A DNA stretch of 64,000 nucleotides from an uncultured bacterium (GTDB lineage: Bacteria > Verrucomicrobiota > Kiritimatiellia > RFP12 > UBA1067): assembly GCA_902772905.1 (NCBI GenBank), contig CACYCL010000142.1, forward strand, positions 15,105-79,104, read 5' to 3'. The notes beneath the pieces were generated by a model, which saw nothing but the letters and a program-made list of their open reading frames with translations, was not told where the DNA came from and made no database searches. Made by a program: the position numbers and the translations under genes. Position 1 is the stretch's first letter; the number at the start of each line of letters is the position of its first letter. Of this stretch, positions 1 to 64,000 are shown piece by piece.

Positions 1-803
1 CCGACAGACGGCACTATGGCGGCGTCGAACTGCATCTCGCCGTCCATCGCAATGCCGGCCTCGGCAAACTTCGGGCGCGCCAGCTCGACCGCCCTCTGCA
101 CCTTCTCCACGAGGTCGCCGGCGGCCGATCCCTTCGTGGAGAAGCTGAGATACGCCACTTTCGGAACTCCTCCGGTGAGGTCGCGGTACGACTGCGCCGT
201 CGCAAGGCCGATGTCTACGAGCTGCTCGGCTGTCGGGTTGGGTATCACGCCGCAGTCGCCGAAAGCGAGAACGGTGTCGCCGGACGGCGTCGGGCGCTTC
301 AAGTCGAGAATGAAGCAGGAACTCGCCGTCTTCACGCCGGGCTGGGTGCCAAGCGTGTGGAACGCGGCGCGCAGCATGTCGCCTGTGGAGGCTATGGACC
401 CGGCTACAAGGCCGTTCACACGACCGAGCTTCACCATCATGCCGCCGAAGTAGATGCGCTTCGCGCGGAGCGTCTTTTCAGCCGCCGCAAGGTCTATGAT
501 CTTCTGCTTCTCGGCGGGCTTCTTCGACTCCTTGGCGTTCCATGCCTCAAGATACGCCTTCTCGAGCTCGGCGTCGCCAGCCGTGTAGTCGATGGTCTTG
601 ATGCCCCGCTCGGCCAGGCTCAGCCTGGCCTTCTCCTCTGCGGCGGCTATCTCGGCGGCGGTGCCGAGAACAACCGGCGTGCATATCCTGCGGTCGACGC
701 ATGCGCACGCTGCCGTTATGACACGCGGATCCTGGCCCTCGGGCAGAACAACCGTTCCGTTCAGCTTGGAGGCCCGTTCAATTATGTTCTTTATGGCGTT
801 CAT
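1..803 (-). CDS. pta: Phosphate acetyltransferase (Pta); C-terminal part runs off the window edge. A possible alternative start lies 11 codons upstream at 836.
   Basis: Minus-strand translation gives MNAIKNIIERASKLNGTVVLPEGQDPRVITAA...SFSTKGSA...FDAAIVPSV, which is typical Pta. It sits immediately downstream of ackA in the same orientation. Confidence 0.85.
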   Translation of the reverse strand, partial: MNAIKNIIERASKLNGTVVLPEGQDPRVITAACACVDRRICTPVVLGTAAEIAAAEEKARLSLAERGIKTIDYTAGDAELEKAYLEAWNAKESKKPAEKQKIIDLAAAEKTLRAKRIYFGGMMVKLGRVNGLVAGSIASTGDMLRAAFHTLGTQPGVKTASSCFILDLKRPTPSGDTVLAFGDCGVIPNPTAEQLVDIGLATAQSYRDLTGGVPKVAYLSFSTKGSAAGDLVEKVQRAVELARPKFAEAGIAMDGEMQFDAAIVPSV

Positions 804-837
804 GGCTTTCTGAATTGAGAATCCCTCATTCTCCATT

Positions 838-1968
838 TTACACTTTGCGGTTCCCCAGAACCCTGACCGTGTCGCGGGCGATCATGAGTTCCTCGTTCGT
901 GGGGATTACGACAACCGGAATCTTCGACCCCTTGGCCGATATGACCTTGACTTCGCCGCGCACCTTGTTCGCCTTCTTGTCGAGCTTTATGCCGAGCGCG
1001 GCGAGGCGCTTTACTATGCGCTCCCTGACCTCGCCGGAGTTCTCGCCGATGCCGCCGGTCATTATGATCGCGTCCGCTCCGCCTACGACGGTGTTGTACG
1101 CGCCGATGTAGAGCGCCGTGCGGTACGCAAGCATCTCAAGCGCAAGCTCGGCCTTCTTCTCCCCCCTGGCCGCCATGGCGCAGATGTCGCGGCAGTCGCT
1201 GGAGCCCGTAAGCGCCAGAAGGCCCGACTTCTTGTTGAGTAGCGTATCCATCTCGGCGGGAGACTTCTTTTCCGTCTCCATGATCGAGAGAACCGCCGCC
1301 GCGTCGATGTCGCCGCAGCGCGTGCCCATCACAAGGCCGGCGAGCGGAGTGAGGCCCATCGTGGTGTCGACGACCCCGCCGTTCCTGATCGCGGCGAGCG
1401 ACGAGCCGTTGCCGAGATGGCAGGTCACGAGATTCACCTTGGCGACAGGCTTCTTGAGGAACTTCGCTGCGGCCTGCGTTATGAACTTGTGAGACGTCCC
1501 GTGGAAACCGTACTTGCGAATGCCGTACTTCTTGTAGTACTTCGGGTCTATCGCGTACATGCCGGCGCAGTCTGGCATTGTGGCGATGTGGAACGCGGTG
1601 TCGAACACGCCGACGTTCGGAACGCCCTTGAAGATGCGCTCGCACGCCTCGACGCCGCCGAGGTTCGCCGGCATATGCAGCGGACCGAACTTGACGAGCT
1701 TCTTCGCCTTGGCCATGTTGGCCTTCGTCATGAGCGCGGAGTCGGTGAAGACCTCGCCGCCGTGCAGAATGCGGTGGCCGATCGCGTCGATGTCCTTGGC
1801 GGCGTCGCCGAGGTCGGCGACCACCTGCGCAAGGGCGGCGGCGTGGTCCTTGGGACCGCCGCAGCCGATGCGCTCCACGAGGCCCTTCGCGAGACGCGTC
1901 TCGGTCTTCATGTCGAAGAGCTGGTACTTCAGCGAACTCGAACCAGAGTTTACTACTAGGATCTTCAT
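838..1968 (-). CDS. ackA: Acetate kinase
   Basis: 376-aa ORF beginning MKILVVNSGSSSLKYQLFDM, with the conserved acetate/propionate kinase motifs (HLGNGSS, MGTRCGDID). A purine-rich RBS precedes the start. Confidence 0.9.
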   Translation of the reverse strand: MKILVVNSGSSSLKYQLFDMKTETRLAKGLVERIGCGGPKDHAAALAQVVADLGDAAKDIDAIGHRILHGGEVFTDSALMTKANMAKAKKLVKFGPLHMPANLGGVEACERIFKGVPNVGVFDTAFHIATMPDCAGMYAIDPKYYKKYGIRKYGFHGTSHKFITQAAAKFLKKPVAKVNLVTCHLGNGSSLAAIRNGGVVDTTMGLTPLAGLVMGTRCGDIDAAAVLSIMETEKKSPAEMDTLLNKKSGLLALTGSSDCRDICAMAARGEKKAELALEMLAYRTALYIGAYNTVVGGADAIIMTGGIGENSGEVRERIVKRLAALGIKLDKKANKVRGEVKVISAKGSKIPVVVIPTNEELMIARDTVRVLGNRKV

Positions 1969-2004
1969 CTTCCTTGCTTCTCCATCTTCTTGTTTCTTCC
2001 TTGA

Positions 2005-5000
2005 TTACTCGATCTCGACCCTGAAGAACCCGCTCTTCGCATCGACGTTCTCCGGGAGCGGAGCGCGTATCTCCGTGCCGTCGGACGTGATCGTGACCGG
2101 CTCTTCGGCGACGAGCTTCCAGTCGGCGGCCAGCGTCTCTGTGCGGTATACCTTCACCGTCACCTTGGCGCCGCTTGCAACCGAGTACAGCGCGGCGACA
2201 GCGGGATCGACCGAGCCGGCCTCCGTCTCGGCGCCGATGCCGAGCACCACTTCGCCGCTGGCGCGGTCTATCGCGAGCGACGTGATGGCCACGGAGTCGT
2301 CGACGACCTTGTCCTCGATGAACAGCGAGCCGGACGCGGTGGTCACCTGCGAAAGCGGAATGCCTGTCATCAGCGACACGGCGTACTTGCCGCCTATCGG
2401 GAGCTGCAGCGGGCTCTCGAAGCCCTGCGCCAGCTGCGTAAGCGTCGCCGTCAGGTTCGTGTTGACGGCTATCAGCTCCGCGTCGCCGACGACGGGTGTG
2501 ATCGCCTCTGCGTCGAAGACATTGCCGTTCTGCTCCGCTTCCCAGACATCCGGGAATCCGTCGCCGTCGGTGTCGCGGTCTTCGATGTAGATGCTGCGCA
2601 TGGCCTCTGCCGCAATCTCCGGCCCGACCGTGACCGCGACAGGATTGAATATCGTCTTCGATCCGCTCACCGCCGCCTGGTCGCGCATGTTCAGGTAGCC
2701 CCAAGACTCCCAGTCGTCAAGCTGCCAGTCGTAGTCGGTGTCGATATAGGCCCTCAGGTAGTACGTTCCCGCCTTGAGGCCGGCTATGCGAACCACCGAA
2801 CCGGCGTCGGCGGCGAGCGCCTCAGCCGTCACGTTCGTGGCAACGGCCTCGGCGACGGGCATGCCCGTGAAGTCGGGCGACTCGAACGCCTGCACGCGGA
2901 TGCGGTTGGCGAGGTTCGCGGCGGGGCCGACATAGCAGACCCTGGCGTCCACCGCGAAGGAGCTCTCGTCTAGCGTGGTCACGTTCAGGCGGAACGTGTT
3001 CCAGCCGGAACCGACGTTGTCCGTCTTGAACTTGGCGTTGTGGGTGTAGACCTGCCACGTGTAGTTCTCAAGGTTCTTGAACACGAGGTGGTCGCCGCTC
3101 GGCGACGGCGCATCGGCGAAGAGCGGAGCCGTCCAGCTGTAGACGCCAGACGAATCGGCCGCCGGCATGCGCTGGTAGCCGGAGTTGTAGACTTCGTTGT
3201 TGCTCGAATCCCTCACGACCACGCGGAAGGCCGTGTACGTCGTGCCATAGGCAGAGGCCCACGCATCCTCGTTGTCGATGCGCCAGCGGAACGTCGGCTG
3301 CGCCACGCGGCAGACGCCGTCGCCGTTGAGCGTCACCGCCGTAGGCGCGGTGTGCCTGATCTCGAAGCGGCGCGTGACGGCAAACGGATGCGCGTAGACC
3401 CTGTGCACGTTGTCCTTGTCGCTGTAGTACTCGATGTCGCCATCGCCAAGGACGACGGCGTACGTCATGTTTGTCACGTCGTCGCCGGCGCTTGCCACGT
3501 CAATGTTGTTGTACACCCCTCTCTCAAGGTTGTCCCAGTCGATGTCGAGCGCTCCGTCGGCGAGGAAGTCGCCCTCGTGGATGAAGCCACGGACATCGCG
3601 GCTGAACGTCTTGTCGAAGATGACCTCGGGGTCGGTGTTGACCTTCCAGACGGGATCGCCGTCAACCGCGAAGCGGACGACCCTGACGCGGGTGCTTGCG
3701 GGAAGCGACGAAACATCCGCCGTGATGAGCTTGTTCGATGGCGACGTCTCGCCGAAGCGAGCGATGCGGTCGCAGGAGTCGACCGTCCAGAGATCCAGAC
3801 GCGGAGCGATCGCGGAAGTATCCGAGAGCTCCATCTCGGCTTTCGTGGAGTTCCAGCCAACGTCAACGTTGTGGAGAACGCCAAACGGAGTGCCGGGCAT
3901 GTAATCAATAGAGGACGACTGCGTTTCATCGCCACCCTCCCTCGACACAACTGCATACGCCATGAAGTGATTCGCCCCCTCCTTGAGCATACCAGCTGTC
4001 GGCACATGGAGCGTCAGATTGCTGACACCACGCTTGACGGCATTGCTCAGAACAAAGACTGCATCCGGCACAAGCATTGCTGGATCATTATAGGCATTGA
4101 CTACGAGTGTCGCCGTCTCGCCTGCCGAAAGCTGGCTGCCATTGTAGTAGACCGTCAAATCAACCTTCGGCATAGGATGCCCACCGTATGCTACGATAGG
4201 TTTATACGCGACAAGAGTATAGCGAATCTTGGTGTCATACGAGCTTCTATATCCTCCACCAGGATTATCTATATCCAAATGCCAGCCGCTATAATTGTTT
4301 AGACTCTCAACACTTGCGATAACAGCCTGATTGGTTGCCATAAAGATGCTACGCTCCGTGCTGTCCATGTCAAACGTAACGGTATACAGATTCGTCTCGG
4401 TACCAACCTGCACCCATGTAGACTCGTCGTCTTTCGAACGCAACTCCGCGAAGTTCGACCACCCATTCTCGTCGCCGTCGCGCTGGGCGTCCCAGACGTT
4501 CGCGTCGATGGCATCGGAGTTCTGCGCGCGCTCCCAGTGGTCTTCCATCTGGTCGTGGTCGGTGAACATCTCGCCGACGTACAGCTTGCCGACCCTGCGG
4601 AAGTAGTCGAGCGTCCGCGTGTCGCTCATGGGGCTCTTCGGGTTCAGCAGCATTCCGAACGGGAAGCACTCGCTGATGATGTACTCGACGTAGTTGCTGA
4701 GTCCGTCGTTGTCCGTGTCCGTCGTGCCGCCCTCGCCGTAGACGCCGTACATGTCGTCCCACCAGTCGGGAGTGCCGCTCTTGTCCTCGTCGGCGGTCTG
4801 CGCGAGGTCGTCGCGATCGAGAACGTCGAGGTCGCCGTCATCGTTCGCAGCCACCACGCGGCCATGCGCCAGGTCGCGGCGGTATGCCTCGCCGGCCGTC
4901 ATCTTGATGCCGGGAACGGACGACGCCACGTCGCGCTTCCAGTACACGATCGTGTCCCACGTGAGCGGCTCGGACTCCGGCGAATAGTTCGCGACGGCGA

Positions 5001-8000
5001 ACTCCTCCCAGATGTCGGGCAGATCGTTGAAGTTCGCGTCGTCCGACGTGATCTCCCAGGATGTCGAGGCTCCCTCTCCGTCCCACATAGTGGAGCAGCT
5101 CTTCGCGTATGCGCCGCCAAGAGGCAGGAGGTCGAAGCCGTCCGTCAGGGCGTTGCGCCCGGTGAAGCGGAACATGTCGAAGCGCGCCGTGCCGGTCTCG
5201 TTCGTCGTGCTGCCGTTTTCGAACTTCGCGACAAGACTGTCAAGCTCGGCCATGAGGTGGTGGCGCATTCCGGGCGCACAATACTCGGTTTTGCGCGTCG
5301 CGTCATTGTAGGAAAGCTGCGTCCAGCGGCTCGCCGGCTCTGCAGTCCGCGCGAAATTGTACGTTCCGTTCGTGCCGCCGCAGGTGTTGTCGCTCCAGAA
5401 GAACGAGTCGAGGGTGGTGCCGTCGAAGCGCGGCAGGTGCGCGATCGTGTTGGGCACCCACTGCACCCACTGGTCGCTGGAGTACACGGAGCCGAAGCCG
5501 TCGAGAATCTTCTTCCACCACGATACGTTCCAGTCCGTCGGGCGGGACAGGACGGCCGCGCCGCGCTCTGGGTTGCCCAGCGCCGCCACCTGGTAGTAGT
5601 CGAAGCCGGCAGGCACCTTGGCCACGACTCCCTCGTCGGCGCCGCCTGGCACCGAGTCGAACGAGAAGTGGTAGCGCAGCTCCGGAACGAGCGAGACTTC
5701 GTCGCCGTCCGCGTCCTTCACGTAGCGGTTGCCGTACTTGCGCCAGTCGGAGTAGAACGAGTTGCGGTTCTCGAGCGCCGCATCGCGCGTGTAGCGCTTG
5801 CGGGCCGTGACGTCGGAGCGTATGTCGGCCGGCGCGCGCGCGCCGTCCCAGATGCGGACTTCGTCGATGTAGCCCTTGAAGAAGTTGTTGTAGTAGTTCC
5901 AGCCAACGGCATTGTTGACGTTGAACGCATCCGCCGCGCCGCCCTCGGCGAGGGTCTTGAGGCTCGCGCCCACGACGATCGTCCTGAGGGCATATTCCCT
6001 GTCGTACCAGTAGTCGCCGGTGGAATGGGCGTATATGAAGTCCGCAGGAGTGGTCGTCCGCCTCAGGACGAGCGCGCTCGTTCCGTATTCTGGCTGACGC
6101 GCCGACTCGACGGGCGCAGCCGCCTCGTATCCGTCAACGAACAGGATGAAGCGGGAGCCGTCAAAGGTCGCGGCGACATGATGCCACGCGCCGGTGTCCA
6201 CGTCGGCCGCGCTGAAGACTTCCACGTACGACCTCGGAAGCGTTCCGTTCGCGTCGTACTTCGCGTACCACTTTCCGTTCTTTATGCCGATCTGGAAGTT
6301 CTTCCTCACGAACTCCTCGTCGCCGGCCTTCGACTCGTCGCACCAGATGGCGCGCTCGACGAACGTCGCGTCGTCGGTGGACTCCGCCTTGACCCAGGCC
6401 TCGACGGTGAACTTCATGAACGTCATCTCGTCAGGCCAGACCTCGGTCGCCACTGGATAGCGCTCGGCGACCTCCGGCGGCGTCTGCAGGGCGGACGGAT
6501 TGCCGGCGCCCTGGAAGTACATCGCCTGGCGACGGTTCGGGGAGTTCGCGTCCTGCGGATCGGAAGAAGCGCGCAGCTTGCCCTCGGCCTCAACTGCATC
6601 GGACATCGCGTCATGGTCGCTGTCGTAGCCTTCGTTCTCCTCGAACGAGAACATCCAGTTCATCTCGCCCTTGCCATAGAGGAACCAGCCCCTGTCCTGG
6701 CTGCACTCCACATAGCGCGGCGGCAGCGGCGGGAGCAGCGACGCGGGCGCCCAGCAGCCGTAGTCGGTGAACGAATAGGTCTGTCCGCCGTATGTGAACT
6801 CGTCGCCTGCGGTCTGCACGAAGATGTCGCGGCCTGGCATGCGGAAGTACATGCGCGTCAGCGAGGCGTCGTAGCTCCTATCGGTCATCCAGAGCGGCGT
6901 CGGGTCGGTGTGAAGCCACGTCTTGGTGCCCATCTTCGACATGATCGCCTCCGTCTGGTTGCGCAAGTCGTCGCCGTCGGGGTCGGCGGTGGCAAGGCCG
7001 TTCAGCCACGGGTAGTACTCGAAGTCGTAGCCGGTGCCGCGAGGCGCCTCGCCGGTCTTGTAGTACGTTCCGTTCTTGGCGCGGAACGTCCAGGCGTTGG
7101 CCTTCGGGTCGTCCGCATTCCAGGCCTCGAAGATCGTGTCGGAGCCGTCGCTGTGCCAGGCGTCGAACACGATGTCGCACGGGCCCTCGTTCTTGAGCGG
7201 CACTCCGCTGGCGCCGAGAAGCGGGTTCATGCCGTGGAAGAGCTCGTAGTAGTCGTCCATGCCGTCGTGGTCGGAGTCGGCCTCGATAGGCGAGCAGCTG
7301 ATGTACTTGTTCGGCCTCGTGACGAACGTTCCGGACTTCTCGGCTTCCTCGGCGAACGGCATCGCCCAGAGGTCGCGCAGGCTCTCGTCGCCTACGCGGT
7401 CCTTGAAGTAGTACCACGCGCCGCCGGCGGAGTGATCGACGTACGCGGGATCCCAGACGTTGTCGATGCGCGAGAAGTACTGGGCGCCGGTCGTCTGGCC
7501 GCTGATGAGGCGCGGGTTGTAGATCGGGCTCGTCTTGTCCACGAGCGTCTTGTACCAGAACTCGCCGTCGCCGCCGTCCTCGGCGTCCGTCGTGATCGTC
7601 TCATCTCCGAAGAGCTCGTTGATGAGCTCGTAGTCGGGCGAGAAGTTGCCGTCGTCGTCCCAGTACGCCTCGTCCGGTATCGAGACCCACGGCGTCAGGA
7701 TGTCGTCGTAGCGCCAGCAGCGCATCGTCCCTGCCATGTACTCCTGCCAGTTCTCAAGGCCGTCGCGGTCGTAGTCGCGGTTGACCTTGCCGAACATCTT
7801 GGCGCCGTCGACGCGGTCGAGAATCGCCGTTCCGATGCGCCCGTCGGCATCGACGCTGCCTGTCACAATCGTCAGAGCGTCCATCACGGTGCCGTCCATG
7901 CCGTCGACAAGGCCCTCAAGCGGGTTGCCGACGGCGCTTCCGTCCACCGTCGCGTATGTGGCATCCTCGCCGGAGTAGACGGAGGAGCCGTTGTACTGCA

Positions 8001-11000
8001 TTTCCCAGCCGTCTGGGATTCCGTCAAGGTCGGTATCTACCGAGAGCGGGTTGAGGCCGCCGCCGGGAATCGAGCAGAGCTTGCCGTCGTCAGCCGGGTT
8101 GCCGTAGATGAAGCCCTTGTTCGTACCACGCTCGCCGTTCGCCCTGGCCTCGTCGCCGTCGCGCACGCCGTCGCCGTCCGTGTCGGCGTTCCACGGGTCG
8201 GTCGGGAAGAACTTGTTGAGCCACTTTGCATGCTCCTCGGGACGCGTGATCGTCGTCGAGTAGTCGGCGTAGTAGAGCACAGTGTCGGTGCCGGCGAACT
8301 CCTGCCACTCGGTCAGGTTGTCGTTGTCGCCAGCCGACGTGTCGTAGCCGGATGTCGACATGTTGTCGGTGTAGCTCGCGTTCTTGGCATACGGCATGAA
8401 CGGGCCGAACGCGCTGAAGTTGCCGTCGGAGAGCGGCCCAGGGAAGCGGAAGTAGTACTTCTCCTCCGCGGCCTTGTACTCCTTCGGGCCGCTCATAACG
8501 TAGAGCTCCCAGCCGTCCGGCACGCCGTCGCCGTCGGTGTCGGCGCCGTTCTCGATGGTCGAGCCGGCCACCACCGTGCGGCCAACGTAGTTGTCGGTGG
8601 TCGTAAGATCCGGCTCGTTGGGGCCGCGCCCGTTGGTCGTGTACTCAGACCACACCTTGGCCCACGTGCGGGTAGGAGACGTGTGAACCTCCATCGACGC
8701 GCCGTTGTTCAGGAAGAACGACATGACGAGGAACTCGTCGTACAGCGTGTACTCGCGTGTGCGGGCGGCAACGCCGGCGTATCCGAACGTCGCACTGAAG
8801 TTGTTCGCCTTTGCCTCTGTAGACTCTCCGTCGTCGGACGACGCGGTCGTGCCCCAGCGGGCGCCAAGCGGGGTGTTGGCATTCCACGCAGTGCGCGGAT
8901 CGAAGCCGAACTCCTGGTAGACGAGGTAGTGCAGGTAGGCGATCGTGTCGTCTTCCTCGGGCAGGTACGCGAGAGCCACGCCCGCCGGCGCGTTCTGGTA
9001 GCGCCCGATCGCCAGGAAGCCGAATCCGCCGACGTTGGCTCTCGCGTTGCCGGTCGTCAGGCCGTCGACGTCGCGTCCATACAGCCAGCCGGCCATGGAT
9101 TCCTCGACCTCTTCGGCGAACGAGACATAGCCGAAGTCGACGGTCGCCGCAGTGTCGGGGGCCTCGTCGAGCACAGTGCCCGCGACGAGACGGGTTGGCA
9201 TCAGGCGCACCAGGTGGTCGCCGTCGGCGTCGGTGAAGCTGCCGGCCGTCCAGGTGTTCTCCGGCGACAGGTCGCCTGCAAGATACACCTTGCCGTTGCG
9301 CTCCGTGTACGCAGGCACGGCGGTCGTCAAGTTGGTCACGCCGCCGACCATGACCACATAGCCCGCGGAGTCGGCTGCGAAGACCATGTTCGTGGGCAGG
9401 TCGCCAGTCGGCATCACATACCACTGGATGCCGTCCGTGTCGCCGTTCGCGTCCACAAGCGCGAACTTGCTGAGCGCCTTGACGTGCTTTGGCGAGGGAA
9501 CCATGTAGTTCTTCTCGTACATGGGCGAGGTGTAGGCCATCGCGTCGCCGTCGTAGTTGCGCATCGCGTCGCATACGCCCGTAGTCGTGTACCTGAGCAG
9601 CGGGTCTGTTCCGGCGATCATGATTTCAAAGCCGTCGGGGAGCCCGTCGCCGTCGGTGTCGAAGTCGAACGGGTTGGTTCCGATCATGAACTCGATGAGA
9701 TCGGGCAGGCCGTCGTTGTCGGTATCCTGCGAAACGGAGAACGCGGCGTTGGCGACAACAGGATCGTATGTGGCCGCAATCTCGGCGGCAGGTATGAAGC
9801 GGCCCTCGCCGGGGTTGCGCGGATCGTATGCGCGGCCTGTCAGGTACTTGTGCACGCCGCCGTCGTTGTAGCCGACGTGCGCGCGGTACCAGATGTAGTA
9901 CTCGTAGCCGTCGGGCAGGCCGTCTTCGTCGGTGTCGGCGAGCGTCGGATCGGTCGGGCGCTCGGGCGACCACTTGGTCCAGTTGCCCTTGTCCTCGGGG
10001 TCGAGTCCGTTCGCGGCGGCGTAGTCGAGCCATGCGAGATACTCGACGGGCATGGAGCCGTCGTAGCCGTCAAGCGTGGACTTCGAATCAGCGCGCGGGT
10101 CGGTGTAGACGCGGTCCGGCAGCACGTTCGCGACGCGGGTGAGGGCGTTGTTGTCGGTCGCGTCGTTGAGAGCATCGCCGTTGCCGCGGATCTCGAGCTT
10201 GGCGTTGAACGGCTTGCCCGTAGTCACCCACGTTCCGGAGAGGCCTGGTATGAGCGTGCCGTATACGGACGTTTCGCCGGACGGCAGATAGTCCTCGTCG
10301 TCGTTGAAGCCGGAGACCTTCGTGAGGTCGCTGCCGGACACCGAGCCGGACTCCGTGTCGACAATGCCGAAGCCATACTTGTTCACGTAGACGTCCGGCA
10401 CGCCGTCAAGGTTGATGTCGCCCATGTTGTCGGAGGCGAGGTATTCGATCGAGAAGATCGCCTCGAGCGTAGTGGTCGCGTAGTTGCCCTTGTCGTCCTG
10501 CTCGGTGGGCAGCGTGGCCGTCTTGCCGGAGTCGGACGCAAGCAGGTACTCAGGCGCGGTCGTCTCGTTGAGGTACGTGAAGCTCGTGGAGCCGCTGTCG
10601 GCGTCCGCCGACTTGATCATCCACGCATAGAGGAAGGAGTCGACGGGATTGCCGTTCCTGTCGCCCGACGCAGAGTAGGCGTACGCCGAATCGGATGCGC
10701 CGAGGTTCGCGCCGCGGCCGTTGAGCGGCGTGTCGCGGTCGAGGTAGTAGCCGACCGTGTAGCCGCCGAAGCCGTCGGGCATGTGCAGCTGCGCGCCGTC
10801 GTCCACGTCGCCGACCTTGTAGCCGTAGCCGTGCACCGTCCACTCGGTCGCAAGCCCGCAGTTGATTATCGACTTGAACCACGACGCCGATATCGCGGAG
10901 CGCGACTCCGCCCAGACGCGTCCGCGCCCGAGGCCCGCCGCGCTGTCGTACTTGGACACGTCGCCGCCGGCCGGGCCGTGCGCGACGATCGTCATCGTCT

Positions 11001-14000
11001 TGGACGCCTCCACGAGGTACTCCCACACAACCGTGGCGGAGCCGCCGTCCGGGTCCTTGATGGTGAGCTTGACGCTCTGCGGGCCGGAATCCTTGAACGT
11101 CGGGATGAAGCCCGCCGCGCCGTCGGCAAGCGCGGCATCGCGGCTCGTGTAGGTCTTCGGGCCCCATCCGCCGCCGCCCTTGAACTCGACGGTTATTCCG
11201 CGCGAGAAGTCGAGGTCCACGTCGTCAAACGCCCAGGTGATGGCCTCGTCGGCAGCGCCGATGGAGGCCGGTATGGCGTTCGTGCTCGGAATCGGGTACA
11301 CGTCGAACTGCTCGTCGAGAAGCGGAGCGTCGTTGTAGACGAGCACGCGTGGCTGCACCACGCCGAGGTAGTACTCGCCGGGATGCTTGCCGCCGGAGTT
11401 CGGAACCACGTGCGTCGTGTCCTCGACCATCGTGGGCGAGATGCTGAAGCCGGAGTTGCGCGTGTCGGCCGTGCCGTCCATCGTCTTCACGTAGATGGTC
11501 TTCGTAGTCGTGCGCGCCGGGAACCTTACGTTGTAGCTGCCGTCGGACTGCAGCACGACGTCTGCCTCCTCCTGAAGCTGGAACGTGCCCGTGCCGCCCG
11601 TCGCGTTCGGAGCGACGACGAGGTTCACCCACATGTCGAACGCGCAGTCGTTGATGTCCAGATCGACCGTTATCGCAGCCTCGCCGCCGAAGTCAAGGCT
11701 GCTCTGCTCGTTGTACGGCGATGTCGTCGTGACCGTGATCGCCGGCTGGTCGATGACGTTCACGTAGAACACGAACTTCGAGCTCCACTTGTTGCCCATG
11801 TCCTTGTCGCGCAGGTCGACAGTGACCGTCCACCTGCCCGCCGTCGGGAAGTCGAACTTGCAGGTGGTCTCGTCGGGGTCGCCCTCGACGATGCCGGTGG
11901 TCGAGGCGGTCGAGGGGTCCGTCGGGCCGTACGTCGCGCCGGTCTCGTCGGTGAACACCCAGCGCATCTGGAACTTGCGGTCGTCGACGGAAACTGGGTT
12001 CTTGTCGAGGTCGCCCGGCTCCTCCACGACCAGCGAGAACTCCTGCTCGATGCCAAGCGGGAACTTCGCGGGCCTCTCGGCCCCGCCGACAGTCGCGCCG
12101 CTCTCGCTGACCTCGTAGAGGCCGAGCGTCACGGAGTCCACGGACGGCACTACGTTGTGCGTGGTGATGACGAGCGTGTTCTTTGCGCGGTATGCGCCAA
12201 CGCGCTTGTCGACGTCGTCGGTCCACGTGTCGGTCGTGAGGAACACAATCGAATAGGAGTACGTGGAGCCCATCTTGCTCGCGTCGCCGTCGAGCATGAC
12301 GAACTTGCAGCCGCTCGAAAGCGACGTGGCGTAGTTCGTGAGCTTGATGCCCTTGCCGCCCGCCGCCGCCTTCCACTTGCAGGATATCGCGGCGGCATCC
12401 GCGTCGGTGTCGCCCAGGATGTACGCGTAGATGTCGCCGAGCGTGTTCTGCTTGTCGAGCGTGATCTTCACCTGAACCTCGTCGCCCTCGTCGAACTCGT
12501 ATTCGCCGCTCGTGGTCTCCACCGTGTAGCCGGCGGGCGTAGTGACCTCAACCTGGAAGTTGTGGTTCGCGCTCTGGTTGCCGCTTACCGGGGAGACGAC
12601 GTACACGACGGACTTGTTCACCCCCGGCTCGTTGTAGATCACGCTCGGCAGCGTGTCGGTCGTGCCGACCTTGTAGAGCACATTGCCCTTGCCGGGCTTG
12701 TAGAGGCCATCGACCTGCGTGAAGGTGGTGTCGGTGTCGGTGTTCTTCTCTATCCAGACCTGGTAGCCGACGTCGCTCTGCATGTCGGCGTAGATGTCGC
12801 TCACTACGATCTGGAGCGTGCGCTCCGCACCGGCGATCGCAGTCGCGTAGTCGGTAGCGTCGAACATCGATTCGATGACCGGGTTCTGGGCGTTGATCGT
12901 GAGCGAGCTCTGGGCCGTGTTCCAGCCGTCGATGCCGCCGTCGGCAGAAGGCTGCGCGGCTGTCGTGTCGTCGGTCGTGACGGCGAACGTGAGCTTCTTC
13001 GTTCCGGTTACGTATTCGTCGCTCCTGAGCGCATAGAGGTATATCTTGCCGTCGGTGAGCGTCACGCCGTCAAGCATGGCGGGCGTGGTCGAGCCGGCCC
13101 TGAACACGAGAACATGGTTCGCCGCCGGGGTCGTGAGAGTCGGGTCGGCGTCCGTAGTGGCCGTGAGGCGGATGTAGTCCCACCAGTTGTTCGGGCACGT
13201 CGTGTCGGTGAACGCGGGGACGATCTCGACCTCGAAGTCGTGGTCGATCGGGTTCTCGGAGAGGCTCACGTTAAGCTCGGTCACGTAGGTCGTGTAGTCG
13301 CTCGTCGCGGTGACGGAGGTCTTGCCGGGCTTGATCGTGACGGAAGCCGGCTGGGGCTCAACGCAGGCGACCTTGCGCGTGAGGTAGTTGGCGAGCCTGG
13401 TGTTCTGCGGGTCGTACGTGAAGTCGGGGAACGCGCTGAGGACTATGTCGGCCTCGCCGCCCTTGGCGACGCCGCGAAGGTTGAACTCGTACTCCTGCTT
13501 GCCGGAGACGATCTTGACCTCGCCGACCTGGCGCGACTCGGTCGCTGTGGCAGAGGTGTGCACGGAGCGCGTGGTGACGTTCTGAACGTCGCGGCCTGCG
13601 ATCAGCTCGACCGCATCCGGGTTGTCGGACCAGACGTAGAGGGTTACGGAGTTTGTCGGCACGCCGGAGACGACGAGCGACGGCACGGAGCCGACGGGCT
13701 GGGCGTCGGTCGGGTGCTCGTGCACCGTGCGCCACAGCGTGGAGGTCTCGTCTTCGCTGTCGAAGTCCACCGTCTGGACGTTGAAGTTGCAGAGGGAGAG
13801 GTCGTAGTCGACGCGGCGGGCGACATAGTCGGGCGAGGAGGCCGAATAGCGCATTGTGCCGTAGACGAAGTTCGCAGAGCGCGTGGCGGCCGAGGAGTCG
13901 GTGGAGTCGTCAATGTCCCACGCGGCGGCGCCGAGCGACGTATCGCGGAAGTTCAGGTAGTACTCGACCGACGGCTCGTAAAGCGAATCGGTGACCATCG

Positions 14001-14421
14001 TCTTGTCCTTGGAGGCGAGGCGTATCGGGAGCGCGAAGTCGCCCGGCTTCACCTTGTACGAGAAGACGAGATCGGTGAATATCGCGGTGCGGGCGTTTAC
14101 CTTCTCAAGATAGGCGAGGGTAAGCTCCCCGTTCACGTAGATGCCTATCGCCGGGCGGTTCGCCACCCAGTCGACGGCCTCAGAGCTCAGGCCAGTGTGG
14201 ACGAGCCGGAACTGGTTGCCCGTGAACTGCGGCTTCATGAGGCGGACCGCGAAGTAGGCGGTTTCGCCGCCGTCAAGCGGCGCGGTGGGCTCCGCCACCA
14301 TCGTGCCGTTCACGTCGCACGGCAGTATCTCGTATATGTCGCCGTTCGCGGCGGCATGTGCGAATGGCGCGGCCAGCGCCAGCGCCGCTGCCGCCACTAT
14401 GTTCTTCATGACTTTCTTCAT
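2005..14421 (-). CDS. Giant secreted protein (about 4139 aa) with at least 12 TSP3-like D-x-D-x-D-G calcium-binding repeats and a LamG (Laminin_G_3 / ConA-like) domain
   Basis: One uninterrupted ORF. I moved the start to the ATG at 14421 (MKKVMKNIVAAAALALAAPFAHAA, a signal peptide) which has GAGGAG 6-11 nt upstream. Repeats such as DTDGDGLPDGWE, DSDHDGMDDYYE and DTDNDGLSNYVEY recur. The LamG signature reads FDGSRFILFVDG...GYIDEVRIWDGARAPADI. Confidence 0.8.
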   Translation of the reverse strand: MKKVMKNIVAAAALALAAPFAHAAANGDIYEILPCDVNGTMVAEPTAPLDGGETAYFAVRLMKPQFTGNQFRLVHTGLSSEAVDWVANRPAIGIYVNGELTLAYLEKVNARTAIFTDLVFSYKVKPGDFALPIRLASKDKTMVTDSLYEPSVEYYLNFRDTSLGAAAWDIDDSTDSSAATRSANFVYGTMRYSASSPDYVARRVDYDLSLCNFNVQTVDFDSEDETSTLWRTVHEHPTDAQPVGSVPSLVVSGVPTNSVTLYVWSDNPDAVELIAGRDVQNVTTRSVHTSATATESRQVGEVKIVSGKQEYEFNLRGVAKGGEADIVLSAFPDFTYDPQNTRLANYLTRKVACVEPQPASVTIKPGKTSVTATSDYTTYVTELNVSLSENPIDHDFEVEIVPAFTDTTCPNNWWDYIRLTATTDADPTLTTPAANHVLVFRAGSTTPAMLDGVTLTDGKIYLYALRSDEYVTGTKKLTFAVTTDDTTAAQPSADGGIDGWNTAQSSLTINAQNPVIESMFDATDYATAIAGAERTLQIVVSDIYADMQSDVGYQVWIEKNTDTDTTFTQVDGLYKPGKGNVLYKVGTTDTLPSVIYNEPGVNKSVVYVVSPVSGNQSANHNFQVEVTTPAGYTVETTSGEYEFDEGDEVQVKITLDKQNTLGDIYAYILGDTDADAAAISCKWKAAAGGKGIKLTNYATSLSSGCKFVMLDGDASKMGSTYSYSIVFLTTDTWTDDVDKRVGAYRAKNTLVITTHNVVPSVDSVTLGLYEVSESGATVGGAERPAKFPLGIEQEFSLVVEEPGDLDKNPVSVDDRKFQMRWVFTDETGATYGPTDPSTASTTGIVEGDPDETTCKFDFPTAGRWTVTVDLRDKDMGNKWSSKFVFYVNVIDQPAITVTTTSPYNEQSSLDFGGEAAITVDLDINDCAFDMWVNLVVAPNATGGTGTFQLQEEADVVLQSDGSYNVRFPARTTTKTIYVKTMDGTADTRNSGFSISPTMVEDTTHVVPNSGGKHPGEYYLGVVQPRVLVYNDAPLLDEQFDVYPIPSTNAIPASIGAADEAITWAFDDVDLDFSRGITVEFKGGGGWGPKTYTSRDAALADGAAGFIPTFKDSGPQSVKLTIKDPDGGSATVVWEYLVEASKTMTIVAHGPAGGDVSKYDSAAGLGRGRVWAESRSAISASWFKSIINCGLATEWTVHGYGYKVGDVDDGAQLHMPDGFGGYTVGYYLDRDTPLNGRGANLGASDSAYAYSASGDRNGNPVDSFLYAWMIKSADADSGSTSFTYLNETTAPEYLLASDSGKTATLPTEQDDKGNYATTTLEAIFSIEYLASDNMGDINLDGVPDVYVNKYGFGIVDTESGSVSGSDLTKVSGFNDDEDYLPSGETSVYGTLIPGLSGTWVTTGKPFNAKLEIRGNGDALNDATDNNALTRVANVLPDRVYTDPRADSKSTLDGYDGSMPVEYLAWLDYAAANGLDPEDKGNWTKWSPERPTDPTLADTDEDGLPDGYEYYIWYRAHVGYNDGGVHKYLTGRAYDPRNPGEGRFIPAAEIAATYDPVVANAAFSVSQDTDNDGLPDLIEFMIGTNPFDFDTDGDGLPDGFEIMIAGTDPLLRYTTTGVCDAMRNYDGDAMAYTSPMYEKNYMVPSPKHVKALSKFALVDANGDTDGIQWYVMPTGDLPTNMVFAADSAGYVVMVGGVTNLTTAVPAYTERNGKVYLAGDLSPENTWTAGSFTDADGDHLVRLMPTRLVAGTVLDEAPDTAATVDFGYVSFAEEVEESMAGWLYGRDVDGLTTGNARANVGGFGFLAIGRYQNAPAGVALAYLPEEDDTIAYLHYLVYQEFGFDPRTAWNANTPLGARWGTTASSDDGESTEAKANNFSATFGYAGVAARTREYTLYDEFLVMSFFLNNGASMEVHTSPTRTWAKVWSEYTTNGRGPNEPDLTTTDNYVGRTVVAGSTIENGADTDGDGVPDGWELYVMSGPKEYKAAEEKYYFRFPGPLSDGNFSAFGPFMPYAKNASYTDNMSTSGYDTSAGDNDNLTEWQEFAGTDTVLYYADYSTTITRPEEHAKWLNKFFPTDPWNADTDGDGVRDGDEARANGERGTNKGFIYGNPADDGKLCSIPGGGLNPLSVDTDLDGIPDGWEMQYNGSSVYSGEDATYATVDGSAVGNPLEGLVDGMDGTVMDALTIVTGSVDADGRIGTAILDRVDGAKMFGKVNRDYDRDGLENWQEYMAGTMRCWRYDDILTPWVSIPDEAYWDDDGNFSPDYELINELFGDETITTDAEDGGDGEFWYKTLVDKTSPIYNPRLISGQTTGAQYFSRIDNVWDPAYVDHSAGGAWYYFKDRVGDESLRDLWAMPFAEEAEKSGTFVTRPNKYISCSPIEADSDHDGMDDYYELFHGMNPLLGASGVPLKNEGPCDIVFDAWHSDGSDTIFEAWNADDPKANAWTFRAKNGTYYKTGEAPRGTGYDFEYYPWLNGLATADPDGDDLRNQTEAIMSKMGTKTWLHTDPTPLWMTDRSYDASLTRMYFRMPGRDIFVQTAGDEFTYGGQTYSFTDYGCWAPASLLPPLPPRYVECSQDRGWFLYGKGEMNWMFSFEENEGYDSDHDAMSDAVEAEGKLRASSDPQDANSPNRRQAMYFQGAGNPSALQTPPEVAERYPVATEVWPDEMTFMKFTVEAWVKAESTDDATFVERAIWCDESKAGDEEFVRKNFQIGIKNGKWYAKYDANGTLPRSYVEVFSAADVDTGAWHHVAATFDGSRFILFVDGYEAAAPVESARQPEYGTSALVLRRTTTPADFIYAHSTGDYWYDREYALRTIVVGASLKTLAEGGAADAFNVNNAVGWNYYNNFFKGYIDEVRIWDGARAPADIRSDVTARKRYTRDAALENRNSFYSDWRKYGNRYVKDADGDEVSLVPELRYHFSFDSVPGGADEGVVAKVPAGFDYYQVAALGNPERGAAVLSRPTDWNVSWWKKILDGFGSVYSSDQWVQWVPNTIAHLPRFDGTTLDSFFWSDNTCGGTNGTYNFARTAEPASRWTQLSYNDATRKTEYCAPGMRHHLMAELDSLVAKFENGSTTNETGTARFDMFRFTGRNALTDGFDLLPLGGAYAKSCSTMWDGEGASTSWEITSDDANFNDLPDIWEEFAVANYSPESEPLTWDTIVYWKRDVASSVPGIKMTAGEAYRRDLAHGRVVAANDDGDLDVLDRDDLAQTADEDKSGTPDWWDDMYGVYGEGGTTDTDNDGLSNYVEYIISECFPFGMLLNPKSPMSDTRTLDYFRRVGKLYVGEMFTDHDQMEDHWERAQNSDAIDANVWDAQRDGDENGWSNFAELRSKDDESTWVQVGTETNLYTVTFDMDSTERSIFMATNQAVIASVESLNNYSGWHLDIDNPGGGYRSSYDTKIRYTLVAYKPIVAYGGHPMPKVDLTVYYNGSQLSAGETATLVVNAYNDPAMLVPDAVFVLSNAVKRGVSNLTLHVPTAGMLKEGANHFMAYAVVSREGGDETQSSSIDYMPGTPFGVLHNVDVGWNSTKAEMELSDTSAIAPRLDLWTVDSCDRIARFGETSPSNKLITADVSSLPASTRVRVVRFAVDGDPVWKVNTDPEVIFDKTFSRDVRGFIHEGDFLADGALDIDWDNLERGVYNNIDVASAGDDVTNMTYAVVLGDGDIEYYSDKDNVHRVYAHPFAVTRRFEIRHTAPTAVTLNGDGVCRVAQPTFRWRIDNEDAWASAYGTTYTAFRVVVRDSSNNEVYNSGYQRMPAADSSGVYSWTAPLFADAPSPSGDHLVFKNLENYTWQVYTHNAKFKTDNVGSGWNTFRLNVTTLDESSFAVDARVCYVGPAANLANRIRVQAFESPDFTGMPVAEAVATNVTAEALAADAGSVVRIAGLKAGTYYLRAYIDTDYDWQLDDWESWGYLNMRDQAAVSGSKTIFNPVAVTVGPEIAAEAMRSIYIEDRDTDGDGFPDVWEAEQNGNVFDAEAITPVVGDAELIAVNTNLTATLTQLAQGFESPLQLPIGGKYAVSLMTGIPLSQVTTASGSLFIEDKVVDDSVAITSLAIDRASGEVVLGIGAETEAGSVDPAVAALYSVASGAKVTVKVYRTETLAADWKLVAEEPVTITSDGTEIRAPLPENVDAKSGFFRVEIE

Positions 14422-14481
14422 GTAGGTTCTCCTCTTAAAGTTCATTCCAAGGTTCTTTGTGGGTTTCACGTTCAATGCTCC

Positions 14482-14910
14482 TTATCTGGCGGACGGCTGG
14501 GCAAGGCGTTCGCGCACCATCGCATTCGCCTTTCTCCTGGCCTCCGTGATCGCCGTGTTCGCGTCTTCGCAGCGCGCGTAAAGCTCTTTCCACTCCGGGT
14601 CCTTCTCAAGCTCCGCCTTGAGCTTCGCCTCGTCCTCCGGCGAAAGCCCCTGCCCGGCGGCGGTCGCGATGCCGAGCGCCTTCTTCTTGGCCTCGATCAT
14701 CTCCTCCATCTTCGCCACCACCGCTCCGCGCGCCCTGGCGAGCTCGCCGCGCTTCGCCGACTGCTCGCCCAGCTCGGCGATGAAGGCCTTGTCCTGCAGC
14801 GCATTGTCCGGCGCGGCGGCTGCGGGTGCCTCCTCCCTGCTGCAGCCGCACGTCGCCACAAGCACCAGGGCGAGGGCGGCTGTCGCGGTTCTGTTCGTCA
14901 TTGCTGTCAT
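14482..14910 (-). CDS. Small lipoprotein, A/E/K-rich with a coiled-coil-like sequence
   Basis: Start MTAMTNRTATAALALVLVATCGCS gives a signal peptide and lipobox-like LVATC|G. A GGAGGAG RBS sits 7 nt upstream of the ATG at 14910. The gene lies between the two giant genes in the same orientation. Confidence 0.6.
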   Translation of the reverse strand: MTAMTNRTATAALALVLVATCGCSREEAPAAAAPDNALQDKAFIAELGEQSAKRGELARARGAVVAKMEEMIEAKKKALGIATAAGQGLSPEDEAKLKAELEKDPEWKELYARCEDANTAITEARRKANAMVRERLAQPSAR

Positions 14911-14927
14911 CTGCACGGCTCCTCCAA

Positions 14928-17900
14928 TCATTCCTCAGGTCTGCACGGGTTGGCTGTCTTCATTATCTCCGCCTCGGTCGGCATGCTGCGGTCGCTGACG
15001 TCCCACTTGAAGAACAGCGACGACGGCCTGCCGTGCGTCTGCGCCCACTCGTACCAGCGCGCGCTGTAGCCGGGCGACTCTGTCGAGAACGGATCAAGTA
15101 TCTCGACCACCGACGTGAAGTCGGCGTCGAACGACGTTGGCGTGAACACGAACCACCTCAGCGGAATCCAGTTGCGCTCCTCGGCGGAGTCGACGGAAAG
15201 CCCGTTCACTCCGAGAAGCCCCTTGACCTTGAACGTGGCGTTCGTCCACAGCAAGTCAGACTCTATCTTCGCGTACTCCCAGGAGTTTTCCAGCAACTCC
15301 ACGCCCTGCAGTATGTAAGGCGCCCAGCCGGGGCCGCCCGCCGCCGTGTTCGTGATCTGCATGTAGACGCGGCTCGTGAGGTCGTTGCTTCCCGACTTCG
15401 GCCTCGGGCTCTCCGAGCCGGACCATCCGGCGCAGAGCCTGATGTCGTGGTCGTTCCACGTCGGGTCGATGTCGAACCAGTACATCTCGGTGAGCGTCAT
15501 GTTTGTCGTGACGGTGCCGTTCGCCTCCGCCTTGTCGGCAAGGCCCAGCTCCGTCGCGTCCTTGTTGTGCCATTCGTTGCCGTACGCGTCGGTTCCGCGC
15601 ACGAGCCAGTTCACGATGGCATTGCGGTAGCGGCTGTCCTCGCCAACGCCATAGCGCTCGGCGAGAGACGAATCGACCTTCGCGGACGCCACGACCGTGA
15701 TGTCGTTCGACGTCGCCGCGCCCACGCTGAGCGTCCATTCGCGGTCGTTGCCGGTCGGCACGGGCGTTGCGTACATTCCGTTCACCGTGACCGTGCCGAT
15801 CTCGTGCCAGCGGCCGGCGCGGTAGGTGATGTTCGTACCCTCCTCGCTTCCCTTGCGGTACACGACGGTCACGGAACCCGCGGTGTTCGTCTCGCTGCCG
15901 AACGACTGCGCAAGGTTGTCGCCCTGGATTATCGAGTATATCATCAGCGCGCCTCCGCGGGCCTTCGGCGGCTCGCCGGTTATCGCCTGGCCTTCGTTCT
16001 TGCGCCCGGGCGTCATCAGCTGCGTGTTGTTCCACTGGATCGCCGCGCTTCCGTTGCCGGCGAACACGCCGACTGACCTCGACCACGCATTGCCGGCGGG
16101 CACGCCGCCTTCGTCCGCGCCGACGTAGATGAAGTCTCCGCCGCGCTCCTGCGCCGAGAGCATCGCCGCCGCGTACTCTGGGTTGAACGACGACACGTAC
16201 GACCATTCGTTCGTTCCAAGCACGACGATCTCGCTCTCCACCACGCCCGACGGCCTCACGAGCTGCACCGCAAGCGGATAGTACGACTGTATCTCGCCGT
16301 TCATCACGCTGTCGGTTGCGTTCGCCACCGTCCACGTTCCGTCCAGCCTGCCGTCGCTCGCGTCCAGCGAGCCCTTCGCGTTCGGCGAGCCTATCACGTG
16401 AAACACCATCTTGGACTCCGCGTCGATGCCCTTCAGCTCAGTCTTCGTCGCCGGAAGCCCGTTCATGCCGAACTCCGCCACGTCGTTGGTGACCACCCCC
16501 GTCAGCCTGACGGGGTCGCTGCCGCTCATCTTCGCGTCGAGGAAGCGGAGCGTCCATCCGGAGAGGCTCGCGTCGGACGGCGCGGCCACCTCCACGAACT
16601 GCAGCGGCTTGTCGGAGTTGTTGTAGTTGTCGTCGTACACGCCGAATACGTTCGCCTCGTTGATCCACGCCCAGCCCGGCGCGACAGTGTCGAGCAGCGT
16701 GTAGGCCGAGAACGAGCCGTTGCCGTACTGGGCGTTGTAGTCGATGGGCCTGTACCACGGCGGGTTCTCCCACTCCGCCGACGACAGCCAGTTCGTCTGC
16801 GGCTGGCCGTTGGCGCGGTAGATGACCTCAAGCATGTACTGCACCGGCATCATCGACTTCTGGGCGGGCATGACGGCTGCGGACGCGCCGAAGTAGCCGG
16901 AGCGGAACACGAGGTTCGAGTCGCTCGCCTCCATCAGCCACGCGTTCTTAGCGTCCGGCAGGTCCCTCCACTTGTCGAAGCCCCACGGCGCCGGCTGCTC
17001 GTACCACCAGAGCCTGACGCGCGCGCTGGAAAGGTCGATCTCGTCGGCCAGCTGCGACGCATACACCTCGCACTGGACGCCCCACTCCTCGCCAACGAGC
17101 GGCTGCTGCGCTGCGGACGGCACGTTCGTAACCGCCGTGGTCTCCTCAAGGCCCGTGCGGAACGCGCCGACGTTGCGGAACGAGACCGACGCCACTATGC
17201 CCTCCATGACCAGCACTTCGTCGATGAGCACCCTCTGCGCCGGGACAAGCGGCTCCTCGTCGGCCATGGGCTCCGTAACGCCGTCCACCCCCGTCACCGC
17301 CAGGCGGAACGCCTTGTACGCGCTGCCCGCAGGGAAGCGCTTCGCGTACGCCTCGTACGTGGTGTTCGTTATGTCCCAGCTCGTGAGCTTCGCCCACATC
17401 GACTCTTCGCTCAGGTCGCCGTAGGTGGCGCCGTACAGCGTGACGCGCGCGGTTCCGGCCTTGGGGTCGTACAGCCTCGCCAGGAAGCTCACCTCGTTTA
17501 CCATGTTCGTCGCGAAAGTAGGCGTCTGCAGAAGCGGATACTTCTTCTTGTACTCGTCTGCCGAGCCGTCGGTGCGTATGTCGTCCACAATCGAGTTGTT
17601 GAGCGCGAACGCAAGGCCGTTCTTGAGCGGATCGCTCGCGTTGTCGTCGATGCTGACCAGCGCGCCGTCGTCCGTCGTGCGGAGGTTCCAGCCCCACCAG
17701 GAATGTGCGTCCAGCACCGGCTCGTCGCGGAACATTACGCCCGTTATCGTAACTTCTCCGAACGCCGTCGGGTCGGTCACGTCCTCTACCGCCGCCACCG
17801 TAGCCGGGTCTACCATGATGCGCATCGCGCCCCTCACGCCGTGCAGGCCGAAGTACACCCTGACCGTGCCGCTCGCGCGCTCTGCCGCGCTCATCGCCGC

Positions 17901-20900
17901 GAAGTTGATGTTCGTGAAAGTCGTCCAGGAGCCCTCCGCCGTCTTTGTGAGCGACTGGAAGCCCGAAAGCGGAACGCCGTTCGTGGCGATCTGCACGAGA
18001 AGCACCGCGTTCGACTGCGCGTTCTCGTACGTGAAGCCAAGCTGGCCGAGGCCGAGGCCCTTGTCGCCGTCGCCCACCATGCGCGGGGAGCGTATCGACG
18101 AGGCAACGTCCGCATACGACCTCTTGGCCGAGAGCAGAACCGCCTTGCCCTTCTCGCCTGCGGAGTTCACCGTCTCGCGAACCCAGCCCTGCGTGAACAC
18201 GATGTTCGTGGGAGAGCCATACACGAGGTCGTCGAACACGCCGAGCTGGTCGCCGTTCTCGTCGTCGTAGCTTTCGCCGCGCCACTGCGTGAACTCGATG
18301 TCGTCAAGCGTAACGTCCACGCGCGCCGTCTTGAAGCCGCCGCCGGCCTGCAGCCTCACGGAGCACGGATCAAGGCTGTATAGCGGAATCGTCGTGGTGG
18401 CGCCCGAGGAGCTGGACGACCCGAAGCCCGAAACCTCCTGCGACTTCAGAAGCGCCCACTTCGTAGTTCCCGCAGGTGCGGTGTACACGTCAACCGTAGT
18501 GGAGGGTGTCTTCGCGTTGATGCCGTAGCTGTTGAAGTCGCCCGTATTCACAGCCTCCATGCGCGACTTGTTTATCGCCCACTTGCCCGCCGCCAGGTCT
18601 TCTCTGCAAAGGACACGCGCCGAGGTCGAGATCGGCGTTATGGTGTATGTTCCCTGCTGGAAGCCGTTCTGCGAAGACGATGCCTGGTACGTAACCGCCG
18701 ATGCGCTGTACGACGGCTGCATGAAACGCGCCGGGCAGTTCGCCGAGAGAAGCCCGTACGTTCCGTACGTAAGGCGCTCTGCGGACGTGTCACGGTACAT
18801 GACCTCGCGGTACGACGCGCTGTTGAAGAAGCTCGACCTCGCAACGGAGTCTCTCGCAACTCCGCCGACTACGCGCGTCTGGCCGTCCACCGACGTATCG
18901 ACCGATATGAAGAGCCGCGCATAGCTGCCGCCCTCGCTCGTGGTGTTGAACATGTTGTTGCCGTTGGAGTGCGTGGCGGTGCCGAGGCGCGTCGGAACTA
19001 TCTCGCCTTGCTCGTCGTCGTACAGCCAGCGGTACAGCGAAAGCCTGAACGTCGTGCCCGGCGAAACAACTCCAGCCGTGTTGATCGATGCGTTTTCCTG
19101 TTCCACCCGAAGCTCATAGCACCCAACCCCAGTCGTGTAGTGCGCAACGAGCGAGAGCGACGCATTGCCGGCGAAGTTCCTCCTGCCGTTTATGTCGAAC
19201 GCCGCAGCCGTCATGAACGTATATGTGCTAAGCGAAGTCGCGTCTGTTCGGAAATAGCTGAAGTCGCCAAACGAAATGTCCTGCGCGATTCGCGCCTTGA
19301 ACGACACCGACTCAAGCCCGCGCGGCGCGCCCGTGAAGTCAACGAGCTGAATGTAGCCCTTGCCCTTGCCCTCCATCTGGAGCGCCATTCCCGTGTTGTT
19401 GTCGCGGTAGAAGCCGTTCACCCACTGTCCGGGGCCAACGTCGAACGCCGTGTTCGGCGATATCGCCGCGCCGAACGGCTGGTACAGCGGCCAGGAACCT
19501 CCGTCCAGCTCCGCCTTTGTCGCGTAGAACGCCTCCTGCCAGTACTGGTTCGTCGGAACAGAGATGTTCCAGCTCTCGAAGTGCGACTCGTGCGTTACTG
19601 CCTCGGCGGTCGTGCCCGACATGTTCACCGAATTCGTGTCGGAGGAAGTTCCAACGAAAATGCCCTTGCCGTCCGTCTTGTTTGCGTCTGTCCAGCCGTT
19701 GAAGTCCTGGTAGTCGGCGTGGACCACCGTGTAGGCGAGCGTGTCGTCCTGAATCTGAACCATTATCTGCCCGCTCTTGGCGTCGCATGGAACGGTATGC
19801 CACGCCCAGCCGTCGTCGTTATCGCTTGCGGCGAGCACACCCGTCGCCGGCAGGTCTCTCGCGTTTTCCGCGAGAGAGTAGCGCACCGTGTTGAGGTCGT
19901 ATTCGGTGTTGCCTGCCTCCTGCCTGTTGTTGCCGGCGATTCGAATGTAGATCCCGCCGTCTATCGCAGTGCGCGTCGGGCAGAAGCCGCGCCAGATGTG
20001 GTTGGCCGAGAGCGACATGTCGTACGCCTTCTCCTCGCCGTCCTCGCTCTCCTTTACATAGAGCGTGAAGCCCTCCCAATCGCTCTCGCCGCGCCTCAGG
20101 CGGAAGAACCAGTCGGTTCCGCCGCTCGGCAGGCTCGTGTAACCCGTAACGGAAATCTGCCTGTTGGTGCTTGCCGTCACCTCTTCGGTGTAGAGCGCGC
20201 TGCCATCGGCGCCATTGAGGTCGAGACCAAGGCCAGAGTAGTCGTAGTACTTGAACGCCGGAACCTGAACTACGTAGTCGTACCAGAACTCGATGTCGCC
20301 AACAACTGCGGGAATGTCGATTGGCTGTATCGAGGTGAACCCGGCCGAGGGGCGAAGGTTTATGGTCTGCCACTCGTTCGTCTGCTGGTTGAGATAGCGC
20401 CAGCGGTAGTTCATCTGCGCCCAGGCAATCGGCATATCAACCGCTACGTGCGCGTTCACGTTGGTGTCAACAAGCGCCTTGGCGCGGGCGTACACCCCTT
20501 TCGCGCCGGCCTTCGGGAACGGTACGCTCATCGCGCCACCCCAGCCGCGCACCTGCCGACCCGTCAGCTTGTTGTTGAACGACCCGTAAGGCTCCAGCGA
20601 CGCCGTCGACTTCGGGTACGAAACGAGAATGTTGTCAACAACTATAAAGCCGTATTCGTCGGCAGTCCACGTCTGGTTTGGAATCTGTGCCGTGCGGACA
20701 ATCCTGAAGCGCACGTTGCCGCCGTTGTCCACGGGAACCGCCACGCGGTAGAAGTTGTCGGCGGTGCCGCCGTTTGTGATCTCAAGCGTCAGCTCCGTGG
20801 CATCCGTCTGGTCTGGCGCAAAAGCCGCAGTGTTGTCGCGCTTGAACGGCTTCATCGCGTATGCGTTGTAGTTGGTGCCGCCGTCAACAGACACTTCAAC

Positions 20901-23615
20901 CCTTATCTTGTAGCATCCGGCATTGGCGTACCTGGTGTCGGCGTTTACAACGTCGAAGTAGATCGTTCCCACGCCGTTCGTGTAAAGGGGCGAGAATATC
21001 ACCGCGCCTTCTACGTTGCGCATAAGCATGGTGCCCTGCTCGGTCAGCCCCGCCGCCGCAGACTCGGCCGATATCGCCTTCGCTGTTGACGAATTAGGTA
21101 GATAGCAACGTACGCTTCCCGGAATACCTCCGGCTAAGTACGTGTTGCCTATGACGACATCTTCCAGCGTCCACAACGCATTGGCATTGCCGCTTGAATC
21201 TGTGGTGTAAAGCACGTGGTTTGCATACGGCTTGACATACGGGAAACTTCCTATGTTTACACTGTGATCCACAGAATGTACCCAGTACGTAGAATGCACT
21301 GAGCTGTCCGTCTGCCAGTACGACTGGTCGGTTACGGAATGGCCGCCGGGGGCGGAGTCGTCGTTCACTAGCAGAACGCGCCCGTTCTGCGTAAGCCCGC
21401 CCGCGTCGCCCGCGAGATCTTCGTAGGTGATGTGGCCAACTATGAAGAAGTCGATGCCGTACTCAAGCGTTTCGTATATACCTTCCGGGTCGTGCGGACC
21501 AAACACCGCGCTGTACGAGCCGCCGGCGGTCGGGATGCCGCTCATTACCGCGCCCGTGTTGAGGTTCGTAACGTAGAGAAGCGCCGATGTGCCTTCTTTG
21601 ACCGCGCCCACGCTCTGAACCGCTCCTATCTCGGAATCGGTTGAATCCCACTTTGTCTTCGTGAGCGACGGGTAGGCCGTCCAGTAGTTCACGCGCTTGC
21701 CGTCGCGAACAACCAGGTCGAAGGTGCAGCTCGGCTGTGCGCCGGAAGGCTCGTCTACGGAGGCGGAGCGGCTTGGCGGCTCCTTGCCGTCGCGAACATA
21801 CCAGAAGAGGCGAATCACCTGCGAGCTGGTTGTCATGGTCGGCAGCTTTACCCAAATGACCGATTCGCCCGAAGTGTTCCAGTAGTCAACCTTGTAGTCG
21901 AGGAGAGTGCCGTCCGCATCGGTTATGGCGAGGTCTTCGCCAGTCTTGCCGGCGCGCGAGTAGAGGAAGCCGACAGGCGCATCCTCGGCAACCTTCAGCG
22001 CGTAGGAGTAGTCGGTGGCGGCGGCAGAAGCGCCCGCTATCGTTATCTCCACGTAGTCGCGGTAGACGTCGCCCGGACCGTTCAGAATCTTGAAGCTCGT
22101 AATTGCCTCGGCGCCGTTGTAGCTGTCGGTAGCCTCGATGTAGGCGCGCAGGTAGTAGGTGCCAACCTCCGTAGGCTTTTCGGCCGCCCACGGCCCAGTG
22201 GCAGATTCGCCATACCAGTACGTAGGCGCAACTGCAATGGAGACGTCGCAGCCCGGATTCGGCGTAGCCTCGTCGGGAGTGCCGTAGATCCAGTTGCGAA
22301 TGGAGAGGTTCGTTATCTTGGGCGTGGCCTTGCTGATCGTGAGCGTAACCGTAACCTCCTCATTGCCGCCCGTGGACCACTCAAAGCCGTCAACGAGCGT
22401 GACCTTGGCCTTGTAGGTTCCGAAATTAGTGCCAGCAACGCTTTCAACCACCTGACCGTATGTAGCCGAACCCTCGGTCAAGTCGGTAATCACATACGCC
22501 GCGTTCGCGGGAACCAACACATGCTCCAAGCCGTCGAAAGCAATCGCCTGAGAGACCGGCTTTGCGATTTCGCCAACGGCTATAACGCTAATTCTGATGT
22601 ACAGAACGCCCTGATAGCCGCTACCACCGCGTGTAGTCGCGCGCGCTGGAAGCGCACCACAGCCGCCGCCGCCACCGCCGTAGAATGTAGCGTCAGTTGC
22701 CGCTACGTTAAGGCCGTAACCGCCGTTGCCGCCGCCACCCTTGCCGCCAGCGATGGGGTCGTGCGACGCAGTGAACGACTTGTCGCAAAAGCCGCCCGCG
22801 CCGCCACCTGCATAGTAGATTTCTTCGCCAGTGATATCGCTTGCGCGACCGTCGCCGCCTACAGGGTTGGTCGTGGAAGCCGCAGCACCTGCAGCGCCTG
22901 CACCGCCGCCGCCGCCGCCGTAAAGACCACGGTTACCAGCACCGCCTGCATAACCCTGACCATTGGTTGCTGCGCCGCCTGGATGACTCTCACTTACCGT
23001 TGTACCTGAACGATAAGCTGAACCGCCGCCTCCGCTGCCACCGTCAAGACCATCGCCTTCACCACCGCCACCGCCTCCGCCGACCGCCGTGATCAGCGCC
23101 GTTTCACCAATGGAAAGCGTTGTGTTGCCGCCAGACGAGCCAGTGTATCGACCACGCGTTGCACTATGCAACTGCGACGACGCTCCACCTGCGCCACCCG
23201 AACCAACAGTAACAGAATACGTGGCAGAATCAAAAACACTAGTCGTCTCTACCATGCCACCTGCGCCGCCACCTGCGCCAGCACCATAATACGTTGTCAT
23301 CGCAGTGGAAAGAGTGCATATGCCTCCTCCGCCACCTCCGCCGCCGACCGCGAGAACTCGAGCCTTGGTCTTCGAGCCTTCGGGAAGCACAAACGAGCCT
23401 TCGCCGGTGAACTTGAGGAGCAGCTCGGTGCCGTTGAGCCACGTTACATCTGCCGCGCCGTAGTACTGAACTTCGCCGCCAGTCACCGTGGCGCTGCCAT
23501 CAAGAGCCTTTGCATCGCGTACGAGCGATGCCATAAGAGAAAGCACGACAAGAGCGCGCGCCCATAGCGCCGCCCCGCTCCTTTTCTCGCGTTTCTGGAA
23601 GCGATTACGCGTCAT
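14928..23615 (-). CDS. Giant secreted glycine-rich protein (about 2895 aa)
   Basis: One uninterrupted ORF. I moved the start to the ATG at 23615 (MTRNRFQKREKRSGAALWARALVVLSLMASLV, signal-peptide-like) with an AAGGGAG RBS. The N-terminal 350 aa carry poly-Gly and GGxGG tracts. The stop is 18 nt from the lipoprotein gene start. Confidence 0.75.
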   Translation of the reverse strand: MTRNRFQKREKRSGAALWARALVVLSLMASLVRDAKALDGSATVTGGEVQYYGAADVTWLNGTELLLKFTGEGSFVLPEGSKTKARVLAVGGGGGGGGICTLSTAMTTYYGAGAGGGAGGMVETTSVFDSATYSVTVGSGGAGGASSQLHSATRGRYTGSSGGNTTLSIGETALITAVGGGGGGGEGDGLDGGSGGGGSAYRSGTTVSESHPGGAATNGQGYAGGAGNRGLYGGGGGGAGAAGAAASTTNPVGGDGRASDITGEEIYYAGGGAGGFCDKSFTASHDPIAGGKGGGGNGGYGLNVAATDATFYGGGGGGCGALPARATTRGGSGYQGVLYIRISVIAVGEIAKPVSQAIAFDGLEHVLVPANAAYVITDLTEGSATYGQVVESVAGTNFGTYKAKVTLVDGFEWSTGGNEEVTVTLTISKATPKITNLSIRNWIYGTPDEATPNPGCDVSIAVAPTYWYGESATGPWAAEKPTEVGTYYLRAYIEATDSYNGAEAITSFKILNGPGDVYRDYVEITIAGASAAATDYSYALKVAEDAPVGFLYSRAGKTGEDLAITDADGTLLDYKVDYWNTSGESVIWVKLPTMTTSSQVIRLFWYVRDGKEPPSRSASVDEPSGAQPSCTFDLVVRDGKRVNYWTAYPSLTKTKWDSTDSEIGAVQSVGAVKEGTSALLYVTNLNTGAVMSGIPTAGGSYSAVFGPHDPEGIYETLEYGIDFFIVGHITYEDLAGDAGGLTQNGRVLLVNDDSAPGGHSVTDQSYWQTDSSVHSTYWVHSVDHSVNIGSFPYVKPYANHVLYTTDSSGNANALWTLEDVVIGNTYLAGGIPGSVRCYLPNSSTAKAISAESAAAGLTEQGTMLMRNVEGAVIFSPLYTNGVGTIYFDVVNADTRYANAGCYKIRVEVSVDGGTNYNAYAMKPFKRDNTAAFAPDQTDATELTLEITNGGTADNFYRVAVPVDNGGNVRFRIVRTAQIPNQTWTADEYGFIVVDNILVSYPKSTASLEPYGSFNNKLTGRQVRGWGGAMSVPFPKAGAKGVYARAKALVDTNVNAHVAVDMPIAWAQMNYRWRYLNQQTNEWQTINLRPSAGFTSIQPIDIPAVVGDIEFWYDYVVQVPAFKYYDYSGLGLDLNGADGSALYTEEVTASTNRQISVTGYTSLPSGGTDWFFRLRRGESDWEGFTLYVKESEDGEEKAYDMSLSANHIWRGFCPTRTAIDGGIYIRIAGNNRQEAGNTEYDLNTVRYSLAENARDLPATGVLAASDNDDGWAWHTVPCDAKSGQIMVQIQDDTLAYTVVHADYQDFNGWTDANKTDGKGIFVGTSSDTNSVNMSGTTAEAVTHESHFESWNISVPTNQYWQEAFYATKAELDGGSWPLYQPFGAAISPNTAFDVGPGQWVNGFYRDNNTGMALQMEGKGKGYIQLVDFTGAPRGLESVSFKARIAQDISFGDFSYFRTDATSLSTYTFMTAAAFDINGRRNFAGNASLSLVAHYTTGVGCYELRVEQENASINTAGVVSPGTTFRLSLYRWLYDDEQGEIVPTRLGTATHSNGNNMFNTTSEGGSYARLFISVDTSVDGQTRVVGGVARDSVARSSFFNSASYREVMYRDTSAERLTYGTYGLLSANCPARFMQPSYSASAVTYQASSSQNGFQQGTYTITPISTSARVLCREDLAAGKWAINKSRMEAVNTGDFNSYGINAKTPSTTVDVYTAPAGTTKWALLKSQEVSGFGSSSSSGATTTIPLYSLDPCSVRLQAGGGFKTARVDVTLDDIEFTQWRGESYDDENGDQLGVFDDLVYGSPTNIVFTQGWVRETVNSAGEKGKAVLLSAKRSYADVASSIRSPRMVGDGDKGLGLGQLGFTYENAQSNAVLLVQIATNGVPLSGFQSLTKTAEGSWTTFTNINFAAMSAAERASGTVRVYFGLHGVRGAMRIMVDPATVAAVEDVTDPTAFGEVTITGVMFRDEPVLDAHSWWGWNLRTTDDGALVSIDDNASDPLKNGLAFALNNSIVDDIRTDGSADEYKKKYPLLQTPTFATNMVNEVSFLARLYDPKAGTARVTLYGATYGDLSEESMWAKLTSWDITNTTYEAYAKRFPAGSAYKAFRLAVTGVDGVTEPMADEEPLVPAQRVLIDEVLVMEGIVASVSFRNVGAFRTGLEETTAVTNVPSAAQQPLVGEEWGVQCEVYASQLADEIDLSSARVRLWWYEQPAPWGFDKWRDLPDAKNAWLMEASDSNLVFRSGYFGASAAVMPAQKSMMPVQYMLEVIYRANGQPQTNWLSSAEWENPPWYRPIDYNAQYGNGSFSAYTLLDTVAPGWAWINEANVFGVYDDNYNNSDKPLQFVEVAAPSDASLSGWTLRFLDAKMSGSDPVRLTGVVTNDVAEFGMNGLPATKTELKGIDAESKMVFHVIGSPNAKGSLDASDGRLDGTWTVANATDSVMNGEIQSYYPLAVQLVRPSGVVESEIVVLGTNEWSYVSSFNPEYAAAMLSAQERGGDFIYVGADEGGVPAGNAWSRSVGVFAGNGSAAIQWNNTQLMTPGRKNEGQAITGEPPKARGGALMIYSIIQGDNLAQSFGSETNTAGSVTVVYRKGSEEGTNITYRAGRWHEIGTVTVNGMYATPVPTGNDREWTLSVGAATSNDITVVASAKVDSSLAERYGVGEDSRYRNAIVNWLVRGTDAYGNEWHNKDATELGLADKAEANGTVTTNMTLTEMYWFDIDPTWNDHDIRLCAGWSGSESPRPKSGSNDLTSRVYMQITNTAAGGPGWAPYILQGVELLENSWEYAKIESDLLWTNATFKVKGLLGVNGLSVDSAEERNWIPLRWFVFTPTSFDADFTSVVEILDPFSTESPGYSARWYEWAQTHGRPSSLFFKWDVSDRSMPTEAEIMKTANPCRPEE

Positions 23616-23671
23616 CCGCTCCCTTCTCAACTTTTCTTTTCGTTCTCTTTTTTCTTCGTTTCATTGCAAGG

Positions 23672-23698
23672 CAAAACGCCCTCTCGCCACACGAGAGG
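23672..23698 (-). promoter_or_regulatory. Leader hairpin followed by a U-tract in the 5' UTR of the giant-protein operon; attenuator or terminator-like
   Basis: Minus-strand RNA reads CCUCUCG-UGUGG-CGAGAGG (7-bp perfect stem) followed by GCGUUUUGCC. It lies between the predicted promoter and the RBS. Confidence 0.35.
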
Positions 23699-23723
23699 AC
23701 ACTTCACCTTTTCTATCGACGCA

Positions 23724-23753
23724 ATTATACCATTTTCTTATTCGCTAGGTCAA
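23724..23753 (-). promoter_or_regulatory. Sigma70-like promoter for the giant-protein operon (TTGACC - 18 nt - extended -10 TGGTATAAT)
   Basis: The reverse complement reads cTTGACCtagcgaataagaaaaTGGTATAATtgcg. It lies about 110 nt upstream of the ATG at 23615. Confidence 0.45.
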
Positions 23754-23822
23754 GCACCAACAATAGCTTAATCATGCGCCGAAGAATGCGCCAAACCCCT
23801 GTAAACATTGGCTGAAATGCAT

Positions 23823-25133
23823 TTACCGCGAGCAGAGCCTCGCGGCGAAATCGTTCAGCGCAAGGCAGTTGCGGCGAAACGCGCGCGCAGCCGCAGAATT
23901 GCGCCGCATCTCAAGGGCGCTTATGGCCGGAGCGTCAGGGCAGCCGCTTAGCAGCACAAGCCGCCCTGCGGCGATCTCGCGGGAGTCTTCGGCCGAAGGG
24001 TCGTAGCGCGGCGGCAACGAATGCGGCAGCAGCTTTACGAACCGCGCGCCAGGCGTTGCCTTGAGGCGGCGCAACGCCTCGCGCTCGCCCGGCGAGATAA
24101 AGCCCGATACTGGCACTCGCCCGCGCTTGGCCTCTTCGACTATTTCGGCTATAGCTGCCTCATGCTCGGCAACGGTCTTCTTCAGCGTTAGCCGAACGTG
24201 AAAGAAAAACGGCGAGCCTAAAACCGTTACGTCGCCGAAGGCGTGGTAGAACCTGGAAAGAACGGGGCTCCGCCCCGAACCCTCGCCAGCCGCCAACGAA
24301 CCGCGCGCTGCGCCCTCGCCAGCCGCGCCAAAGCCCAGCAGCTTCTCGGCTGGTATCGCAACGCGGCGAAAGCGGTCGGGGTGGCGAAGCCGCCAAATCG
24401 CTCGCGCAGGGTTCAGCTTTATGTAGCGCCGCGTTGCCTTGAGCTGCCGCGAATCGAAGGAGAGTTCTATGTAGCAGCTGCGGTCGAAGAACCGCTGAGG
24501 CTCTTTGCGCTCGCGGCCAGCGCGCCAGCCAGCAGTTTCAGCTGCTATGGCCTCGCGCATAAGCTCTGCCATTGTTTCGCGCAGCCCATTCGCCGCCGCG
24601 CCAGCTACTGCGCCAAATTGGGGTTCGGGGCGCGCAACGCTCGCGCCAACCGCCGCGCCAAATTGGGGTTCGGGGCGCGCAACGCTCGCGCCAACCGCCG
24701 CGCCAAATTGGGGTTCGGGGCGCGCAACGTTCGCGCCAACCGCCGCGCCAAATTGGGGTTCGGGGCGCGCAACGCCCGCGCCAACCGCCGCGCCAAATTG
24801 GGGTTCGGGGCGAAGCCCCGTCCGTTCCAAGTACCACTCAACAGCATCCAGCAACCTATGGCTAAGGTAAAGCGGGCTTACGCGGCGGTCGCGCCCATAA
24901 TCAACGATTAAAACAAAATGCAGGTGATCTGGCATTATAACGAAATCTGAAACCCCTACCGCCTTGTTAACTTGGTGCAGCGCCAGCAACGCCGCCTTTA
25001 CAACCTCGCCAACCGCGCTCAGCGCCGGCCTTGCGGTTTCATCGACCAACTTCGAGAGAATCTTAGCCCGCCCTGCAACAGTAAGCGTTACAAAGAAAAA
25101 CTGCCGCCCTGAATGGCTGTAATCAAGCTTCAT
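23823..25133 (-). CDS. IS200/IS605-family (RAYT-like) HuH tyrosine-transposase-like protein carrying an internal 5 x 15-aa tandem repeat and a roughly 200-aa C-terminal extension
   Basis: HuH motif VSDFVIMPDHLHFVLIV. Candidate catalytic Tyr context ATRRYIKLNPARAI, which is RAYT-like. Five ARPEPQFGAAVGA[SNG]V repeats sit between these two motifs. Confidence 0.6.
   Translation of the reverse strand: MKLDYSHSGRQFFFVTLTVAGRAKILSKLVDETARPALSAVGEVVKAALLALHQVNKAVGVSDFVIMPDHLHFVLIVDYGRDRRVSPLYLSHRLLDAVEWYLERTGLRPEPQFGAAVGAGVARPEPQFGAAVGANVARPEPQFGAAVGASVARPEPQFGAAVGASVARPEPQFGAVAGAAANGLRETMAELMREAIAAETAGWRAGRERKEPQRFFDRSCYIELSFDSRQLKATRRYIKLNPARAIWRLRHPDRFRRVAIPAEKLLGFGAAGEGAARGSLAAGEGSGRSPVLSRFYHAFGDVTVLGSPFFFHVRLTLKKTVAEHEAAIAEIVEEAKRGRVPVSGFISPGEREALRRLKATPGARFVKLLPHSLPPRYDPSAEDSREIAAGRLVLLSGCPDAPAISALEMRRNSAAARAFRRNCLALNDFAARLCSR
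24596..24815. repeat. 45-bp tandem repeat, about 4.5 copies, in-frame inside the RAYT-like CDS
   Basis: The unit cgccaaattggggttcggggcgcgcaacgctcgcgccaaccgccg repeats head-to-tail with only 1-2 substitutions per copy. Each unit contains the hairpin GGCGCG-caacgct-CGCGCC. Confidence 0.85.
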
Positions 25134-25214
25134 CTTGCACTTCTCTTTCTCCCATGTGCGCGTGTATTATACTAAATGCGTTTGCACGGAGCAAGGAGCG
25201 TTTACATTCCCTCC

Positions 25215-25372
25215 GCACCCGCGCAGGGAAACCCTTTGTCCCGTGTAGGGAACCCGTTTGCTCCGTGTAGGGAACCCGTTCCCCCCGTGTAGGGAAACCG
25301 TTCCCCCCGTGTAGGGACAACGCCCACCCCGTGCAGGGAGAGCGCCCACCCCGTGCAGGGGAGAGCCCCCGG
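25215..25372. repeat. Array of about 7 degenerate 22-bp tandem direct repeats (REP-like palindromic units) immediately 5' of the RAYT-like gene
   Basis: Units match ccgtgYagggRaMMcgYYcMcc. Examples are ccgtgtagggaacccgttcccc x2, ccgtgtagggaaaccgttcccc and ccgtgcagggagagcgcccacc. Several units form GGGAAC-cc-GTTCCC hairpins. There are no unique spacers. Confidence 0.8.
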
Positions 25373-25380
25373 GGGTGAGA

Positions 25381-25422
25381 AAACGGACAAAACAACGAAG
25401 CCGCAGGGTTTCCCCCGCGGCC
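25381..25422 (-). terminator. Rho-independent terminator of the GLUG-motif protein gene
   Basis: Minus-strand RNA reads GCCGCGGGGGAAACCCUGCGGC, an imperfect 8-bp stem, followed by UUCGUUGUUUUGUCC. It lies about 30 nt after the stop at 25454. Confidence 0.5.
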
Positions 25423-25453
25423 TCGCTGTTTGGCTTATTCGGCCTTGAGCAGC

Positions 25454-28400
25454 TTAGTTAGCGAACGGCGTCGGGCTGAGCTTGACCTCAATGAAGCCCT
25501 GCGTCGTGCCAGGCTTGGTGACCTCAACGCCAGTACCATCGGACACGCCCGTCTGAGCATTGCCGCTGATCGGCAGAGCCGTCGACGGAGTGACCTTGTA
25601 GTACAGGCCAGCAGGAACCGCAACCTTGCCATCGCCAGTGCCATCGAGGAGCTTCACAGCGTCGGTGCTGACCGTCGTCGTGACCTCTTCCTTGATGCCA
25701 GTCAGCGTAACGGTGTACTCTCCAGCTGTTGCGCCAGCTGTCGCCGTGAAGTTGAAGAGCGCCTTGTACTCAGCAGCGTCAGCACCCGAAGCAGCCGGAG
25801 GCGTGACCGTCACAGCCTCGATGGCAGCCGTATCGGACTCCGCCGCAACCGTCACCTCGACCTTGCTTGCACTAGGATCGATCACGGGAACCACCGGAGC
25901 CGCAGCCGTGTAGGTCGTGACCGTGCCAACGGTGGCCGACGTGACTTCCAGCCCCTCATCCGCCGTGATGGCAAACGTCGGGGTGGCCAGAGCCGTGTTG
26001 AACGCAATCGTTCCAGCAGCGGTGAACTTGAACGTTGCCGTCACACCATCAGCCATAACCTTGTAGGTATTGCCAGCCGCGAGCGCGTTGTCAGCCACGA
26101 AGGTGGCGACATTGCCGTCGACCGTCGCGAAGTTCAGGCCAGAGATGTTGGCGAAAGCACCCGCCGGAGCCGCGTCAGCCTGAGCTACAACACCGCCAGA
26201 CACCGTCGCCGACGTGTCATTCTGCATCGCAATGATCGTGCCGACCTTGATCGGATGTGTACCACCATCCGCCGTAGTATCCGTAGACTGGATTGTACCC
26301 GCGTTTCCGCCACCATAGATCGTGATTGCCTTTGATCCATAGCCAACGAGACCACCAGCACCATTGCCGGCATTGTTGCATTTCTTGCAGGTAATCGTGA
26401 TGTCACCATAGTTCCAGCAGTTCGTAAACGCCGCAGCAGCATCCTGCGCAAGACCGACGATACCGCCGATTTTCGGGTTGTCGTTCAGCGAGCAGACGAT
26501 GTTAACGTAGTTCGTGCAGTTCTCGAAGACGTTGCCGCCAGCAGACTTCACCGCAAAGCCGCCGCAAGTGTGCATCGCCGGCTTCGCCGTCGTGCCGATC
26601 GTACCGGTGGCCACGCAGTTCTGGATCTTCGAGTTCTTCATGTTGCCGGCGAAAGCGGAATAACCGTGTTCCGCAGCGGCCGTCTGTTGGATGTCCGTCA
26701 CATTAATTGTGAGATTCGAGATTGTGGAGTCCAACACCTGGTTGAAGAAACCACGATACTTGGCAGCGGTGAACTTCACGTTGCTGATGGTGTGTCCAGC
26801 ACCGTCGAACGTACAATTATTGAGACCAGAGCTACCATTGGTGCCACTTGCAGTACCAATGCCATCCCAGTATCCTAGGCTATCAGCATCAATGTCGGCC
26901 GCCAGCCTGAAGTTCTGGCCGGAGGTTCCAAGCTTGGCAACACCATCCTTGAATTTCACTAGTTCAGCAAGGTCGTCGATCTCATACGCACCGTTGACAG
27001 GCGCGCCGAGGAATGCAGCCCAGGAGTTAGGCGCGTACTGAGCCGTGTAGGTCGCATTGGCGACGGCGGCAACAGGCGTCACATCCCAGCCCGTGAACTC
27101 CCAGCCCTCAACGTTGTAATCAACAGCCGTCGGCACTTGCGGCAAATCGCCCTCTGCAACCGTCTGCGGATATTCAACGTAAGGCATGCCATATTTGAAT
27201 GTAATCGTATAGGTTACGACTGGCTTGTCAATGACCGCACAGAGTCCATCGACGGGCGTCTCGGCGAATACCTTGCCATCGACGAGGCAATCTGGTAGTG
27301 GGATGGCAAAGGCACCACCAGAGATGATTTTGAGCGTACCCTTATAGCTTGCGTCAATATCAATTGGCAACGCTTCGTCGCCCCAGAAGTTGCCGCCCGT
27401 GATTGCGAGCTCGCTGTTCACGGTCTCTTCATCGACGGGGAAGGTCGCTGTCGTCTGGTAGATGGCAGCGCCTGTGCTCGTGCAGTTGATGCCGCCGGTG
27501 CCAACGGAGTTAGTGACGATGAGCTTGAGCGCGCTGTTCGTGATGGCAGCGAACTCAGATGTATTCGTGAGAACGAAACCAGCGAAGTCGAGCGTGACTT
27601 CAGCATTGGCGGAGAACGTCATCGGCTCTTCAAGCGTCAGACCCTTCGCGAGAGTCAGCTTAGCTGCGGACGTGGCATTGTTAATCTTGCCAACCGCATC
27701 CGCGAACGAGGTTACTTCCTCAGCCTCGCCATCACCGATCTTGACGGTCGCAACCGGCTCTTCAAGCTCTTTGTCCGCTGCGAAATCAGGAGCTGTGCTG
27801 GTGAAGACAATGTCGGTGATCGAACCAGTGCCGTCGAAACCGGCCTTGGTGAGCGTCGTCTTGTCGCCACTCTGAATCAGAGACGGGAAGCAGTCGCCTG
27901 CCATCTTATCCAGATAGGCCGCCACCTTTGAAATGGGGTACTGCGACGAGAACGCCGTATCCCACTTCTTAGTGGACGTACCAACCGTAGCCTGGTCGAT
28001 ATAGATTGCGAAGCCAGGAACAACCGTTGTGCTCGTCGTGATGTTCTTTATCGACTTGATGGTGACGCGGTGGAATGCATCAGCGTCAAATCCAGCCGGC
28101 AACGCGCATTCGTATGTAGCCGCTGTCACCTGCACATCTAAACCAGCGGCGTAAGTGAGGCTACCGGCCTTAACCATCAGGTTCGTCGGGCCAGTGCCGT
28201 CCTCGCTCTGCAGCCACATGACGATCTTCGCGTTATCATACGTCTGAGTAGGCGCGTCTTCGCAGACCGTGAACTTCACGAGCGAGTCGAAGTAGATGCC
28301 CGTGTCGATGTCCTGAGCGGTGCCACCTGCGACAACGCTGACATCCAACGGGTTGCCGAACGTGGTCTTGATGTCAAGCGCCTTGGTGGTAGGATCCTCA

Positions 28401-28633
28401 CCAATCTGGCTCGGCACCGTGCACGTACCAATATTCGCCGCATTGACTGTGTATGTATTATTGCTCGCGCCTTCACCGTGCGAGAAATAATTACCGAGCG
28501 CAGTATTGAGGCCGTTGGTGGTTATTACACCCTCCGACAGGTTCTCAAACTGGAGCTTGGTATCGGATTGGAGCGCCGCGAACGCGCCAAGCGCGGCCAC
28601 GGCTCCGACTACTGTTACTAGCAGTTTTTTCAT
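25454..28633 (-). CDS. Secreted surface protein (about 1059 aa) with GLUG-like Gly-rich repeats
   Basis: I moved the start to the ATG at 28633 (MKKLLVTVVGAVAALGAFAA, signal peptide) with an AAGGA RBS. GLUG-like segments include KIGGIVGLAQDAAAAFTNCWNYGDITI and GNGAGGLVGYGSKAITIYGGGNAGTI. Confidence 0.7.
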   Translation of the reverse strand: MKKLLVTVVGAVAALGAFAALQSDTKLQFENLSEGVITTNGLNTALGNYFSHGEGASNNTYTVNAANIGTCTVPSQIGEDPTTKALDIKTTFGNPLDVSVVAGGTAQDIDTGIYFDSLVKFTVCEDAPTQTYDNAKIVMWLQSEDGTGPTNLMVKAGSLTYAAGLDVQVTAATYECALPAGFDADAFHRVTIKSIKNITTSTTVVPGFAIYIDQATVGTSTKKWDTAFSSQYPISKVAAYLDKMAGDCFPSLIQSGDKTTLTKAGFDGTGSITDIVFTSTAPDFAADKELEEPVATVKIGDGEAEEVTSFADAVGKINNATSAAKLTLAKGLTLEEPMTFSANAEVTLDFAGFVLTNTSEFAAITNSALKLIVTNSVGTGGINCTSTGAAIYQTTATFPVDEETVNSELAITGGNFWGDEALPIDIDASYKGTLKIISGGAFAIPLPDCLVDGKVFAETPVDGLCAVIDKPVVTYTITFKYGMPYVEYPQTVAEGDLPQVPTAVDYNVEGWEFTGWDVTPVAAVANATYTAQYAPNSWAAFLGAPVNGAYEIDDLAELVKFKDGVAKLGTSGQNFRLAADIDADSLGYWDGIGTASGTNGSSGLNNCTFDGAGHTISNVKFTAAKYRGFFNQVLDSTISNLTINVTDIQQTAAAEHGYSAFAGNMKNSKIQNCVATGTIGTTAKPAMHTCGGFAVKSAGGNVFENCTNYVNIVCSLNDNPKIGGIVGLAQDAAAAFTNCWNYGDITITCKKCNNAGNGAGGLVGYGSKAITIYGGGNAGTIQSTDTTADGGTHPIKVGTIIAMQNDTSATVSGGVVAQADAAPAGAFANISGLNFATVDGNVATFVADNALAAGNTYKVMADGVTATFKFTAAGTIAFNTALATPTFAITADEGLEVTSATVGTVTTYTAAAPVVPVIDPSASKVEVTVAAESDTAAIEAVTVTPPAASGADAAEYKALFNFTATAGATAGEYTVTLTGIKEEVTTTVSTDAVKLLDGTGDGKVAVPAGLYYKVTPSTALPISGNAQTGVSDGTGVEVTKPGTTQGFIEVKLSPTPFAN

Positions 28634-28696
28634 TGTTTTTTTCCTTTGTTTGTTTACCACAAATTCGTCACCCATTCGGGTGTACACTTCTGCTTA

Positions 28697-28762
28697 CATT
28701 GCGAATTATACCATACACCCGTTCGGGTGACAAGGGGGGATTTGAAAAAAATTGAAAATGGA
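28697..28762. repeat. Pair of inverted 17-bp hairpin-containing elements in the 5' leader of the GLUG gene
   Basis: The two halves are gtcacccattcgggtgt and acacccgttcgggtgac. Each contains a CACCC-NNNN-GGGTG hairpin. They sit 65-130 nt upstream of the ATG at 28633. Confidence 0.4.
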
Positions 28763-28773
28763 GAATGGAGTGT

Positions 28774-28810
28774 AAAACGGCGCCGCCGCCGCAGGCGACT
28801 CCACAATTTT
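28774..28810 (-). terminator. Copy A of a conserved hairpin element (aacggcg..CGCCGCAGGCGACTCCACAATT), terminator-like, 3' of gene 28829..29425
   Basis: A CGCC-GCA-GGCG palindrome is followed on the minus strand by GUUUUAC. It lies 20 nt after the stop at 28829. The sequence is conserved with copies B and C. Confidence 0.45.
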
Positions 28811-28828
28811 CAATTCGCCCTTCTTACT

Positions 28829-29425
28829 CTACCCAACTTTTCCCATCACCCAAAGCATCGCCTTGAGTAATGTGAGCGCGGCAACTAAAATACCTGCAAC
28901 CTTAGCCGAAAAAGTGAGCCAGACATTTATCTTCTCCCTGCGAACTGCAACTGATATCTCTTCGGCGTGAAACAGCAATTTGCCAAGAATGTTGTCCAGT
29001 TCTTCTATCGCCGGGGCAAGAGCATCAAAGGCCACCTCTCGGTCATCTCCGTGTTTTATCTGCGCATCTCGGTGAAGATTTTGCGCGTCACGTATCCTCT
29101 CGAGCCAAGCGGGGTACTCCGGTACAACTTTCCTCACGACCTCTGCGTACCCGAGAAGTTTTTCATGGATATCGCAAAGTGTGCTCAGTTGACAGTCAAG
29201 AACTATGTCACACGAATCAAAATAGGCACGCTTCAAATGTCCAATGGCCTTATGCGCATCCTCTCCACAAAAATCGTTTTTTGCACAAGCCGTAAGAACA
29301 TGGCGAATAGCGTATCGCCACTCATTCAGGACAGGTGACACGAACGTCGTGCTGACCTGTTCAATCAGCTTTATGTTTGCTTCTGTCTTATCAACAAGGG
29401 ACAATGCGGCTTCAGCGGAAGTCAT
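28829..29425 (-). CDS. Hypothetical protein (198 aa) with a C-terminal transmembrane anchor
   Basis: Clean ORF in the lower-GC island. The C-terminus LTFSAKVAGILVAALTLLKAMLWVMGKVG is hydrophobic. I recognised no family. Confidence 0.55.
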   Translation of the reverse strand: MTSAEAALSLVDKTEANIKLIEQVSTTFVSPVLNEWRYAIRHVLTACAKNDFCGEDAHKAIGHLKRAYFDSCDIVLDCQLSTLCDIHEKLLGYAEVVRKVVPEYPAWLERIRDAQNLHRDAQIKHGDDREVAFDALAPAIEELDNILGKLLFHAEEISVAVRREKINVWLTFSAKVAGILVAALTLLKAMLWVMGKVG

Positions 29426-29597
29426 ACGCCAAAACCCTTTGCTTCTGCTTCGCGTACTCTCGCTCGGTCATGATACGCCCAAGCTGAAGCTTAACGTTGC
29501 CACGCGAATAGCGAGCAACGATGCGCTTTTCCTGCGTATCCGAAGCAGTGTCAGGGAGCCTGAAAACCGCACGAAGCCTCAAAATGCTTTGTTCCAT
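29412..29597 (-). CDS. Possible small protein (61 aa) overlapping the start of the membrane-protein gene
   Basis: ATG at 29597 giving MEQSILRLRAVFRLPDTASDTQEKRIVARYSRGNVKLQ.... It overlaps the downstream gene by 14 nt. The call is weak. Confidence 0.25.
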   Translation of the reverse strand: MEQSILRLRAVFRLPDTASDTQEKRIVARYSRGNVKLQLGRIMTEREYAKQKQRVLAYDFR

Positions 29598-29643
29598 GCT
29601 GAATATTATATCATATTGACATTGCGGCTGCAACAAGGGTGGT

Positions 29644-29686
29644 TTTGAAGGGAACGGCGGTGGCGCCGCAGGCGACTCCACAATTA
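29644..29686 (-). terminator. Copy B of the conserved hairpin element, 3' of the truncated ATPase gene
   Basis: The sequence is aacggcggtggcgccgcaggcgactccacaatt, with a double hairpin on the minus strand followed by UUCCCUUCAAAA. It lies 37 nt after the stop at 29723. Confidence 0.45.
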
Positions 29687-29722
29687 TACATTCTTCATTT
29701 TACATTCCCCTCGTCAGGGGGG

Positions 29723-30880
29723 TTAAACGCCAAGCAATTTGCGGAACGGAATGATTGCCGAAAAATACCCGTCAGCCGCAACAACCGGGGACAGAGTTCC
29801 AAAATATACAAGAGACACAAATGCAGACATTCCACAAGGGCGCTTGACCGACGCGACCTTGCCGCTCATCTCGTCAATGATGCTTCTTCCGATTTCTTTC
29901 TTGCGCTTGACTTCAACAAAGCAAAGAGCCTTTCTCGTCTGGATAAGCAAATCGACCTGACATCCCTTTCGTCCACGGGGAGAATTCGACCCTCTGCGCA
30001 AATACGGAGCAGCCGAGGTAATCACAGAGCCTTTCAAATGCAAATGCGGAACAAGCTCATGGTAGTTGTTGACGACCAGGTTTTCAAAGGCAAGTCCCAT
30101 TACGGCATCCATGTTCTCCAGCGCATCAAGGCCGGCGAATTCATATTCGTCGCGATCGATCACGGCCTTGACTGGCTCGATGAACTTCAGATAGAAACGG
30201 CAGTAGTTGTCGCTCATACGATATCTGTTTTCTCGCAGCTCCTCGCCGGTTTCCGGGTTCTTTCCCCTGTCTGACATGACAAGACCAGCTTCTGCCAGAC
30301 GCTCCATGGCATCGCTAACCCTCCCACCCTTCCCGATCTTAAGTTGCCTTGCCACCTCAACCGCTGTGCGAGGACCATCCACAAGACAGCGCAGAACCTT
30401 GGCCGTGAAATCCTGTTGCCTTGTTATGACATCATTAAACATTTCGTCGAAGTCATTCCTCAATACGCCGTCATGGGAAAATGCCATGCGGCGTATGTTT
30501 TCGCCGGCGGAAAGTCTTGGGTTCACTTCTTCCAGATAACGAGGAACACCTCCCGTGACCGACAAAACGTCCACAATTTCCTTAAGGTCGATGCGGTCGA
30601 CTTCGCGTCCCCAGAATTTCACGCACTCCTTAAGCGGCAGTTCGCGGACAACCAGGTCGCATGATCGTCTGCCGACAAATGCTGCACTATCGACAATATT
30701 CTCCTTGATCCAGCTCGAAACGCTTCCGCACAATACAAGTATCAGCCTATCGTGTTTCTTCCACATGTTGTCCCATGCAATCTTGATGGAATCCGCGAAA
30801 AGCTCGTCATAGCGGCCCATCCAAGATATCTCATCCAGCAGAACAACTGTCCACACATCGTCTTTTATTTCATGATCCAA
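29723..30880 (-). pseudogene. 5'-truncated paralog of the DUF234-type AAA ATPase; it lacks the first roughly 100 aa including the Walker A motif
   Basis: The translation begins at the Walker B region (VVLLDEISWM), aligning to residue about 110 of the full-length paralog at 31350..32795. The only available start is TTG and there is no SD. An in-frame stop lies two codons upstream. The break coincides with the 31-bp hairpin repeats. Confidence 0.5.
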
Positions 30881-30958
30881 TCGCTTAAAAGCCGAAAGCC
30901 AGCAGTCCGGAAGCGAAGACTCTGCTTCTGTCGCGTGGAGACATTATACACTATTTGT

Positions 30959-31042
30959 CCCCTATTTTGCAATAGGCAGATTAGGGGATAAAAAAGATGC
31001 CAGGAAAATTTAGCCCCTATTTTGCAATATGCAGATTAGGGG
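30959..31042. repeat. Two copies of a 29-31-bp hairpin element (cccctattttgcaatakgcagattagggg) spaced 55 bp apart
   Basis: Each has a CCCCTA...TAGGGG stem. On the minus strand each carries TTGCAA, and the proximal copy lies 18 nt upstream of TATAAT (gtgTATAATgtc), a promoter-like arrangement. They sit directly upstream of the truncated ATPase fragment. Confidence 0.6.
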
Positions 31043-31080
31043 ATATTATTTGATAGGCTTGAGCACAGGGTTTTCAGACC

Positions 31081-31125
31081 ACGGAAGAGCACTGAAACCG
31101 CCGCTTGGCGGGCACGGAAATGGTT
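31081..31125. repeat. Copy 1 of a 45-bp direct repeat (acggaagaRcactgaaRccgccgcttggcgggcacggaaatggtt)
   Basis: Near-identical to copy 2 at 32921..32965. It contains a CCGCC-gctt-GGCGG hairpin. ORF-track entries 31029..31316 and 32842..33192 share GRALKPPLGGHGNG only because both read through this repeat. Confidence 0.6.
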
Positions 31126-31326
31126 GCGAATGGGAGGCCGCAGGCGCAAAGAAACCCTGTGGCCGCCATATTCCACACAAAACAAAAGTGACGGGAAACA
31201 CTTCTCGTCACTTAAGGCGAGGACAATCCCCCCGCATCCCGATGACTCCAGCCTTACAGCCTTCATCAGTGCGTATTCTACCAAATCTGATGCCAGTAAG
31301 CAAGAGGGGGGGCTGAAAATGCAAAA

Positions 31327-31352
31327 CAGCGGTGTCGCCGCAGGCGACTCTA
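31327..31352 (-). terminator. Copy C of the conserved hairpin element, abutting the stop codon of the full-length ATPase gene
   Basis: A perfect GTCGCC-GCA-GGCGAC hairpin at 31334..31348, followed on the minus strand by ACCGCUGUUUUGCAUUUUC. Confidence 0.45.
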
Positions 31353-32795
31353 CCCAAACAGCTCATCAAGCGAAACTACAGACTGCACACGGCTCGAATA
31401 TTGATTCTGCAAAAGGCCGCTGGTTGTCACAAGTGTAAGATGAAGCGCTTTCTTAATGCCAGTCACGCCGGCGAATGTTGCGGTTTTCCTGTCGAGATCC
31501 TCGTCATACGCCTTGTCTATGGCGAATGCGTTTGCCGAATACTTCATCTCGCAGATGTTGACGACGTTGTCTGCCCTGTCAAGAACAAGATCTATCTGAA
31601 CCCCCTTCGGGTATGTCTCATTGCCCCTGAAAACCCATCCATATGCCTCGACATGCACACTGCCAACGCCCAGCGCCCTGCGAATCTGCGGCAGATGCTG
31701 CAGACACAGCCGCTCGAACGCAAGGCCGCGCCAGACCGCCTGCGCCGGCGATGCTATCGTCACCGACCAGAAATGCTCGTCGGTCGGCGGCGTATCGAGA
31801 AATCTGAAATGAAACAGGGTGAAGTTGTCAATGAGCTGGTAGACAGTGTTCTTCTTCTTGGCTCCGTACGACCGATAGCTTCTTATGAAACCGCTGGCCT
31901 CCAATGTCTCAAGCGTCTCGGAAAGCCTGCCTGTCGCTTCTATGCCCAGCACATCCAGCAACTCGATCCGGCTCATGCCGGCTTTCTTTCTGCCAAGCGC
32001 CTCCACGACGTTCTTGTATGACGATGCATTGCCGAAAAGAGAGGCGTAAAGATCGTTGAACTCTCCTCGCAGGGGCGCGTCGATGGCAAAGCAGATGCGG
32101 TCGAGATTCTGCGCCAGGCTCATTCCACGCGCAAGATAACGCCAGTAGTAAGGAATGCCGCCAAGCGCCATATAACATTCGGCGATGTCCTTTCTGCTCA
32201 TGCTGAGGCCACGTTCTACAGCCAATTCCTCGCACTCTCCGAGAGTAAACGGCTTAAGGTAGATTCGCGCCGTGACGCGATTGTGCAGACCTCCACGATT
32301 GCGGAAAAGGTTCTTGACCATCCAGGCGGCCGCCGAGCCGCAGACAATCAGCATTACATCCTTTCTTGCCGAAGCCCATTCGTTCCAGAAAGCCTGAAGC
32401 GCCGTCAGAAAATCTGACTTGGCAGTGTCCATCCAAGGAAGTTCATCTATGAAAACAACCTTCCGGCGCAGGGAGCTTCTTGAAATGATCTCCCTTAGCG
32501 AAGCAAAGGCGTCGAACCAGTTCTTAGGCACGGCCTTGGCAAGCCCGAATGTCGCCAACGATGACCTGAAATGTGAAAGCTGCTGCCTTTTGGTGGCGTT
32601 TGGCAAACCAGTATGATGAAAAGCGAAACGATCCGCAAATGTTTCGCGCACTAGAAATGTCTTTCCCACGCGTCGACGACCGTAGACGGCAACAAACTCC
32701 GACTCGTTTGAATTGAACAGACGAGTCAATTCAGTTATTTCATTTTTTCGCCCAACCATATCAGGTATTCCTTTTTTGTGGCCGAATGATATCAA
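31350..32795 (-). CDS. AAA+ ATPase of the archaeal-ATPase/DUF234 family (481 aa)
   Basis: Walker A is VAVYGRRRVGKTFLV and Walker B is VVFIDELPWMD; the C-terminus is DUF234-like. A promoter-like TTGACT-17-TATCAT lies upstream on the minus strand. Confidence 0.7.
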   Translation of the reverse strand: MISFGHKKGIPDMVGRKNEITELTRLFNSNESEFVAVYGRRRVGKTFLVRETFADRFAFHHTGLPNATKRQQLSHFRSSLATFGLAKAVPKNWFDAFASLREIISRSSLRRKVVFIDELPWMDTAKSDFLTALQAFWNEWASARKDVMLIVCGSAAAWMVKNLFRNRGGLHNRVTARIYLKPFTLGECEELAVERGLSMSRKDIAECYMALGGIPYYWRYLARGMSLAQNLDRICFAIDAPLRGEFNDLYASLFGNASSYKNVVEALGRKKAGMSRIELLDVLGIEATGRLSETLETLEASGFIRSYRSYGAKKKNTVYQLIDNFTLFHFRFLDTPPTDEHFWSVTIASPAQAVWRGLAFERLCLQHLPQIRRALGVGSVHVEAYGWVFRGNETYPKGVQIDLVLDRADNVVNICEMKYSANAFAIDKAYDEDLDRKTATFAGVTGIKKALHLTLVTTSGLLQNQYSSRVQSVVSLDELFG

Positions 32796-32920
32796 ATTTT
32801 CGTTATTAAGTCAATCGTTCCAATGATGTTTCATCATTTCTGTGCTTTATCACTATTGCAGAACGATATTAAGAACAAAAATCAAAGCTTATCCACCATT
32901 CTTCCTTGTACCAAATCACT

Positions 32921-32965
32921 ACGGAAGAACACTGAAGCCGCCGCTTGGCGGGCACGGAAATGGTT
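32921..32965. repeat. Copy 2 of the 45-bp direct repeat, about 126 nt upstream of the full-length ATPase gene
   Basis: See copy 1. It is followed by atataatga. Confidence 0.6.
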
Positions 32966-33249
32966 ATATAATGACCGCGCGCGCGTATATATTGGCGTCG
33001 ACTTTGCCCTTTGGGCCAAAAAACTCGTCAGAAAGGCCGAAAAATATTCAATGGATTGAAACGCGAAAGTGCAGCCTTGCACTCGCAAAAGTGCATGGTT
33101 GCACTCGGCAACTTGCATCGGATGCACTCGCAAAAGTGCAAGGTAGCACTTCGCGCAGTCAATGGTTGCACTTTCGCGCATCCATCCATTGACTCGAAAA
33201 GCCCCATATTGAGGCCCTCTATCACCCCTTCACATAGGCGAGAGCGGCA

Positions 33250-33579
33250 TGAACGCACTGGGTTCAGTCTGCACCCACTATGTATTGGATAGAAATCTTA
33301 GACGCCTTAAAGCCTAATATCTACTTCGCAATTTAATGTACGATCACATGATATCCTTATTATACCCATACCTAAGTTACTAAGCTGTTCATAACTGTTA
33401 AATAACTGTAGACAATTATCGATACTTTCTTACCAATTAAATATTTGTTCTAATTCTAATTTCATATTAATGTGAAAATAATGATTTTTATACACGTTTA
33501 AGAGTTTTTTATAGATCGTATAATTAATAACTTTTTTCTGTTCACAATATAGTTGATAATTTGATATAATACGTAGCAA
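33250..33579. other. Very AT-rich intergenic region at the gene-orientation switch; candidate oriC / DNA-unwinding element, also holding the mnmG promoter
   Basis: Everything to the left is on the minus strand and mnmG-dnaA-dnaN and onward are on the plus strand. The region is about 330 bp of AT-rich sequence with DnaA-box-like 9-mers (GTTGATAAT at 33552, TTATACACG at 33489). The TTCACA-18-TATAAT promoter at 33541-33570 precedes mnmG. Confidence 0.4.
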
Positions 33580-35505
33580 ATGAGCAACACAGTTTTTTAC
33601 GATTTGATTGTGGTCGGCGGTGGCCATGCTGGAAGTGAAGCGGCTTTGGCGGCTGCACGAATGGGTGTATCTACCCTTCTCATCACCTCGCGCATTGATG
33701 CCATTGCCAGAATGCCCTGCAACCCTTCAATTGGTGGTCTTGCAAAGAGTCATCTGGTATACGAACTTGATGCACTCGGCGGCGAGATGGGAAAGAACGC
33801 CGATGCGACTGCCCTTCAATCAAAGACACTCAACAAAAGCCGCGGACCAGCCGTATGGGCAACTCGCTGTCAATGCGCCAAGGAAGAATACACACGTCGG
33901 ATGCAGTCTGTTGTCCTAAGCCAAGATAACATAACTGCAATCGAAGATGCAGCCATTGATCTCATAGTTGTTGACTCAAACAACAAGTCATCATCAGATA
34001 GCGGACAAACAAACGCACAATGCACAAATGAGAAAACCAGTCAAGCGCACTTTTCTGCAAATGTCAAATCAGCACAGCAGCTGACAAGCAGCATTGAACA
34101 CAACTATAAAGTCATAGGAATAAAGACATCAAACCACGGTGACATTAATTGCAAGGCAGTTGTAATAACTTCCGGTACAGCTCTCAATGGTTGCATATGG
34201 ATAGGAAAAACATCAGAGGAAAGTGCCGGAGATGGACGACCAGCCGTAAATCAACTCTCAACTTGTCTTGCAAGGCTTGGTTTTGATTTAATCCGACTCA
34301 AAACGGGTACACCACCACGACTAAAAGCAGATACGTGTGACTTTTCAAAATGCGTACGTCAGGATGGAGAACTTCCGCCGCCATTGTTCCACGTGGAACA
34401 ATTCAAATACACCTCAGAATTGTTCCACGTGGAACAATTGCCTTATTTTCCATGCTGGCTGACTCACACAACACTAAAAACACATGAAATCATACGTGAA
34501 AACTTGCAAAACTCGGCACTGTATGGCGGTGCAATAGAGGGCGTAGGTGTTCGATACTGTCCATCAATAGAAGACAAGATTGTAAGATTCAAGGATGCAA
34601 CGCAACACCATGTAATGCTTGAACCAGAAGATTCTGCCGGCAAAGTAATCTATCCAAACGGGTTGAGCTGTTCACTGCCTAAAGATATTCAAGAAGAAAT
34701 GGTGCATTCAGTTCCAGGACTGGAATCGGCTGAATTTCTTGCATATGCATACGCAATCGAGTATGATGGAATAGACTCGCGTGAACTAAAGCACAGTCTT
34801 GAGTCAAAGAGATACAGTGGGCTTTTCTTTGCAGGACAGATTAATGGAACTACTGGATACGAAGAAGCCGCAGCTCAAGGAATAATGGCTGGAATAAATG
34901 CGGCATTTTACGTCCGTAAAGAAGAACCTCTTGTGCTAAGCAGACAAGATGCATACATCGGGGTTATGATAGATGATCTTGTGACAAAGGGCACTGATGA
35001 GCCATATCGCATGTTCACCAGCAGGGCAGAACGAAGACTCATCCTAAGACAAGACAATGCACGTTATCGATTGCTGTCTGCCGCCCGTCGAGTGGGCATA
35101 ATTTCAAAGGAAACACTTTATCAGCGAGAAAAAGAAATAGAGATTCTTAACTATTTTGCAAGTCACGATAAAAATGCAAGTTCAAATGCCAACAACAATT
35201 CAATAGCCGCAAATCAAATATATGATGGTCTTACAGACCAGATTAAAAAAGAGATAACAATTATGCGTCATTATGCACCATATATCGATCAGGAGTTAAA
35301 AGCTGCAGAACGCGCAAAAAAAGACGAAGACATAAAGATACCGGCATGGCTGAACTATGACAAGTGCCTTGCAGTGAGATTTGAAAGTCGTGAGAAATTG
35401 AAGCGGCACCGTCCTGAAACCTTGGCGCAAGCTTCAAGAATACCAGGTGTCAATCCAGCGGACATAGCAGTTCTGGCAGTCATAATAAAGAAGGGACACA
35501 TCTAG
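33580..35505 (+). CDS. mnmG: tRNA uridine 5-carboxymethylaminomethyl modification enzyme MnmG (GidA), with a low-complexity insertion
   Basis: [22 protein letters not shown] motif, [24 protein letters not shown] and [11 protein letters not shown]. About 45 aa of S/N/Q-rich insertion and a duplicated LFHVEQ segment are present relative to canonical MnmG. Confidence 0.9.
34383..34439. repeat. Two copies of a perfect 20-22-bp palindrome (AATTGTTCCACGTGGAACAATT) 35 bp apart, in-frame inside mnmG
   Basis: attgttccacgtggaacaat lies at 34383-34402 and aattgttccacgtggaacaatt at 34418-34439. They encode the duplicated LFHVEQ peptides. Confidence 0.8.
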
Positions 35506-35514
35506 TTGTCTAAT

Positions 35515-35539
35515 GTTATCAACATTTTCTGTTGATAAC
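35515..35539. promoter_or_regulatory. Perfect inverted repeat GTTATCAACA-ttttc-TGTTGATAAC (two DnaA-box-like 9-mers) about 100 nt upstream of dnaA; likely a DnaA autoregulatory site
   Basis: TTATCAACA differs from the E. coli DnaA box TTATCCACA at one position. The same TGTTGATA core recurs in the 40344-40445 cluster. An extended -10-like TGGTATATT follows at about 35586. Confidence 0.5.
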
Positions 35540-35637
35540 CTGAATACATAAGTTAATTAGTTTTTTAACATAAGCCGCACATTTTATGGTATATTATTGG
35601 GCGAAACGTCACACTAGACAACAAGATACTTTAAACA

Positions 35638-37035
35638 ATGAACGAATCAGCAGAAAATGCGGCTAGGATGAAGTGGGAAAGGGCAAAGGCCATATACCTC
35701 TCTACGCTGCAATCGGAAGACGAGAAGAGCCAGGTAGAGCGCTATCTGTCGATGATTGTTTCAGTCGAGCAAAAGGGAAGCGCGTTCGTTGTAATCACTT
35801 CGAGTGCATTCTCCGCGGAGTTTTTGAAGGCAAACTATTCAGACAGGCTGAAGAAGTGCCTTGAACTTGTCATGCCTGACGAGAAGGTCGAACTGGAGTT
35901 CAAGTTCAGGGAGATTCCACTGCCTTCGATCATGTCGCATATTGTCGAGCCGAGAAAATCGCAGAAGATATCTACGTTCGTGTCGACAATGCCTCTCAAC
36001 GACGAATACACATTCGACGAATTCGTAAGAGGCCCTTCGAACAGTTTCGCTCTTGCCGCTGCGCAGGCCGTAGTGGCAAATCCAGGCAAGGGAGGCTACA
36101 ATCCTCTTTTCATACATGGCGGAACCGGGCTGGGCAAGACGCACCTGATGCAGGCGATAGGCAACGAGATCAAGCGAAAGGATCCATCTCTTGCTGTTTG
36201 CTACCTCACCGCAGAGGAATACCTGAACGAATACGTCAACTACATGAAGGACAGCAACGTTCCAGGATTCAGGGCGAAGTACAGGTCAGTCGACGTGCTT
36301 CTGCTCGACGACGTGCAGTTCTTCCAGAAGGGCAAGCAGATACAGGAAGAGTTCTTCAACACGTTCAACGCGCTAAAGGACAAGCGAAAGCAGATCGTAA
36401 TGACATCTGACGTGGCTCCGAAGAACCTGCCTGCAATAGAGGAAAGGCTCATATCGCGGTTCGAGGGAGGCATGCTACAGGAAATTGAAACTCCCAGCTA
36501 TGAAACGCGCCTTGCAATTCTGAGGAAGAAGCTCGAAGGTCTCGAAGTCAACGTACCGGACTATGCCCTTGAGTTCATAGCCGACAGGATAAAGAGCCAT
36601 GTGAGGGCAATGGAAGGCGCGCTTGGAAAGGTAAGCGTGTATCTTTCGGCATATCCAGGCTCTACGCTGAGCAACGAAATTCTGGAACACCTGCTTGGAG
36701 ACTTCATACAGAAAGAGCAGATGATGAGGAAGCTCAACATAGAGGAAGTAAAAGTAGCGGTTGCAAAGAAGTACTCCATAACGATGGAACAGATGATGTC
36801 GAAGGAGAGGACACAGTCGGTAGTCACTCCGCGCCAGCTTGCAATGTACATAGCGCGGAAGTTCACCACAAAGAGCCTTCCGGAGATAGCGAAGATGTTC
36901 GACAAGACGCATGCCACCATCATACACGGCGTGAGAAACATAGAAAGGCATCTGGACGTGGAGCCTGAACTAAAGGCGAGCCTTGCAGAGATTCTTGCTG
37001 AATTCGGATACAAGCTCTCTGACAAGATGGACTAG
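35638..37035 (+). CDS. dnaA: Chromosomal replication initiator protein DnaA
   Basis: AAA+ core with LFIHGGTGLGKTHLMQAIGNEI and LLDDVQFF, plus a C-terminal DNA-binding domain (RQLAMYIARKFT...IAKMF..HATIIHGVRNIE). Confidence 0.95.
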   Translation: MNESAENAARMKWERAKAIYLSTLQSEDEKSQVERYLSMIVSVEQKGSAFVVITSSAFSAEFLKANYSDRLKKCLELVMPDEKVELEFKFREIPLPSIMSHIVEPRKSQKISTFVSTMPLNDEYTFDEFVRGPSNSFALAAAQAVVANPGKGGYNPLFIHGGTGLGKTHLMQAIGNEIKRKDPSLAVCYLTAEEYLNEYVNYMKDSNVPGFRAKYRSVDVLLLDDVQFFQKGKQIQEEFFNTFNALKDKRKQIVMTSDVAPKNLPAIEERLISRFEGGMLQEIETPSYETRLAILRKKLEGLEVNVPDYALEFIADRIKSHVRAMEGALGKVSVYLSAYPGSTLSNEILEHLLGDFIQKEQMMRKLNIEEVKVAVAKKYSITMEQMMSKERTQSVVTPRQLAMYIARKFTTKSLPEIAKMFDKTHATIIHGVRNIERHLDVEPELKASLAEILAEFGYKLSDKMD

Positions 37036-37322
37036 AGAAGCTGTTGAGAACTTGATCAGAGAATGGTGAAAAGTGGTGCAGGTTATCGACAGCGGTGCTT
37101 CGAACCGGATGGCTTTGAACATGTCTCAAATGGCAACCAAGAGGAAATCAACAGTTGAACTCATGCAAAACCCCAACAAACACTGGGTCAAAACGACTTG
37201 TCAACATTGTCTACAGTGTATAATACTATAAAAAATACACTTCATCTTAATAACAGTATTTGATACAATTCACAATCAAGGCTGTAGAAGAAGACTGCGG
37301 CCAGCAAACGTAAGGAGACAGC

Positions 37323-38420
37323 ATGATGAAATTCAAGATAGTAAGGTCGAGGTTTCTTGAGGGACTGAAGTCCGTGCAGAACATTGTAGTTGGCAAGGGC
37401 TCTCTGCCAATACTGCAAAATGTTCTCATGGAGGCGAACGGCAAGGAGCTTAGGATGACCACCACTGATCTTGACATATCCATTCGCTCTATATGCGAGT
37501 GCGAAGTCATTGAACAGGGTAACTCAACGCTTCCCGTAAAGCTCCTGTTCAATGCCGTCGCCAAGGTGGCCGAGGGGGAGATAGAGGTTTCGATAGATGC
37601 GCACGAGCGCGCCGAGATCAACGCAGGAAACGCGAAGTTCAAGCTTGCGGGAATGCCGGAGTCGGAGTTTCCGCGCCTCCCTCAGGACGAGGACGCGTTC
37701 GCGTACACCATTCCCCAGACGACGCTCAAGGAAATGCTTCGCAAGGTTTCTTATGCAGCCAGCCAGGACGACACGAGGCGCACTCTGAAGGGCGTTCTCA
37801 TGAGCTTCAAAGACGAAAAGCTCACCATGGTAGCCACCGACGGACGCCGCCTTGCGCTTGTAGAGAACGAGAACGAGTTTCCAAAGGACTCCGAGAGGGA
37901 CATTGTGCTTCCCTCAAAGGCGGTGTCGGAGCTTCAGCGCTCGCTTGGAGGTGAAGGTGATGTCTCGCTTCTCGTGCAGAAGTCTCAGATATGCTTCAAG
38001 CTCGGCGGCATAATAATATACTCCAAGTTGATGGACGACGTCTACCCGAACTACCGCCAGGTCATACCTAGGGAGACAGCCGAGCAGATCGAGGTGGACC
38101 GCCAGCTGCTTCTTGACGCTCTTGACCGCGTGAGCGTAATGACCATAGACGAAGCTCATTCAACGAAGCTCATATTTGAAAGCGGAAAGCTCACCGTTAC
38201 TTCCGCTGCGTCTGACATAGGGGAGGCAAAGGATGTCGTGCCCATCAAGTACGCAGGCGAGAAGATAGAGATAATGTTCAATCCGACCTACGTGATGGAC
38301 GCTCTGAAGGCCATCGACGACGACATGGTTACAATACACATAAACGACGGTCATTCGCCTGCAGTGATAAAGTGCTCGATACCGTTCCTGTATGTGCTGA
38401 TGCCTCTCCGGATAAACTGA
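37323..38420 (+). CDS. dnaN: DNA polymerase III beta sliding clamp
   Basis: 365 aa directly downstream of dnaA, with the typical three-domain beta-clamp sequence (MKFKI.R..L...L..VQNIV......PILQNVL.EA......LRMTTTDLDISI). Confidence 0.95.
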   Translation: MMKFKIVRSRFLEGLKSVQNIVVGKGSLPILQNVLMEANGKELRMTTTDLDISIRSICECEVIEQGNSTLPVKLLFNAVAKVAEGEIEVSIDAHERAEINAGNAKFKLAGMPESEFPRLPQDEDAFAYTIPQTTLKEMLRKVSYAASQDDTRRTLKGVLMSFKDEKLTMVATDGRRLALVENENEFPKDSERDIVLPSKAVSELQRSLGGEGDVSLLVQKSQICFKLGGIIIYSKLMDDVYPNYRQVIPRETAEQIEVDRQLLLDALDRVSVMTIDEAHSTKLIFESGKLTVTSAASDIGEAKDVVPIKYAGEKIEIMFNPTYVMDALKAIDDDMVTIHINDGHSPAVIKCSIPFLYVLMPLRIN

Positions 38421-38464
38421 TTAAAAGACTGCGACTGAGAAGTGAAAAGGTCAAAGGGTATACC

Positions 38465-39709
38465 ATGAAGATCTGGACCGACAAGAACTATCCAATCATC
38501 ATTTCCTGTGCGAAGCAGCTTTCGCGCTGGACAGAGGCAGAAGTAATTGAGATGGGCTACAAGCCCATTGAAGTAACGGAGAACACGGTAGTTGTAAGAG
38601 GTGACATGCGCGATGTCATGAGGCTCAATCTGTGGCTCAGGACTGCACATCGCGTACTTGTTCCCCTGCTTAGGACGACATGCAGAAACATACGCGAGCT
38701 GTACGAGTCTGTCCTGTCGATAGACTGGGAGAACCTTCTTGACGCCGATGGATATTTCTCTGTTTCGTCCATAGTTCACAACTACACCATACGCGACACC
38801 AGGCTTCCCTCGCTTTACACCAAGGACGCCATAGCCGATCGAATGAGGGAGAAATGCCAGCGCAGGCCTGATTCCGGAGGGGCGAACTTCGGAGCGGCGG
38901 TTTTCGTATACTGGGAACGCAACGAAGTAATAATATACCTTGATACATCGGGCGAGCCGCTTTCAAAACGCGGATACCGGCGCATTCCGGGGTCTGCGCC
39001 CCTTCAGGAGACTTTGGCAGCCGCATGCATCATGGCCTTGAGGTGGGATCCGTCTACTCCGTTTGTGTCGCCGATGTGCGGCAGCGGTACGCCTGCGATA
39101 GAAGCAGTAATGATGGCAATGAACAAGGCTCCCGGTTCACTTAAGGGGCATTTCGCGTTTCAGTCCATAAAGGGATATAGCAGGTTCATACCTGGAGAGA
39201 CGTCGTCGCTTGTTTCCTCGCGTCACAGGGCCGGTGCATCGCCGGAGCAGATATGGAAGGAAATGGTGCGTGACGCAAAGTCAAAGGAACGCACCGTCGG
39301 ACTGCCTAAAATAGTTGCGACCGACATTTCGCCGGATGCCATTGAGAACGCCCTCACAAATTCCATCGCCGCAGGTGTTGCGCAGCACATTGAGTTCGCA
39401 GCGTGTGACTTTGGCGACACCAAGGTTCCGGAATCAGAGTCAACGCCGAAAGGAGTAGTGTTCTTCAATCCCGAGTATGGCATACGTCTTGGAGATCCTG
39501 TTGAGCTTGAGCCAATATACGAGCGCATAGGCACATTCATGAATGAAAAGTGCCGCGGCTATACAGGTGGTCTAATAACGGGAAATCCCGATCTTGCCGC
39601 CAAGGTCAATCTCTATTACAAAAACCGCGTTCCTTTCTTCAACGGGCCGATAGACTGCAGGCTCTTTGTATACGAGGGATGCGAACTGAAAGGACAGAAC
39701 GTCAAATGA
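38465..39709 (+). CDS. THUMP-domain class I SAM-dependent RNA methyltransferase (RlmL / RlmKL N-terminal-module-like)
   Basis: The start is the ATG at 38465 (MKIWTDKNYPII) with an AAGGG RBS. SAM-binding motifs include DPMCGSGT and the FFNPEYG catalytic motif. The ORF-track start at 38372 overlaps dnaN and was rejected. Confidence 0.75.
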   Translation: MKIWTDKNYPIIISCAKQLSRWTEAEVIEMGYKPIEVTENTVVVRGDMRDVMRLNLWLRTAHRVLVPLLRTTCRNIRELYESVLSIDWENLLDADGYFSVSSIVHNYTIRDTRLPSLYTKDAIADRMREKCQRRPDSGGANFGAAVFVYWERNEVIIYLDTSGEPLSKRGYRRIPGSAPLQETLAAACIMALRWDPSTPFVSPMCGSGTPAIEAVMMAMNKAPGSLKGHFAFQSIKGYSRFIPGETSSLVSSRHRAGASPEQIWKEMVRDAKSKERTVGLPKIVATDISPDAIENALTNSIAAGVAQHIEFAACDFGDTKVPESESTPKGVVFFNPEYGIRLGDPVELEPIYERIGTFMNEKCRGYTGGLITGNPDLAAKVNLYYKNRVPFFNGPIDCRLFVYEGCELKGQNVK

Positions 39710-40347
39710 ACTTTGAAGAATTTCTGAGGCCGGACGAACCGAATGAGAAGCCCGCAGCGGAAGAGACAGATGAAGAGGAAATTCAGCCTGAGGAGCTAGA
39801 TGTACAAAAGGCAGTCGTTGAGGCCTTGGCGGCCGAGAAGGTAGCCCGTGACGAGGAAATAGGAAAACTCAGGAAGGAAAATGAATTTCTTCACAAGAAA
39901 GTTGCGGAACTCACTGCGAAGAATGAATCGATGACTGCCAGCATAAGCAGCATGAAGAGTTCGCTTGACCAAGTCGGGGACGTGCTGGCCAGAAATTCAG
40001 AAAGCGAAACATCAAGCAAAATAGCGCTCATCGACAGAAACATCGAATGTGAAGACCGCTTTCCAGGCGAGACTCGCGACCATGTGCTTGAGGTGATACG
40101 CGAGGCCAGAGACAGGGACGAAGCCGAGGGAAGATGCCGTCGAGCCCAGCTTCTTGAAAGTGTACTCCTGGCAAACGAGCCCAACGGTACGCTTGCAAAA
40201 CGCCGTGCCGCGCTTGAAAAACTTTTCAATGAAAACGCCAACGTCATAAACGGAACAGTGATAGAAGAGCTTGCAAAGCTTGGAATTTCGCATAAAAAAG
40301 GCGAAGAGTATCTATTGGCATCAGAGATTATCAAGAGGAGTTATTGA
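39708..40347 (+). CDS. Hypothetical acidic coiled-coil protein (213 aa)
   Basis: The ATG at 39708 overlaps the upstream stop (ATGA). The protein is E/K-rich with heptad-like segments. The ORF-track N-terminal extension from 39550 overlaps the previous gene and was rejected. Confidence 0.55.
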
Positions 40348-40445
40348 TAAATATCAACATACATACTAACATATGTTGATATTGCTGTTAATAAGTTTAT
40401 AACTCTGTTGATACTGTTTATAACTTTGCCCTTGCAAGTTGATAA
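40344..40445. promoter_or_regulatory. Cluster of five DnaA-box-like 9-mers in a 100-bp AT-rich intergenic region
   Basis: TTGATAAAT/ATATCAACA form the palindrome ttgataaatatcaa at 40344-40357. TGTTGATAT is at 40375, TGTTGATAC at 40406 and GTTGATAAA at 40437. Confidence 0.45.
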
Positions 40446-40468
40446 AATAAAGTCCATAATACTCACCT

Positions 40469-40954
40469 GTGACGAACCTAGATCCAGAAATCTGCTATCA
40501 GATACGTGAAGCTCGCCGTGCGGCGAAGCTATCACAGATTGTAGTTGCGAACGATATTGGCTGCAAGCAGTCGGCGTTGTCGATGTTTGAGCAGGGAGAC
40601 GGAACAAAGCTTAGCGATGAGTCGATAAAGAAGCTTGCCGATAAATTCGGCATAGACATTTCACAAAAGAAGTCGTCTGTCCAGGCAACACCTGATGGAG
40701 CCGTTGTTGCACAGCGAACGGTATCAGAGAGCAAAGTTGGTTTCTGCCCAAACCCTCGCTGTCCGACGAACCATATATATGAGGTGGAGGGCAGAACCCT
40801 TTATCTTCCTGATCGTGCAGCGGCGGATCCAGTTGGAGGAAAGTTCTGCGCAATGTGCGGTGAAGTGCTTATGAAAGTATGCCCGAACTGTGGAGCGCAC
40901 GTGCACGACGGAGGATTCTGCTCGGTTTGCGGAGAGTCGTACATATCGGTGTAA
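40469..40954 (+). CDS. XRE-family HTH transcriptional regulator with a C-terminal Cys-rich zinc-ribbon
   Basis: HTH region is ICYQIREARRAAKLSQIVVANDIGCKQSALSMFEQG and the C-terminus has CPNPRCP...CAMCG...CPNCG...CSVCG. The GTG start and weak RBS leave the start uncertain. Confidence 0.6.
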   Translation: MTNLDPEICYQIREARRAAKLSQIVVANDIGCKQSALSMFEQGDGTKLSDESIKKLADKFGIDISQKKSSVQATPDGAVVAQRTVSESKVGFCPNPRCPTNHIYEVEGRTLYLPDRAAADPVGGKFCAMCGEVLMKVCPNCGAHVHDGGFCSVCGESYISV

Positions 40955-40990
40955 ACCAGACATAAATACACAACCAAGGAGGAGAAGCTG

Positions 40991-42436
40991 ATGGACAAGG
41001 TAAAAAGATACGCGGTATATCTATTGGTGATTGCCGGTTGCGGCGGGCTTCTCTTCGACTTTGGAGGAACAATAATCGGTCCGGCGCTGCCGTACATAGG
41101 TCCTGTAGAGGACAATCCCGGCAGCCTTGGTCTTTTCACGACCGGGCAGGTGTCGCATCTTTCGAGCGCCGTCGTGATGTGCGCCGCGATTGCCTGTCTT
41201 GCAGCCGGCTGGCTTACCGAAAAGATAGGGCGAAAGTTGATGATGCTCATTTCAGCCGCCATAGCCGCGCTCGCATGCCTTCCGATATGCCTAACGGGCG
41301 GGAACTACGCAATGTTCTTTGTCGGGCGGGCCATGCAGGGCGTGGCCGCCGGCTTTATAGGCGTTGTAGTTCCCATGTACCTCGCCGAATGCCTTGACGC
41401 GGACAGCCGCGGCAAGGGAGCCGGCATGTTCCAGCTTCTTGACTTCATAGGCATAACATTCTGCTCAATAGTTGGCCTGGCGGTAGTGCACTGCATAGGC
41501 GCGGCAGACGACACCACGGTTTCCGCCGCAAAGAAGGCGCTTGCCTGGAAGACTATTTTCTGGTCCAGCGCCGTTCCGGCCATTCTGTTTTTCCTTGGTG
41601 CGCTTGGCCTTAGAGAATCGCCGCGCTGGCTGTATCGCCGTGGTCGGAAAGAAGAGGCGCTTTCCGCGCTCGCGGCGAACAACGGCGAGGCGAAGGCGAA
41701 AGAGATATTGGAAGAGATGATCTCAAGTGACGAGGCAGAAGAAGCCGAGAAGGCCAGGAACGCATCAGCTACTGACACTCTCTTCCAGCGCAAGTACGTT
41801 CTGCCGTTCTGCATCTCCCTTGCAGTGCTGATATGCAATCAGGCGATAGGGTTCAACGCCATTCAGTACTTCTCGATCCCGATGTTCATGAAGGCAGGTC
41901 TTACCCAGTCTACGGCAAACGCGGCGAACTTCGTCGTGTGGCTTGTTCCCATTCCAGTGACAGTTGTTGCTCTGAGCCTTGTGGACAGGAGCGGGCGCAA
42001 GACCCTCCTGAAGCTCGGCACTCTCGGCATGGTTGCCGCGTTGGCAGGTGTTGCAACGGTGTTTCTGCTGCTTGAGAGGGGGGCGATGGCCGGCGGCCTC
42101 TTTGCCGGGTGGATGACTGTTGCCGGAATTGCGCTTTTTGTGGCGTCGTTTTCGATTGGTCCCGGAGTGGTGGTGTGGCTTGCGCTCTCCGAGCTGATGC
42201 CAAGCCGCATACGCGCAAACGGAATGTCGATAGCGCTGTTCGTAAACCAAATGGTTGCCTTTGCGATAGCCGATGCGTTTCTTCCATGGCAGAAGGCCTG
42301 CGGCTACGCAGTCGTGTTCTACTGCCTTGCCGGCTTTGCGTTTCTATACTTCCTGACGGCTGCGTTCCTTCTTCCGGAGACCAAGGGCAAGACGCTTGAG
42401 GAAATCGAGGCCTATTTTGCAGGCAAGCGGCGATGA
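40991..42436 (+). CDS. MFS transporter, sugar-porter family
   Basis: 481 aa with 12 predicted TM segments. Motifs GRKLMML and PETKGKTLEEIE are typical of sugar porters. A GGAGGAG RBS precedes the start. Confidence 0.8.
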   Translation: MDKVKRYAVYLLVIAGCGGLLFDFGGTIIGPALPYIGPVEDNPGSLGLFTTGQVSHLSSAVVMCAAIACLAAGWLTEKIGRKLMMLISAAIAALACLPICLTGGNYAMFFVGRAMQGVAAGFIGVVVPMYLAECLDADSRGKGAGMFQLLDFIGITFCSIVGLAVVHCIGAADDTTVSAAKKALAWKTIFWSSAVPAILFFLGALGLRESPRWLYRRGRKEEALSALAANNGEAKAKEILEEMISSDEAEEAEKARNASATDTLFQRKYVLPFCISLAVLICNQAIGFNAIQYFSIPMFMKAGLTQSTANAANFVVWLVPIPVTVVALSLVDRSGRKTLLKLGTLGMVAALAGVATVFLLLERGAMAGGLFAGWMTVAGIALFVASFSIGPGVVVWLALSELMPSRIRANGMSIALFVNQMVAFAIADAFLPWQKACGYAVVFYCLAGFAFLYFLTAAFLLPETKGKTLEEIEAYFAGKRR

Positions 42437-43656
42437 AGCGCCATCTCATAGGGATAGGCGGAGTCGGCATGAGCGCGCTTGCAACCGCGCTCGTGAGGCT
42501 TGGCGACGAAGTTACCGGCGCTGACCGAACTCTCGGCACTCCGAACATACGTTTTCTCGAGTCGCTCGGCATCAGAGTCTATCCCGACGACGGCAGCGGC
42601 ATCGACGACTCGACGGACGAAGTGGTCGTATCGACGGCAATAGAGGATGACAACCCAGGGCTTCGCCGTGCAAAGGAACTGGGAATACCGGTCGCCCATC
42701 GAGCAGCCGCGCTTGCTCGCGCCCTCTCAGGCCACAAGCTAGTCGCTGTTGCGGGAACGTGCGGGAAGTCGACCGTGACGGCAATGCTCGGTCATGTTCT
42801 CCAAGAATGCGGGCTTGATCCACTGTGCGTTAACGGGGCCAACGTGCCTGGATGGGAGGGGGCAGTGAGATTCGGGCGCGGAGAATACGCCGTTGCAGAG
42901 GTGGACGAATCAGACAAGTCGCTAGTGGCCTTCAAACCGTACGCGGCAATAGTCACCAACGCATCTGCCGACCACTACTCAAAAGAAGAAATGGACGAGG
43001 TCTTCGATGCATTTGTGAAGGAATGCGCTGGACCTGTCGTTGACGGTCGCCTTTCTGGCATCTCCGGCTGCGAGGCAGATACGTCGCTTCCCGGCAGGCA
43101 CAACCGCGAAAACGCGGCGCTTGCGCTCAGGATGGCGCTTGCGCTTGGATGCGACGAGGCGACGGCGCGCGCTGCGCTGCTCTCGTTCCGAGGCGTAGAG
43201 CGGCGGCTCCAGAGAATTGACTCGGCGTGCGCCGGTGCGCCTGCGGTATATGACGACTACGCGCACAACCCCGAGAAGCTTCATGCGATGTGGACGACGC
43301 TTGCCGAGAAATATCCACGTGGCGTATGCGCGGTGTGGCGTCCGCATGGCTACGCGCCTCTGCGCAAGATGAAAGACGCGCTTGCTGATATGTTTGCGGA
43401 GACCGTGCGGCCGCAGGATCGGCTTCTCCTTCTGCCGGTGTACGACGCCGGCGGTACAACGGACAGGACAATAAACTCAGATGCGCTTCTTGCGGCGCTT
43501 TACGAGAGAGGACAAAAGCGGGCCGAGATCGTCGGTAACCTTGACATGGCGTATGAATGGTGCGCTGCCCACAAGGACGGCTATGAGTGCTTTGTGACGT
43601 GCGGAGCCCGTGATCCAGGTCTTCCGGAACTTGCGAAGAGACTGTCCGCAATGTAG
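42433..43656 (+). CDS. Mur ligase family protein (MurC/Mpl-like, 407 aa)
   Basis: N-terminal HLIGIGGVGMSALA is the MurC/Mpl nucleotide-binding fold. The P-loop is AVAGTCGKSTVTAML, and AEVDESD and DYAHNPEKL are also present. It is shorter than canonical MurC. The start overlaps the MFS stop (ATGA). Confidence 0.7.
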   Translation: MKRHLIGIGGVGMSALATALVRLGDEVTGADRTLGTPNIRFLESLGIRVYPDDGSGIDDSTDEVVVSTAIEDDNPGLRRAKELGIPVAHRAAALARALSGHKLVAVAGTCGKSTVTAMLGHVLQECGLDPLCVNGANVPGWEGAVRFGRGEYAVAEVDESDKSLVAFKPYAAIVTNASADHYSKEEMDEVFDAFVKECAGPVVDGRLSGISGCEADTSLPGRHNRENAALALRMALALGCDEATARAALLSFRGVERRLQRIDSACAGAPAVYDDYAHNPEKLHAMWTTLAEKYPRGVCAVWRPHGYAPLRKMKDALADMFAETVRPQDRLLLLPVYDAGGTTDRTINSDALLAALYERGQKRAEIVGNLDMAYEWCAAHKDGYECFVTCGARDPGLPELAKRLSAM

Positions 43657-43660
43657 AGAG

Positions 43661-44767
43661 ATGACTGTTGTACACCTAGTTCCGGCGATGGAGCAGGGCG
43701 GCGTCGAAAGCGTCGTATGCAATTTGAACCGCGCCGTGGCTGCGGCTGGCTGGAAGTCTGTCGTGGTTTCACGCGGAGGCCGGCTGGCGGCGAACATAGA
43801 GGCAGATGGCGGCCGCCACGTTGCGCTTGACCTGAAGTCGAAGAATCCGCTTACCTATTTTCGCCGCGCGCTGAGGCTCAGGCGGCTTCTGCGTTCGCTT
43901 GCAGCGGAGGACGGAGACATCCTTGCATGCGCTCATTCACGAGTTCCGGCATGGCTGTTCTCATGGGCGAACCGCGCGCTTGGCCTGAAGTGGATCACTT
44001 ACGCGCACGGCGCTAACAGCGTGTCGCGCTACTCGGCGGTCATGACCAAGGGGGATTTTGTGGTTGCGCCGTCGAAGTTCCTTGCCGACTTCCTGCTTGA
44101 GAAATATCCCGACAGGCCTTTGACTCCGGCGAGCGCCAGCCTTGCGCGCCGCCTGCGGATCATAAGCCCGAGCGTCGATCTCGTTCGCTTTGACCCAGAT
44201 CGGATCGATGCGAAGTTCGCGGGCGAGAAGCGGCGCGAGTGGGGGGTCGAGCACGGCGAGCGCGTTGAAATGTCGGTTGGGCGCATATCGCCCGTGAAGG
44301 GCTTTGGAAATGTCATACGAGACTTTGCGGAGTCGGGATCTTCCAAGTTCTCGAAGCTTGTGATAGTTGGCGGCGCGGACGCACGGCACGAGTCGCATCT
44401 TGCAGAGCTGCGGGCGCTGGCGCATGAACTTGGCGTAGGCGACCGTGTCGTGTTTGCAGGAGCCCAGGCGAAGATGGCGGAGTGCCTTTCGATAGCCGAT
44501 GAAGTCGTTGTGGGCAACACGGAAAAGCCGGAGTCGTTCGGCCTGTCCGTCGCGGAGGCGCTGGCCATGCGGCGGCCGGTGCGCCTTCTGCGCAGGTTCG
44601 GCGGGGCTGGCGAGATACTTGCGGCAGTCGCCGCGAGCGGCGTTGCCGATTCGCGCGAGGCGGTCCGGTCGCTCTATGGCTTCGAGGCGGTCGCGGCGAA
44701 AACGCTGGCGCTGTACGCTGGCGCGCTGGGCGGCCGGCAAGCGTGCGATGGCAATGTTTTGGTATAA
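43661..44767 (+). CDS. Glycosyltransferase family 4
   Basis: I moved the start to the ATG at 43661 (MTVVHLVPAMEQGGVE, the GT4 N-terminal motif). The C-terminal half has EKPESFGLSVAEALAMRRPV, the GT4 E-x7-E region. Confidence 0.75.
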   Translation: MTVVHLVPAMEQGGVESVVCNLNRAVAAAGWKSVVVSRGGRLAANIEADGGRHVALDLKSKNPLTYFRRALRLRRLLRSLAAEDGDILACAHSRVPAWLFSWANRALGLKWITYAHGANSVSRYSAVMTKGDFVVAPSKFLADFLLEKYPDRPLTPASASLARRLRIISPSVDLVRFDPDRIDAKFAGEKRREWGVEHGERVEMSVGRISPVKGFGNVIRDFAESGSSKFSKLVIVGGADARHESHLAELRALAHELGVGDRVVFAGAQAKMAECLSIADEVVVGNTEKPESFGLSVAEALAMRRPVRLLRRFGGAGEILAAVAASGVADSREAVRSLYGFEAVAAKTLALYAGALGGRQACDGNVLV

Positions 44768-44776
44768 TACGCGGCG

Positions 44777-45940
44777 ATGATTCACTTCAACAGACCATAC
44801 ATGACCGGCAAGGAGACGGAATACATCCGCCAGGCGGTTGTCGGCGGCAAGATATCCGGCAACGGAGAGTTCACGCACAGGTGCCAGGAGTATTTCGAGA
44901 AGCGCTATGGGTTTAGGAAATGCCTGCTTACCACCTCCTGCACGGACGCGCTTGAAATGGCCGCCATGCTTACCGACGTGGGTCCAGGCGACGAGGTGAT
45001 CGTGCCGTCGTACACTTTCGTGTCGAGCGCGCTGGCTTTCGTGCGACAGGGTGCGACCATTGTATTCGCCGACAGCCGCGCCGACCAGCCGAACATCGAC
45101 GAGGCGTCGCTGGAGTCGCTTGTGACGCCGCGCACGAAGGTCATTGTGCCTGTGCACTATGCCGGCGTTGCCTGCGACATGGACGCGATAATGGCCGTTG
45201 CCGGGCGGCATGGCCTGCTTGTCGTGGAGGACGCGGCGCAGTCCATAGACTCGTTCTACGTTTCGCGCGACGGCACCCGCCGCGCACTTGGCTCCATAGG
45301 GCACCTCGCCGCGTTCTCGTTCCACGAAACCAAGAACATAATATCTGGTGAGGGCGGGATGCTCGCAGTGAACGACGAGCGATTTGTCCGCCGCGCCGAG
45401 ATAGTGTGGGAAAAGGGCACCAACCGCGCGGAGTTCTTCAGGGGCGAGGTGAACAAATACGGCTGGGTCGATGTCGGGTCTTCGTTTCTGCCGACCGAGG
45501 TTGTCAGCGCGTTCCTCTGGGCGCAGATCGAGCACCTTGACGAAATACAGGCCGAGCGCAAAAGGCTCTGGGGCGAGTATATGGACTTCTTCTCCGGGGG
45601 CGTAGCCGAACGCTGCGGCCTGAAGCTTCCGTGCGTCCCCGGCTGCGCCACGAACAACGCGCACATGTTCTACGTGCTCTTTCCCGACCTTGCGAGACGT
45701 TCCGCTTTCATTGCCAGGATGCGGGAGCGCGAAGTGCTGACGGTTTTCCACTACCTTCCGCTTCACTCGTCCGCCTTCTATGTCGAGTACGCGAAGGCCC
45801 ATAGACCGTCCGGGCGCGCGCCGACGGACCTGCCGAACTGCGATCGGTATGCGGACACGTTGGTCAGGCTGCCGCTTTACTGCGGGCTGGCCCCGGACCA
45901 GGGCAGAGTCATCGCAGCGGCGAGGGAGTCGCTTTCGTGA
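44777..45940 (+). CDS. wecE: DegT/WecE-family PLP-dependent sugar aminotransferase, closest in pattern to WecE (dTDP-4-amino-4,6-dideoxygalactose transaminase)
   Basis: Near-collinear similarity to E. coli WecE: IHFNRPYMTGKETEYI, PSYTFVSSA, VPVHYAGVACDMD, FSFHETKNIISGEGG, EKGTNRAEFFRGEVNKYGWVDVGSS and HYLPLH. Substrate specificity cannot be asserted from sequence. Confidence 0.75.
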   Translation: MIHFNRPYMTGKETEYIRQAVVGGKISGNGEFTHRCQEYFEKRYGFRKCLLTTSCTDALEMAAMLTDVGPGDEVIVPSYTFVSSALAFVRQGATIVFADSRADQPNIDEASLESLVTPRTKVIVPVHYAGVACDMDAIMAVAGRHGLLVVEDAAQSIDSFYVSRDGTRRALGSIGHLAAFSFHETKNIISGEGGMLAVNDERFVRRAEIVWEKGTNRAEFFRGEVNKYGWVDVGSSFLPTEVVSAFLWAQIEHLDEIQAERKRLWGEYMDFFSGGVAERCGLKLPCVPGCATNNAHMFYVLFPDLARRSAFIARMREREVLTVFHYLPLHSSAFYVEYAKAHRPSGRAPTDLPNCDRYADTLVRLPLYCGLAPDQGRVIAAARESLS

Positions 45941-47898
45941 GGGACGTCGCCTTCAGCTGCGACGACGGCGGAGCCGACTTTCTCCGCACGGCGGTGTGGT
46001 CGCTCCTCGAACACTACGCCGGCGAGGAGCCGCTGAGAGTCAACGTGTTCGAGGGCTTCGGCGGGCACTCCGCCGCGCACAAGGCCGCGCTAGCCGAGGT
46101 GGTCGGGCGTTTCCCGAAGGCGTCGCTCAGGTATCACGACGTAGAGCCATTCCTCAAGCCATACCCCGACATAGTGAAGGGACGCGAGAACTCGCGGTGG
46201 AATGTTTTCACATGGACGCCCGTTTTCACGCCGCAGATAATATCCGACTCCGAGGGGACGGTTGTTCACTTCGACATCGACATGCTCTTCAACGCCGACG
46301 TGTCTCCTCTGTTCGAGATCGACTTCGACGCCGTGGGCGGACTCGTCGCCTGCGTGCACGAATACGACAGGTTCGGCGACAACGCGGGCAAGGTCATTTG
46401 GGAGAGCGGCATACTTCCGCCGGAGGCAGATCGGTACTTCAACACCGGCGTGTTGGTGTTCAACACCGCCGCGTGCCGAGAGGAGCGCACATGGGAGAAG
46501 ATCATAGATTGGTACCGCGCGCACTACGACATAGCCGACCGAATCGAGCAGGACGCATGGAACGCGCTTTACTGGCGGCGCACGGTGGCGCTGCCGGCGA
46601 AGTGGAACTTCCACGACCGCAACATGAAGGGCTACGCGAAGTGGAGTCCCTTCATGAAGTACTGGCTTGGCAACCCGCCGAGAGAGTGCCTTGAGGCCGC
46701 GCTCAATCCGGCGATACTGCATTTCTGGGGACCAAAGAAGCCATGGAAGCCTTCGCATCGCCCGTACCGCGGGCTTTACCACAAGGCGATGCGCGCCGTG
46801 GGCCTAAAGGTGCCGCGCGAGCAGCTGCTTGCGCCGTTCTACAACGCGGCGAACGCGGTCAACCTCTGGCGAATCCGCCGCAGGCTGGACCTCATGACGT
46901 TCAAGGCATCGCCGTTTCGCCCGCTGAAGGCCGTCAAGCACGCGCTGCTCCTGCCGTTCGAGTGGCTTGGCGTCATGCTGGGGGCGTTGGTCCTGTCGAA
47001 CGTTCCGCACAGGTGGATGCTCGCGATATGCGACGCCCTCTCGGCGGTGATGTACGCGTTGGACTGTCGCGGGCGCAGAATATCGCTTGAGAACCTCCGC
47101 ATAATCGAGGGCGTCGCGCCAATGCGCGGCTGGGCCGACAGGTTCGATCCCGACAAGGCGAAGTACGACCCGACGCGGCGCGAGAAGACCGTGATAAAGA
47201 GGTCGTATCGCAACATGGCGCGGACTATAGGGCATGTCTTCTGGACGCTCCGCTCCGCACGGCGGCGCGTGGCGGAGGTTGGCGAACTTGACGCTTCTTC
47301 GCGCGAGATGCTGGAAGGCAATTCGCAGGCAGTCACTGTTTCCGGGCACATCGGGTGCTGGGAGATACTTTCGCAGCTCGCGTTTCTCGCCGGCCACAGG
47401 ATGATGTCTGTAGCGAAGCCGATAGGCACAAGCGGCATGACGCGGCTTCTCATGCGCGCGCGCAGGTCGATCGGACAGGAGATCGTTCCCGCGAAAGGCG
47501 CGTCGAAGCAGCTCCTGGCAGGCGTCAAGGCCGGCAAGTCGCTCGGGCTTCTCGTCGATCAGGCGGTGTCTCCGCTGGACGGCGGCGTGTGGGTCAGGTT
47601 CTTCGGGCGGCCCGTGCCAGTCTCGGCCGCGCCGGCGTTCTTCGCCGCGAAGGCGAAGATGCTCATAGCAATAGCCTGGTCGCATCCGCTCAAGGACGGC
47701 CGCTACCGCTGCGAGCTGGTCGAGACCATTCCCGCCGCAGAGTCGCGCGAGATATGGACCACGACGCAGCGGTGCGCCAGCGCCTTGGAGCGCGTAATCC
47801 GCCGTCACCCGTCATGCTGGGTCCTGAACTACGACTGCTTCGGCTACTCGGTTCTGCCGATGGGGGAGGCGGAGCTTGCCCGCCGCGAACGCCGCTGA
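45937..47898 (+). CDS. Fusion protein with an N-terminal GT8 glycosyltransferase domain and a C-terminal LpxL/HtrB-like lipid A biosynthesis acyltransferase domain
   Basis: GT8 motifs are HFDIDMLF (DxD), YFNTGVLVFN, EQDAWN and HFWGPKKPW. The LpxL-like motifs are SGHIGCWE (H-x4-E) and LVDQAVSPLDGG. The GTG start overlaps the wecE stop. Confidence 0.7.
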   Translation: MRDVAFSCDDGGADFLRTAVWSLLEHYAGEEPLRVNVFEGFGGHSAAHKAALAEVVGRFPKASLRYHDVEPFLKPYPDIVKGRENSRWNVFTWTPVFTPQIISDSEGTVVHFDIDMLFNADVSPLFEIDFDAVGGLVACVHEYDRFGDNAGKVIWESGILPPEADRYFNTGVLVFNTAACREERTWEKIIDWYRAHYDIADRIEQDAWNALYWRRTVALPAKWNFHDRNMKGYAKWSPFMKYWLGNPPRECLEAALNPAILHFWGPKKPWKPSHRPYRGLYHKAMRAVGLKVPREQLLAPFYNAANAVNLWRIRRRLDLMTFKASPFRPLKAVKHALLLPFEWLGVMLGALVLSNVPHRWMLAICDALSAVMYALDCRGRRISLENLRIIEGVAPMRGWADRFDPDKAKYDPTRREKTVIKRSYRNMARTIGHVFWTLRSARRRVAEVGELDASSREMLEGNSQAVTVSGHIGCWEILSQLAFLAGHRMMSVAKPIGTSGMTRLLMRARRSIGQEIVPAKGASKQLLAGVKAGKSLGLLVDQAVSPLDGGVWVRFFGRPVPVSAAPAFFAAKAKMLIAIAWSHPLKDGRYRCELVETIPAAESREIWTTTQRCASALERVIRRHPSCWVLNYDCFGYSVLPMGEAELARRERR

Positions 47899-47900
47899 CC

Positions 47901-47930
47901 TTGCGGACTGCGAGCGATATGTGGTATAAT
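47901..47930 (+). promoter_or_regulatory. Promoter with extended -10 TGGTATAAT (TTGCGG - 18 - TATAAT) upstream of the metalloenzyme gene
   Basis: The sequence is ttgcggactgcgagcgatatgTGGTATAATcgca, immediately upstream of the ATG at 47935. Confidence 0.4.
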
Positions 47931-47934
47931 CGCA

Positions 47935-48798
47935 ATGTTGAAGATCGTCTTTCTATTCATCGACGGCGTTGGAATCGCCGGACAGGCGGCGGACAACCCT
48001 ATAAATGCGGAGGTGTGCCCGACGCTGTGGCGCCTTTTCTCCAGGCACGCCAAGCCCATCGACGCGTGTCTGGGCGTTGACGGCCCGCCGCAGTCCGCGA
48101 CGGGCCAGGCGACGATGTTCACCGGCGTAAACTGCGCAAAGGCGATGGGCAGGCACTGCGAGGGATTTCCCGGCCTCAAGCTGCGCGAGATGGTGCAGCG
48201 CGGCAACCTGTTCCTTTCGCTCCGCGAAGCCGGGTGCAGCGTGCGCTTCGCCGACGCGTATCTTGTGGATTCGGTCGAGGAGCTTTCCGCCCGGCGCTTC
48301 AAGTCGGTCACGACGGTCATGGCGCTCACCACGCCTGACGTAATCTGCACCGCGCAAGACCTGGCCGACGACAGGGCGCTCATGCAGGACCTCACGCGCG
48401 AGACGATACAGGACAGATACCCCGACATTCCGATCGTCGCGCCGCAGCGCGCCGCGGAGCATCTTTTCAAGATGGCGTGCGAGAACGACTTCACGCTGTA
48501 TGAATTCTTCCAGACCGATGTCGCCGGGCACTCGATGGACTACGCGCGCGCATGTGCGGTGCTGAGGGTCTACGACAACTTCCTGGCGGCTCTCGTGCGC
48601 AGCGTGGAGGCGGCGGGCATCACGCTCGTCATGACATCCGACCACGGCAACATAGAGTCGATATCGGAGCGCGGCCACACGCGCAACCCGGTGCCGTTCG
48701 TCGCGTTCGGCCCGAGGGAGCGCGCGCTGCGCGAGCGCGTCAACTCGCTGGTTGACGTGACGCCCGCGATACTGGCCGAGATGGAGACACATGGCTGA
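47935..48798 (+). CDS. Metalloenzyme-superfamily protein (alkaline-phosphatase-like core; iPGM/phosphopentomutase-related)
   Basis: N-terminal IVFLFIDGVGIAG and TSDHGN are metal-ligand motifs of the PF01676-type fold. The protein is 287 aa. Confidence 0.55.
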   Translation: MLKIVFLFIDGVGIAGQAADNPINAEVCPTLWRLFSRHAKPIDACLGVDGPPQSATGQATMFTGVNCAKAMGRHCEGFPGLKLREMVQRGNLFLSLREAGCSVRFADAYLVDSVEELSARRFKSVTTVMALTTPDVICTAQDLADDRALMQDLTRETIQDRYPDIPIVAPQRAAEHLFKMACENDFTLYEFFQTDVAGHSMDYARACAVLRVYDNFLAALVRSVEAAGITLVMTSDHGNIESISERGHTRNPVPFVAFGPRERALRERVNSLVDVTPAILAEMETHG

Positions 48799-48828
48799 AC
48801 TCAAGCAAAACGCAGAATGGAGTGCTGA

Positions 48829-49101
48829 ATGAAGAAAGCGATCATAACAGTTGTCGGCAAGGACACCGTCGGCATAATAGCCAAGACGAGCGCGTACCTC
48901 GCCAAGGCAAACATCAACATACTCGACATCTCGCAGACCGTAGTGCAGGACTACTTCAACATGATGATGATAGTGGACTGCGCGAAGGCGCGCCGTCCGT
49001 TCGAGGACGTCTCCGCCGACCTGGCCGAGCTGGGCCTCTCGCTAGGCCTTAAGATTCGCTGCCAGAAGTCCGAGATCTTCGAACGCATGCACAGGGTCTG
49101 A
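48829..49101 (+). CDS. ACT-domain protein, UPF0237 family
   Basis: 90 aa beginning [38 protein letters not shown]. It is paired with the downstream UPF0210 gene. Confidence 0.7.
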
Positions 49102-49105
49102 GCCA

Positions 49106-50473
49106 ATGATAACAGTTTCCGAAGTCAGCGAGACAAACAAGATGATTCTCGAGGAGAATCTCGACGTGCGCACCATCACGATGGGCGTGTCGCTCCTCGA
49201 CTGCGCCGACTCGTCGGTGAAGAAGACGTGCGACAGCGTCTACGCGAAGCTGCTGAGGCTCGCCGGGAAGCTTGTGAAGACCGGCGACGAGATCGGCCGC
49301 GAGTTCGGCGTGCCCGTGGTCAACAAGCGCATATCGATCACCCCGATGGCCGTTGTCGGCGCGTCGTGCTGCCGCAAGCCGGCGGACTTCGTGCGCCTCG
49401 CAAAGACGCTTGACCGCGCAGCCAAGCGGCTCGGCGTGAACTTCATCGGCGGCTACTCGGCCGTCGTGTCGAAGGGGATGACGCCCGCCGACGAAATGCT
49501 CATACGCTCGATACCGGAGGCGATGGCCACTACCGAGCGCGTCTGCTCATCGGTCAACGTCGGCTCGACGAAGACCGGGATCGACATGGACGCAGTGCGG
49601 CTCATGGGCGAGATCGTAAAGGAGACGGCGGCGAAGACCGCCAAGCGCGACTCCATCGGCTGCGCGAAGCTTGTGGTTCTCTGCAACGCGCCGGACGACA
49701 ACCCGTTCATGGCCGGCGCGTTCCATGGCGTCACCGAGGGCGACGCGGTCATAAACGTCGGCGTGTCCGGCCCGGGGGTCGTGAACCGCGTTCTCGCGAA
49801 CTCATGCCGCGGCGTCCCGTTCGAGGACCTCTGCGAGACCATCAAGCGCACGGCGTTCAAGATAACGCGCGTGGGGCAGCTGGTCGCGCAGGAGGCCGCG
49901 AAGCGGCTGGGCCTGCCGTTCGGCATCGTGGACCTCTCTCTCGCGCCTACGCCCGCCGTCGGCGACTCCGTGGCCGACATACTGAAGGAAATCGGCCTGG
50001 AGCATCCAGGAGCGCCAGGGACCACGGCTGCGCTCGCGCTGCTCAACGACCAGGTGAAGAAGGGCGGCGTGATGGCGTCGTCGTACGTGGGCGGGCTTTC
50101 TGGCGCATTCATCCCGGTGTCGGAGGACCAGGGCATGATCGATGCGGTGGACGCGGGCGCGCTCACGATCGAGAAGCTCGAGGCGATGACGTGCGTGTGC
50201 TCCGTCGGCCTTGACATGATAGCGGTTCCGGGCGACACGCCTGCGAGCTCCATCGCCGGCATCATCGCCGACGAGGCGGCAATCGGCATGGTCAACCAAA
50301 AGACCACGGCGGTTCGAATCATCCCCGTCGCGGGCAAGAAGGTCGGCGACCGCGTAGAGTTCGGCGGGCTTCTCGGCCATGCCCCGGTCATGGGCGTGTC
50401 GAAGTTCTCGTGCGCCGACATGATCGCCCGCGCAGGCCGCATCCCCGCGCCGATACACAGCTTCAGAAACTGA
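49106..50473 (+). CDS. UPF0210 (DUF711) family protein
   Basis: 455 aa beginning ...[15 protein letters not shown]. It forms the conserved UPF0237-UPF0210 gene pair. Confidence 0.7.
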
Positions 50474-50478
50474 CGCAG

Positions 50479-51096
50479 ATGATACGCGTTGCGATAATAG
50501 ACGACCACGTGATCGTGAGGACCGGGCTGAGGTATCTCGTAGAGGCAGATGCCGAGCTGGCGCTTGCCGGCGAGTTCGGCGGCGGCGTCGGCGCGGTCGA
50601 CTTCTACCTTGCCGCGAAGCCGGATGTCACGCTTCTTGACGTTCGCATGCCGGACCGCGGCGGAATCGACGTTCTTCACGACATTCTCGCGGCGGACCCG
50701 GACGCGCGCGTCGTAATGCTCACGACGAGCGACGTAGAGGAGGATGTCTTCCGCGCGATAGAGGATGGCGCGCTCGGCTACGTCATGAAGGAGAGCCCTG
50801 TCGAGACCATCGCGGCCGCGATCCGCACGGCGATGGCTGGCGACGTGTACATGACCGACGACGTGCGGCGCATCTACGCGGCGCGCAAGTCCGCTAAAGG
50901 CCTTTCGGCACGAGAGTGCGAGGTTCTCGCCCGCGCCGGGCGCGGCGAGAACAACCGCGAGATCGCCGCAGCCATGGAGCTGAGCGAGAACACCGTGAAG
51001 ATGTTCATGAAGCGCGCGTTCTTCAAGTTGGGCGCAACTTCCCGCGCCGAGGCCGTTCAGCTGGCCGTTCGCCGCGGCCTGATACCTGCGGAATGA
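50479..51096 (+). CDS. Two-component response regulator, NarL/FixJ (LuxR) family
   Basis: I moved the start to the ATG at 50479 (MIRVAIIDDHVIVRTGL, the REC domain). The C-terminal LuxR HTH is LSARECEVLARAGRGENNREIAAAMELSENTVKMFMKRAFFKLG. The track's N-terminal extension overlaps the UPF0210 gene. Confidence 0.8.
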   Translation: MIRVAIIDDHVIVRTGLRYLVEADAELALAGEFGGGVGAVDFYLAAKPDVTLLDVRMPDRGGIDVLHDILAADPDARVVMLTTSDVEEDVFRAIEDGALGYVMKESPVETIAAAIRTAMAGDVYMTDDVRRIYAARKSAKGLSARECEVLARAGRGENNREIAAAMELSENTVKMFMKRAFFKLGATSRAEAVQLAVRRGLIPAE

Positions 51097-51106
51097 AACA
51101 AGCCGC

Positions 51107-51136
51107 TTGCACCGTTCACCTGCATTGTGGTATAAT
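51107..51136 (+). promoter_or_regulatory. Sigma70 promoter TTGCAC - 18 - extended -10 TGGTATAAT driving the pseudopilin operon
   Basis: The sequence is cTTGCACcgttcacctgcattgTGGTATAATcc, ending 10 nt upstream of the ATG at 51147. Confidence 0.5.
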
Positions 51137-51146
51137 CCACACTGAA

Positions 51147-52331
51147 ATGCGCAAAGCCTTTACACTCGTCGAGATGCTGATCGTCGTGGTGGTGCTCGTC
51201 ACCCTCATGACGATAACGTTCCGTCTCGGCGCAATCAACGAGACAAGTTCGCGGCGCAACACGACAGTCACGCGCCTCCAGAAACTAGAGAACTGCCTTT
51301 CCGGCTACTTCGCCGCGTTCGGCAGCTACCCGCCCGTCGCCCAGCACGGGTCGTACAACTTCTACCTCAGGGTAGACGACCACGGCATACAGAACCTCGA
51401 CGGCGACGAGAACACCAGCATCTTCGGCTGGGACCCCGATGCATTCAGGAGGGGGTCGCGCCCCACCGAGGAGATCGAGGCCTGGAACCAGGTGCAGGCC
51501 GCGTGCCGAGCACAGCCCGTCGGCTGCGCATTCCCGTTCCGCAAGGAGTTCAGCGACTTCGTGACCGCGTGGTCAGACCAGCTGAAGGAAGAGGCGGCCG
51601 ACTCCAAGTCGCTTACCCATGCGCAGAAGTCCATGTTCGCCGCAGGCTTTGACGACGGCATATCGCAGAACATCGGCCGCCACGCGCGATTCAAGGACAA
51701 GACGGACTGGCGCGACGTGCAGCTCTTCAAGTTCGGCTTGATGAGCTTTCTCCTGCCGCGCTACCTCATAATGATGGCCTCCGACGAGTCGCTCTATTCC
51801 GACTACGCGCAGTGGACGGGCAACAACTCGATGCCGTCCGACCCGCTCACGGGGCAGAAATACATTTCATGGCGCAAGGTGTGGGACGACGCGAACAGGG
51901 ACCGCGACACGACCGACTACGCCAGAGTCGCGAACATCCCGTCGCAGGCGGTCTGCGCGCGCTGGATGCCGAATCTGGAGGATTCCGTCTACACGCCGCA
52001 CTCTACGCTGTCGATCTTCGGCGTGGACATCGCGGACAACGAAAGCACCGTCGGCTTCAGCCTTTCGTCGACAGAGGTGCATTCGCCTGGCGGCTACGAC
52101 CAGTCTTCGACGTCTGGCCAGTATGTGCTCGACTTCTGCACGGTTCGCGACGGCTGGTGGGAGGAGTTCTACTACTATTCGCCGCCGCCGTACCAGACGT
52201 ACGTGCTTTGGTCTTCGGGTCCGAACAAGCGCACGTTCCCGCCGTGGATATCGCGCGACAGCCTTGATTCCAAGGCCAACCGGTGCGTCAGCGCCTGGAT
52301 CGAGGATGACATCGTTAACATGAGCCACTGA
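51147..52331 (+). CDS. Pseudopilin-like protein (394 aa) with a prepilin-type N-terminal cleavage/methylation motif
   Basis: Start MRKA|FTLVEMLIVVVVLVTLMTI has a class III signal with Ala at -1, Phe at +1 and Glu at +5. The track's longer ORF from 50916 overlaps the RR gene and was rejected. Confidence 0.65.
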   Translation: MRKAFTLVEMLIVVVVLVTLMTITFRLGAINETSSRRNTTVTRLQKLENCLSGYFAAFGSYPPVAQHGSYNFYLRVDDHGIQNLDGDENTSIFGWDPDAFRRGSRPTEEIEAWNQVQAACRAQPVGCAFPFRKEFSDFVTAWSDQLKEEAADSKSLTHAQKSMFAAGFDDGISQNIGRHARFKDKTDWRDVQLFKFGLMSFLLPRYLIMMASDESLYSDYAQWTGNNSMPSDPLTGQKYISWRKVWDDANRDRDTTDYARVANIPSQAVCARWMPNLEDSVYTPHSTLSIFGVDIADNESTVGFSLSSTEVHSPGGYDQSSTSGQYVLDFCTVRDGWWEEFYYYSPPPYQTYVLWSSGPNKRTFPPWISRDSLDSKANRCVSAWIEDDIVNMSH

Positions 52332-52345
52332 ATGGAGAGTTGAAA

Positions 52346-53023
52346 ATGGTAAATGCAAAGAGCTTTCGTCCGGCTTTCACGCTCATAGAAATGCTGGTTG
52401 TGATCGGCATAATCGCCGTGCTGATAGGCGCCTCCCTCGGCGGCTACTCGTCTATGACGAAGACGGCCGACCGCGCCCGCTGCCAGGAGGTCGTGTCCAA
52501 CGTCGCCACTGCGCTCACGGCGCTCTTCCAGAACGAGGGGTCGTGGCCTAAGCGGCTGGCGGAGAACGGCGCCACCGACGGCAAGCTCGACGAGAACGTC
52601 GCCTACGCGCTTGTCGCAAACGGCCGCAGCTACTTCTCCCTCACGAAGAGCACAGACGGCAGGTCCCTCGGCGGCCACGACAGGTTCGGCATACTCACGC
52701 CGTGGGCGCAGGCCGTCGTCAAGGCGCAGGGCACGGCGGCCAGCAAGGGCTCCAAGGTGGGCACCATGACAGTCGACGACCACATTCTGCACTACGCGCT
52801 CGACCTTGACGGCGACGGCAAGATCCTCGGCGCAAGCGTCGGCGGGCAGTCGGTTGACGTGCGCGCGACGGCCATAGTGTGGTGTGGCGGCAAGGACGGC
52901 GTCATCGACCCGTACCCGTACGCGAACGGCGGAGGCGGCGGCAAGGGTTCGTCGTCGAAGGGCGGCACGCGCAGCGACGACGTGTACAGCTGGACTCCGG
53001 CGCAGACGAGGGACGTGCAGTGA
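52346..53023 (+). CDS. Pseudopilin-like protein (225 aa)
   Basis: MVNAKSFRPA|FTLIEMLVVIGIIAVLIG. A GGAGAG RBS lies 8 nt upstream of the ATG at 52346. Confidence 0.65.
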   Translation: MVNAKSFRPAFTLIEMLVVIGIIAVLIGASLGGYSSMTKTADRARCQEVVSNVATALTALFQNEGSWPKRLAENGATDGKLDENVAYALVANGRSYFSLTKSTDGRSLGGHDRFGILTPWAQAVVKAQGTAASKGSKVGTMTVDDHILHYALDLDGDGKILGASVGGQSVDVRATAIVWCGGKDGVIDPYPYANGGGGGKGSSSKGGTRSDDVYSWTPAQTRDVQ

Positions 53024-53637
53024 AGCGAGGTTTTACCATCGTAGAGCTGATGATGGTGGCAGGGATCATCATCGTGCTAATGGGCGTCGTCACAACGGCG
53101 GCGGCGCAGTCGATTCGCGCCTCGCGCAGCCGTCGCGCCGATGCCCTCTGCAACCTCGTGAAGGCCGGCATGAACGCCTACTATGCGAGGTACGACGAGT
53201 GGCCCGGTTCGATAGGCTCGAGGATTTCGAGCGGTTCGCTCGGCGGCGGCTCCAACAACGAAGGGGCGAGCGGCACCACCGACAACGACAAGTACGTGCT
53301 TTCGGGGAGCGAAGTGCGCAGCTGCGTGAAGGCGCTCGTCGACGAAACGAAGAACGGTTCGCCGGTGATGGACATATCGGGGCTTTTCGTGTCGCGCTTT
53401 CCGGGCGAGATATCTGGATCGGCGAGCGGCGGCAAGGGTTCGTCGTCGGTGCGCGTGGCCAAGGCGACGGGCATGGACTTCATGTCGGCCATACACGGCA
53501 CGCGCACTTCCAAGAAGAAGATGTCTACCTCCGAGATGTACTTCGGCTATCCCGATCCGGAGACTGGCTACTTCCTGAGATTCAAGATGGTCTATTCAAT
53601 TCCCACCGACCAGTTCTCGGTCACTAAGCAGAGGTGA
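53020..53637 (+). CDS. Pseudopilin-like protein (205 aa, GTG start overlapping the upstream stop)
   Basis: (M)KRG|FTIVELMMVAGIIIVLMG. The GTGA overlap indicates translational coupling. Confidence 0.55.
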   Translation: MKRGFTIVELMMVAGIIIVLMGVVTTAAAQSIRASRSRRADALCNLVKAGMNAYYARYDEWPGSIGSRISSGSLGGGSNNEGASGTTDNDKYVLSGSEVRSCVKALVDETKNGSPVMDISGLFVSRFPGEISGSASGGKGSSSVRVAKATGMDFMSAIHGTRTSKKKMSTSEMYFGYPDPETGYFLRFKMVYSIPTDQFSVTKQR

Positions 53638-53639
53638 AG

Positions 53640-54548
53640 ATGAACAGGGCGTTTACACTACTTGAGCTGCTAGTGGTCGTGGGCATCATGGGCCTTCTCG
53701 GCACGGTGTCCGTCGGCGGGTACATGCAGATGCGCCGCGGCATGGAGGAGAAGGGCGTCATACAGGATGTCAACACCCTGATCCGGGCGGCGTACCAGCG
53801 CGCGCAGGTCGACCGGCAGCCTACGGCCGTTGTGTTCTGGAACGAGACGCTTCGCGGCGACAGCGACGTGGACGGGGAGAACATGCTGGTGGTAGGCCAC
53901 GCCGTCGCGATCCGCAGGTCGGGGCGCATAACCGAGGTGAGCTCCAACTTCCTCATCGACGAGTTCGCCGACCTTGCGCTGACGTATCAGACCGACGACG
54001 GCGACGACGGCAGCTCCGGTTCGACCGACGCCGGAATGTACATATATCCGCTTGACAACCTTTCGGACGTGGAGCAGAGCTCCGCGATACGCCGCTCGCT
54101 GGTAGAGACCAAGGTATACGCCCAGGTGCGCACTCCGGTGTACCTGACGGGGCCGAAGTCGGAGAACGTTGCTTCGTCCGCTAGCGGCTCTGGTTCGTCT
54201 GCCGCGACAGGCCAGATTACGGTATATGGCTTCAAGATCAAGAGTTCCAACGGCGTAAGCTGGAAGCCCGGCATGGCGTACGGCATGGAGTTCGCGCATC
54301 TCGTTCTGCCGCACGGGTACTTCTTCGGTTCCAACTACTCCACGTCCACGACCGATCCGATACGGGAAGCTGGCGCGCTGGCCTTCGACGTCGGCAAGAA
54401 CACGGGCAACGGAATGGTGTCTGGCAACCAGGGCGGGCTCATGAGCCGCACGAGCGTGCAGATCACGGCGTTCCGCCTTGGCTCTTCCGGAACGCTGGAG
54501 CCGAAGTCGATTGGAATGTCGGCTGACCCGACGAAAGAGATGAGATGA
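53640..54548 (+). CDS. Pseudopilin-like protein (302 aa)
   Basis: MNRA|FTLLELLVVVGIMGLLG. A GAGGTGA RBS precedes it, and it starts 3 nt after the upstream stop. Confidence 0.65.
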   Translation: MNRAFTLLELLVVVGIMGLLGTVSVGGYMQMRRGMEEKGVIQDVNTLIRAAYQRAQVDRQPTAVVFWNETLRGDSDVDGENMLVVGHAVAIRRSGRITEVSSNFLIDEFADLALTYQTDDGDDGSSGSTDAGMYIYPLDNLSDVEQSSAIRRSLVETKVYAQVRTPVYLTGPKSENVASSASGSGSSAATGQITVYGFKIKSSNGVSWKPGMAYGMEFAHLVLPHGYFFGSNYSTSTTDPIREAGALAFDVGKNTGNGMVSGNQGGLMSRTSVQITAFRLGSSGTLEPKSIGMSADPTKEMR

Positions 54549-55090
54549 TGAAGAAGGCTTTTACATTGATTGAGGTCAACCTCGCCATGCTGATCATGGC
54601 GGGCGGCATACTCTCCATCGTTGGGCTTTACGCATTCGGCTTTCGCGAAAACCGCCACAGCCGGGAGGACGTCGCAGCCACCACGCTAGCCGACAGCGTG
54701 ATATCTCCGCTCGTTATGGCGATCAGCGCGACGAACCTGAAGTGGAGCGTCTTCCGCCAGGAGAGGTTCTTTCCGAGCGAGAGGGCGTGGGGCGACTACG
54801 TGAACAGCAAGGGCGTCGTCACGCAGAATCCCGAAAGCCGCGCCGAGGGAGTGTTCAGCTCCACGATGTCGTGGATAAGCGGCGCCGCGAAGGGTCCGCT
54901 CAACGTAAAGACGGCTTTCCCGTCTGCGGCGCTCAACGGCACGGGCATGAGCTGCGGTCTCGTTGTGCAGCACGACGAAGACTCCGCCGTGGTCAGGATA
55001 TCGTTCAGGGCGACGCGCCTGCCTGGCGAATTGCTGTCCATGCCGCTTTTCTACACCGAGGTCAGGTTCCAGGGCCTGCCGGACGAATAG
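54545..55090 (+). CDS. Minor pseudopilin-like protein (181 aa, GspI-like in size and N-terminus)
   Basis: MMKKA|FTLIEVNLAMLIMAGGILSIVG. The ATGA overlap with the upstream gene suggests coupling. Confidence 0.6.
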   Translation: MMKKAFTLIEVNLAMLIMAGGILSIVGLYAFGFRENRHSREDVAATTLADSVISPLVMAISATNLKWSVFRQERFFPSERAWGDYVNSKGVVTQNPESRAEGVFSSTMSWISGAAKGPLNVKTAFPSAALNGTGMSCGLVVQHDEDSAVVRISFRATRLPGELLSMPLFYTEVRFQGLPDE

Positions 55091-55096
55091 TGTGGA

Positions 55097-55642
55097 ATGC
55101 AAATGCAGAATGCAGAATGGAAGATTGAAGTGAAGAAAGGCTTTACCATAATAGAGTTGCTTGTGGCATCCCTTCTTCTGGGCATGCTCGTGACGATTCT
55201 TACGATGATCTTCAACCAGTCGTCGATAGCCTGGCGCACGGGCGTCGCAGGCGTCGCCGACCTAGACGACATACGCGACAACGTAGCCGAGCTGCGCGAG
55301 GAGGCCGACAATGCGTTCATTGCAAGCCCTGGCGGCAGCTACCAGCTGTTCAGGCACGTAGGCCTGTGGGATTCCCGAGGCAGGCTGCGCGACCGCGCCT
55401 GCGACGCTCCGGGAAGCGAGGTTCAGTCCGAGGGGAGCGGAAAGCTACGCGCGAACATTCTGCGACAGAACCTCTCCGTGTCGGCATCGACCCGGCTTGA
55501 CAGCATTATTCCGTACAACGTCGGCAATGCCGGCAACCCCCGTTCCGTGAAGAACTACTCCGTGAACGTGATGAGCGCCGGTCCCGACAAGACGTTTGAC
55601 ACATGGGACGACATTTGGAGCTGGCCAGATGACTTTGAATAG
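55097..55642 (+). CDS. Minor pseudopilin-like protein (181 aa)
   Basis: ...EVKKG|FTIIELLVASLLLGMLVTILTMIF. Confidence 0.6.
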   Translation: MQMQNAEWKIEVKKGFTIIELLVASLLLGMLVTILTMIFNQSSIAWRTGVAGVADLDDIRDNVAELREEADNAFIASPGGSYQLFRHVGLWDSRGRLRDRACDAPGSEVQSEGSGKLRANILRQNLSVSASTRLDSIIPYNVGNAGNPRSVKNYSVNVMSAGPDKTFDTWDDIWSWPDDFE

Positions 55643-56120
55643 AAGAGGATTCACGCTCGTCGAACTGCTCGTCGTGGTCGGCATGATAGCCGTCCTGATG
55701 GGTGCTATGACTTCGGCCGTGGCGCAGGCGCGCGAGCGCGCCCGCATTCAGAAGGCCACAAACGACGTCAAGGTCATGTCGCAGGCCATTCTCGCCTACG
55801 AGATATGGAACGGCGACGAACTGCCCACGATGGGCTCTCGCGGCAAGGCGGCCGGCGGCGTGGATGCCACGGGCAGCAGCCTCGGGTTCCTCATTGGCAG
55901 GGGCAACGCCGAGGGTGTCGCGGGCGGCAGCGGCAGTTCGCAGCTGCCGGTGCTGCTGATGGCGCAGCTAAGGAGCGGCGGCGCGATTGTCGATCCGTGG
56001 GGTACGCCGTACAAGGTGACAATTGCTGAGTCGAAGGCGAACATCAAGCTCAAGACGGTCACCGGGGCTCTGACTACCGGCTACTGGCTGCCCAACTTCT
56101 ACAGGAACTGGGAGGAGTGA
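55629..56120 (+). CDS. GspG/PulG-like major pseudopilin (163 aa)
   Basis: MTLNRRG|FTLVELLVVVGMIAVLMG, then ...QARERARIQKATNDVKVMSQAILAYEIWNG and C-terminal GTPYKV. This matches the GspG family pattern. The start overlaps the upstream gene by 14 nt. Confidence 0.65.
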   Translation: MTLNRRGFTLVELLVVVGMIAVLMGAMTSAVAQARERARIQKATNDVKVMSQAILAYEIWNGDELPTMGSRGKAAGGVDATGSSLGFLIGRGNAEGVAGGSGSSQLPVLLMAQLRSGGAIVDPWGTPYKVTIAESKANIKLKTVTGALTTGYWLPNFYRNWEE

Positions 56121-56125
56121 CTACG

Positions 56126-59100
56126 ATGAAACGCGGCTCTGCTCTTCTCATAGTTCTCGGCATGTTGTCGTTCATGGTCATCTCGGCCGTGGCGTTCTCG
56201 GCTTTCATGCGCTTCTCGCGACTGCCTTCCAGCTATCTTCGTCGCACGTCCGCATCCCGGCACCTGGTGAAGGCTGCGCTTGCGGAGGCCATAGACATTG
56301 TCGACGCCTCAATCGCCGACAATCCGCATCCGGGAGTTGGCACCGGGGCGATAAGCTACCCGCGCTACTCCGGCGGCAGGGTGATCAACCGCAACTACTG
56401 GCGCAACCACGTCTTCACCGGAACGAACATCCTTGTCTCCGCCGACGAGACCATAGCGACGCTCACGCTTGAGGGGCTTGCGCACCTGCCCCCGGCGCTA
56501 ATAAACGAGGCAAGGTACTACTCGCGCCACTCCACTGCCGGAAGGTGGCACACCTTCGGCTATGACAGCGGGCGATTTGCGTTCTGCGCGGTGGATGTGT
56601 CCGATCACCTCAACGTGAACAAGATTCCAGCCGACATAGGTCGCGGCTCCCTGCCCGAAAACCGCTTCTCGCTCTCGTATGTGTTCGAGAACGACGGTCA
56701 CACGTCTTACACGGTTCAGCCGTCCGCCTGGGACACGTTCATGGAAAACTACGTGTCGTTCGCCAGCGCGAAGGACAACATAGCCACGCCAGCGCAGAAA
56801 GGCAGCTCGGCTTCGTCGTCGTCTGCTTCGGCGTCCAAGCTCCCGCTCGTCTCTATTGCGGACTTGAACCTCGCGGCCAACAGGGATGGCGGCAACTTCC
56901 GCCAGTACTTCCCGTTCGTAGGCTACCTAGAGGGCGGGCAGTCCGACTTTGTCACGAGCCTCACCGGGCCGACCGCCGAAATGCAGAAGCACATGGCGTT
57001 CGTGACCGACGGCTACTTCCCGACGTCTGGCGGCACGGGTGCCGACGACGACTACGATCTTGCCGACGACAAGTACCAGCCGTTCACCGGCGAGAACCTG
57101 AAGGAAAACAACGCAAGGGTGATTCGCGCAATCATCGACAAGTCCACGCCGGGCGCAACGCGCCTTCGCGACTATATCGGGCGTCTTGGCCTTGTGCATC
57201 TCTGGGACTATCTTGACGAGGACAACGTTCCCGTCTCGCTTGCGATTCCATCCGTGGAGCGTACGCCGATGGTCTGCGGCATAAAGCCCACGGTCAGCGG
57301 CTCGTCGATACAGGTCACGATGCGGAAAGAGGACCCGACCGGCAACCAGATCACCGAAGCCGACCTTACGAGCGATGCGTATCCCGGGGCCGAGCCGTCA
57401 AGCATGAGGGTCAAGCCGACGTCTGCGGGTCTGCAGCGCACGGCGAGGTATGTCGAGAAGTATGTCCTTGACAAGACGAAGTTTGTGGCTGGCATTCGCA
57501 GCGGCTCCATCAAGGCAGTTGTCGCCTACCCGTTCCGCCGCGGCAGGGACATAAACGACCCCGACAGCTTCACGCTTGACGGTCATGTCGAGTTCTTCTT
57601 CACCACCGGCAACATGAAGTTCCGCACCGGCGTACAGAGCGACTCCCTGCATCTTGACAGCAGCGCGATACAGGACAAGGCGTACAAGGGCGACGGCGTG
57701 TTCCATCTACCGCTCCAGTCGCAGGGTCTCTCGTTCAGCAATGTAAACGACGAGCAGAGCGCGCTTCAGGAAATCGACTTCATGATAGGCGCCGGCGGTG
57801 CGTCGTCGGACATGATGAATGCCATTGACTCCAACCCGATTCTGACAGTGACCTGGTCGCAGGAGCAGGTGTCGGTAGACCTCAACGAAGGCAACCCGAA
57901 CGCTGCGCCGAACATCGTATGGCAGAACAGCGGCAATTCGCCGACGCGCATAGATGCCGTCTGCGGCTTGCCGCCGCTTGGCGCGGACGGCGTGCCGGAT
58001 GCAACCTTCACGTCCAAGAACGCGCTGCTTGCATATTTGAACGGCGGCGGCGCCAAGCAGGCGCGGCTTGTCATGGCGCTGTGGCTTCGCGTCAAGAACG
58101 GCGACGGCAAGACTGTGGATCTCGTGCCGGCATGCCTTCTCGACGACAAGAACTTCAACAGCATAAACAACTTCCAGTCGATGGGCGCGATCGGCAACAC
58201 GTTTAGTGGCCAGGCGTACCCTGTTATGCGCTTCACCTGCGGCAGCGCGTTCGACTTCTCCGACACGGCTTTCCAGAACATGAACGCCGTCGATGCCACC
58301 GCTGCGCCGGAAGGCATAATGTGCGGCGATCCGCGCTGGAACTGGGCGCCGGAGCACTGGTTTGTTGACGCGAATGTGTCGAAGTCCGGCTGGCTGCAGA
58401 AATGCGGCAAGGGAGTTGGCGTCCGCGACCGCGACATCTTCATGGCGACGAGCGACGCCGGCTACCTGCAGAGCGTATACGAGCTTGCGTTCCTGCCGCG
58501 CCTCGCCGGCGACTTCAGGCTCGACAACGAAATATGGGGTTCGATGGAGTCTCCGGACGACGGGCGCGACAGCTGGGCTACCGATTTCGCCGGTGCGCGG
58601 AATTCCGGGCTTATGTGGACCACTTATCGTCCGTTTGCGCGCAATGGCGTCGCCCGCGACGATTTCGAGCAGATCGGCCTTGTGAACGACGGCGGCGGCA
58701 CGAAGCTGAACCCGTATTCCGACAACGAGAACATATTGATGGCGGCGTTTGCGAACACGCCAATGGACTGGTGGGCGGCATCTGCGAACACCGATACAGG
58801 CGTTAGCACGAGCGAGCGCAAGGCGGCGGCTACGTTCAACAAGAAATACGCCTTCTCGAAGATGAACTCAAATGCTAAGTTCGACTGGGAAGACCTTGAG
58901 CGCGTGGCTGTGGCTTTCAAGGAGCGCATGCAGTCGCAGACGACCGTCAACGGCTGGATGGGAGCGTACAACGAGCTCTGGGCCTTGGACGGCACCGACG
59001 AAAACCGGCTTATGGGAGCTGAGCTTCAGGGCGACACCGACGAGCTTTTCGGAGTTGACCGCAAGTTCCTCTACGGCTACTGGCGCGACTGCTTCGCTGT

Positions 59101-59326
59101 CAAGCAGCAGCTCTTCCTGATCTTCGTGAGGGCCGAGCCCATGATGATGGGCGGCGGGGCGATAGGCCAGACGCCTCCGCAGCTAGGCGCGCGCGCGGTT
59201 GCCCTTGTCTGGCGCAATCCGCATCGTGGCTCGAAGTCGTACTCTGAAGACGGAGAAGGCTCGTCTGGCGCACCTGCCAATGCGCCGCACCAGACCCGCG
59301 TGCTGATGTACAGGCAGTTTGACTAA
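56126..59326 (+). CDS. GspK-like giant minor pseudopilin (about 1066 aa)
   Basis: The N-terminus MKRGSALLIVLGMLSFMVISAVAFSAF resembles GspK (..RG.ALLIVL..L.L...). A GGAGGAG RBS lies 8 nt upstream. It is about three times the length of typical GspK. Confidence 0.55.
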   Translation: MKRGSALLIVLGMLSFMVISAVAFSAFMRFSRLPSSYLRRTSASRHLVKAALAEAIDIVDASIADNPHPGVGTGAISYPRYSGGRVINRNYWRNHVFTGTNILVSADETIATLTLEGLAHLPPALINEARYYSRHSTAGRWHTFGYDSGRFAFCAVDVSDHLNVNKIPADIGRGSLPENRFSLSYVFENDGHTSYTVQPSAWDTFMENYVSFASAKDNIATPAQKGSSASSSSASASKLPLVSIADLNLAANRDGGNFRQYFPFVGYLEGGQSDFVTSLTGPTAEMQKHMAFVTDGYFPTSGGTGADDDYDLADDKYQPFTGENLKENNARVIRAIIDKSTPGATRLRDYIGRLGLVHLWDYLDEDNVPVSLAIPSVERTPMVCGIKPTVSGSSIQVTMRKEDPTGNQITEADLTSDAYPGAEPSSMRVKPTSAGLQRTARYVEKYVLDKTKFVAGIRSGSIKAVVAYPFRRGRDINDPDSFTLDGHVEFFFTTGNMKFRTGVQSDSLHLDSSAIQDKAYKGDGVFHLPLQSQGLSFSNVNDEQSALQEIDFMIGAGGASSDMMNAIDSNPILTVTWSQEQVSVDLNEGNPNAAPNIVWQNSGNSPTRIDAVCGLPPLGADGVPDATFTSKNALLAYLNGGGAKQARLVMALWLRVKNGDGKTVDLVPACLLDDKNFNSINNFQSMGAIGNTFSGQAYPVMRFTCGSAFDFSDTAFQNMNAVDATAAPEGIMCGDPRWNWAPEHWFVDANVSKSGWLQKCGKGVGVRDRDIFMATSDAGYLQSVYELAFLPRLAGDFRLDNEIWGSMESPDDGRDSWATDFAGARNSGLMWTTYRPFARNGVARDDFEQIGLVNDGGGTKLNPYSDNENILMAAFANTPMDWWAASANTDTGVSTSERKAAATFNKKYAFSKMNSNAKFDWEDLERVAVAFKERMQSQTTVNGWMGAYNELWALDGTDENRLMGAELQGDTDELFGVDRKFLYGYWRDCFAVKQQLFLIFVRAEPMMMGGGAIGQTPPQLGARAVALVWRNPHRGSKSYSEDGEGSSGAPANAPHQTRVLMYRQFD

Positions 59327-59343
59327 GGAAGAGGTAGGAAAAA

Positions 59344-60273
59344 ATGAAAAAGGGATTCTCTCTCGTAGAGCTACTCGTCGTCATAGCCATAATAGCCATT
59401 CTCGCCGGTGTGCTGATGTCCACTTTCGGTGGCGGCACCCAGTCGGCGCGCGCCGCGCGCTGTCTCTCGAACATGAAGAACCTTGCGAGCGCGAGCCAGA
59501 CTTATGCGATGAGCTCCTACTATTATCCCCGCGCCGGAAATCTGGTGTACCTGAAGATGAAGGAGGAGTCCGGAAACAGGATCCAGAAGGAGTACAGGGA
59601 GGTTGCAGGCTGGATAAGCTCTAATTCTCAGAACATGTTTCCCTCGACTTCGTACAGCACGCCTGAAGTCATAGGCCTGTACTCAAGCGACAGGGAGGCG
59701 GCCAGCTTCGCCCTCACCAACGGCGTGCTGTGGAAGTATGTCTCTGGCAGCCGCGAGACGTACATCTGCCCTGAACACGCAAAGCAGATGGGCAAGCATG
59801 GCATAACCGTAAACTGGAGTTATCTCATGAACGCCTACTTCGGATGGAACAAGAAGGGGCGCGCCGCATCCAACATCGACAGCGGGCGCATCGAATACGG
59901 GCGTTTGGCAAAGTCCGACAAGACGCTGCTCTTCTCGGAGGTTCCGTTCATGGGCTTCAATTCGTGGGAGCCTTCTGGCTCCGGCGGCTCGACCGACACG
60001 GATGCGATTCTGCAGTACGCTGAAAGCGGTCTCGATTCTGGTGACAAGGGTACGCAGTCCGGCGGCGGTTCGGACGAGGAAATCGGCGTAAACCATAAGA
60101 GCGGCAGGTACTACTCAGCCCATGTGGCTTTCGCTGACGGCCATGTCGAGAAGCTTCGCATGCCCATGAAGGGCAAGAAGCCCGACACATCCGGCCTGGC
60201 CGAAGTGACGAGCTGGCTTTGCGTCGGCTACGACATTTCGTTCGACGGCGGCAGATACAAGCGCGTCAAGTAA
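59344..60273 (+). CDS. Prepilin-type N-terminal methylation protein with a C-terminal H-X9-DG-like motif (DUF1559-like), 309 aa
   Basis: MKKG|FSLVELLVVIAIIAILAG. Near the C-terminus is HKSGRYYSAHVAFADGHVEKL, the DG-containing signature of the PVC-typical family. Confidence 0.65.
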   Translation: MKKGFSLVELLVVIAIIAILAGVLMSTFGGGTQSARAARCLSNMKNLASASQTYAMSSYYYPRAGNLVYLKMKEESGNRIQKEYREVAGWISSNSQNMFPSTSYSTPEVIGLYSSDREAASFALTNGVLWKYVSGSRETYICPEHAKQMGKHGITVNWSYLMNAYFGWNKKGRAASNIDSGRIEYGRLAKSDKTLLFSEVPFMGFNSWEPSGSGGSTDTDAILQYAESGLDSGDKGTQSGGGSDEEIGVNHKSGRYYSAHVAFADGHVEKLRMPMKGKKPDTSGLAEVTSWLCVGYDISFDGGRYKRVK

Positions 60274-60274
60274 G

Positions 60275-61021
60275 ATGTACGCTTCTGCGCCCGCCGCTTG
60301 CCGCGTCATGGGCATAGTGAACGTGACGCCTGATTCGTTTTCGGACGGCGGGCGGTTCTTTTCGTCGGACGATGCCGTGCGGCGCGGACGCGAGATGCTG
60401 GCGGAAGGCGCGGACATCCTCGATATAGGCGGAGAGTCGACGCGTCCTGGGGCCAAGCCGCTTTCATGGAACGAGGAATGGGCGAGGATAGGCCCTGCGG
60501 TCGAGCGGCTTTGCGCCGAGCGGTTCACGATAAGCGTAGACACCTACCATCCCGAAACCGCCGAACGCGCTGTCGCAGCTGGAGCGAAGGTCGTCAACTG
60601 CGTATATGCGGAGCCTGTTCCGGCGATGCTCGAAATCGTGCGCCGCGTCGCTACAGACGTTGAACTTGTAGTTCCCGCGTCGTGCCTGGGCGAAGTCGTC
60701 TCGGCGTCAGACCTTGGGCGCGTATACCTTGACCCGATGATTGGCTTCGGAACGACGCGCGAAGAGGATCTTGCGCTTCTTCGCTCGGTTGGCGAACTCG
60801 CCATGAAGGGCAGGGTGCTGCTTGGCGCGAGCCGCAAGCGCATAGTGCGCGCGCTTGCCGGCGAGAGCGGCACGGACTCGCTTATCGGGGCGGATGTGGC
60901 CATCGCGCTCTGGGCGGCGTCGCATGGCGCGAGCATAGTGCGTGTACACGACGTAAAGGAGGTTGCGCAGGCTCTGCGCGTATGGAGAAGTCTTGAAGGA
61001 AGGTCTCTTGAAAATGAATGA
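60275..61021 (+). CDS. folP: Dihydropteroate synthase
   Basis: GIVNVTPDSFSDGG, DIGGESTRPGA, SVDTY and GASRK motifs are present. Confidence 0.85.
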   Translation: MYASAPAACRVMGIVNVTPDSFSDGGRFFSSDDAVRRGREMLAEGADILDIGGESTRPGAKPLSWNEEWARIGPAVERLCAERFTISVDTYHPETAERAVAAGAKVVNCVYAEPVPAMLEIVRRVATDVELVVPASCLGEVVSASDLGRVYLDPMIGFGTTREEDLALLRSVGELAMKGRVLLGASRKRIVRALAGESGTDSLIGADVAIALWAASHGASIVRVHDVKEVAQALRVWRSLEGRSLENE

Positions 61022-61640
61022 CTTTGGAATGTACCTCGTAATGACGAACCCTGCCGTCGGCTACGTCCGCTGCTGCGAGGCGGCTGTGAGGGCCGGCGTG
61101 AAGATGGTTCAGCTCAGGATGAAGGATGCGCCTCGCGCAGATGTCATTGCCGTCGCGCGCGAACTCCGCAAGATCACGCTTGGCACTGCCACCAGGCTGA
61201 TCGTAAACGACGATCCGGCGGCGGCGGCGGAATCCGAGGCGGACGGAGTGCATGTAGGTCAGACGGACATGCCTGTGGCGGAAGTGCGGCGGCTGTATCC
61301 TTCGCTGGGAATCGTGGGAAAGTCAACGCATTCTCTCGCCCAGGCAATCGCCGCACAGGAAGAGTCGCCGGACTACATAGGCGTTGGACCGGTATGGGCC
61401 ACGCCGACAAAGAAAATACCAGATCCGACACTCGGCGTTGCGAACGCGGCTGAAATGATGCGCGTTTCACGGTGTCCTGCTGTTGCGATAGGGGGCGTGG
61501 TGGACGGTGCGCACGTTGCAGAACTCGCCGCTGTCGGCTTTGCGAACTTCGCCGTCGTTCGCGCCGTGTGCGCCGCGGCCGACCCATACGCGGCGATAGT
61601 CGGCCTTCAGGCCGCCTTCGCCGCGCGGTCCGGCTGTTAG
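61014..61640 (+). CDS. thiE: Thiamine-phosphate synthase
   Basis: I moved the start to the ATG at 61014 (MNDFGMYLVMTNP). Motifs LIVNDD, GVHVGQTD, GKSTHS, DYIGVGPVWATPTK and AIGGV are present. It overlaps folP by 8 nt. Confidence 0.85.
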   Translation: MNDFGMYLVMTNPAVGYVRCCEAAVRAGVKMVQLRMKDAPRADVIAVARELRKITLGTATRLIVNDDPAAAAESEADGVHVGQTDMPVAEVRRLYPSLGIVGKSTHSLAQAIAAQEESPDYIGVGPVWATPTKKIPDPTLGVANAAEMMRVSRCPAVAIGGVVDGAHVAELAAVGFANFAVVRAVCAAADPYAAIVGLQAAFAARSGC

Positions 61641-61641
61641 C

Positions 61642-62877
61642 TCAGCGCTTTAGGAGAACGTCCTTCTCGTACTTGCGCACGGCGGTGAACCAGTCCTCGC
61701 CGGCTGTGACGCCGCAGCGGCGGCAGAACTCGGCCCAGACTTCATCGGCTGGATAGTTCTTGTACTCTTCCTGCAACACGAGCTGCGCTGTGAAGTCGCC
61801 GGCATCCTGGAGCTTCGTGAGGTCCTTCCATGGAACGAGCATCGCCTTGAGAAGCTCTTTCTGCATGTTGCGCATCCCGAGCACCCATGCGGCGACGCGG
61901 TTGATCGACGCATCGAAGTAGTCGAGCGCGACGATGAAGTTTTTCGGTCCCATCTTCACGATTTCCTGAGCGGCTGCGCGGAGGTCGTCGTTTTGGCGGA
62001 TCACGTGGTCGGAGTCCCAGCGGACGGGACGCGAGATGTGGAACGCGACCTTGCCGAACGTCATGAGGAACGAGCTGATCTTGTCCGCCACCGACTCGGT
62101 CAGGTGGAAGTGGCCCATGTCGAGAAGCGCGAGGATCTTGCGGGTCATCGCGTAGCCCATGACGAACTCGTGTGATCCGACGGTGTAGCTTTCGACGCCG
62201 ATGCCGAAGAGCTTGGACTCAAGCGTCGGGACAACGGCCTTCTTGTCGTACTTGGCCTTGAATATCTTGTCGAGCGAGTCAGCCATGCGCTGGCGAGGTC
62301 CGAGACGGTCTGACGGCTCGTCCTTGTAGCCGTCGGGCATCCAGAAGTTGATGGCGCACGGGCTCTTGAGCTCCTTTGCGAAGTACTCGGCGATCTTGAG
62401 GCATTGAATGCCGTGCTTCACCCAGAATGCGCGGACCTTTGGGTCGGGGCTGGAAAGCGTGAGACCGTCGGCGGCCTTGGGGTGCGAAAAGAACGTCGGG
62501 TTGAAGTCGAGCTTTACGCCGGTCTTCTTCGCCCACTTCACCCATGGCTCGAAGTTGGCGGGCGTGAGGCAGTCGCGGTCGGTGACCTTGCCTTCGTGGA
62601 TGCCGTAGCAGGCGTGAAGGTTGACGCGGTGCCTGCCTGGTATGAGCGAAAGGGCGAAGGCGAGGTCGTCCATGAGCTCCTGCGGAGTGCGGGCCTTGCC
62701 GGGATAGTTGCCAGTGGTCGCGATGCCGCCTGACGCGCCGCCGGTCGTTTCGAAGCCGCCGACGTCGTCGCCCTGCCAGCAGTGCAGGGAGATTGCGATC
62801 TTGCCAAGTTCGGCGATTGCTTTTTCTGTGTCTATGCCGATCTTGGCATATTTCTTCTTAGCGTCGTTGTAGCTCAT
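61642..62877 (-). CDS. rhaA: L-rhamnose isomerase
   Basis: I moved the start to the ATG at 62877 (MSYNDAKKKYAKIGIDTEKA) with an AAGGA RBS. It is collinear with E. coli RhaA: LHCWQGDDV, TGNYPGKAR, RPVRWDSDHV and DYFDASINR. Confidence 0.85.
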   Translation of the reverse strand: MSYNDAKKKYAKIGIDTEKAIAELGKIAISLHCWQGDDVGGFETTGGASGGIATTGNYPGKARTPQELMDDLAFALSLIPGRHRVNLHACYGIHEGKVTDRDCLTPANFEPWVKWAKKTGVKLDFNPTFFSHPKAADGLTLSSPDPKVRAFWVKHGIQCLKIAEYFAKELKSPCAINFWMPDGYKDEPSDRLGPRQRMADSLDKIFKAKYDKKAVVPTLESKLFGIGVESYTVGSHEFVMGYAMTRKILALLDMGHFHLTESVADKISSFLMTFGKVAFHISRPVRWDSDHVIRQNDDLRAAAQEIVKMGPKNFIVALDYFDASINRVAAWVLGMRNMQKELLKAMLVPWKDLTKLQDAGDFTAQLVLQEEYKNYPADEVWAEFCRRCGVTAGEDWFTAVRKYEKDVLLKR

Positions 62878-62921
62878 TTGTTTTGTCCTTTCGGGTGAGA
62901 TGGTTTTTGAGGTGGGTTGGA

Positions 62922-63578
62922 TTAGTTGCGCTTGAGCGCGCGCCGCATATACGGCATGTAGGCGGCGGTATACGTGTGCATGCTCCATAGCGTAAGGGCG
63001 ACGAGCACGCCCTCAACTGCGTAGCAGCTCACGAGCCACGGGAAGTTCCACGACTCCGGGAGCATCCTGTGGAAGCAGCAGTAGGTGTAGATCCAGCCGG
63101 CTCCCGGAAACGACAGCGCGGTGCGTACCTTGCCCAGCCACGTTGCCGCTACGTCGGCTCCGTAGAGAGTGCCAACCATGCGCATGAAAGTCACCCACGT
63201 GTCGCGGAGCATGTACAGAATCGTGAAGGCCAGCATGACGAGCGCATGCACGCCCGACTCGCCCTGATGCGCGATCTGCCACGCAATCGCCGGAAAGGCC
63301 ACTATGTAGAACACCTTGTCCATAAGCGGGTCGGCCATTTTGCCGAGCGTGGACACCACGCCCCACTTGCGCGCGAGCTTGCCGTCCCACGCGTCGGTGA
63401 GGCCCGAGAGCAGCATCATGAAGCATGCCGCGCATGCGAGCGCGATGCTCGCGGGCGCCGCTGGTTTGTCGGCGAACATGCACTCCTGCACGACTGCGAG
63501 GCCTAGCCATGCGAATATCAACGGAACGCGCGCGAACGTGAGCGCGTTTACGAATGCGGACTGTGAAGCCTTTGTCAC
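62922..63578 (-). CDS. CDP-alcohol phosphatidyltransferase family protein (PgsA-like)
   Basis: TDAWDGKLARKWGVVSTLGKMADPLMDK matches the D-G-x2-A-R...G-x3-D-x3-D signature. It is a multi-TM protein with a GTG start. Confidence 0.7.
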   Translation of the reverse strand: MTKASQSAFVNALTFARVPLIFAWLGLAVVQECMFADKPAAPASIALACAACFMMLLSGLTDAWDGKLARKWGVVSTLGKMADPLMDKVFYIVAFPAIAWQIAHQGESGVHALVMLAFTILYMLRDTWVTFMRMVGTLYGADVAATWLGKVRTALSFPGAGWIYTYCCFHRMLPESWNFPWLVSCYAVEGVLVALTLWSMHTYTAAYMPYMRRALKRN

Positions 63579-63595
63579 TGGTCGGCGGATGCCGC

Positions 63596-63985
63596 TTACG
63601 AGAGACCCTCGGCAACTACTTCCTGCATGACGCCCAGCGTCTCCTGCAGTTGAACGAGCCGCGCCTTGAGCGACTCAATCTGAAGCTCGGCCTTCTGGTA
63701 GTTGCGCCGCGTTGCGAAGAGCTGCTTGAGAATCTCGCCTGGGTCGAGGTCGAGGTCGGCAAGCTCCATGCCGTCTGGAATCGGCACGAGCACACGCTCG
63801 CCGCATTCGGAACAGTTTATCTGAAGCCCTGCGCCGCGGTAGTCGATAACAAGGTTCTTGCCGCAGTGCGGACAATCGAACACAATGTCGGTGTCGCGTA
63901 TTTCGGCATCGTCAGTGTTCTCCCTTATTTCAACTCCCTCAGCCGCGTCCTGCGCGGATTCCTCGTCAAGAATGTCTTCAGCCAT
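63596..63985 (-). CDS. Acidic zinc-ribbon protein (129 aa)
   Basis: An AAGGAGG RBS lies 8 nt upstream of the ATG at 63985. CPHCG...CSECG form the zinc ribbon and the C-terminal half is coiled-coil-like. Confidence 0.55.
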   Translation of the reverse strand: MAEDILDEESAQDAAEGVEIRENTDDAEIRDTDIVFDCPHCGKNLVIDYRGAGLQINCSECGERVLVPIPDGMELADLDLDPGEILKQLFATRRNYQKAELQIESLKARLVQLQETLGVMQEVVAEGLS

Positions 63986-64000
63986 GGTTGCAACCTCCTT

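Follow-up and report, generated by a model that had tools for sequence, protein, structure and literature searches.

A conserved array of probable DnaA boxes at the predicted promoter of an XRE/zinc-ribbon regulator gene in origin-proximal DNA of Kiritimatiellia

The 64-kb stretch of DNA that we have analysed, referred to as "the window", is origin-proximal DNA from a Kiritimatiellia (PVC group) bacterium, and it contains a dense cluster of 9-bp elements that resemble DnaA boxes, located directly in front of a gene for an XRE-type regulator. The question that this locus raises is whether the cluster belongs to the origin of replication, to the buffering of DnaA or to the promoter of the adjacent gene, and which protein binds to it. 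We know of no experimental work on how replication is controlled in this class, or in the greater part of the PVC group, and our literature search has returned no papers on Kiritimatiellia origins. The genes in the vicinity of the cluster occur in the order gidA/mnmG (33580-35505), dnaA (35638-37035, forward strand), dnaN (37323-38420), the gene of an RlmL-like THUMP methyltransferase (ending at 39709), the gene of a coiled-coil protein without a family (approximately 39703-40347) and the XRE/zinc-ribbon regulator gene (40469-40954, forward strand), which starts with GTG and encodes 161 amino acids; an MFS transporter gene and a Mur ligase gene are located beyond it. The best matches of the DnaA protein, at 57-72% identity, belong to rumen and gut Kiritimatiellia MAGs among the one-genome-per-species contigs that were searched. 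The cumulative GC skew, a check that an earlier, sequence-only reading of the window had proposed, reaches its minimum at approximately 33-35 kb. The cluster is located 1.9 kb after the end of dnaN (38420), in agreement with the approximately 2 kb given in that reading; in the window, 3.2 kb and two genes part it from the predicted unwinding site.

The XRE protein is composed of an N-terminal Cro/C1-type helix-turn-helix (HTH) domain, a variable linker and a C-terminal double zinc ribbon, as indicated by the Pfam models HTH_3 and DZR and by alignments; in a PDB fold search with its AF2 model, HipB, SinR and 434 Cro match the HTH only. Neither NCBIfam nor Pfam holds a specific family for this protein or for the coiled-coil protein.

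A scan for TTATNAACA with at most one mismatch allowed has located eight boxes and one degenerate box at positions 40342-40445. The first box, TTATCAATA (40342-40350, reverse strand), overlaps the stop codon of the coiled-coil gene and forms, together with the adjoining box, the inverted repeat TTGATA-AA-TATCAA. This adjoining box, ATATCAACA (40351-40359, forward strand), is the sole strong forward-strand box in the window and constitutes the left arm of the array, followed by the degenerate inner box ATACTAACA (40363-40371, forward strand), which has two mismatches and is replaced by a good box at the same position in relatives. The right arm (40374-40423, reverse strand), TGTTGATAT/TGTTAATAA/AGTTTATAA/TGTTGATAC/TGTTTATAA, consists of five head-to-tail boxes with start-to-start distances of 12, 8, 12 and 9 bp: ATATCAACA (40374-40382), TTATTAACA (40386-40394), TTATAAACT (40394-40402), GTATCAACA (40406-40414) and TTATAAACA (40415-40423). 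The last box, TTATCAACT (AGTTGATAA; 40437-40445, reverse strand), is located within the -35/-10 spacer of the predicted XRE promoter. The strong converging boxes are separated by 14 nt. The sequence-only reading had placed its boxes correctly but had counted five of them, and its perfect palindrome "ttgataaatatcaa" is in fact a 6-bp inverted repeat around AA; a stronger symmetry in the array is AATATCAACATA-N10-TATGTTGATATT.

The intergenic spacer (40348-40468, 121 bp, 73% A+T) holds seven of the eight boxes, with the eighth being the one that overlaps the upstream stop codon, and it has the highest box density of any 121-bp stretch in the 64-kb window. Chance clustering in AT-rich DNA has been ruled out by dinucleotide-preserving shuffles, which yield 0.66 ± 0.80 boxes in the spacer and reach seven in none of 5000 trials, as well as by composition-matched permuted 9-mers, none of which (0/1148) reaches seven; the dense cluster in AT-rich intergenic DNA that had first drawn attention to the locus is thus real. 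The variant TGTTGATA occurs in six copies in the 64 kb versus 0.5 expected, and 15 of the 18 matches to TTATCAACA in the window (at most one mismatch) are intergenic within the gidA-dnaA-dnaN-XRE block. An RNA element or a terminator of the upstream gene has also been considered and rejected: the locus has no Rfam match and no terminator-like site, the fold z-score of -2.6 merely reflects the inverted boxes, and the array is located upstream of the promoter and parts from the coiled-coil gene where the XRE gene is inverted.

The predicted promoter of the XRE gene consists of the -35 hexamer TTGCAA (40432-40437, forward strand), preceded by a conserved C-rich stretch with the consensus CCCCCTTG, and the -10 hexamer CATAAT (40455-40460, forward strand), which is part of the near-invariant AATAAAGTCCATAAT and ends 8 nt before the GTG start; the same TTGCAA-17-CATAAT arrangement has been recovered by a simple promoter scan of the window. 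Among the orthologous XRE loci, those with sufficient upstream sequence provided 74 non-redundant promoters for inspection, and the architecture was measured in 71 non-redundant promoters, with box positions counted from position 1 of the -10 hexamer. The distance between the end of the -10 hexamer and the start codon is 7-9 nt in 62 of the 71, so that the XRE mRNA would be leaderless or nearly so. The promoters carry 7.0 boxes on average (range 4-10), and reverse-strand boxes recur at fixed positions, i.e. at -40 (59/71), at -49/-50 (54/71), at -61/-62 (53/71) and at -69/-70 (34/71), while forward-strand boxes are located further upstream at various positions; a forward-strand box at the relative position of the box at 40351-40359 is found in most orthologous promoters. 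The upstream array ends 8 bp before the -35 hexamer in 59 of the 71 promoters. Between the two hexamers, a reverse-strand box occurs at -18 in 29 promoters, and a box of either kind (-27 to -9) is present in 44 and missing in 27. Most boxes of the XRE promoters are oriented head-to-tail, and where boxes converge, they are separated by 0, 1, 2 or 3 nt. On these comparisons, the array and the predicted sigma-70-type promoter TTGCAA-17-CATAAT form one conserved regulatory module of the XRE/zinc-ribbon gene.

The conservation of the cluster in relatives, which the sequence-only reading had named as a check, has been followed from close genomes to distant homologues. In five genome relatives, both the gene order gidA-dnaA-dnaN-rlmL-cc-XRE (cc being the coiled-coil gene) and the boxes in the cc-XRE spacer are kept. 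A further 80 loci, whose XRE orthologues are 52-74% identical, come from a metagenome scan, and in every orthologous locus with enough upstream DNA, the array is located directly upstream of the XRE start. The array stays at the XRE start where the XRE gene is inverted so that it converges with the coiled-coil gene (L051, L052, L067 and L091), where an extra gene is inserted (L020, L025 and L026) and where unrelated genes are located upstream (L023, L024, L038, L043 and L085); in L002-L004, only 2-3 boxes of the cluster are left, in a spacer of 75 bp. As the register of the boxes to the promoter is fixed, we regard the cluster as a module of the XRE promoter and not as something that belongs to the surroundings of dnaA.

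In an exhaustive search, the XRE orthologues make up essentially one 50%-identity cluster, and approximately 160 more full-length homologues are found at 30-45% identity, those with names being Kiritimatiellia or "Verrucomicrobia" MAGs. The contexts of nine such distant loci have been fetched, and boxes occur upstream of the gene in seven of them: L097 (by lpxI and TPR genes), L102/3 (by a PrmA-like gene), L104/5, L108, L109 (by priA), L110 (by a kinase gene) and L111 (after dnaA-dnaN-rlmL); in L097, L109 and L110, the cluster is away from dnaA. Boxes upstream of the XRE homologue are absent in the other two of the nine, the high-GC lineages L100/101 and L106/107. The adjacency to priA is an occasional one, seen in L109 and L023. 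In the 675 kb of Kiritimatiellia sequence that was compared, three or more boxes cluster only upstream of XRE (83), dnaA (12), gidA (5) and dnaN (2), and the two remaining clusters are also found at XRE or gidA. The array of boxes is real and deeply conserved.

The identity of the 9-mer as a DnaA box has been approached through its base composition, its other locations and the DnaA protein itself. The element TTATNAACA is the universal DnaA box TTATNCACA save for position 6; the boxes of the array fit eight of the nine positions of TTWTNCACA, and at position 6, 99% of the XRE-promoter boxes have A in place of C. Position 5 has been compared among the boxes of the XRE promoters (n=518), the dnaA-upstream sites (n=67) and the dnaA-dnaN spacers (n=65), and it is similarly free in the three classes, with C at 61-73%, A at 7-25%, T at 8-18% and G at 1-11%; in the DnaA boxes of E. 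coli and M. tuberculosis, any base is tolerated at position 5, with C being favoured (PMC5043019). Position 6 differs, with A, G, T and even C being accepted at the origin boxes, and the XRE-promoter and origin boxes are therefore not strictly identical in degeneracy. The perfect canonical box TTATCCACA does not occur in the 64-kb window; in the relatives L028 and L044, the canonical TTATCCACA or TTGTCCACA is an origin box. In the DnaA protein of the window, the domain IV recognition helix reads FDKTHATIIH (GGRDHTTVLH in E. coli), and its helix 5 differs from that of E. coli by D433T, T435A and a one-residue deletion, at base-contact positions (those of E. coli DnaA taken from PMC5043019). The Lentisphaeria DnaA helix has HAT in place of HTT, and the Lentisphaeria loci carry arrays of TGTTAATAAC, a TTATNAACA-type box, phased by 11 bp just upstream of dnaA, with no XRE homologue within the 5-20 kb of sequence in those loci. 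Protein-DNA covariation has been considered as proof of DnaA binding and set aside: in a clade whose DnaA carries P423K and H439S/N, the dnaA pair reads TTATCTACA in 5/5 loci, which is only suggestive, since it is one clade, effectively one event, and the XRE boxes there stay TCAACA. Some boxes of the array follow one another in steps of 8-9 bp, versus the 11-bp packing of E. coli oriC. Taken together, TTATNAACA is probably a clade-specific form of the DnaA box.

The same 9-mer is located at the dnaA promoter region, at the gidA promoter and in the box-trio module of the dnaA-dnaN spacer, which are places where one would look for DnaA boxes and which retain them in relatives. The dnaA promoter region carries a perfect converging pair, TTATCAACA-N5-TGTTGATAA (35516-35538), approximately 50 bp upstream of the -10 region, which the sequence-only reading had missed and which we presume to be a site of DnaA autoregulation. 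Most relatives with enough upstream sequence (24 loci, in addition to the window) have a converging pair at 90-120 bp before the dnaA start, with a spacing of 4-6 nt between arms that vary independently, e.g. TCTACA/TCAACA and unequal flanks; a hairpin at this pair, hinted at by "compensatory" changes in six genomes, has been dropped because the arms prove independent in the 25 loci. Upstream of gidA, the phased box-like repeats TGTTCATAAC TGTTAAATAAC TGTAGACAA TTATCGATAC (33386-33425, reverse strand) are followed by the boxes TTGTGAACA and TTATCAACT (33539-33559, reverse strand), which cover the -35 hexamer and the spacer of the gidA promoter (TTCACA ... TGATATAAT).

In the dnaA-dnaN spacer, the tandem boxes TTGTCAACA TTGTCTACA are followed by GTGT, the trios ATA ATA CTA (37198-37228, forward strand) and then AT-rich DNA, with the dnaN promoter TTTGATACAAT (37259-37269) located beyond the latter. 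The same arrangement, i.e. tandem boxes, 3-4 nt, CTA/ATA trios and AT-rich DNA, is present in all lineages inspected, including the distant L111, where it reads TTATCGACA ATATCAACA gcct CTA CTA TTT CTA ATA. The basal unwinding system described by Pelliciari et al. is composed of box, spacer and trios, with 3'-GAT-5' as the preferred first trio (PMC8287927), which reads 5'-CTA-3' on the box strand and is included in the dnaA-dnaN arrangement. The region 37198-37228 is thus likely the origin-unwinding module, as predicted from this likeness.

The sequence-only reading had suggested that the cluster at 40.3 kb is instead the functional half of a bipartite origin, where DnaA would assemble for unwinding or helicase loading. 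Nowhere near the minimum of the GC skew are boxes denser than in the cluster, and bipartite origins that flank dnaA exist in Bacillus and the Epsilonproteobacteria. Such a role is hardly credible here, as the box-trio-AT-rich module is located in the dnaA-dnaN spacer of every lineage inspected, no run of DnaA-trios (at least three within 16 bp of a box) flanks the cluster and no AT-rich unwinding stretch adjoins it beyond the promoter, two genes part it from the module, its spacer shrinks to 75 bp in L002-L004, and it leaves dnaA together with the XRE gene in some genomes and is inverted in L051/52/67/91.

The most likely role of the array is that of a switch near the origin under the control of DnaA, and not that of the origin itself. 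In the explanation that we favour and hold to be reasonably probable, DnaA oligomers on the array control, and probably repress, the transcription of the XRE/zinc-ribbon gene, with DnaA titration being a side effect. DnaA, probably in its ATP form, would bind the strong boxes and oligomerise along two converging arms, one of 1-3 forward-strand boxes and one of 4-5 reverse-strand boxes, which end 8 bp upstream of the -35 hexamer. As a result of this oligomerisation on the box arms, the occupancy of the array would follow both the level and the activity of DnaA, and would thereby set the transcription of the regulator. In the window, where a box is located within the core promoter, high DnaA occupancy would occlude RNA polymerase, and repression is the most likely outcome there; in lineages that lack this box, the array stops 8 bp short of the -35 hexamer, and the control could be of either sign. 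In most genomes, approximately 3 kb lie between the module and the predicted unwinding site, so that the array would also soak up DnaA soon after initiation and its own duplication, as a secondary effect. The sequence comparisons show the array and its statistical significance, its fixed layout against the promoter, its inheritance together with the gene and the identity of its motif with that of the boxes at dnaA, at gidA and in the dnaA-dnaN module; we infer DnaA as the binder of the array, and likewise the sign of the regulation and any titration effect.

The XRE protein itself is the main competitor for the role of the binder. By occupying the converging TTATCAACA/TGTTGATAA repeats, its dimers or oligomers could repress the promoter of their own gene, in which case the likeness to DnaA boxes would be coincidental or the regulator would have evolved to read DnaA boxes; we consider this autoregulatory operator unlikely, though it is the best-placed of the alternatives. 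The array travels with the XRE gene when the latter is inverted or relocated or has another gene inserted beside it, as well as into homologues of approximately 40% identity in unrelated contexts, and is present in seven of the nine distant-homologue loci, which is what an operator would do; this co-inheritance, however, fits DnaA and an XRE binder alike. HTH proteins of the Cro/HipB/SinR type bind palindromes and commonly autoregulate, and a near-perfect 20-bp palindrome, TTATCAACA-NN-TGTTGATAA, is found in many XRE promoters. When the promoters are examined as operators, palindromic junctions are indeed common, but their spacing varies (0-3 nt), the inner half-site is degenerate in the window and most boxes are head-to-tail; elsewhere, too, the spacing of converging boxes is not fixed, the pairs at dnaA being 4-6 nt apart and the strong pair of the window 14 nt apart. 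A rigid Cro-type dimer, to which the AF2 model and the fold search point for the HTH, would not accept such variable spacing and head-to-tail boxes, for which reason we favour DnaA as the binder; head-to-tail arrays and variable junctions suit monomeric DnaA sites and not a rigid HTH dimer. The 9-bp half-site with its free fifth position is also DnaA-like and not typical of an HTH half-site, and the operator would have to account for the same 9-mer at the dnaA promoter, at the gidA promoter and in the box-trio module, as well as for the Lentisphaeria arrays that have no XRE gene nearby.

The recognition helix of the XRE protein provides evidence on both sides. It is invariant among the aligned orthologues, i.e. 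as invariant as the boxes, in keeping with an operator; yet in the box-less L100/101 and L106/107, the helix GCKQSALSM is identical, while in L104 and L108, which have boxes, it is changed to CTQSALSM. An operator would be expected to covary with the recognition helix and to accompany every conserved copy of that helix, which is not borne out in this small sample (L100/101, L106/107, L104 and L108). The proposal of the sequence-only reading that the cluster is the operator region of the XRE gene holds insofar as the array is integral to the XRE promoter, with DnaA being the probable binder in place of the XRE protein. Binding by DnaA and self-binding by the XRE protein are not mutually exclusive and can both hold.

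A further possibility is that the cluster primarily buffers DnaA, in the manner of datA or DARS, and overlaps the XRE promoter only incidentally; it has seven to eight good boxes in approximately 100 bp, and being 3.2 kb from the predicted unwinding site, it would be duplicated right after initiation. Its converging boxes recall the DARS core and its same-direction arrays recall datA (PMC5742627), while origin-proximal clusters hold back initiation in B. subtilis (PMC3245932). We nevertheless regard a primary buffering role as improbable: evolution has kept the boxes in register with the XRE -35 and -10 hexamers and not at a set distance from dnaA, the module is located beside priA, a kinase gene, lpxI and others in different genomes, only two to three boxes are left in L002-L004, and the IHF consensus WATCAANNNNTTR has no match on either strand at 40300-40480, i.e. 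neither within nor beside the array. From the earlier suggestion of a titration site of this kind, the DnaA boxes and the proximity to the origin are retained, but the missing IHF-site consensus and the conservation of the promoter linkage, instead of the position, count against it.

A bolder proposal, which we put forward as doubtful, is that the XRE/zinc-ribbon protein is an unrecognised, Kiritimatiellia-wide regulator of replication or the cell cycle that is wired to DnaA by one of two routes: the regulator might be the output of a DnaA-sensing promoter, analogous to Sda in Bacillus and GcrA in Caulobacter, or it might itself read DnaA boxes and compete with DnaA at its own promoter, at dnaA, at gidA and at the origin. 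If so, the dnaA-dnaN-rlmL-(cc)-XRE linkage and the adjacency to priA would reflect function. Under the favoured explanation, i.e. the control of the regulator by DnaA, the module would serve as a natural reporter from which DnaA activity can be read cleanly, and would offer a handle on the coupling of replication to other processes in gut and rumen bacteria; if the arrangement is an ordinary one, it is a well-documented case of a DnaA-box cluster outside oriC that has been tied to one gene over very long evolution. The analysis also yields several testable outputs: the probable clade DnaA box TTATNAACA with a matching change in the recognition helix, the concrete prediction that unwinding takes place between dnaA and dnaN, a candidate DnaA regulon that comprises just four promoters, those of gidA, dnaA, dnaN and the XRE gene, and the conserved module of array and regulator, which is directly testable.

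Lastly, we compare the array with known systems, the closest of which are found in B. subtilis. Ishikawa (2007) and Okumura (2012) reportedly described DnaA-box clusters at yqeG-sda, ywlC-ywlB and yydA-yycS. Like the array, the B. subtilis clusters are dense, intergenic groups of near-consensus boxes, mostly near oriC and upstream of a gene; DnaA acts on the transcription of this neighbour, and the clusters can also restrain initiation by dosage and position. [quoted passage not shown] The array, unlike these, has a fixed two-arm architecture in register with a promoter and accompanies one regulator gene class-wide; its box variant is TTATNAACA.

At the E. coli dnaA and mioC promoters and at the B. 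subtilis dnaA promoter, as here, a box is located between or over the -35 and -10 hexamers, and DnaA competes with the polymerase, as it would at our locus; the window has boxes of this kind at gidA as well, and a pair upstream of dnaA. Those promoters of E. coli and B. subtilis have one or two boxes, whereas the array has seven to eight, and the gene that it precedes encodes a transcription factor and is not a replication gene. The datA and DARS1/2 elements of E. coli are likewise non-origin box clusters near oriC, datA with same-direction boxes and DARS with a three-box core. By definition, datA has an IHF-binding site flanked by essential boxes of the same direction (PMC5742627), and the array, which has no IHF-site consensus, is therefore not datA-like in the strict sense. 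Both datA and DARS2 need an IHF site at a defined spacing; none has been found here, and the array, unlike datA and DARS, is a promoter element. Both are defined by biochemical activities, datA by stimulating the hydrolysis of DnaA-bound ATP and DARS by promoting the release of ADP.

A pair of DnaA boxes with DnaA-trios is said to direct origin unwinding (Richardson, 2016). The basal unwinding system shares its boxes with our locus and has its candidate at 37198-37228, while the 40.3-kb cluster has neither trios nor an unwinding element. The operators of Cro, CI, SinR and HipB resemble the array in that palindromic DNA is located over the promoter of the binding protein's own gene, and the adjacent protein here has the same HTH fold; unlike those operators, the array is composed of 9-bp half-sites with a free centre, at variable spacing and in head-to-tail order, and the identical motif is also located at dnaA and at the origin. 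The array probably falls within a known class, that of the DnaA-box cluster as a DnaA-responsive promoter, but with a box variant and a partner gene that had not been described before.

The low-G+C origin block, which extends over window positions of about 28000-41000, where the G+C content falls from about 0.62 to 0.43-0.52, takes in gidA, dnaA and dnaN, all of them conserved housekeeping genes. Just upstream of the origin region, two adjacent genes on the reverse strand, at 29723-30880(-) and 31350-32795(-), encode archaeal-type ATPases of the ATPase_2 family (PF01637), one of them with a C-terminal winged-helix domain. They are followed, at 33048-33192, by a GC-richer island of four to five imperfect palindromic repeats, AAAGTGCA-N4-TTGCACTCGC, that are spaced at about 22 bp, and that lie just upstream of the AT-rich box region preceding gidA. 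Inside dnaA, a sub-threshold Rfam match to AsdA, the antisense RNA of the dnaA mRNA, is located at 36115-36179(-); it reaches 29 bits (E=0.008), where the gathering score is 52, and is probably due to chance.

The dnaA-dnaN spacer contains the predicted origin-unwinding module (37198-37269), in which tandem TTRTCNACA boxes are followed, after 3-4 nt, by CTA/ATA trios, by AT-rich DNA and then by the conserved dnaN promoter, TTTGATACAAT; equivalents are found in the dnaA-dnaN spacers of several relatives' loci, among them L001-L005, L028, L029, L058 and L111. Downstream, the RlmL-like gene is separated from the XRE regulator gene, in nearly all orthologous loci, by a gene (39703-40347 in the window) whose coiled-coil product has no assigned family; this gene is missing from the distant locus L111.

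The comparison of 71 orthologous promoters of the XRE gene has revealed a -10 hexamer that ends 7-9 nt before the GTG, TTG or ATG start codon in 62 of them (window site 40455-40471), and the regulator mRNA would therefore be leaderless or nearly so; the start codon is non-ATG in many lineages. Upstream of a box-less XRE homologue in locus L100, whose lineage has a G+C content of 66%, the DnaA-box array is replaced by three direct repeats of CCCGCTGCGCGGGCGCATAAT (about 400-480), which may be the regulatory element at this site. Anecdotally, the replication-restart helicase gene priA adjoins, or is located near, distant or relocated XRE/zinc-ribbon genes (L109, 10001-12835; L023, 3-992).

Position 6 of the XRE-promoter boxes is A in 99% of cases, in contrast with the origin boxes. 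Upstream of dnaA, the converging box pair carries TTATCTACA in all five loci with data from a sub-clade whose DnaA (encoded in the window at 35638-37035) has P423K and H439S/N (LKEI...HATIIS/N; L002-L004, L063 and L083); this is a possible co-variation of protein and site, yet one that amounts to a single evolutionary event. In the dnaA-dnaN spacers of L028 and L044, one of the tandem origin boxes is the canonical TTATCCACA or TTGTCCACA; the DnaA of this clade apparently accepts all four bases at position 6 of the origin boxes, where the universal DnaA box has C.

Follow-up and report, generated by a model that had tools for sequence, protein, structure and literature searches.

A nine-gene pseudopilin operon with a giant GspK-like protein probably supplies the subunits for a type IV filament machine of gut and rumen Kiritimatiellae

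The locus comprises a NarL/LuxR response regulator gene followed by nine tightly packed genes, P1 to P9, all on the plus strand (Table 1), within a 64-kb window, by which we mean the whole stretch of DNA analysed (64,000 nucleotides). The products of P1 to P9 measure 394, 225, 205, 302, 181, 181, 163, 1066, and 309 aa. All ten genes were recovered at the coordinates of an earlier note on this DNA, which had correctly given the sizes of 394, 302, and 1066 aa and described eight class III signals with Ala or Gly at -1, and all ten carry the GC3-rich codon signature typical of real genes in this genome of 62% GC. The intergenic junctions from P1 to P9 range from -14 to +17 nt and include GTGA and ATGA overlaps. 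The regulator gene starts 5 nt past the end of a DUF711 gene, and the P9 stop lies 1 nt from a folP-like gene, so that the transcription unit may extend downstream. As also reported earlier, no ATPase, platform, or secretin gene is nearby: no homologue of GspC, D, E, F, L, M, or O was found in the whole window (tblastn at E<=1e-3; Walker-A regex; gspF search), nor was a prepilin peptidase gene.

Table 1 Features of the locus; the nine operon genes span 51147-60273 of the window
Feature	Position	Strand	Basis
NarL/LuxR-family response regulator	50479..51096	+	Response_reg + GerE, Pfam
Sigma-70-type operon promoter (predicted)	51107..51136	+	Sequence reading and comparison of related loci
P1, 394-aa GspG-type pseudopilin, first operon gene	51147..52331	+	N_methyl, T2SSG, hhalign, AF2
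P2, 225-aa G-like pseudopilin; alternative TTG start 52340	52346..53023	+	N_methyl, hhalign, BLAST
P3, 205-aa G/H-like pseudopilin; GTG start overlapping P2 stop (GTGA)	53020..53637	+	N-terminal profiles, hhalign
P4, 302-aa H-like (GspH/ComGD-type) pseudopilin; alternative GTG start 53634	53640..54548	+	NCBIfam, hhalign
P5, 181-aa I-class minor pseudopilin (PilV/GspI-like); ATG overlapping P4 stop (ATGA)	54545..55090	+	NCBIfam
P6, 181-aa J-class minor pseudopilin; alternative GTG start 55130	55097..55642	+	hhalign, NCBIfam
P7, 163-aa GspG-like pseudopilin; 14-nt overlap with P6	55629..56120	+	NCBIfam
P8, 1066-aa GspK/PilK-class cap protein	56126..59326	+	NF037980, hhalign, motif comparison, AF2
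P9, 309-aa G-like pseudopilin	59344..60273	+	N_methyl, hhalign

The regulator combines a Pfam Response_reg domain (73.7 bits; cut-off 30.2) with a GerE helix-turn-helix (60.8 bits; cut-off 23.5), which places it in the NarL/LuxR (FixJ) family, and in its receiver the sequence shows the DD pair, LLDVRMPD with the phospho-acceptor Asp, and the conserved T and K. Its best NCBIfam matches, MctR and NarL, are both under cut-off, and no equivalog cut-off is reached. Orthologues stand directly upstream of P1 in four related loci (L047, L079, L080, and L081), while other relatives have a NarL-type regulator downstream of P9. No kinase gene was found in the window; near the NarL-type regulator of ten loci there is a HisKA_3 kinase gene, adjoining it in most. 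The regulator, previously called an orphan, is an orphan only in this clade, and its link to the operon recurs in other genomes. The promoter that had been placed directly after the regulator gene is present in the 50-nt gap and is conserved in relatives. It consists of a -35-like TTGCAC (51107-51112) and an extended -10, TGGTATAAT (51128-51136), that ends 10 nt before the P1 ATG, suggesting a leaderless or near-leaderless mRNA. A generic promoter scan missed it because the -35 matches at only 3/6 positions; it was found by comparing related loci, 12 of which, all without gspF upstream, share a cTTGCs-N17/18-TGTGGTATAAT element whose end lies 8-10 nt ahead of the P1 ATG.

A search of the six-frame translation of the window with the prepilin-type pattern [KRNQ]x0-2[GAS][FMY][TS][LIVM][LIVM]E[LIVMA] returned exactly eight matches, all at the N-termini of P1-P7 and P9, where shuffles expect 0.03. 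Each of these eight proteins has a basic leader, Gly or Ala at -1 (Ala in P1, P2, P4, and P5; Gly in P3, P6, P7, and P9), a hydrophobic residue at +1, and Glu at +5, and Glu5 is invariant across the 57-72 orthologues per family. Pfam N_methyl matches all eight, with the 21.2-bit cut-off cleared only by P2, P6, P7, and P9 (P4 reaches 21.1), and TIGR02532 matches six, not P3 or P5. N-terminal profiles sort P1, P2, P3, P7, and P9 as G-like, P4 as H-like, P5 as I/PilV-like, P6 as J-like, and P8 as K-like, every assignment resting on the N-terminal 20-110 residues and lying below curated cut-offs. The classes thus run G/H/I/J/K along the operon, in the canonical H-I-J-K order, and G-like P7 breaks the otherwise invariant I-J-K gene order. 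This upholds the earlier reading of a pseudopilin operon that contains oversized subunits and has members of G-, I-, J-, and K-like type, and adds an H-like member. In the comparison with GspH-I-J-K proposed at the same time, hhalign of the nine family alignments against single E. coli GspG-K sequences aligned N-terminal segments only, in which the H, I, J, and K classes were recovered; the globular domains have no significant match to a solved pseudopilin (PDB-sequence profiles, Foldseek). Family-profile searches of PDB sequences with P8, P1, P5, P6, and P7 yielded N-terminal helices only or nothing, and AF2 models of P1 and P8 have a long alpha1 helix (residues 7-58 and 5-63, respectively) and strands, and for neither model did Foldseek return a significant match among solved pilins.

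Among the G-like subunits, P1 carries a helical insertion of about 180 aa; its AF2 model (pLDDT 88.9), for which the alignment was built from protein-search matches, has helices at 97-277 and strands at 329-356. P1 aligns with E. coli GspG over its N-terminal 62 aa (hhalign, 96%) and matches Pfam T2SSG over residues 320-361 with 17.7 bits against a cut-off of 21; among the matches listed, 45 of 120 P1 homologues have a precomputed T2SSG match, and 9 of its 22 weak Foldseek matches are GspG/EpsG crystal structures. P2, P3, and P7 are paralogues that form one BLAST cluster. P2 scores 25.2 bits with N_methyl and aligns with GspG over 108 columns (hhalign, 96.7%). P7, for which ATG 55629 is the most likely start, has an invariant DPWG.PY motif and 45.4 bits with TIGR01710 GspG against a cut-off of 88.85, and profile searches matched major pilins and GspG through its N-terminus alone. 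P9, the position of which is taken by unrelated genes in some clades, scores 33.4 bits with the same model and 30.1 bits with N_methyl, and aligns N-terminally with GspG (hhalign, 97%); none of P1, P7, and P9 reaches the GspG curated cut-offs (TIGR01710, Pfam T2SSG). The earlier description of P9 as an H-X9-DG (DUF1559-like) protein is rejected, since PF07596 (DUF1559) gives no match at E<=0.1, TIGR04294 reaches only 16 of the 19 bits that its cut-off requires, and the degenerate C-terminal motif (HKSGRYYSAHVAFADGHVE) has H-X13-DG spacing. A mixed scan of 131 family sequences produced one TIGR04294/DUF1559 match at E<=0.01.

P4 has N-terminal NCBIfam matches to ComGD and GspH and aligns with GspH over 65 columns (hhalign, 93.5%). 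The NCBIfam matches of P5 are all weak and comprise TIGR02523 PilV (E=2.6e-5; 24.7 bits against a cut-off of 52.2), Verru_Chthon B, and GspI (15.3 against 44.35). P5 is the most conserved family relative to a related locus, L001 (73% identity), and in the mixed scan of 131 sequences, with a P5 subset of 34, PilV matched 35 and cassette B 31. P6 aligns with GspJ over its N-terminal 34 aa (hhalign, 94%), ends in a C-terminal SAGPD...T.DDIWS motif, and has a weak PDB match to T2SS protein G at residues 134-155. The GspJ model does not match P6 at E<=0.1, its matches being P2 and P9, below the 64.85-bit cut-off, and neither P5 nor P6 reaches the curated cut-offs of GspI/PilV or GspJ/PilW. Verru_Chthon C, the cassette family closest to P6, matched 41 sequences in the mixed scan.

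P8 has a GspK-type N-terminus without Glu5 (KRG/SALLIVLGML) and, at residues 157-165, the GspK-type D-x4-[FL]-[ND]-x-N motif (compared with E. coli, ETEC, and XcpX GspK). By hhalign, GspK is the best of the five Gsp pseudopilins (37-58 N-terminal columns aligned), and NF037980 GspK weakly matches the N-terminus in 28 of 38 P8 family members, with 14 bits against a cut-off of 130 over residues 3-59 only in P8 itself. The description of this protein as GspK-like therefore holds for the N-terminus and one internal motif but not for the full length: the full-length GspK match is below cut-off (NF037980, Pfam T2SSK), the GspK alpha-domain fold was not recovered, Foldseek gave no match to 3CI0 or 5VTM, and all that P8 has in common with GspK is that it lacks Glu5 and carries D-x4-F-N-x-N. 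In the AF2 model (pLDDT 81.4, pTM 0.79), an alpha-rich region (~180-365) and a variable beta-rich middle (~380-775) are followed by conserved C-terminal strands, the last at 1057-1065 of 1066 residues; the most conserved blocks are residues 1-160 and 961-1040. Searches with Pfam, Foldseek, and PDB-sequence profiles identified no adhesin or enzymatic passenger domain of the kind envisaged in the earlier note, and P8 has no Pfam or PDB-sequence match and, despite a confident model, no significant Foldseek match among solved structures, the top Foldseek matches being weak ones to Ig-like adhesin repeat domains (E about 0.04). We also rejected P8 as a PilY1 homologue because it has a pilin-type N-terminus and no PilY1/PilC family match. 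Its family counts 1082 cluster representatives, for which "hypothetical protein" is the sole source name. P8 looks like a GspK-class cap protein of three times the usual size, in a large family now labelled hypothetical.

The nine-gene order is kept in about 70 gut and rumen Kiritimatiellae genomes, and in 48 of these loci a gspF/pilC platform gene lies directly upstream of P1 (Pfam T2SSF, E=2.5e-68). The machinery missing here therefore points to a rearrangement in this clade, to which the absence of gspF is limited and in which the promoter stands in place of gspF. ATPase, secretin, and prepilin peptidase genes occur at scattered sites in relatives, gspE, gspD, and gspO each being adjacent to the operon in only 1-2 loci: a T2SSE ATPase gene in L072 and L011, in L080 a secretin gene beside one that weakly resembles GspM/PilO, and in L067 alone a prepilin-peptidase-like (GspO-like) gene. 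The idea of a novel stand-alone system, which the earlier note had drawn from the missing machinery, is not sustained by these relatives; the operon is a lineage-specific variant of a known system and not a new kind of machine. In L080, with a P8 75% identical to that described here, the operon has at a distance of 3-10 kb the secretin gene, four small genes, a gene for a sigma-54 response regulator, and one for a PilA/ComGC-like pilin of 123 aa; no more than one genome shows this adjacency. In relatives, the scores of platform, ATPase, and secretin are about the same for T2SS as for T4P types, the L080 secretin reaching 141.7 bits as PilQ and 118.5 as GspD and the platform scoring marginally higher as PilC.

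We therefore favour a model whereby the locus probably provides the subunits for a machine of the type IV filament superfamily, to which T2SS and T4P belong. The module is characteristic of gut and rumen Kiritimatiellae and most likely makes a T2SS-type secretion pseudopilus. A prepilin peptidase encoded elsewhere would cleave the products, and a GspF/PilC platform and GspE/PilB ATPase, also encoded elsewhere in the genome, would extract all nine from the inner membrane for assembly into a short filament. I-like P5, J-like P6, and giant K-like P8 would make up the initiating cap, and H-like P4 would join it to a stem of the G-like subunits (P1, and/or P7, P2, P3, and P9), the candidates for the major subunit. 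Within P8, the conserved N-terminal pilin-like part and the conserved extreme C-terminal strands, which would pair with the N-terminal sheet, would form the assembly core, and from the tip would extend the variable middle, some 800 aa long. The most likely role of such a pseudopilus would be to push folded glycan-degrading enzymes through a secretin. The near-leaderless P1 mRNA would arise from the dedicated promoter, with the adjacent NarL-type regulator probably adjusting expression. A P1 family with Pfam T2SSG matches, placed after gspF as gspG is in E. coli, would count for the T2SS-type reading. The last strand of the PilK sheet is supplied in cis by GspK or CpaL and in trans by PilY1 (PMC13533445), and the conserved termini and variable middle of P8 would match this published cis/trans last-strand rule (PMC13533445).

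The data fit both T2SS and T4P types, and the L080 cluster of secretin, sigma-54 regulator, and 123-aa PilA-like pilin looks like a T4aP arrangement, which speaks against the T2SS-type reading. It is possible, if on balance doubtful, that the operon instead encodes minor pilins at the tip of a type IV pilus that is exposed on the surface and serves adhesion, not secretion, with a small PilA-like pilin encoded elsewhere as the major subunit and P8 as a cis-fused PilK plus PilY1/MshQ-sized tip adhesin for host mucin or dietary glycans, or for DNA uptake. The L080 genes would be at home in such a pilus, as would the higher PilQ and PilC scores, the better match of P5 to PilV than to GspI, and a P8 with the size of PilY1/MshQ, the variable middle expected of an exposed adhesin, and weak matches to Ig-like adhesin repeats. 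The gene order P4-P5-P6-(P7)-P8-P9, which we take to resemble fimU-pilV-pilW-pilX-pilY1-pilE, is a further point for it. However, the L080 adjacency is confined to one genome, no PilT was seen, P8 has a GspK motif and shows no PilY1 beta-propeller or Neisseria PilC domain (Pfam, Foldseek), GspG-type C-terminal motifs occur in P1 and P6, and P1 follows gspF exactly as gspG does and is well conserved, unlike typical exposed major pilins. It is very unlikely that the products resemble the expanded DUF1559/H-X9-DG proteins of Planctomycetes, being pilin-like lipid-anchored or periplasmic proteins that act singly, such as by binding solutes or glycans, and form no filament; the oversized members, the H-X9-DG-like motif of P9, and globular domains matching no known pilin would suit them, but the strict nine-gene order, the H-I-J-K-class N-termini, the adjoining gspF in 48 loci, the invariant Glu5 across eight families, and the failure of P9 in the DUF1559 and TIGR04294 tests argue against this. 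We reject as most improbable of all a self-contained surface-filament system able to work without ATPase, platform, or secretin, for which the lack of such genes in the 64-kb window would speak, since synteny in relatives, where gspF mostly adjoins the same operon, contradicts it.

In guts and rumens, Kiritimatiellae degrade mucin and sulfated glycans; they are abundant there but have been little studied, and to our knowledge their export and adhesion machinery is uncharacterised. The operon probably delineates the filament part of their type IV filament machinery. The conserved promoter with an apparently leaderless mRNA and the widespread natural Ala at the -1 cleavage position should be useful in annotating PVC-group genomes. 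P8 offers a very divergent case for testing the terminal beta-strand rule, in cis or in trans, for caps (PMC13533445). We tentatively speculate, as an idea with the odds against it, that giant self-capping tip pilins make up an undescribed family with P8 as its founding member, in which a GspK/PilK-type core presents about 800 aa of new, rapidly diverging alpha/beta domains at the tip of a filament of modular oversized subunits. If so, gut Kiritimatiellae would possess a filament that binds glycans or mucin, or selects substrates, and that has no counterpart among characterised T2SS or T4P.

The best lineage-near curated matches are to the Verru_Chthon cassette A-D (TIGR02600, TIGR02598, TIGR02599, TIGR02596), uncharacterised pilin-like families of Verrucomicrobia, with P5 resembling B, P6 resembling C, P4, P7, and P9 resembling D, and one P8 relative matching A at E=3.7e-4. 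That cassette has four genes whereas nine are present here, and the scores lie far under cut-offs (for example, 15.8 against 256.5 for C), so that the operon products are not members. Our literature search found nothing on Kiritimatiellae pilins or the Verru_Chthon cassette. In favour of the T2SS-type reading, a paper on the Kiritimatiella glycovorans genome reports a type II secretion system (PMC5148204). The modular type IV pilins PilB and PilC of Streptococcus sanguinis similarly carry a grafted domain on a pilin module, as the helical insert of P1 and the oversized P4, P8, and P9 might suggest, but their grafts are recognisable (vWA, lectin; PMC8179133, PMC9934059), while those of the operon match no known fold or family. 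PilY1/PilC and MshQ, tip adhesins of about 1000-1200 aa of T4aP and MSHA pili (PMC7541494, PMC13533445), resemble P8 in size, in gene position right after I/J/K-class genes, and in their expected location at the filament tip; they differ in that they are not pilins, lack a class III N-terminus, and donate the strand in trans, and PilY1 has a C-terminal beta-propeller, whereas P8 has no Pfam PilY1/PilC or significant Foldseek match. In Tad pili, the large tip protein CpaL/TadG (about 600 aa) is minor-pilin-like and supplies its own terminal beta-strand (PMC13533445, PMC11870444). P8 shares with it the N-terminal pilin-like module, the large middle, and the extreme C-terminal strand, the termini being conserved and the middle variable in P8, but it has no detected sequence or family relation to CpaL/TadG and no Tad/TadG Pfam match, is nearly twice as long, and belongs to a machine of GspF/GspE type rather than Tad type. 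Finally, the canonical T2SS block gspF-gspG-H-I-J-K (E. coli K-12 gsp; ETEC GspIJK, 3CI0; P. aeruginosa XcpVWX, 5VTM) has five pseudopilin genes where the operon has nine, five of them G-like paralogues and one of these between J and K; the subunits here are 1.3-3 times larger with all scores under curated cut-offs, gspC/L/M/D/E/O are absent from the operon, and gspF has been lost from the locus in this genome. Both nevertheless place a platform gene before a G-type pseudopilin, followed in order by H-, I-, J-, and K-class N-termini, the K-class member lacking Glu5 and carrying D-x4-F-N-x-N.

The locus is organized as the earlier note had described it: ten ORFs, a response regulator of 205 aa (Response_reg plus GerE) followed by nine tightly packed genes (P1-P9), all with the GC3-rich codon usage of genuine genes in this 62% GC sequence, and with P1-P9 junctions of -14 to +17 nt that include GTGA and ATGA overlaps. 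A prepilin-type motif occurs eight times in the six-frame translation of the window, where shuffles give a chance expectation of 0.03, and all eight occurrences are N-terminal in P1-P7 and P9, with Ala at position -1 in P1, P2, P4 and P5. P8, of 1066 aa, begins MKRG/SALLIVLGML, a hydrophobic, GspK-style N-terminus from which Glu5 is absent. In all eight prepilin families the -1 position is freely Ala or Gly (50 Ala and 20 Gly for P5; 41 Ala and 16 Gly for P9), and this interchange suggests that the prepilin peptidase of this lineage has relaxed -1 specificity.

Features of the window and of the related locus L080; all subunit classes refer to N-terminal segments only, with scores under the curated cut-offs
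Feature	Location	Strand	Content or class	Basis
Giant ORF	2005-14475	-	4156 aa; bacterial TSP3 repeats, Laminin_G_3 domain	
Giant ORF	14928-23630	-	2900 aa; Gly_rich_2, weak DUF2341 match	
Low-GC stretch	28000-42000		GC down to 43-52%	
ATPase gene pair	29723-32795	-	archaeal-ATPase-type ATPase_2/AAA, one with HTH; lowest-GC part of window	
Chromosomal origin region	33580-38420		mnmG/gidA 33580-35505, dnaA 35638-37035, dnaN 37323-38420	
ACT-domain and DUF711 genes	48829-50473		ahead of regulator, gaps 4-5 nt	
Regulator and P1-P9	50479-60273	+	ten ORFs	
Operon promoter	TTGCAC 51107-51112; TGGTATAAT 51128-51136; P1 ATG 51147	+		comparison of loci
folP-like gene and thiE	60273-61640		folP-like gene begins 1 nt past P9 stop, overlaps thiE by 59 nt	
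P1, P2, P3, P7, P9			GspG-like	hhalign against E. coli K-12 Gsp proteins
P4			GspH-like	hhalign
P5			PilV/GspI-like	window P5 match; 35 of 131 sequences in a mixed scan, close to the 34 that make up the P5 subset
P6			GspJ-like	hhalign 94%; Verru_Chthon cassette C matches 41 mixed-scan sequences
P8			GspK-like	GspK best of five (hhalign); GspK N-terminus matched in 28 of 38 relatives
Small gene within operon	L080, 10437-10823		Pfam 23S_rRNA_IVP	
Secretin cluster	L080, 13273-20168, just beyond thiE	opposite	genes of 399, 220, 196 and 157 aa and a 657-aa secretin on that strand; then a sigma-54 response regulator and a 123-aa PilA/ComGC-like pilin	

Pfam T2SSG is found in 45 of the 120 listed P1 homologues, and the family shares the C-terminus DGW..EFYYYSP.PYQ.Y.LWS.GPN..T...DDIV. 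The AF2 model of P1 (pLDDT 88.9) comprises alpha1, a helical insertion at about residues 97-277 and a small sheet; none of its 22 Foldseek matches is significant, and nine of them are GspG crystal structures. P9, previously read as a DUF1559-like protein with an H-X9-DG motif, failed the profile tests for that family and is not a member.

The giant P8 matches nothing in Pfam or among PDB sequences and has no significant match in Foldseek; this putative cap protein represents a family not yet described. Its AF2 model is confident (pLDDT 81.4, pTM 0.79) and runs from a long helix, a strand at 150-157 and an alpha-rich part at about 180-365 through beta-rich domains at about 380-775 and a mixed region to three strands at the end of the protein, of which the last spans residues 1057-1065 out of 1066. 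A D-x4-F-N-x-N motif is common to P8 and to the E. coli, ETEC and P. aeruginosa GspK proteins; residues D157 and N165 do not vary across the P8 family. Conservation peaks at residues 1-40, 121-160 and 961-1040 and is lowest at 400-640; P8 is the least conserved protein of the operon in many loci, among them L001 (41% identity versus 73% for P5). The PilK sheet receives its final strand either in cis, as in GspK and CpaL, or in trans, from PilY1 or MshQ (PMC13533445), and the modeled layout of P8 would fit this rule.

A word-indexed search returned more than 820 P8 homologues of about 1000-1200 aa, the few named ones being hypothetical proteins of Kiritimatiellae MAGs, and an exhaustive profile search gave 1082 cluster representatives, of which 428 reach E<=1e-30. 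In a scan of GTDB species genomes we found 75 loci, nearly all in rumen or gut Kiritimatiellae bins, some of which are labeled Verrucomicrobia or Lentisphaerae; several (L055, L068, L069, L073) fall in bins that carry the names Azospirillum, Lachnospira, Anaerovoracaceae or Clostridiales, most likely through binning error. In one MAG, CAMOCC01, the nine-gene operon is present twice, as diverged copies (L012 and L032). With the window's proteins as tblastn queries, P1 to P9 are colinear in about 70 of the 75 loci.

Clustering of neighboring ORFs placed a protein of about 440 aa immediately 5' of P1 on the same strand in 47 loci. Pfam identifies it as a T2SSF platform protein (E=2.5e-68); it scores about equally against GspF (390.5 bits) and PilC (397.5 bits), and where it is present the gspF stop abuts the P1 ATG. 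An E. coli GspF query matched the platform protein in 48 loci and nothing in the window. The window's own clade, L079-L081 (P8 identity 55-77%), shares the order ACT-DUF711-regulator-P1 to P9-folP-thiE. Since gspF lies 5' of P1 in most relatives and this clade lacks it there, we interpret the missing platform gene as the outcome of a rearrangement confined to this clade, in an operon whose usual first gene is gspF. The candidate novel system envisaged in the earlier note is upheld only in part: the locus is a Gsp/Pil filament module, and the family of its putative cap protein is undescribed.

The 3' end of the operon shows clade-specific replacements or additions. In six loci (L045, L046, L058, L059, L072, L073), where P9 was not detected, P8 is followed by a protein of roughly 150-220 aa without Pfam match; in L050 such a protein stands after P9 instead, and in four loci (L025, L035, L041, L063) P9 is followed by one of roughly 706 aa, also without Pfam match. 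Small genes (120-128-aa ORFs) lie within the operon, at the P8/P9 or P7/P8 junction, in L003, L005, L006 and L080.

A promoter with the consensus cTTGCs-N17/18-TGTGGTATAAT, whose -10 element ends 8-10 nt short of the ATG, precedes P1 in the window and in L001, L003, L022, L027, L037, L040, L054, L057, L060, L062 and L064, and was found only where gspF is not upstream of P1. As Shine-Dalgarno sequences are present at internal genes and absent at P1, and the -10 element lies so close to the ATG, the P1 mRNA is predicted to be leaderless or near-leaderless, with transcription expected to begin 1-4 nt ahead of the ATG. A NarL-type regulator gene precedes P1 in the window, L047 and L079-L081, and in about 22 other loci such a gene stands immediately 3' of P9; a regulatory link to the operon is plausible. 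A HisKA_3 kinase gene also occurs in 10 loci, and no kinase homologue was found in the window. The folP-like/thiE order recurs after P9 in L079-L081, and the window shows no terminator-like site following P9, so transcription of the operon may extend into these housekeeping genes. The ACT/DUF711 pair accompanies the operon in L003, L032, L064 and L079.

Elsewhere in the window, the mnmG-dnaA-dnaN segment is the chromosomal origin region; the cumulative GC skew minimum is near 33-34 kb, and the ATPase gene pair next to the origin may represent an islet of mobile or defence genes. The two giant ORFs, with a 149-aa ORF between them, probably encode huge secreted or surface proteins; the 436-aa and 1077-aa ORFs downstream have no Pfam matches.

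We consider it reasonably probable that the operon encodes a T2SS-type pseudopilus module in which P5, P6 and P8 together would form the cap, P4 would serve as adaptor and the G-like subunits would build the stem, P1 and P7 being the candidates for its major subunit. Machinery is dispersed in relatives: a T2SSE ATPase lies 5-9 kb from the operon in L072 and L011 (GspE 576 bits, PilB 554 bits), and a GspO-like gene is near it in L067. A type II secretion system has been reported for the Kiritimatiella glycovorans genome (PMC5148204). A serious if rather doubtful rival is a surface pilus whose tip would be P8, acting as a PilK fused to an adhesin. It draws on L080, whose P8 is 75% identical to that of the window: the secretin 3 kb from the operon, preceded by four small genes of which one is weakly GspM/PilO-like, leans toward PilQ (141.7 bits versus 118.5 for GspD), and the cluster is followed by a sigma-54 response regulator and a 123-aa PilA/ComGC-like pilin. 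This cluster is possibly a T4aP-like or shared alignment and secretin module. Readings without a filament or a machine are effectively excluded by the synteny of the operon. The operon is a version of the Gsp/Pil filament module specific to this lineage, with more genes and larger subunits.
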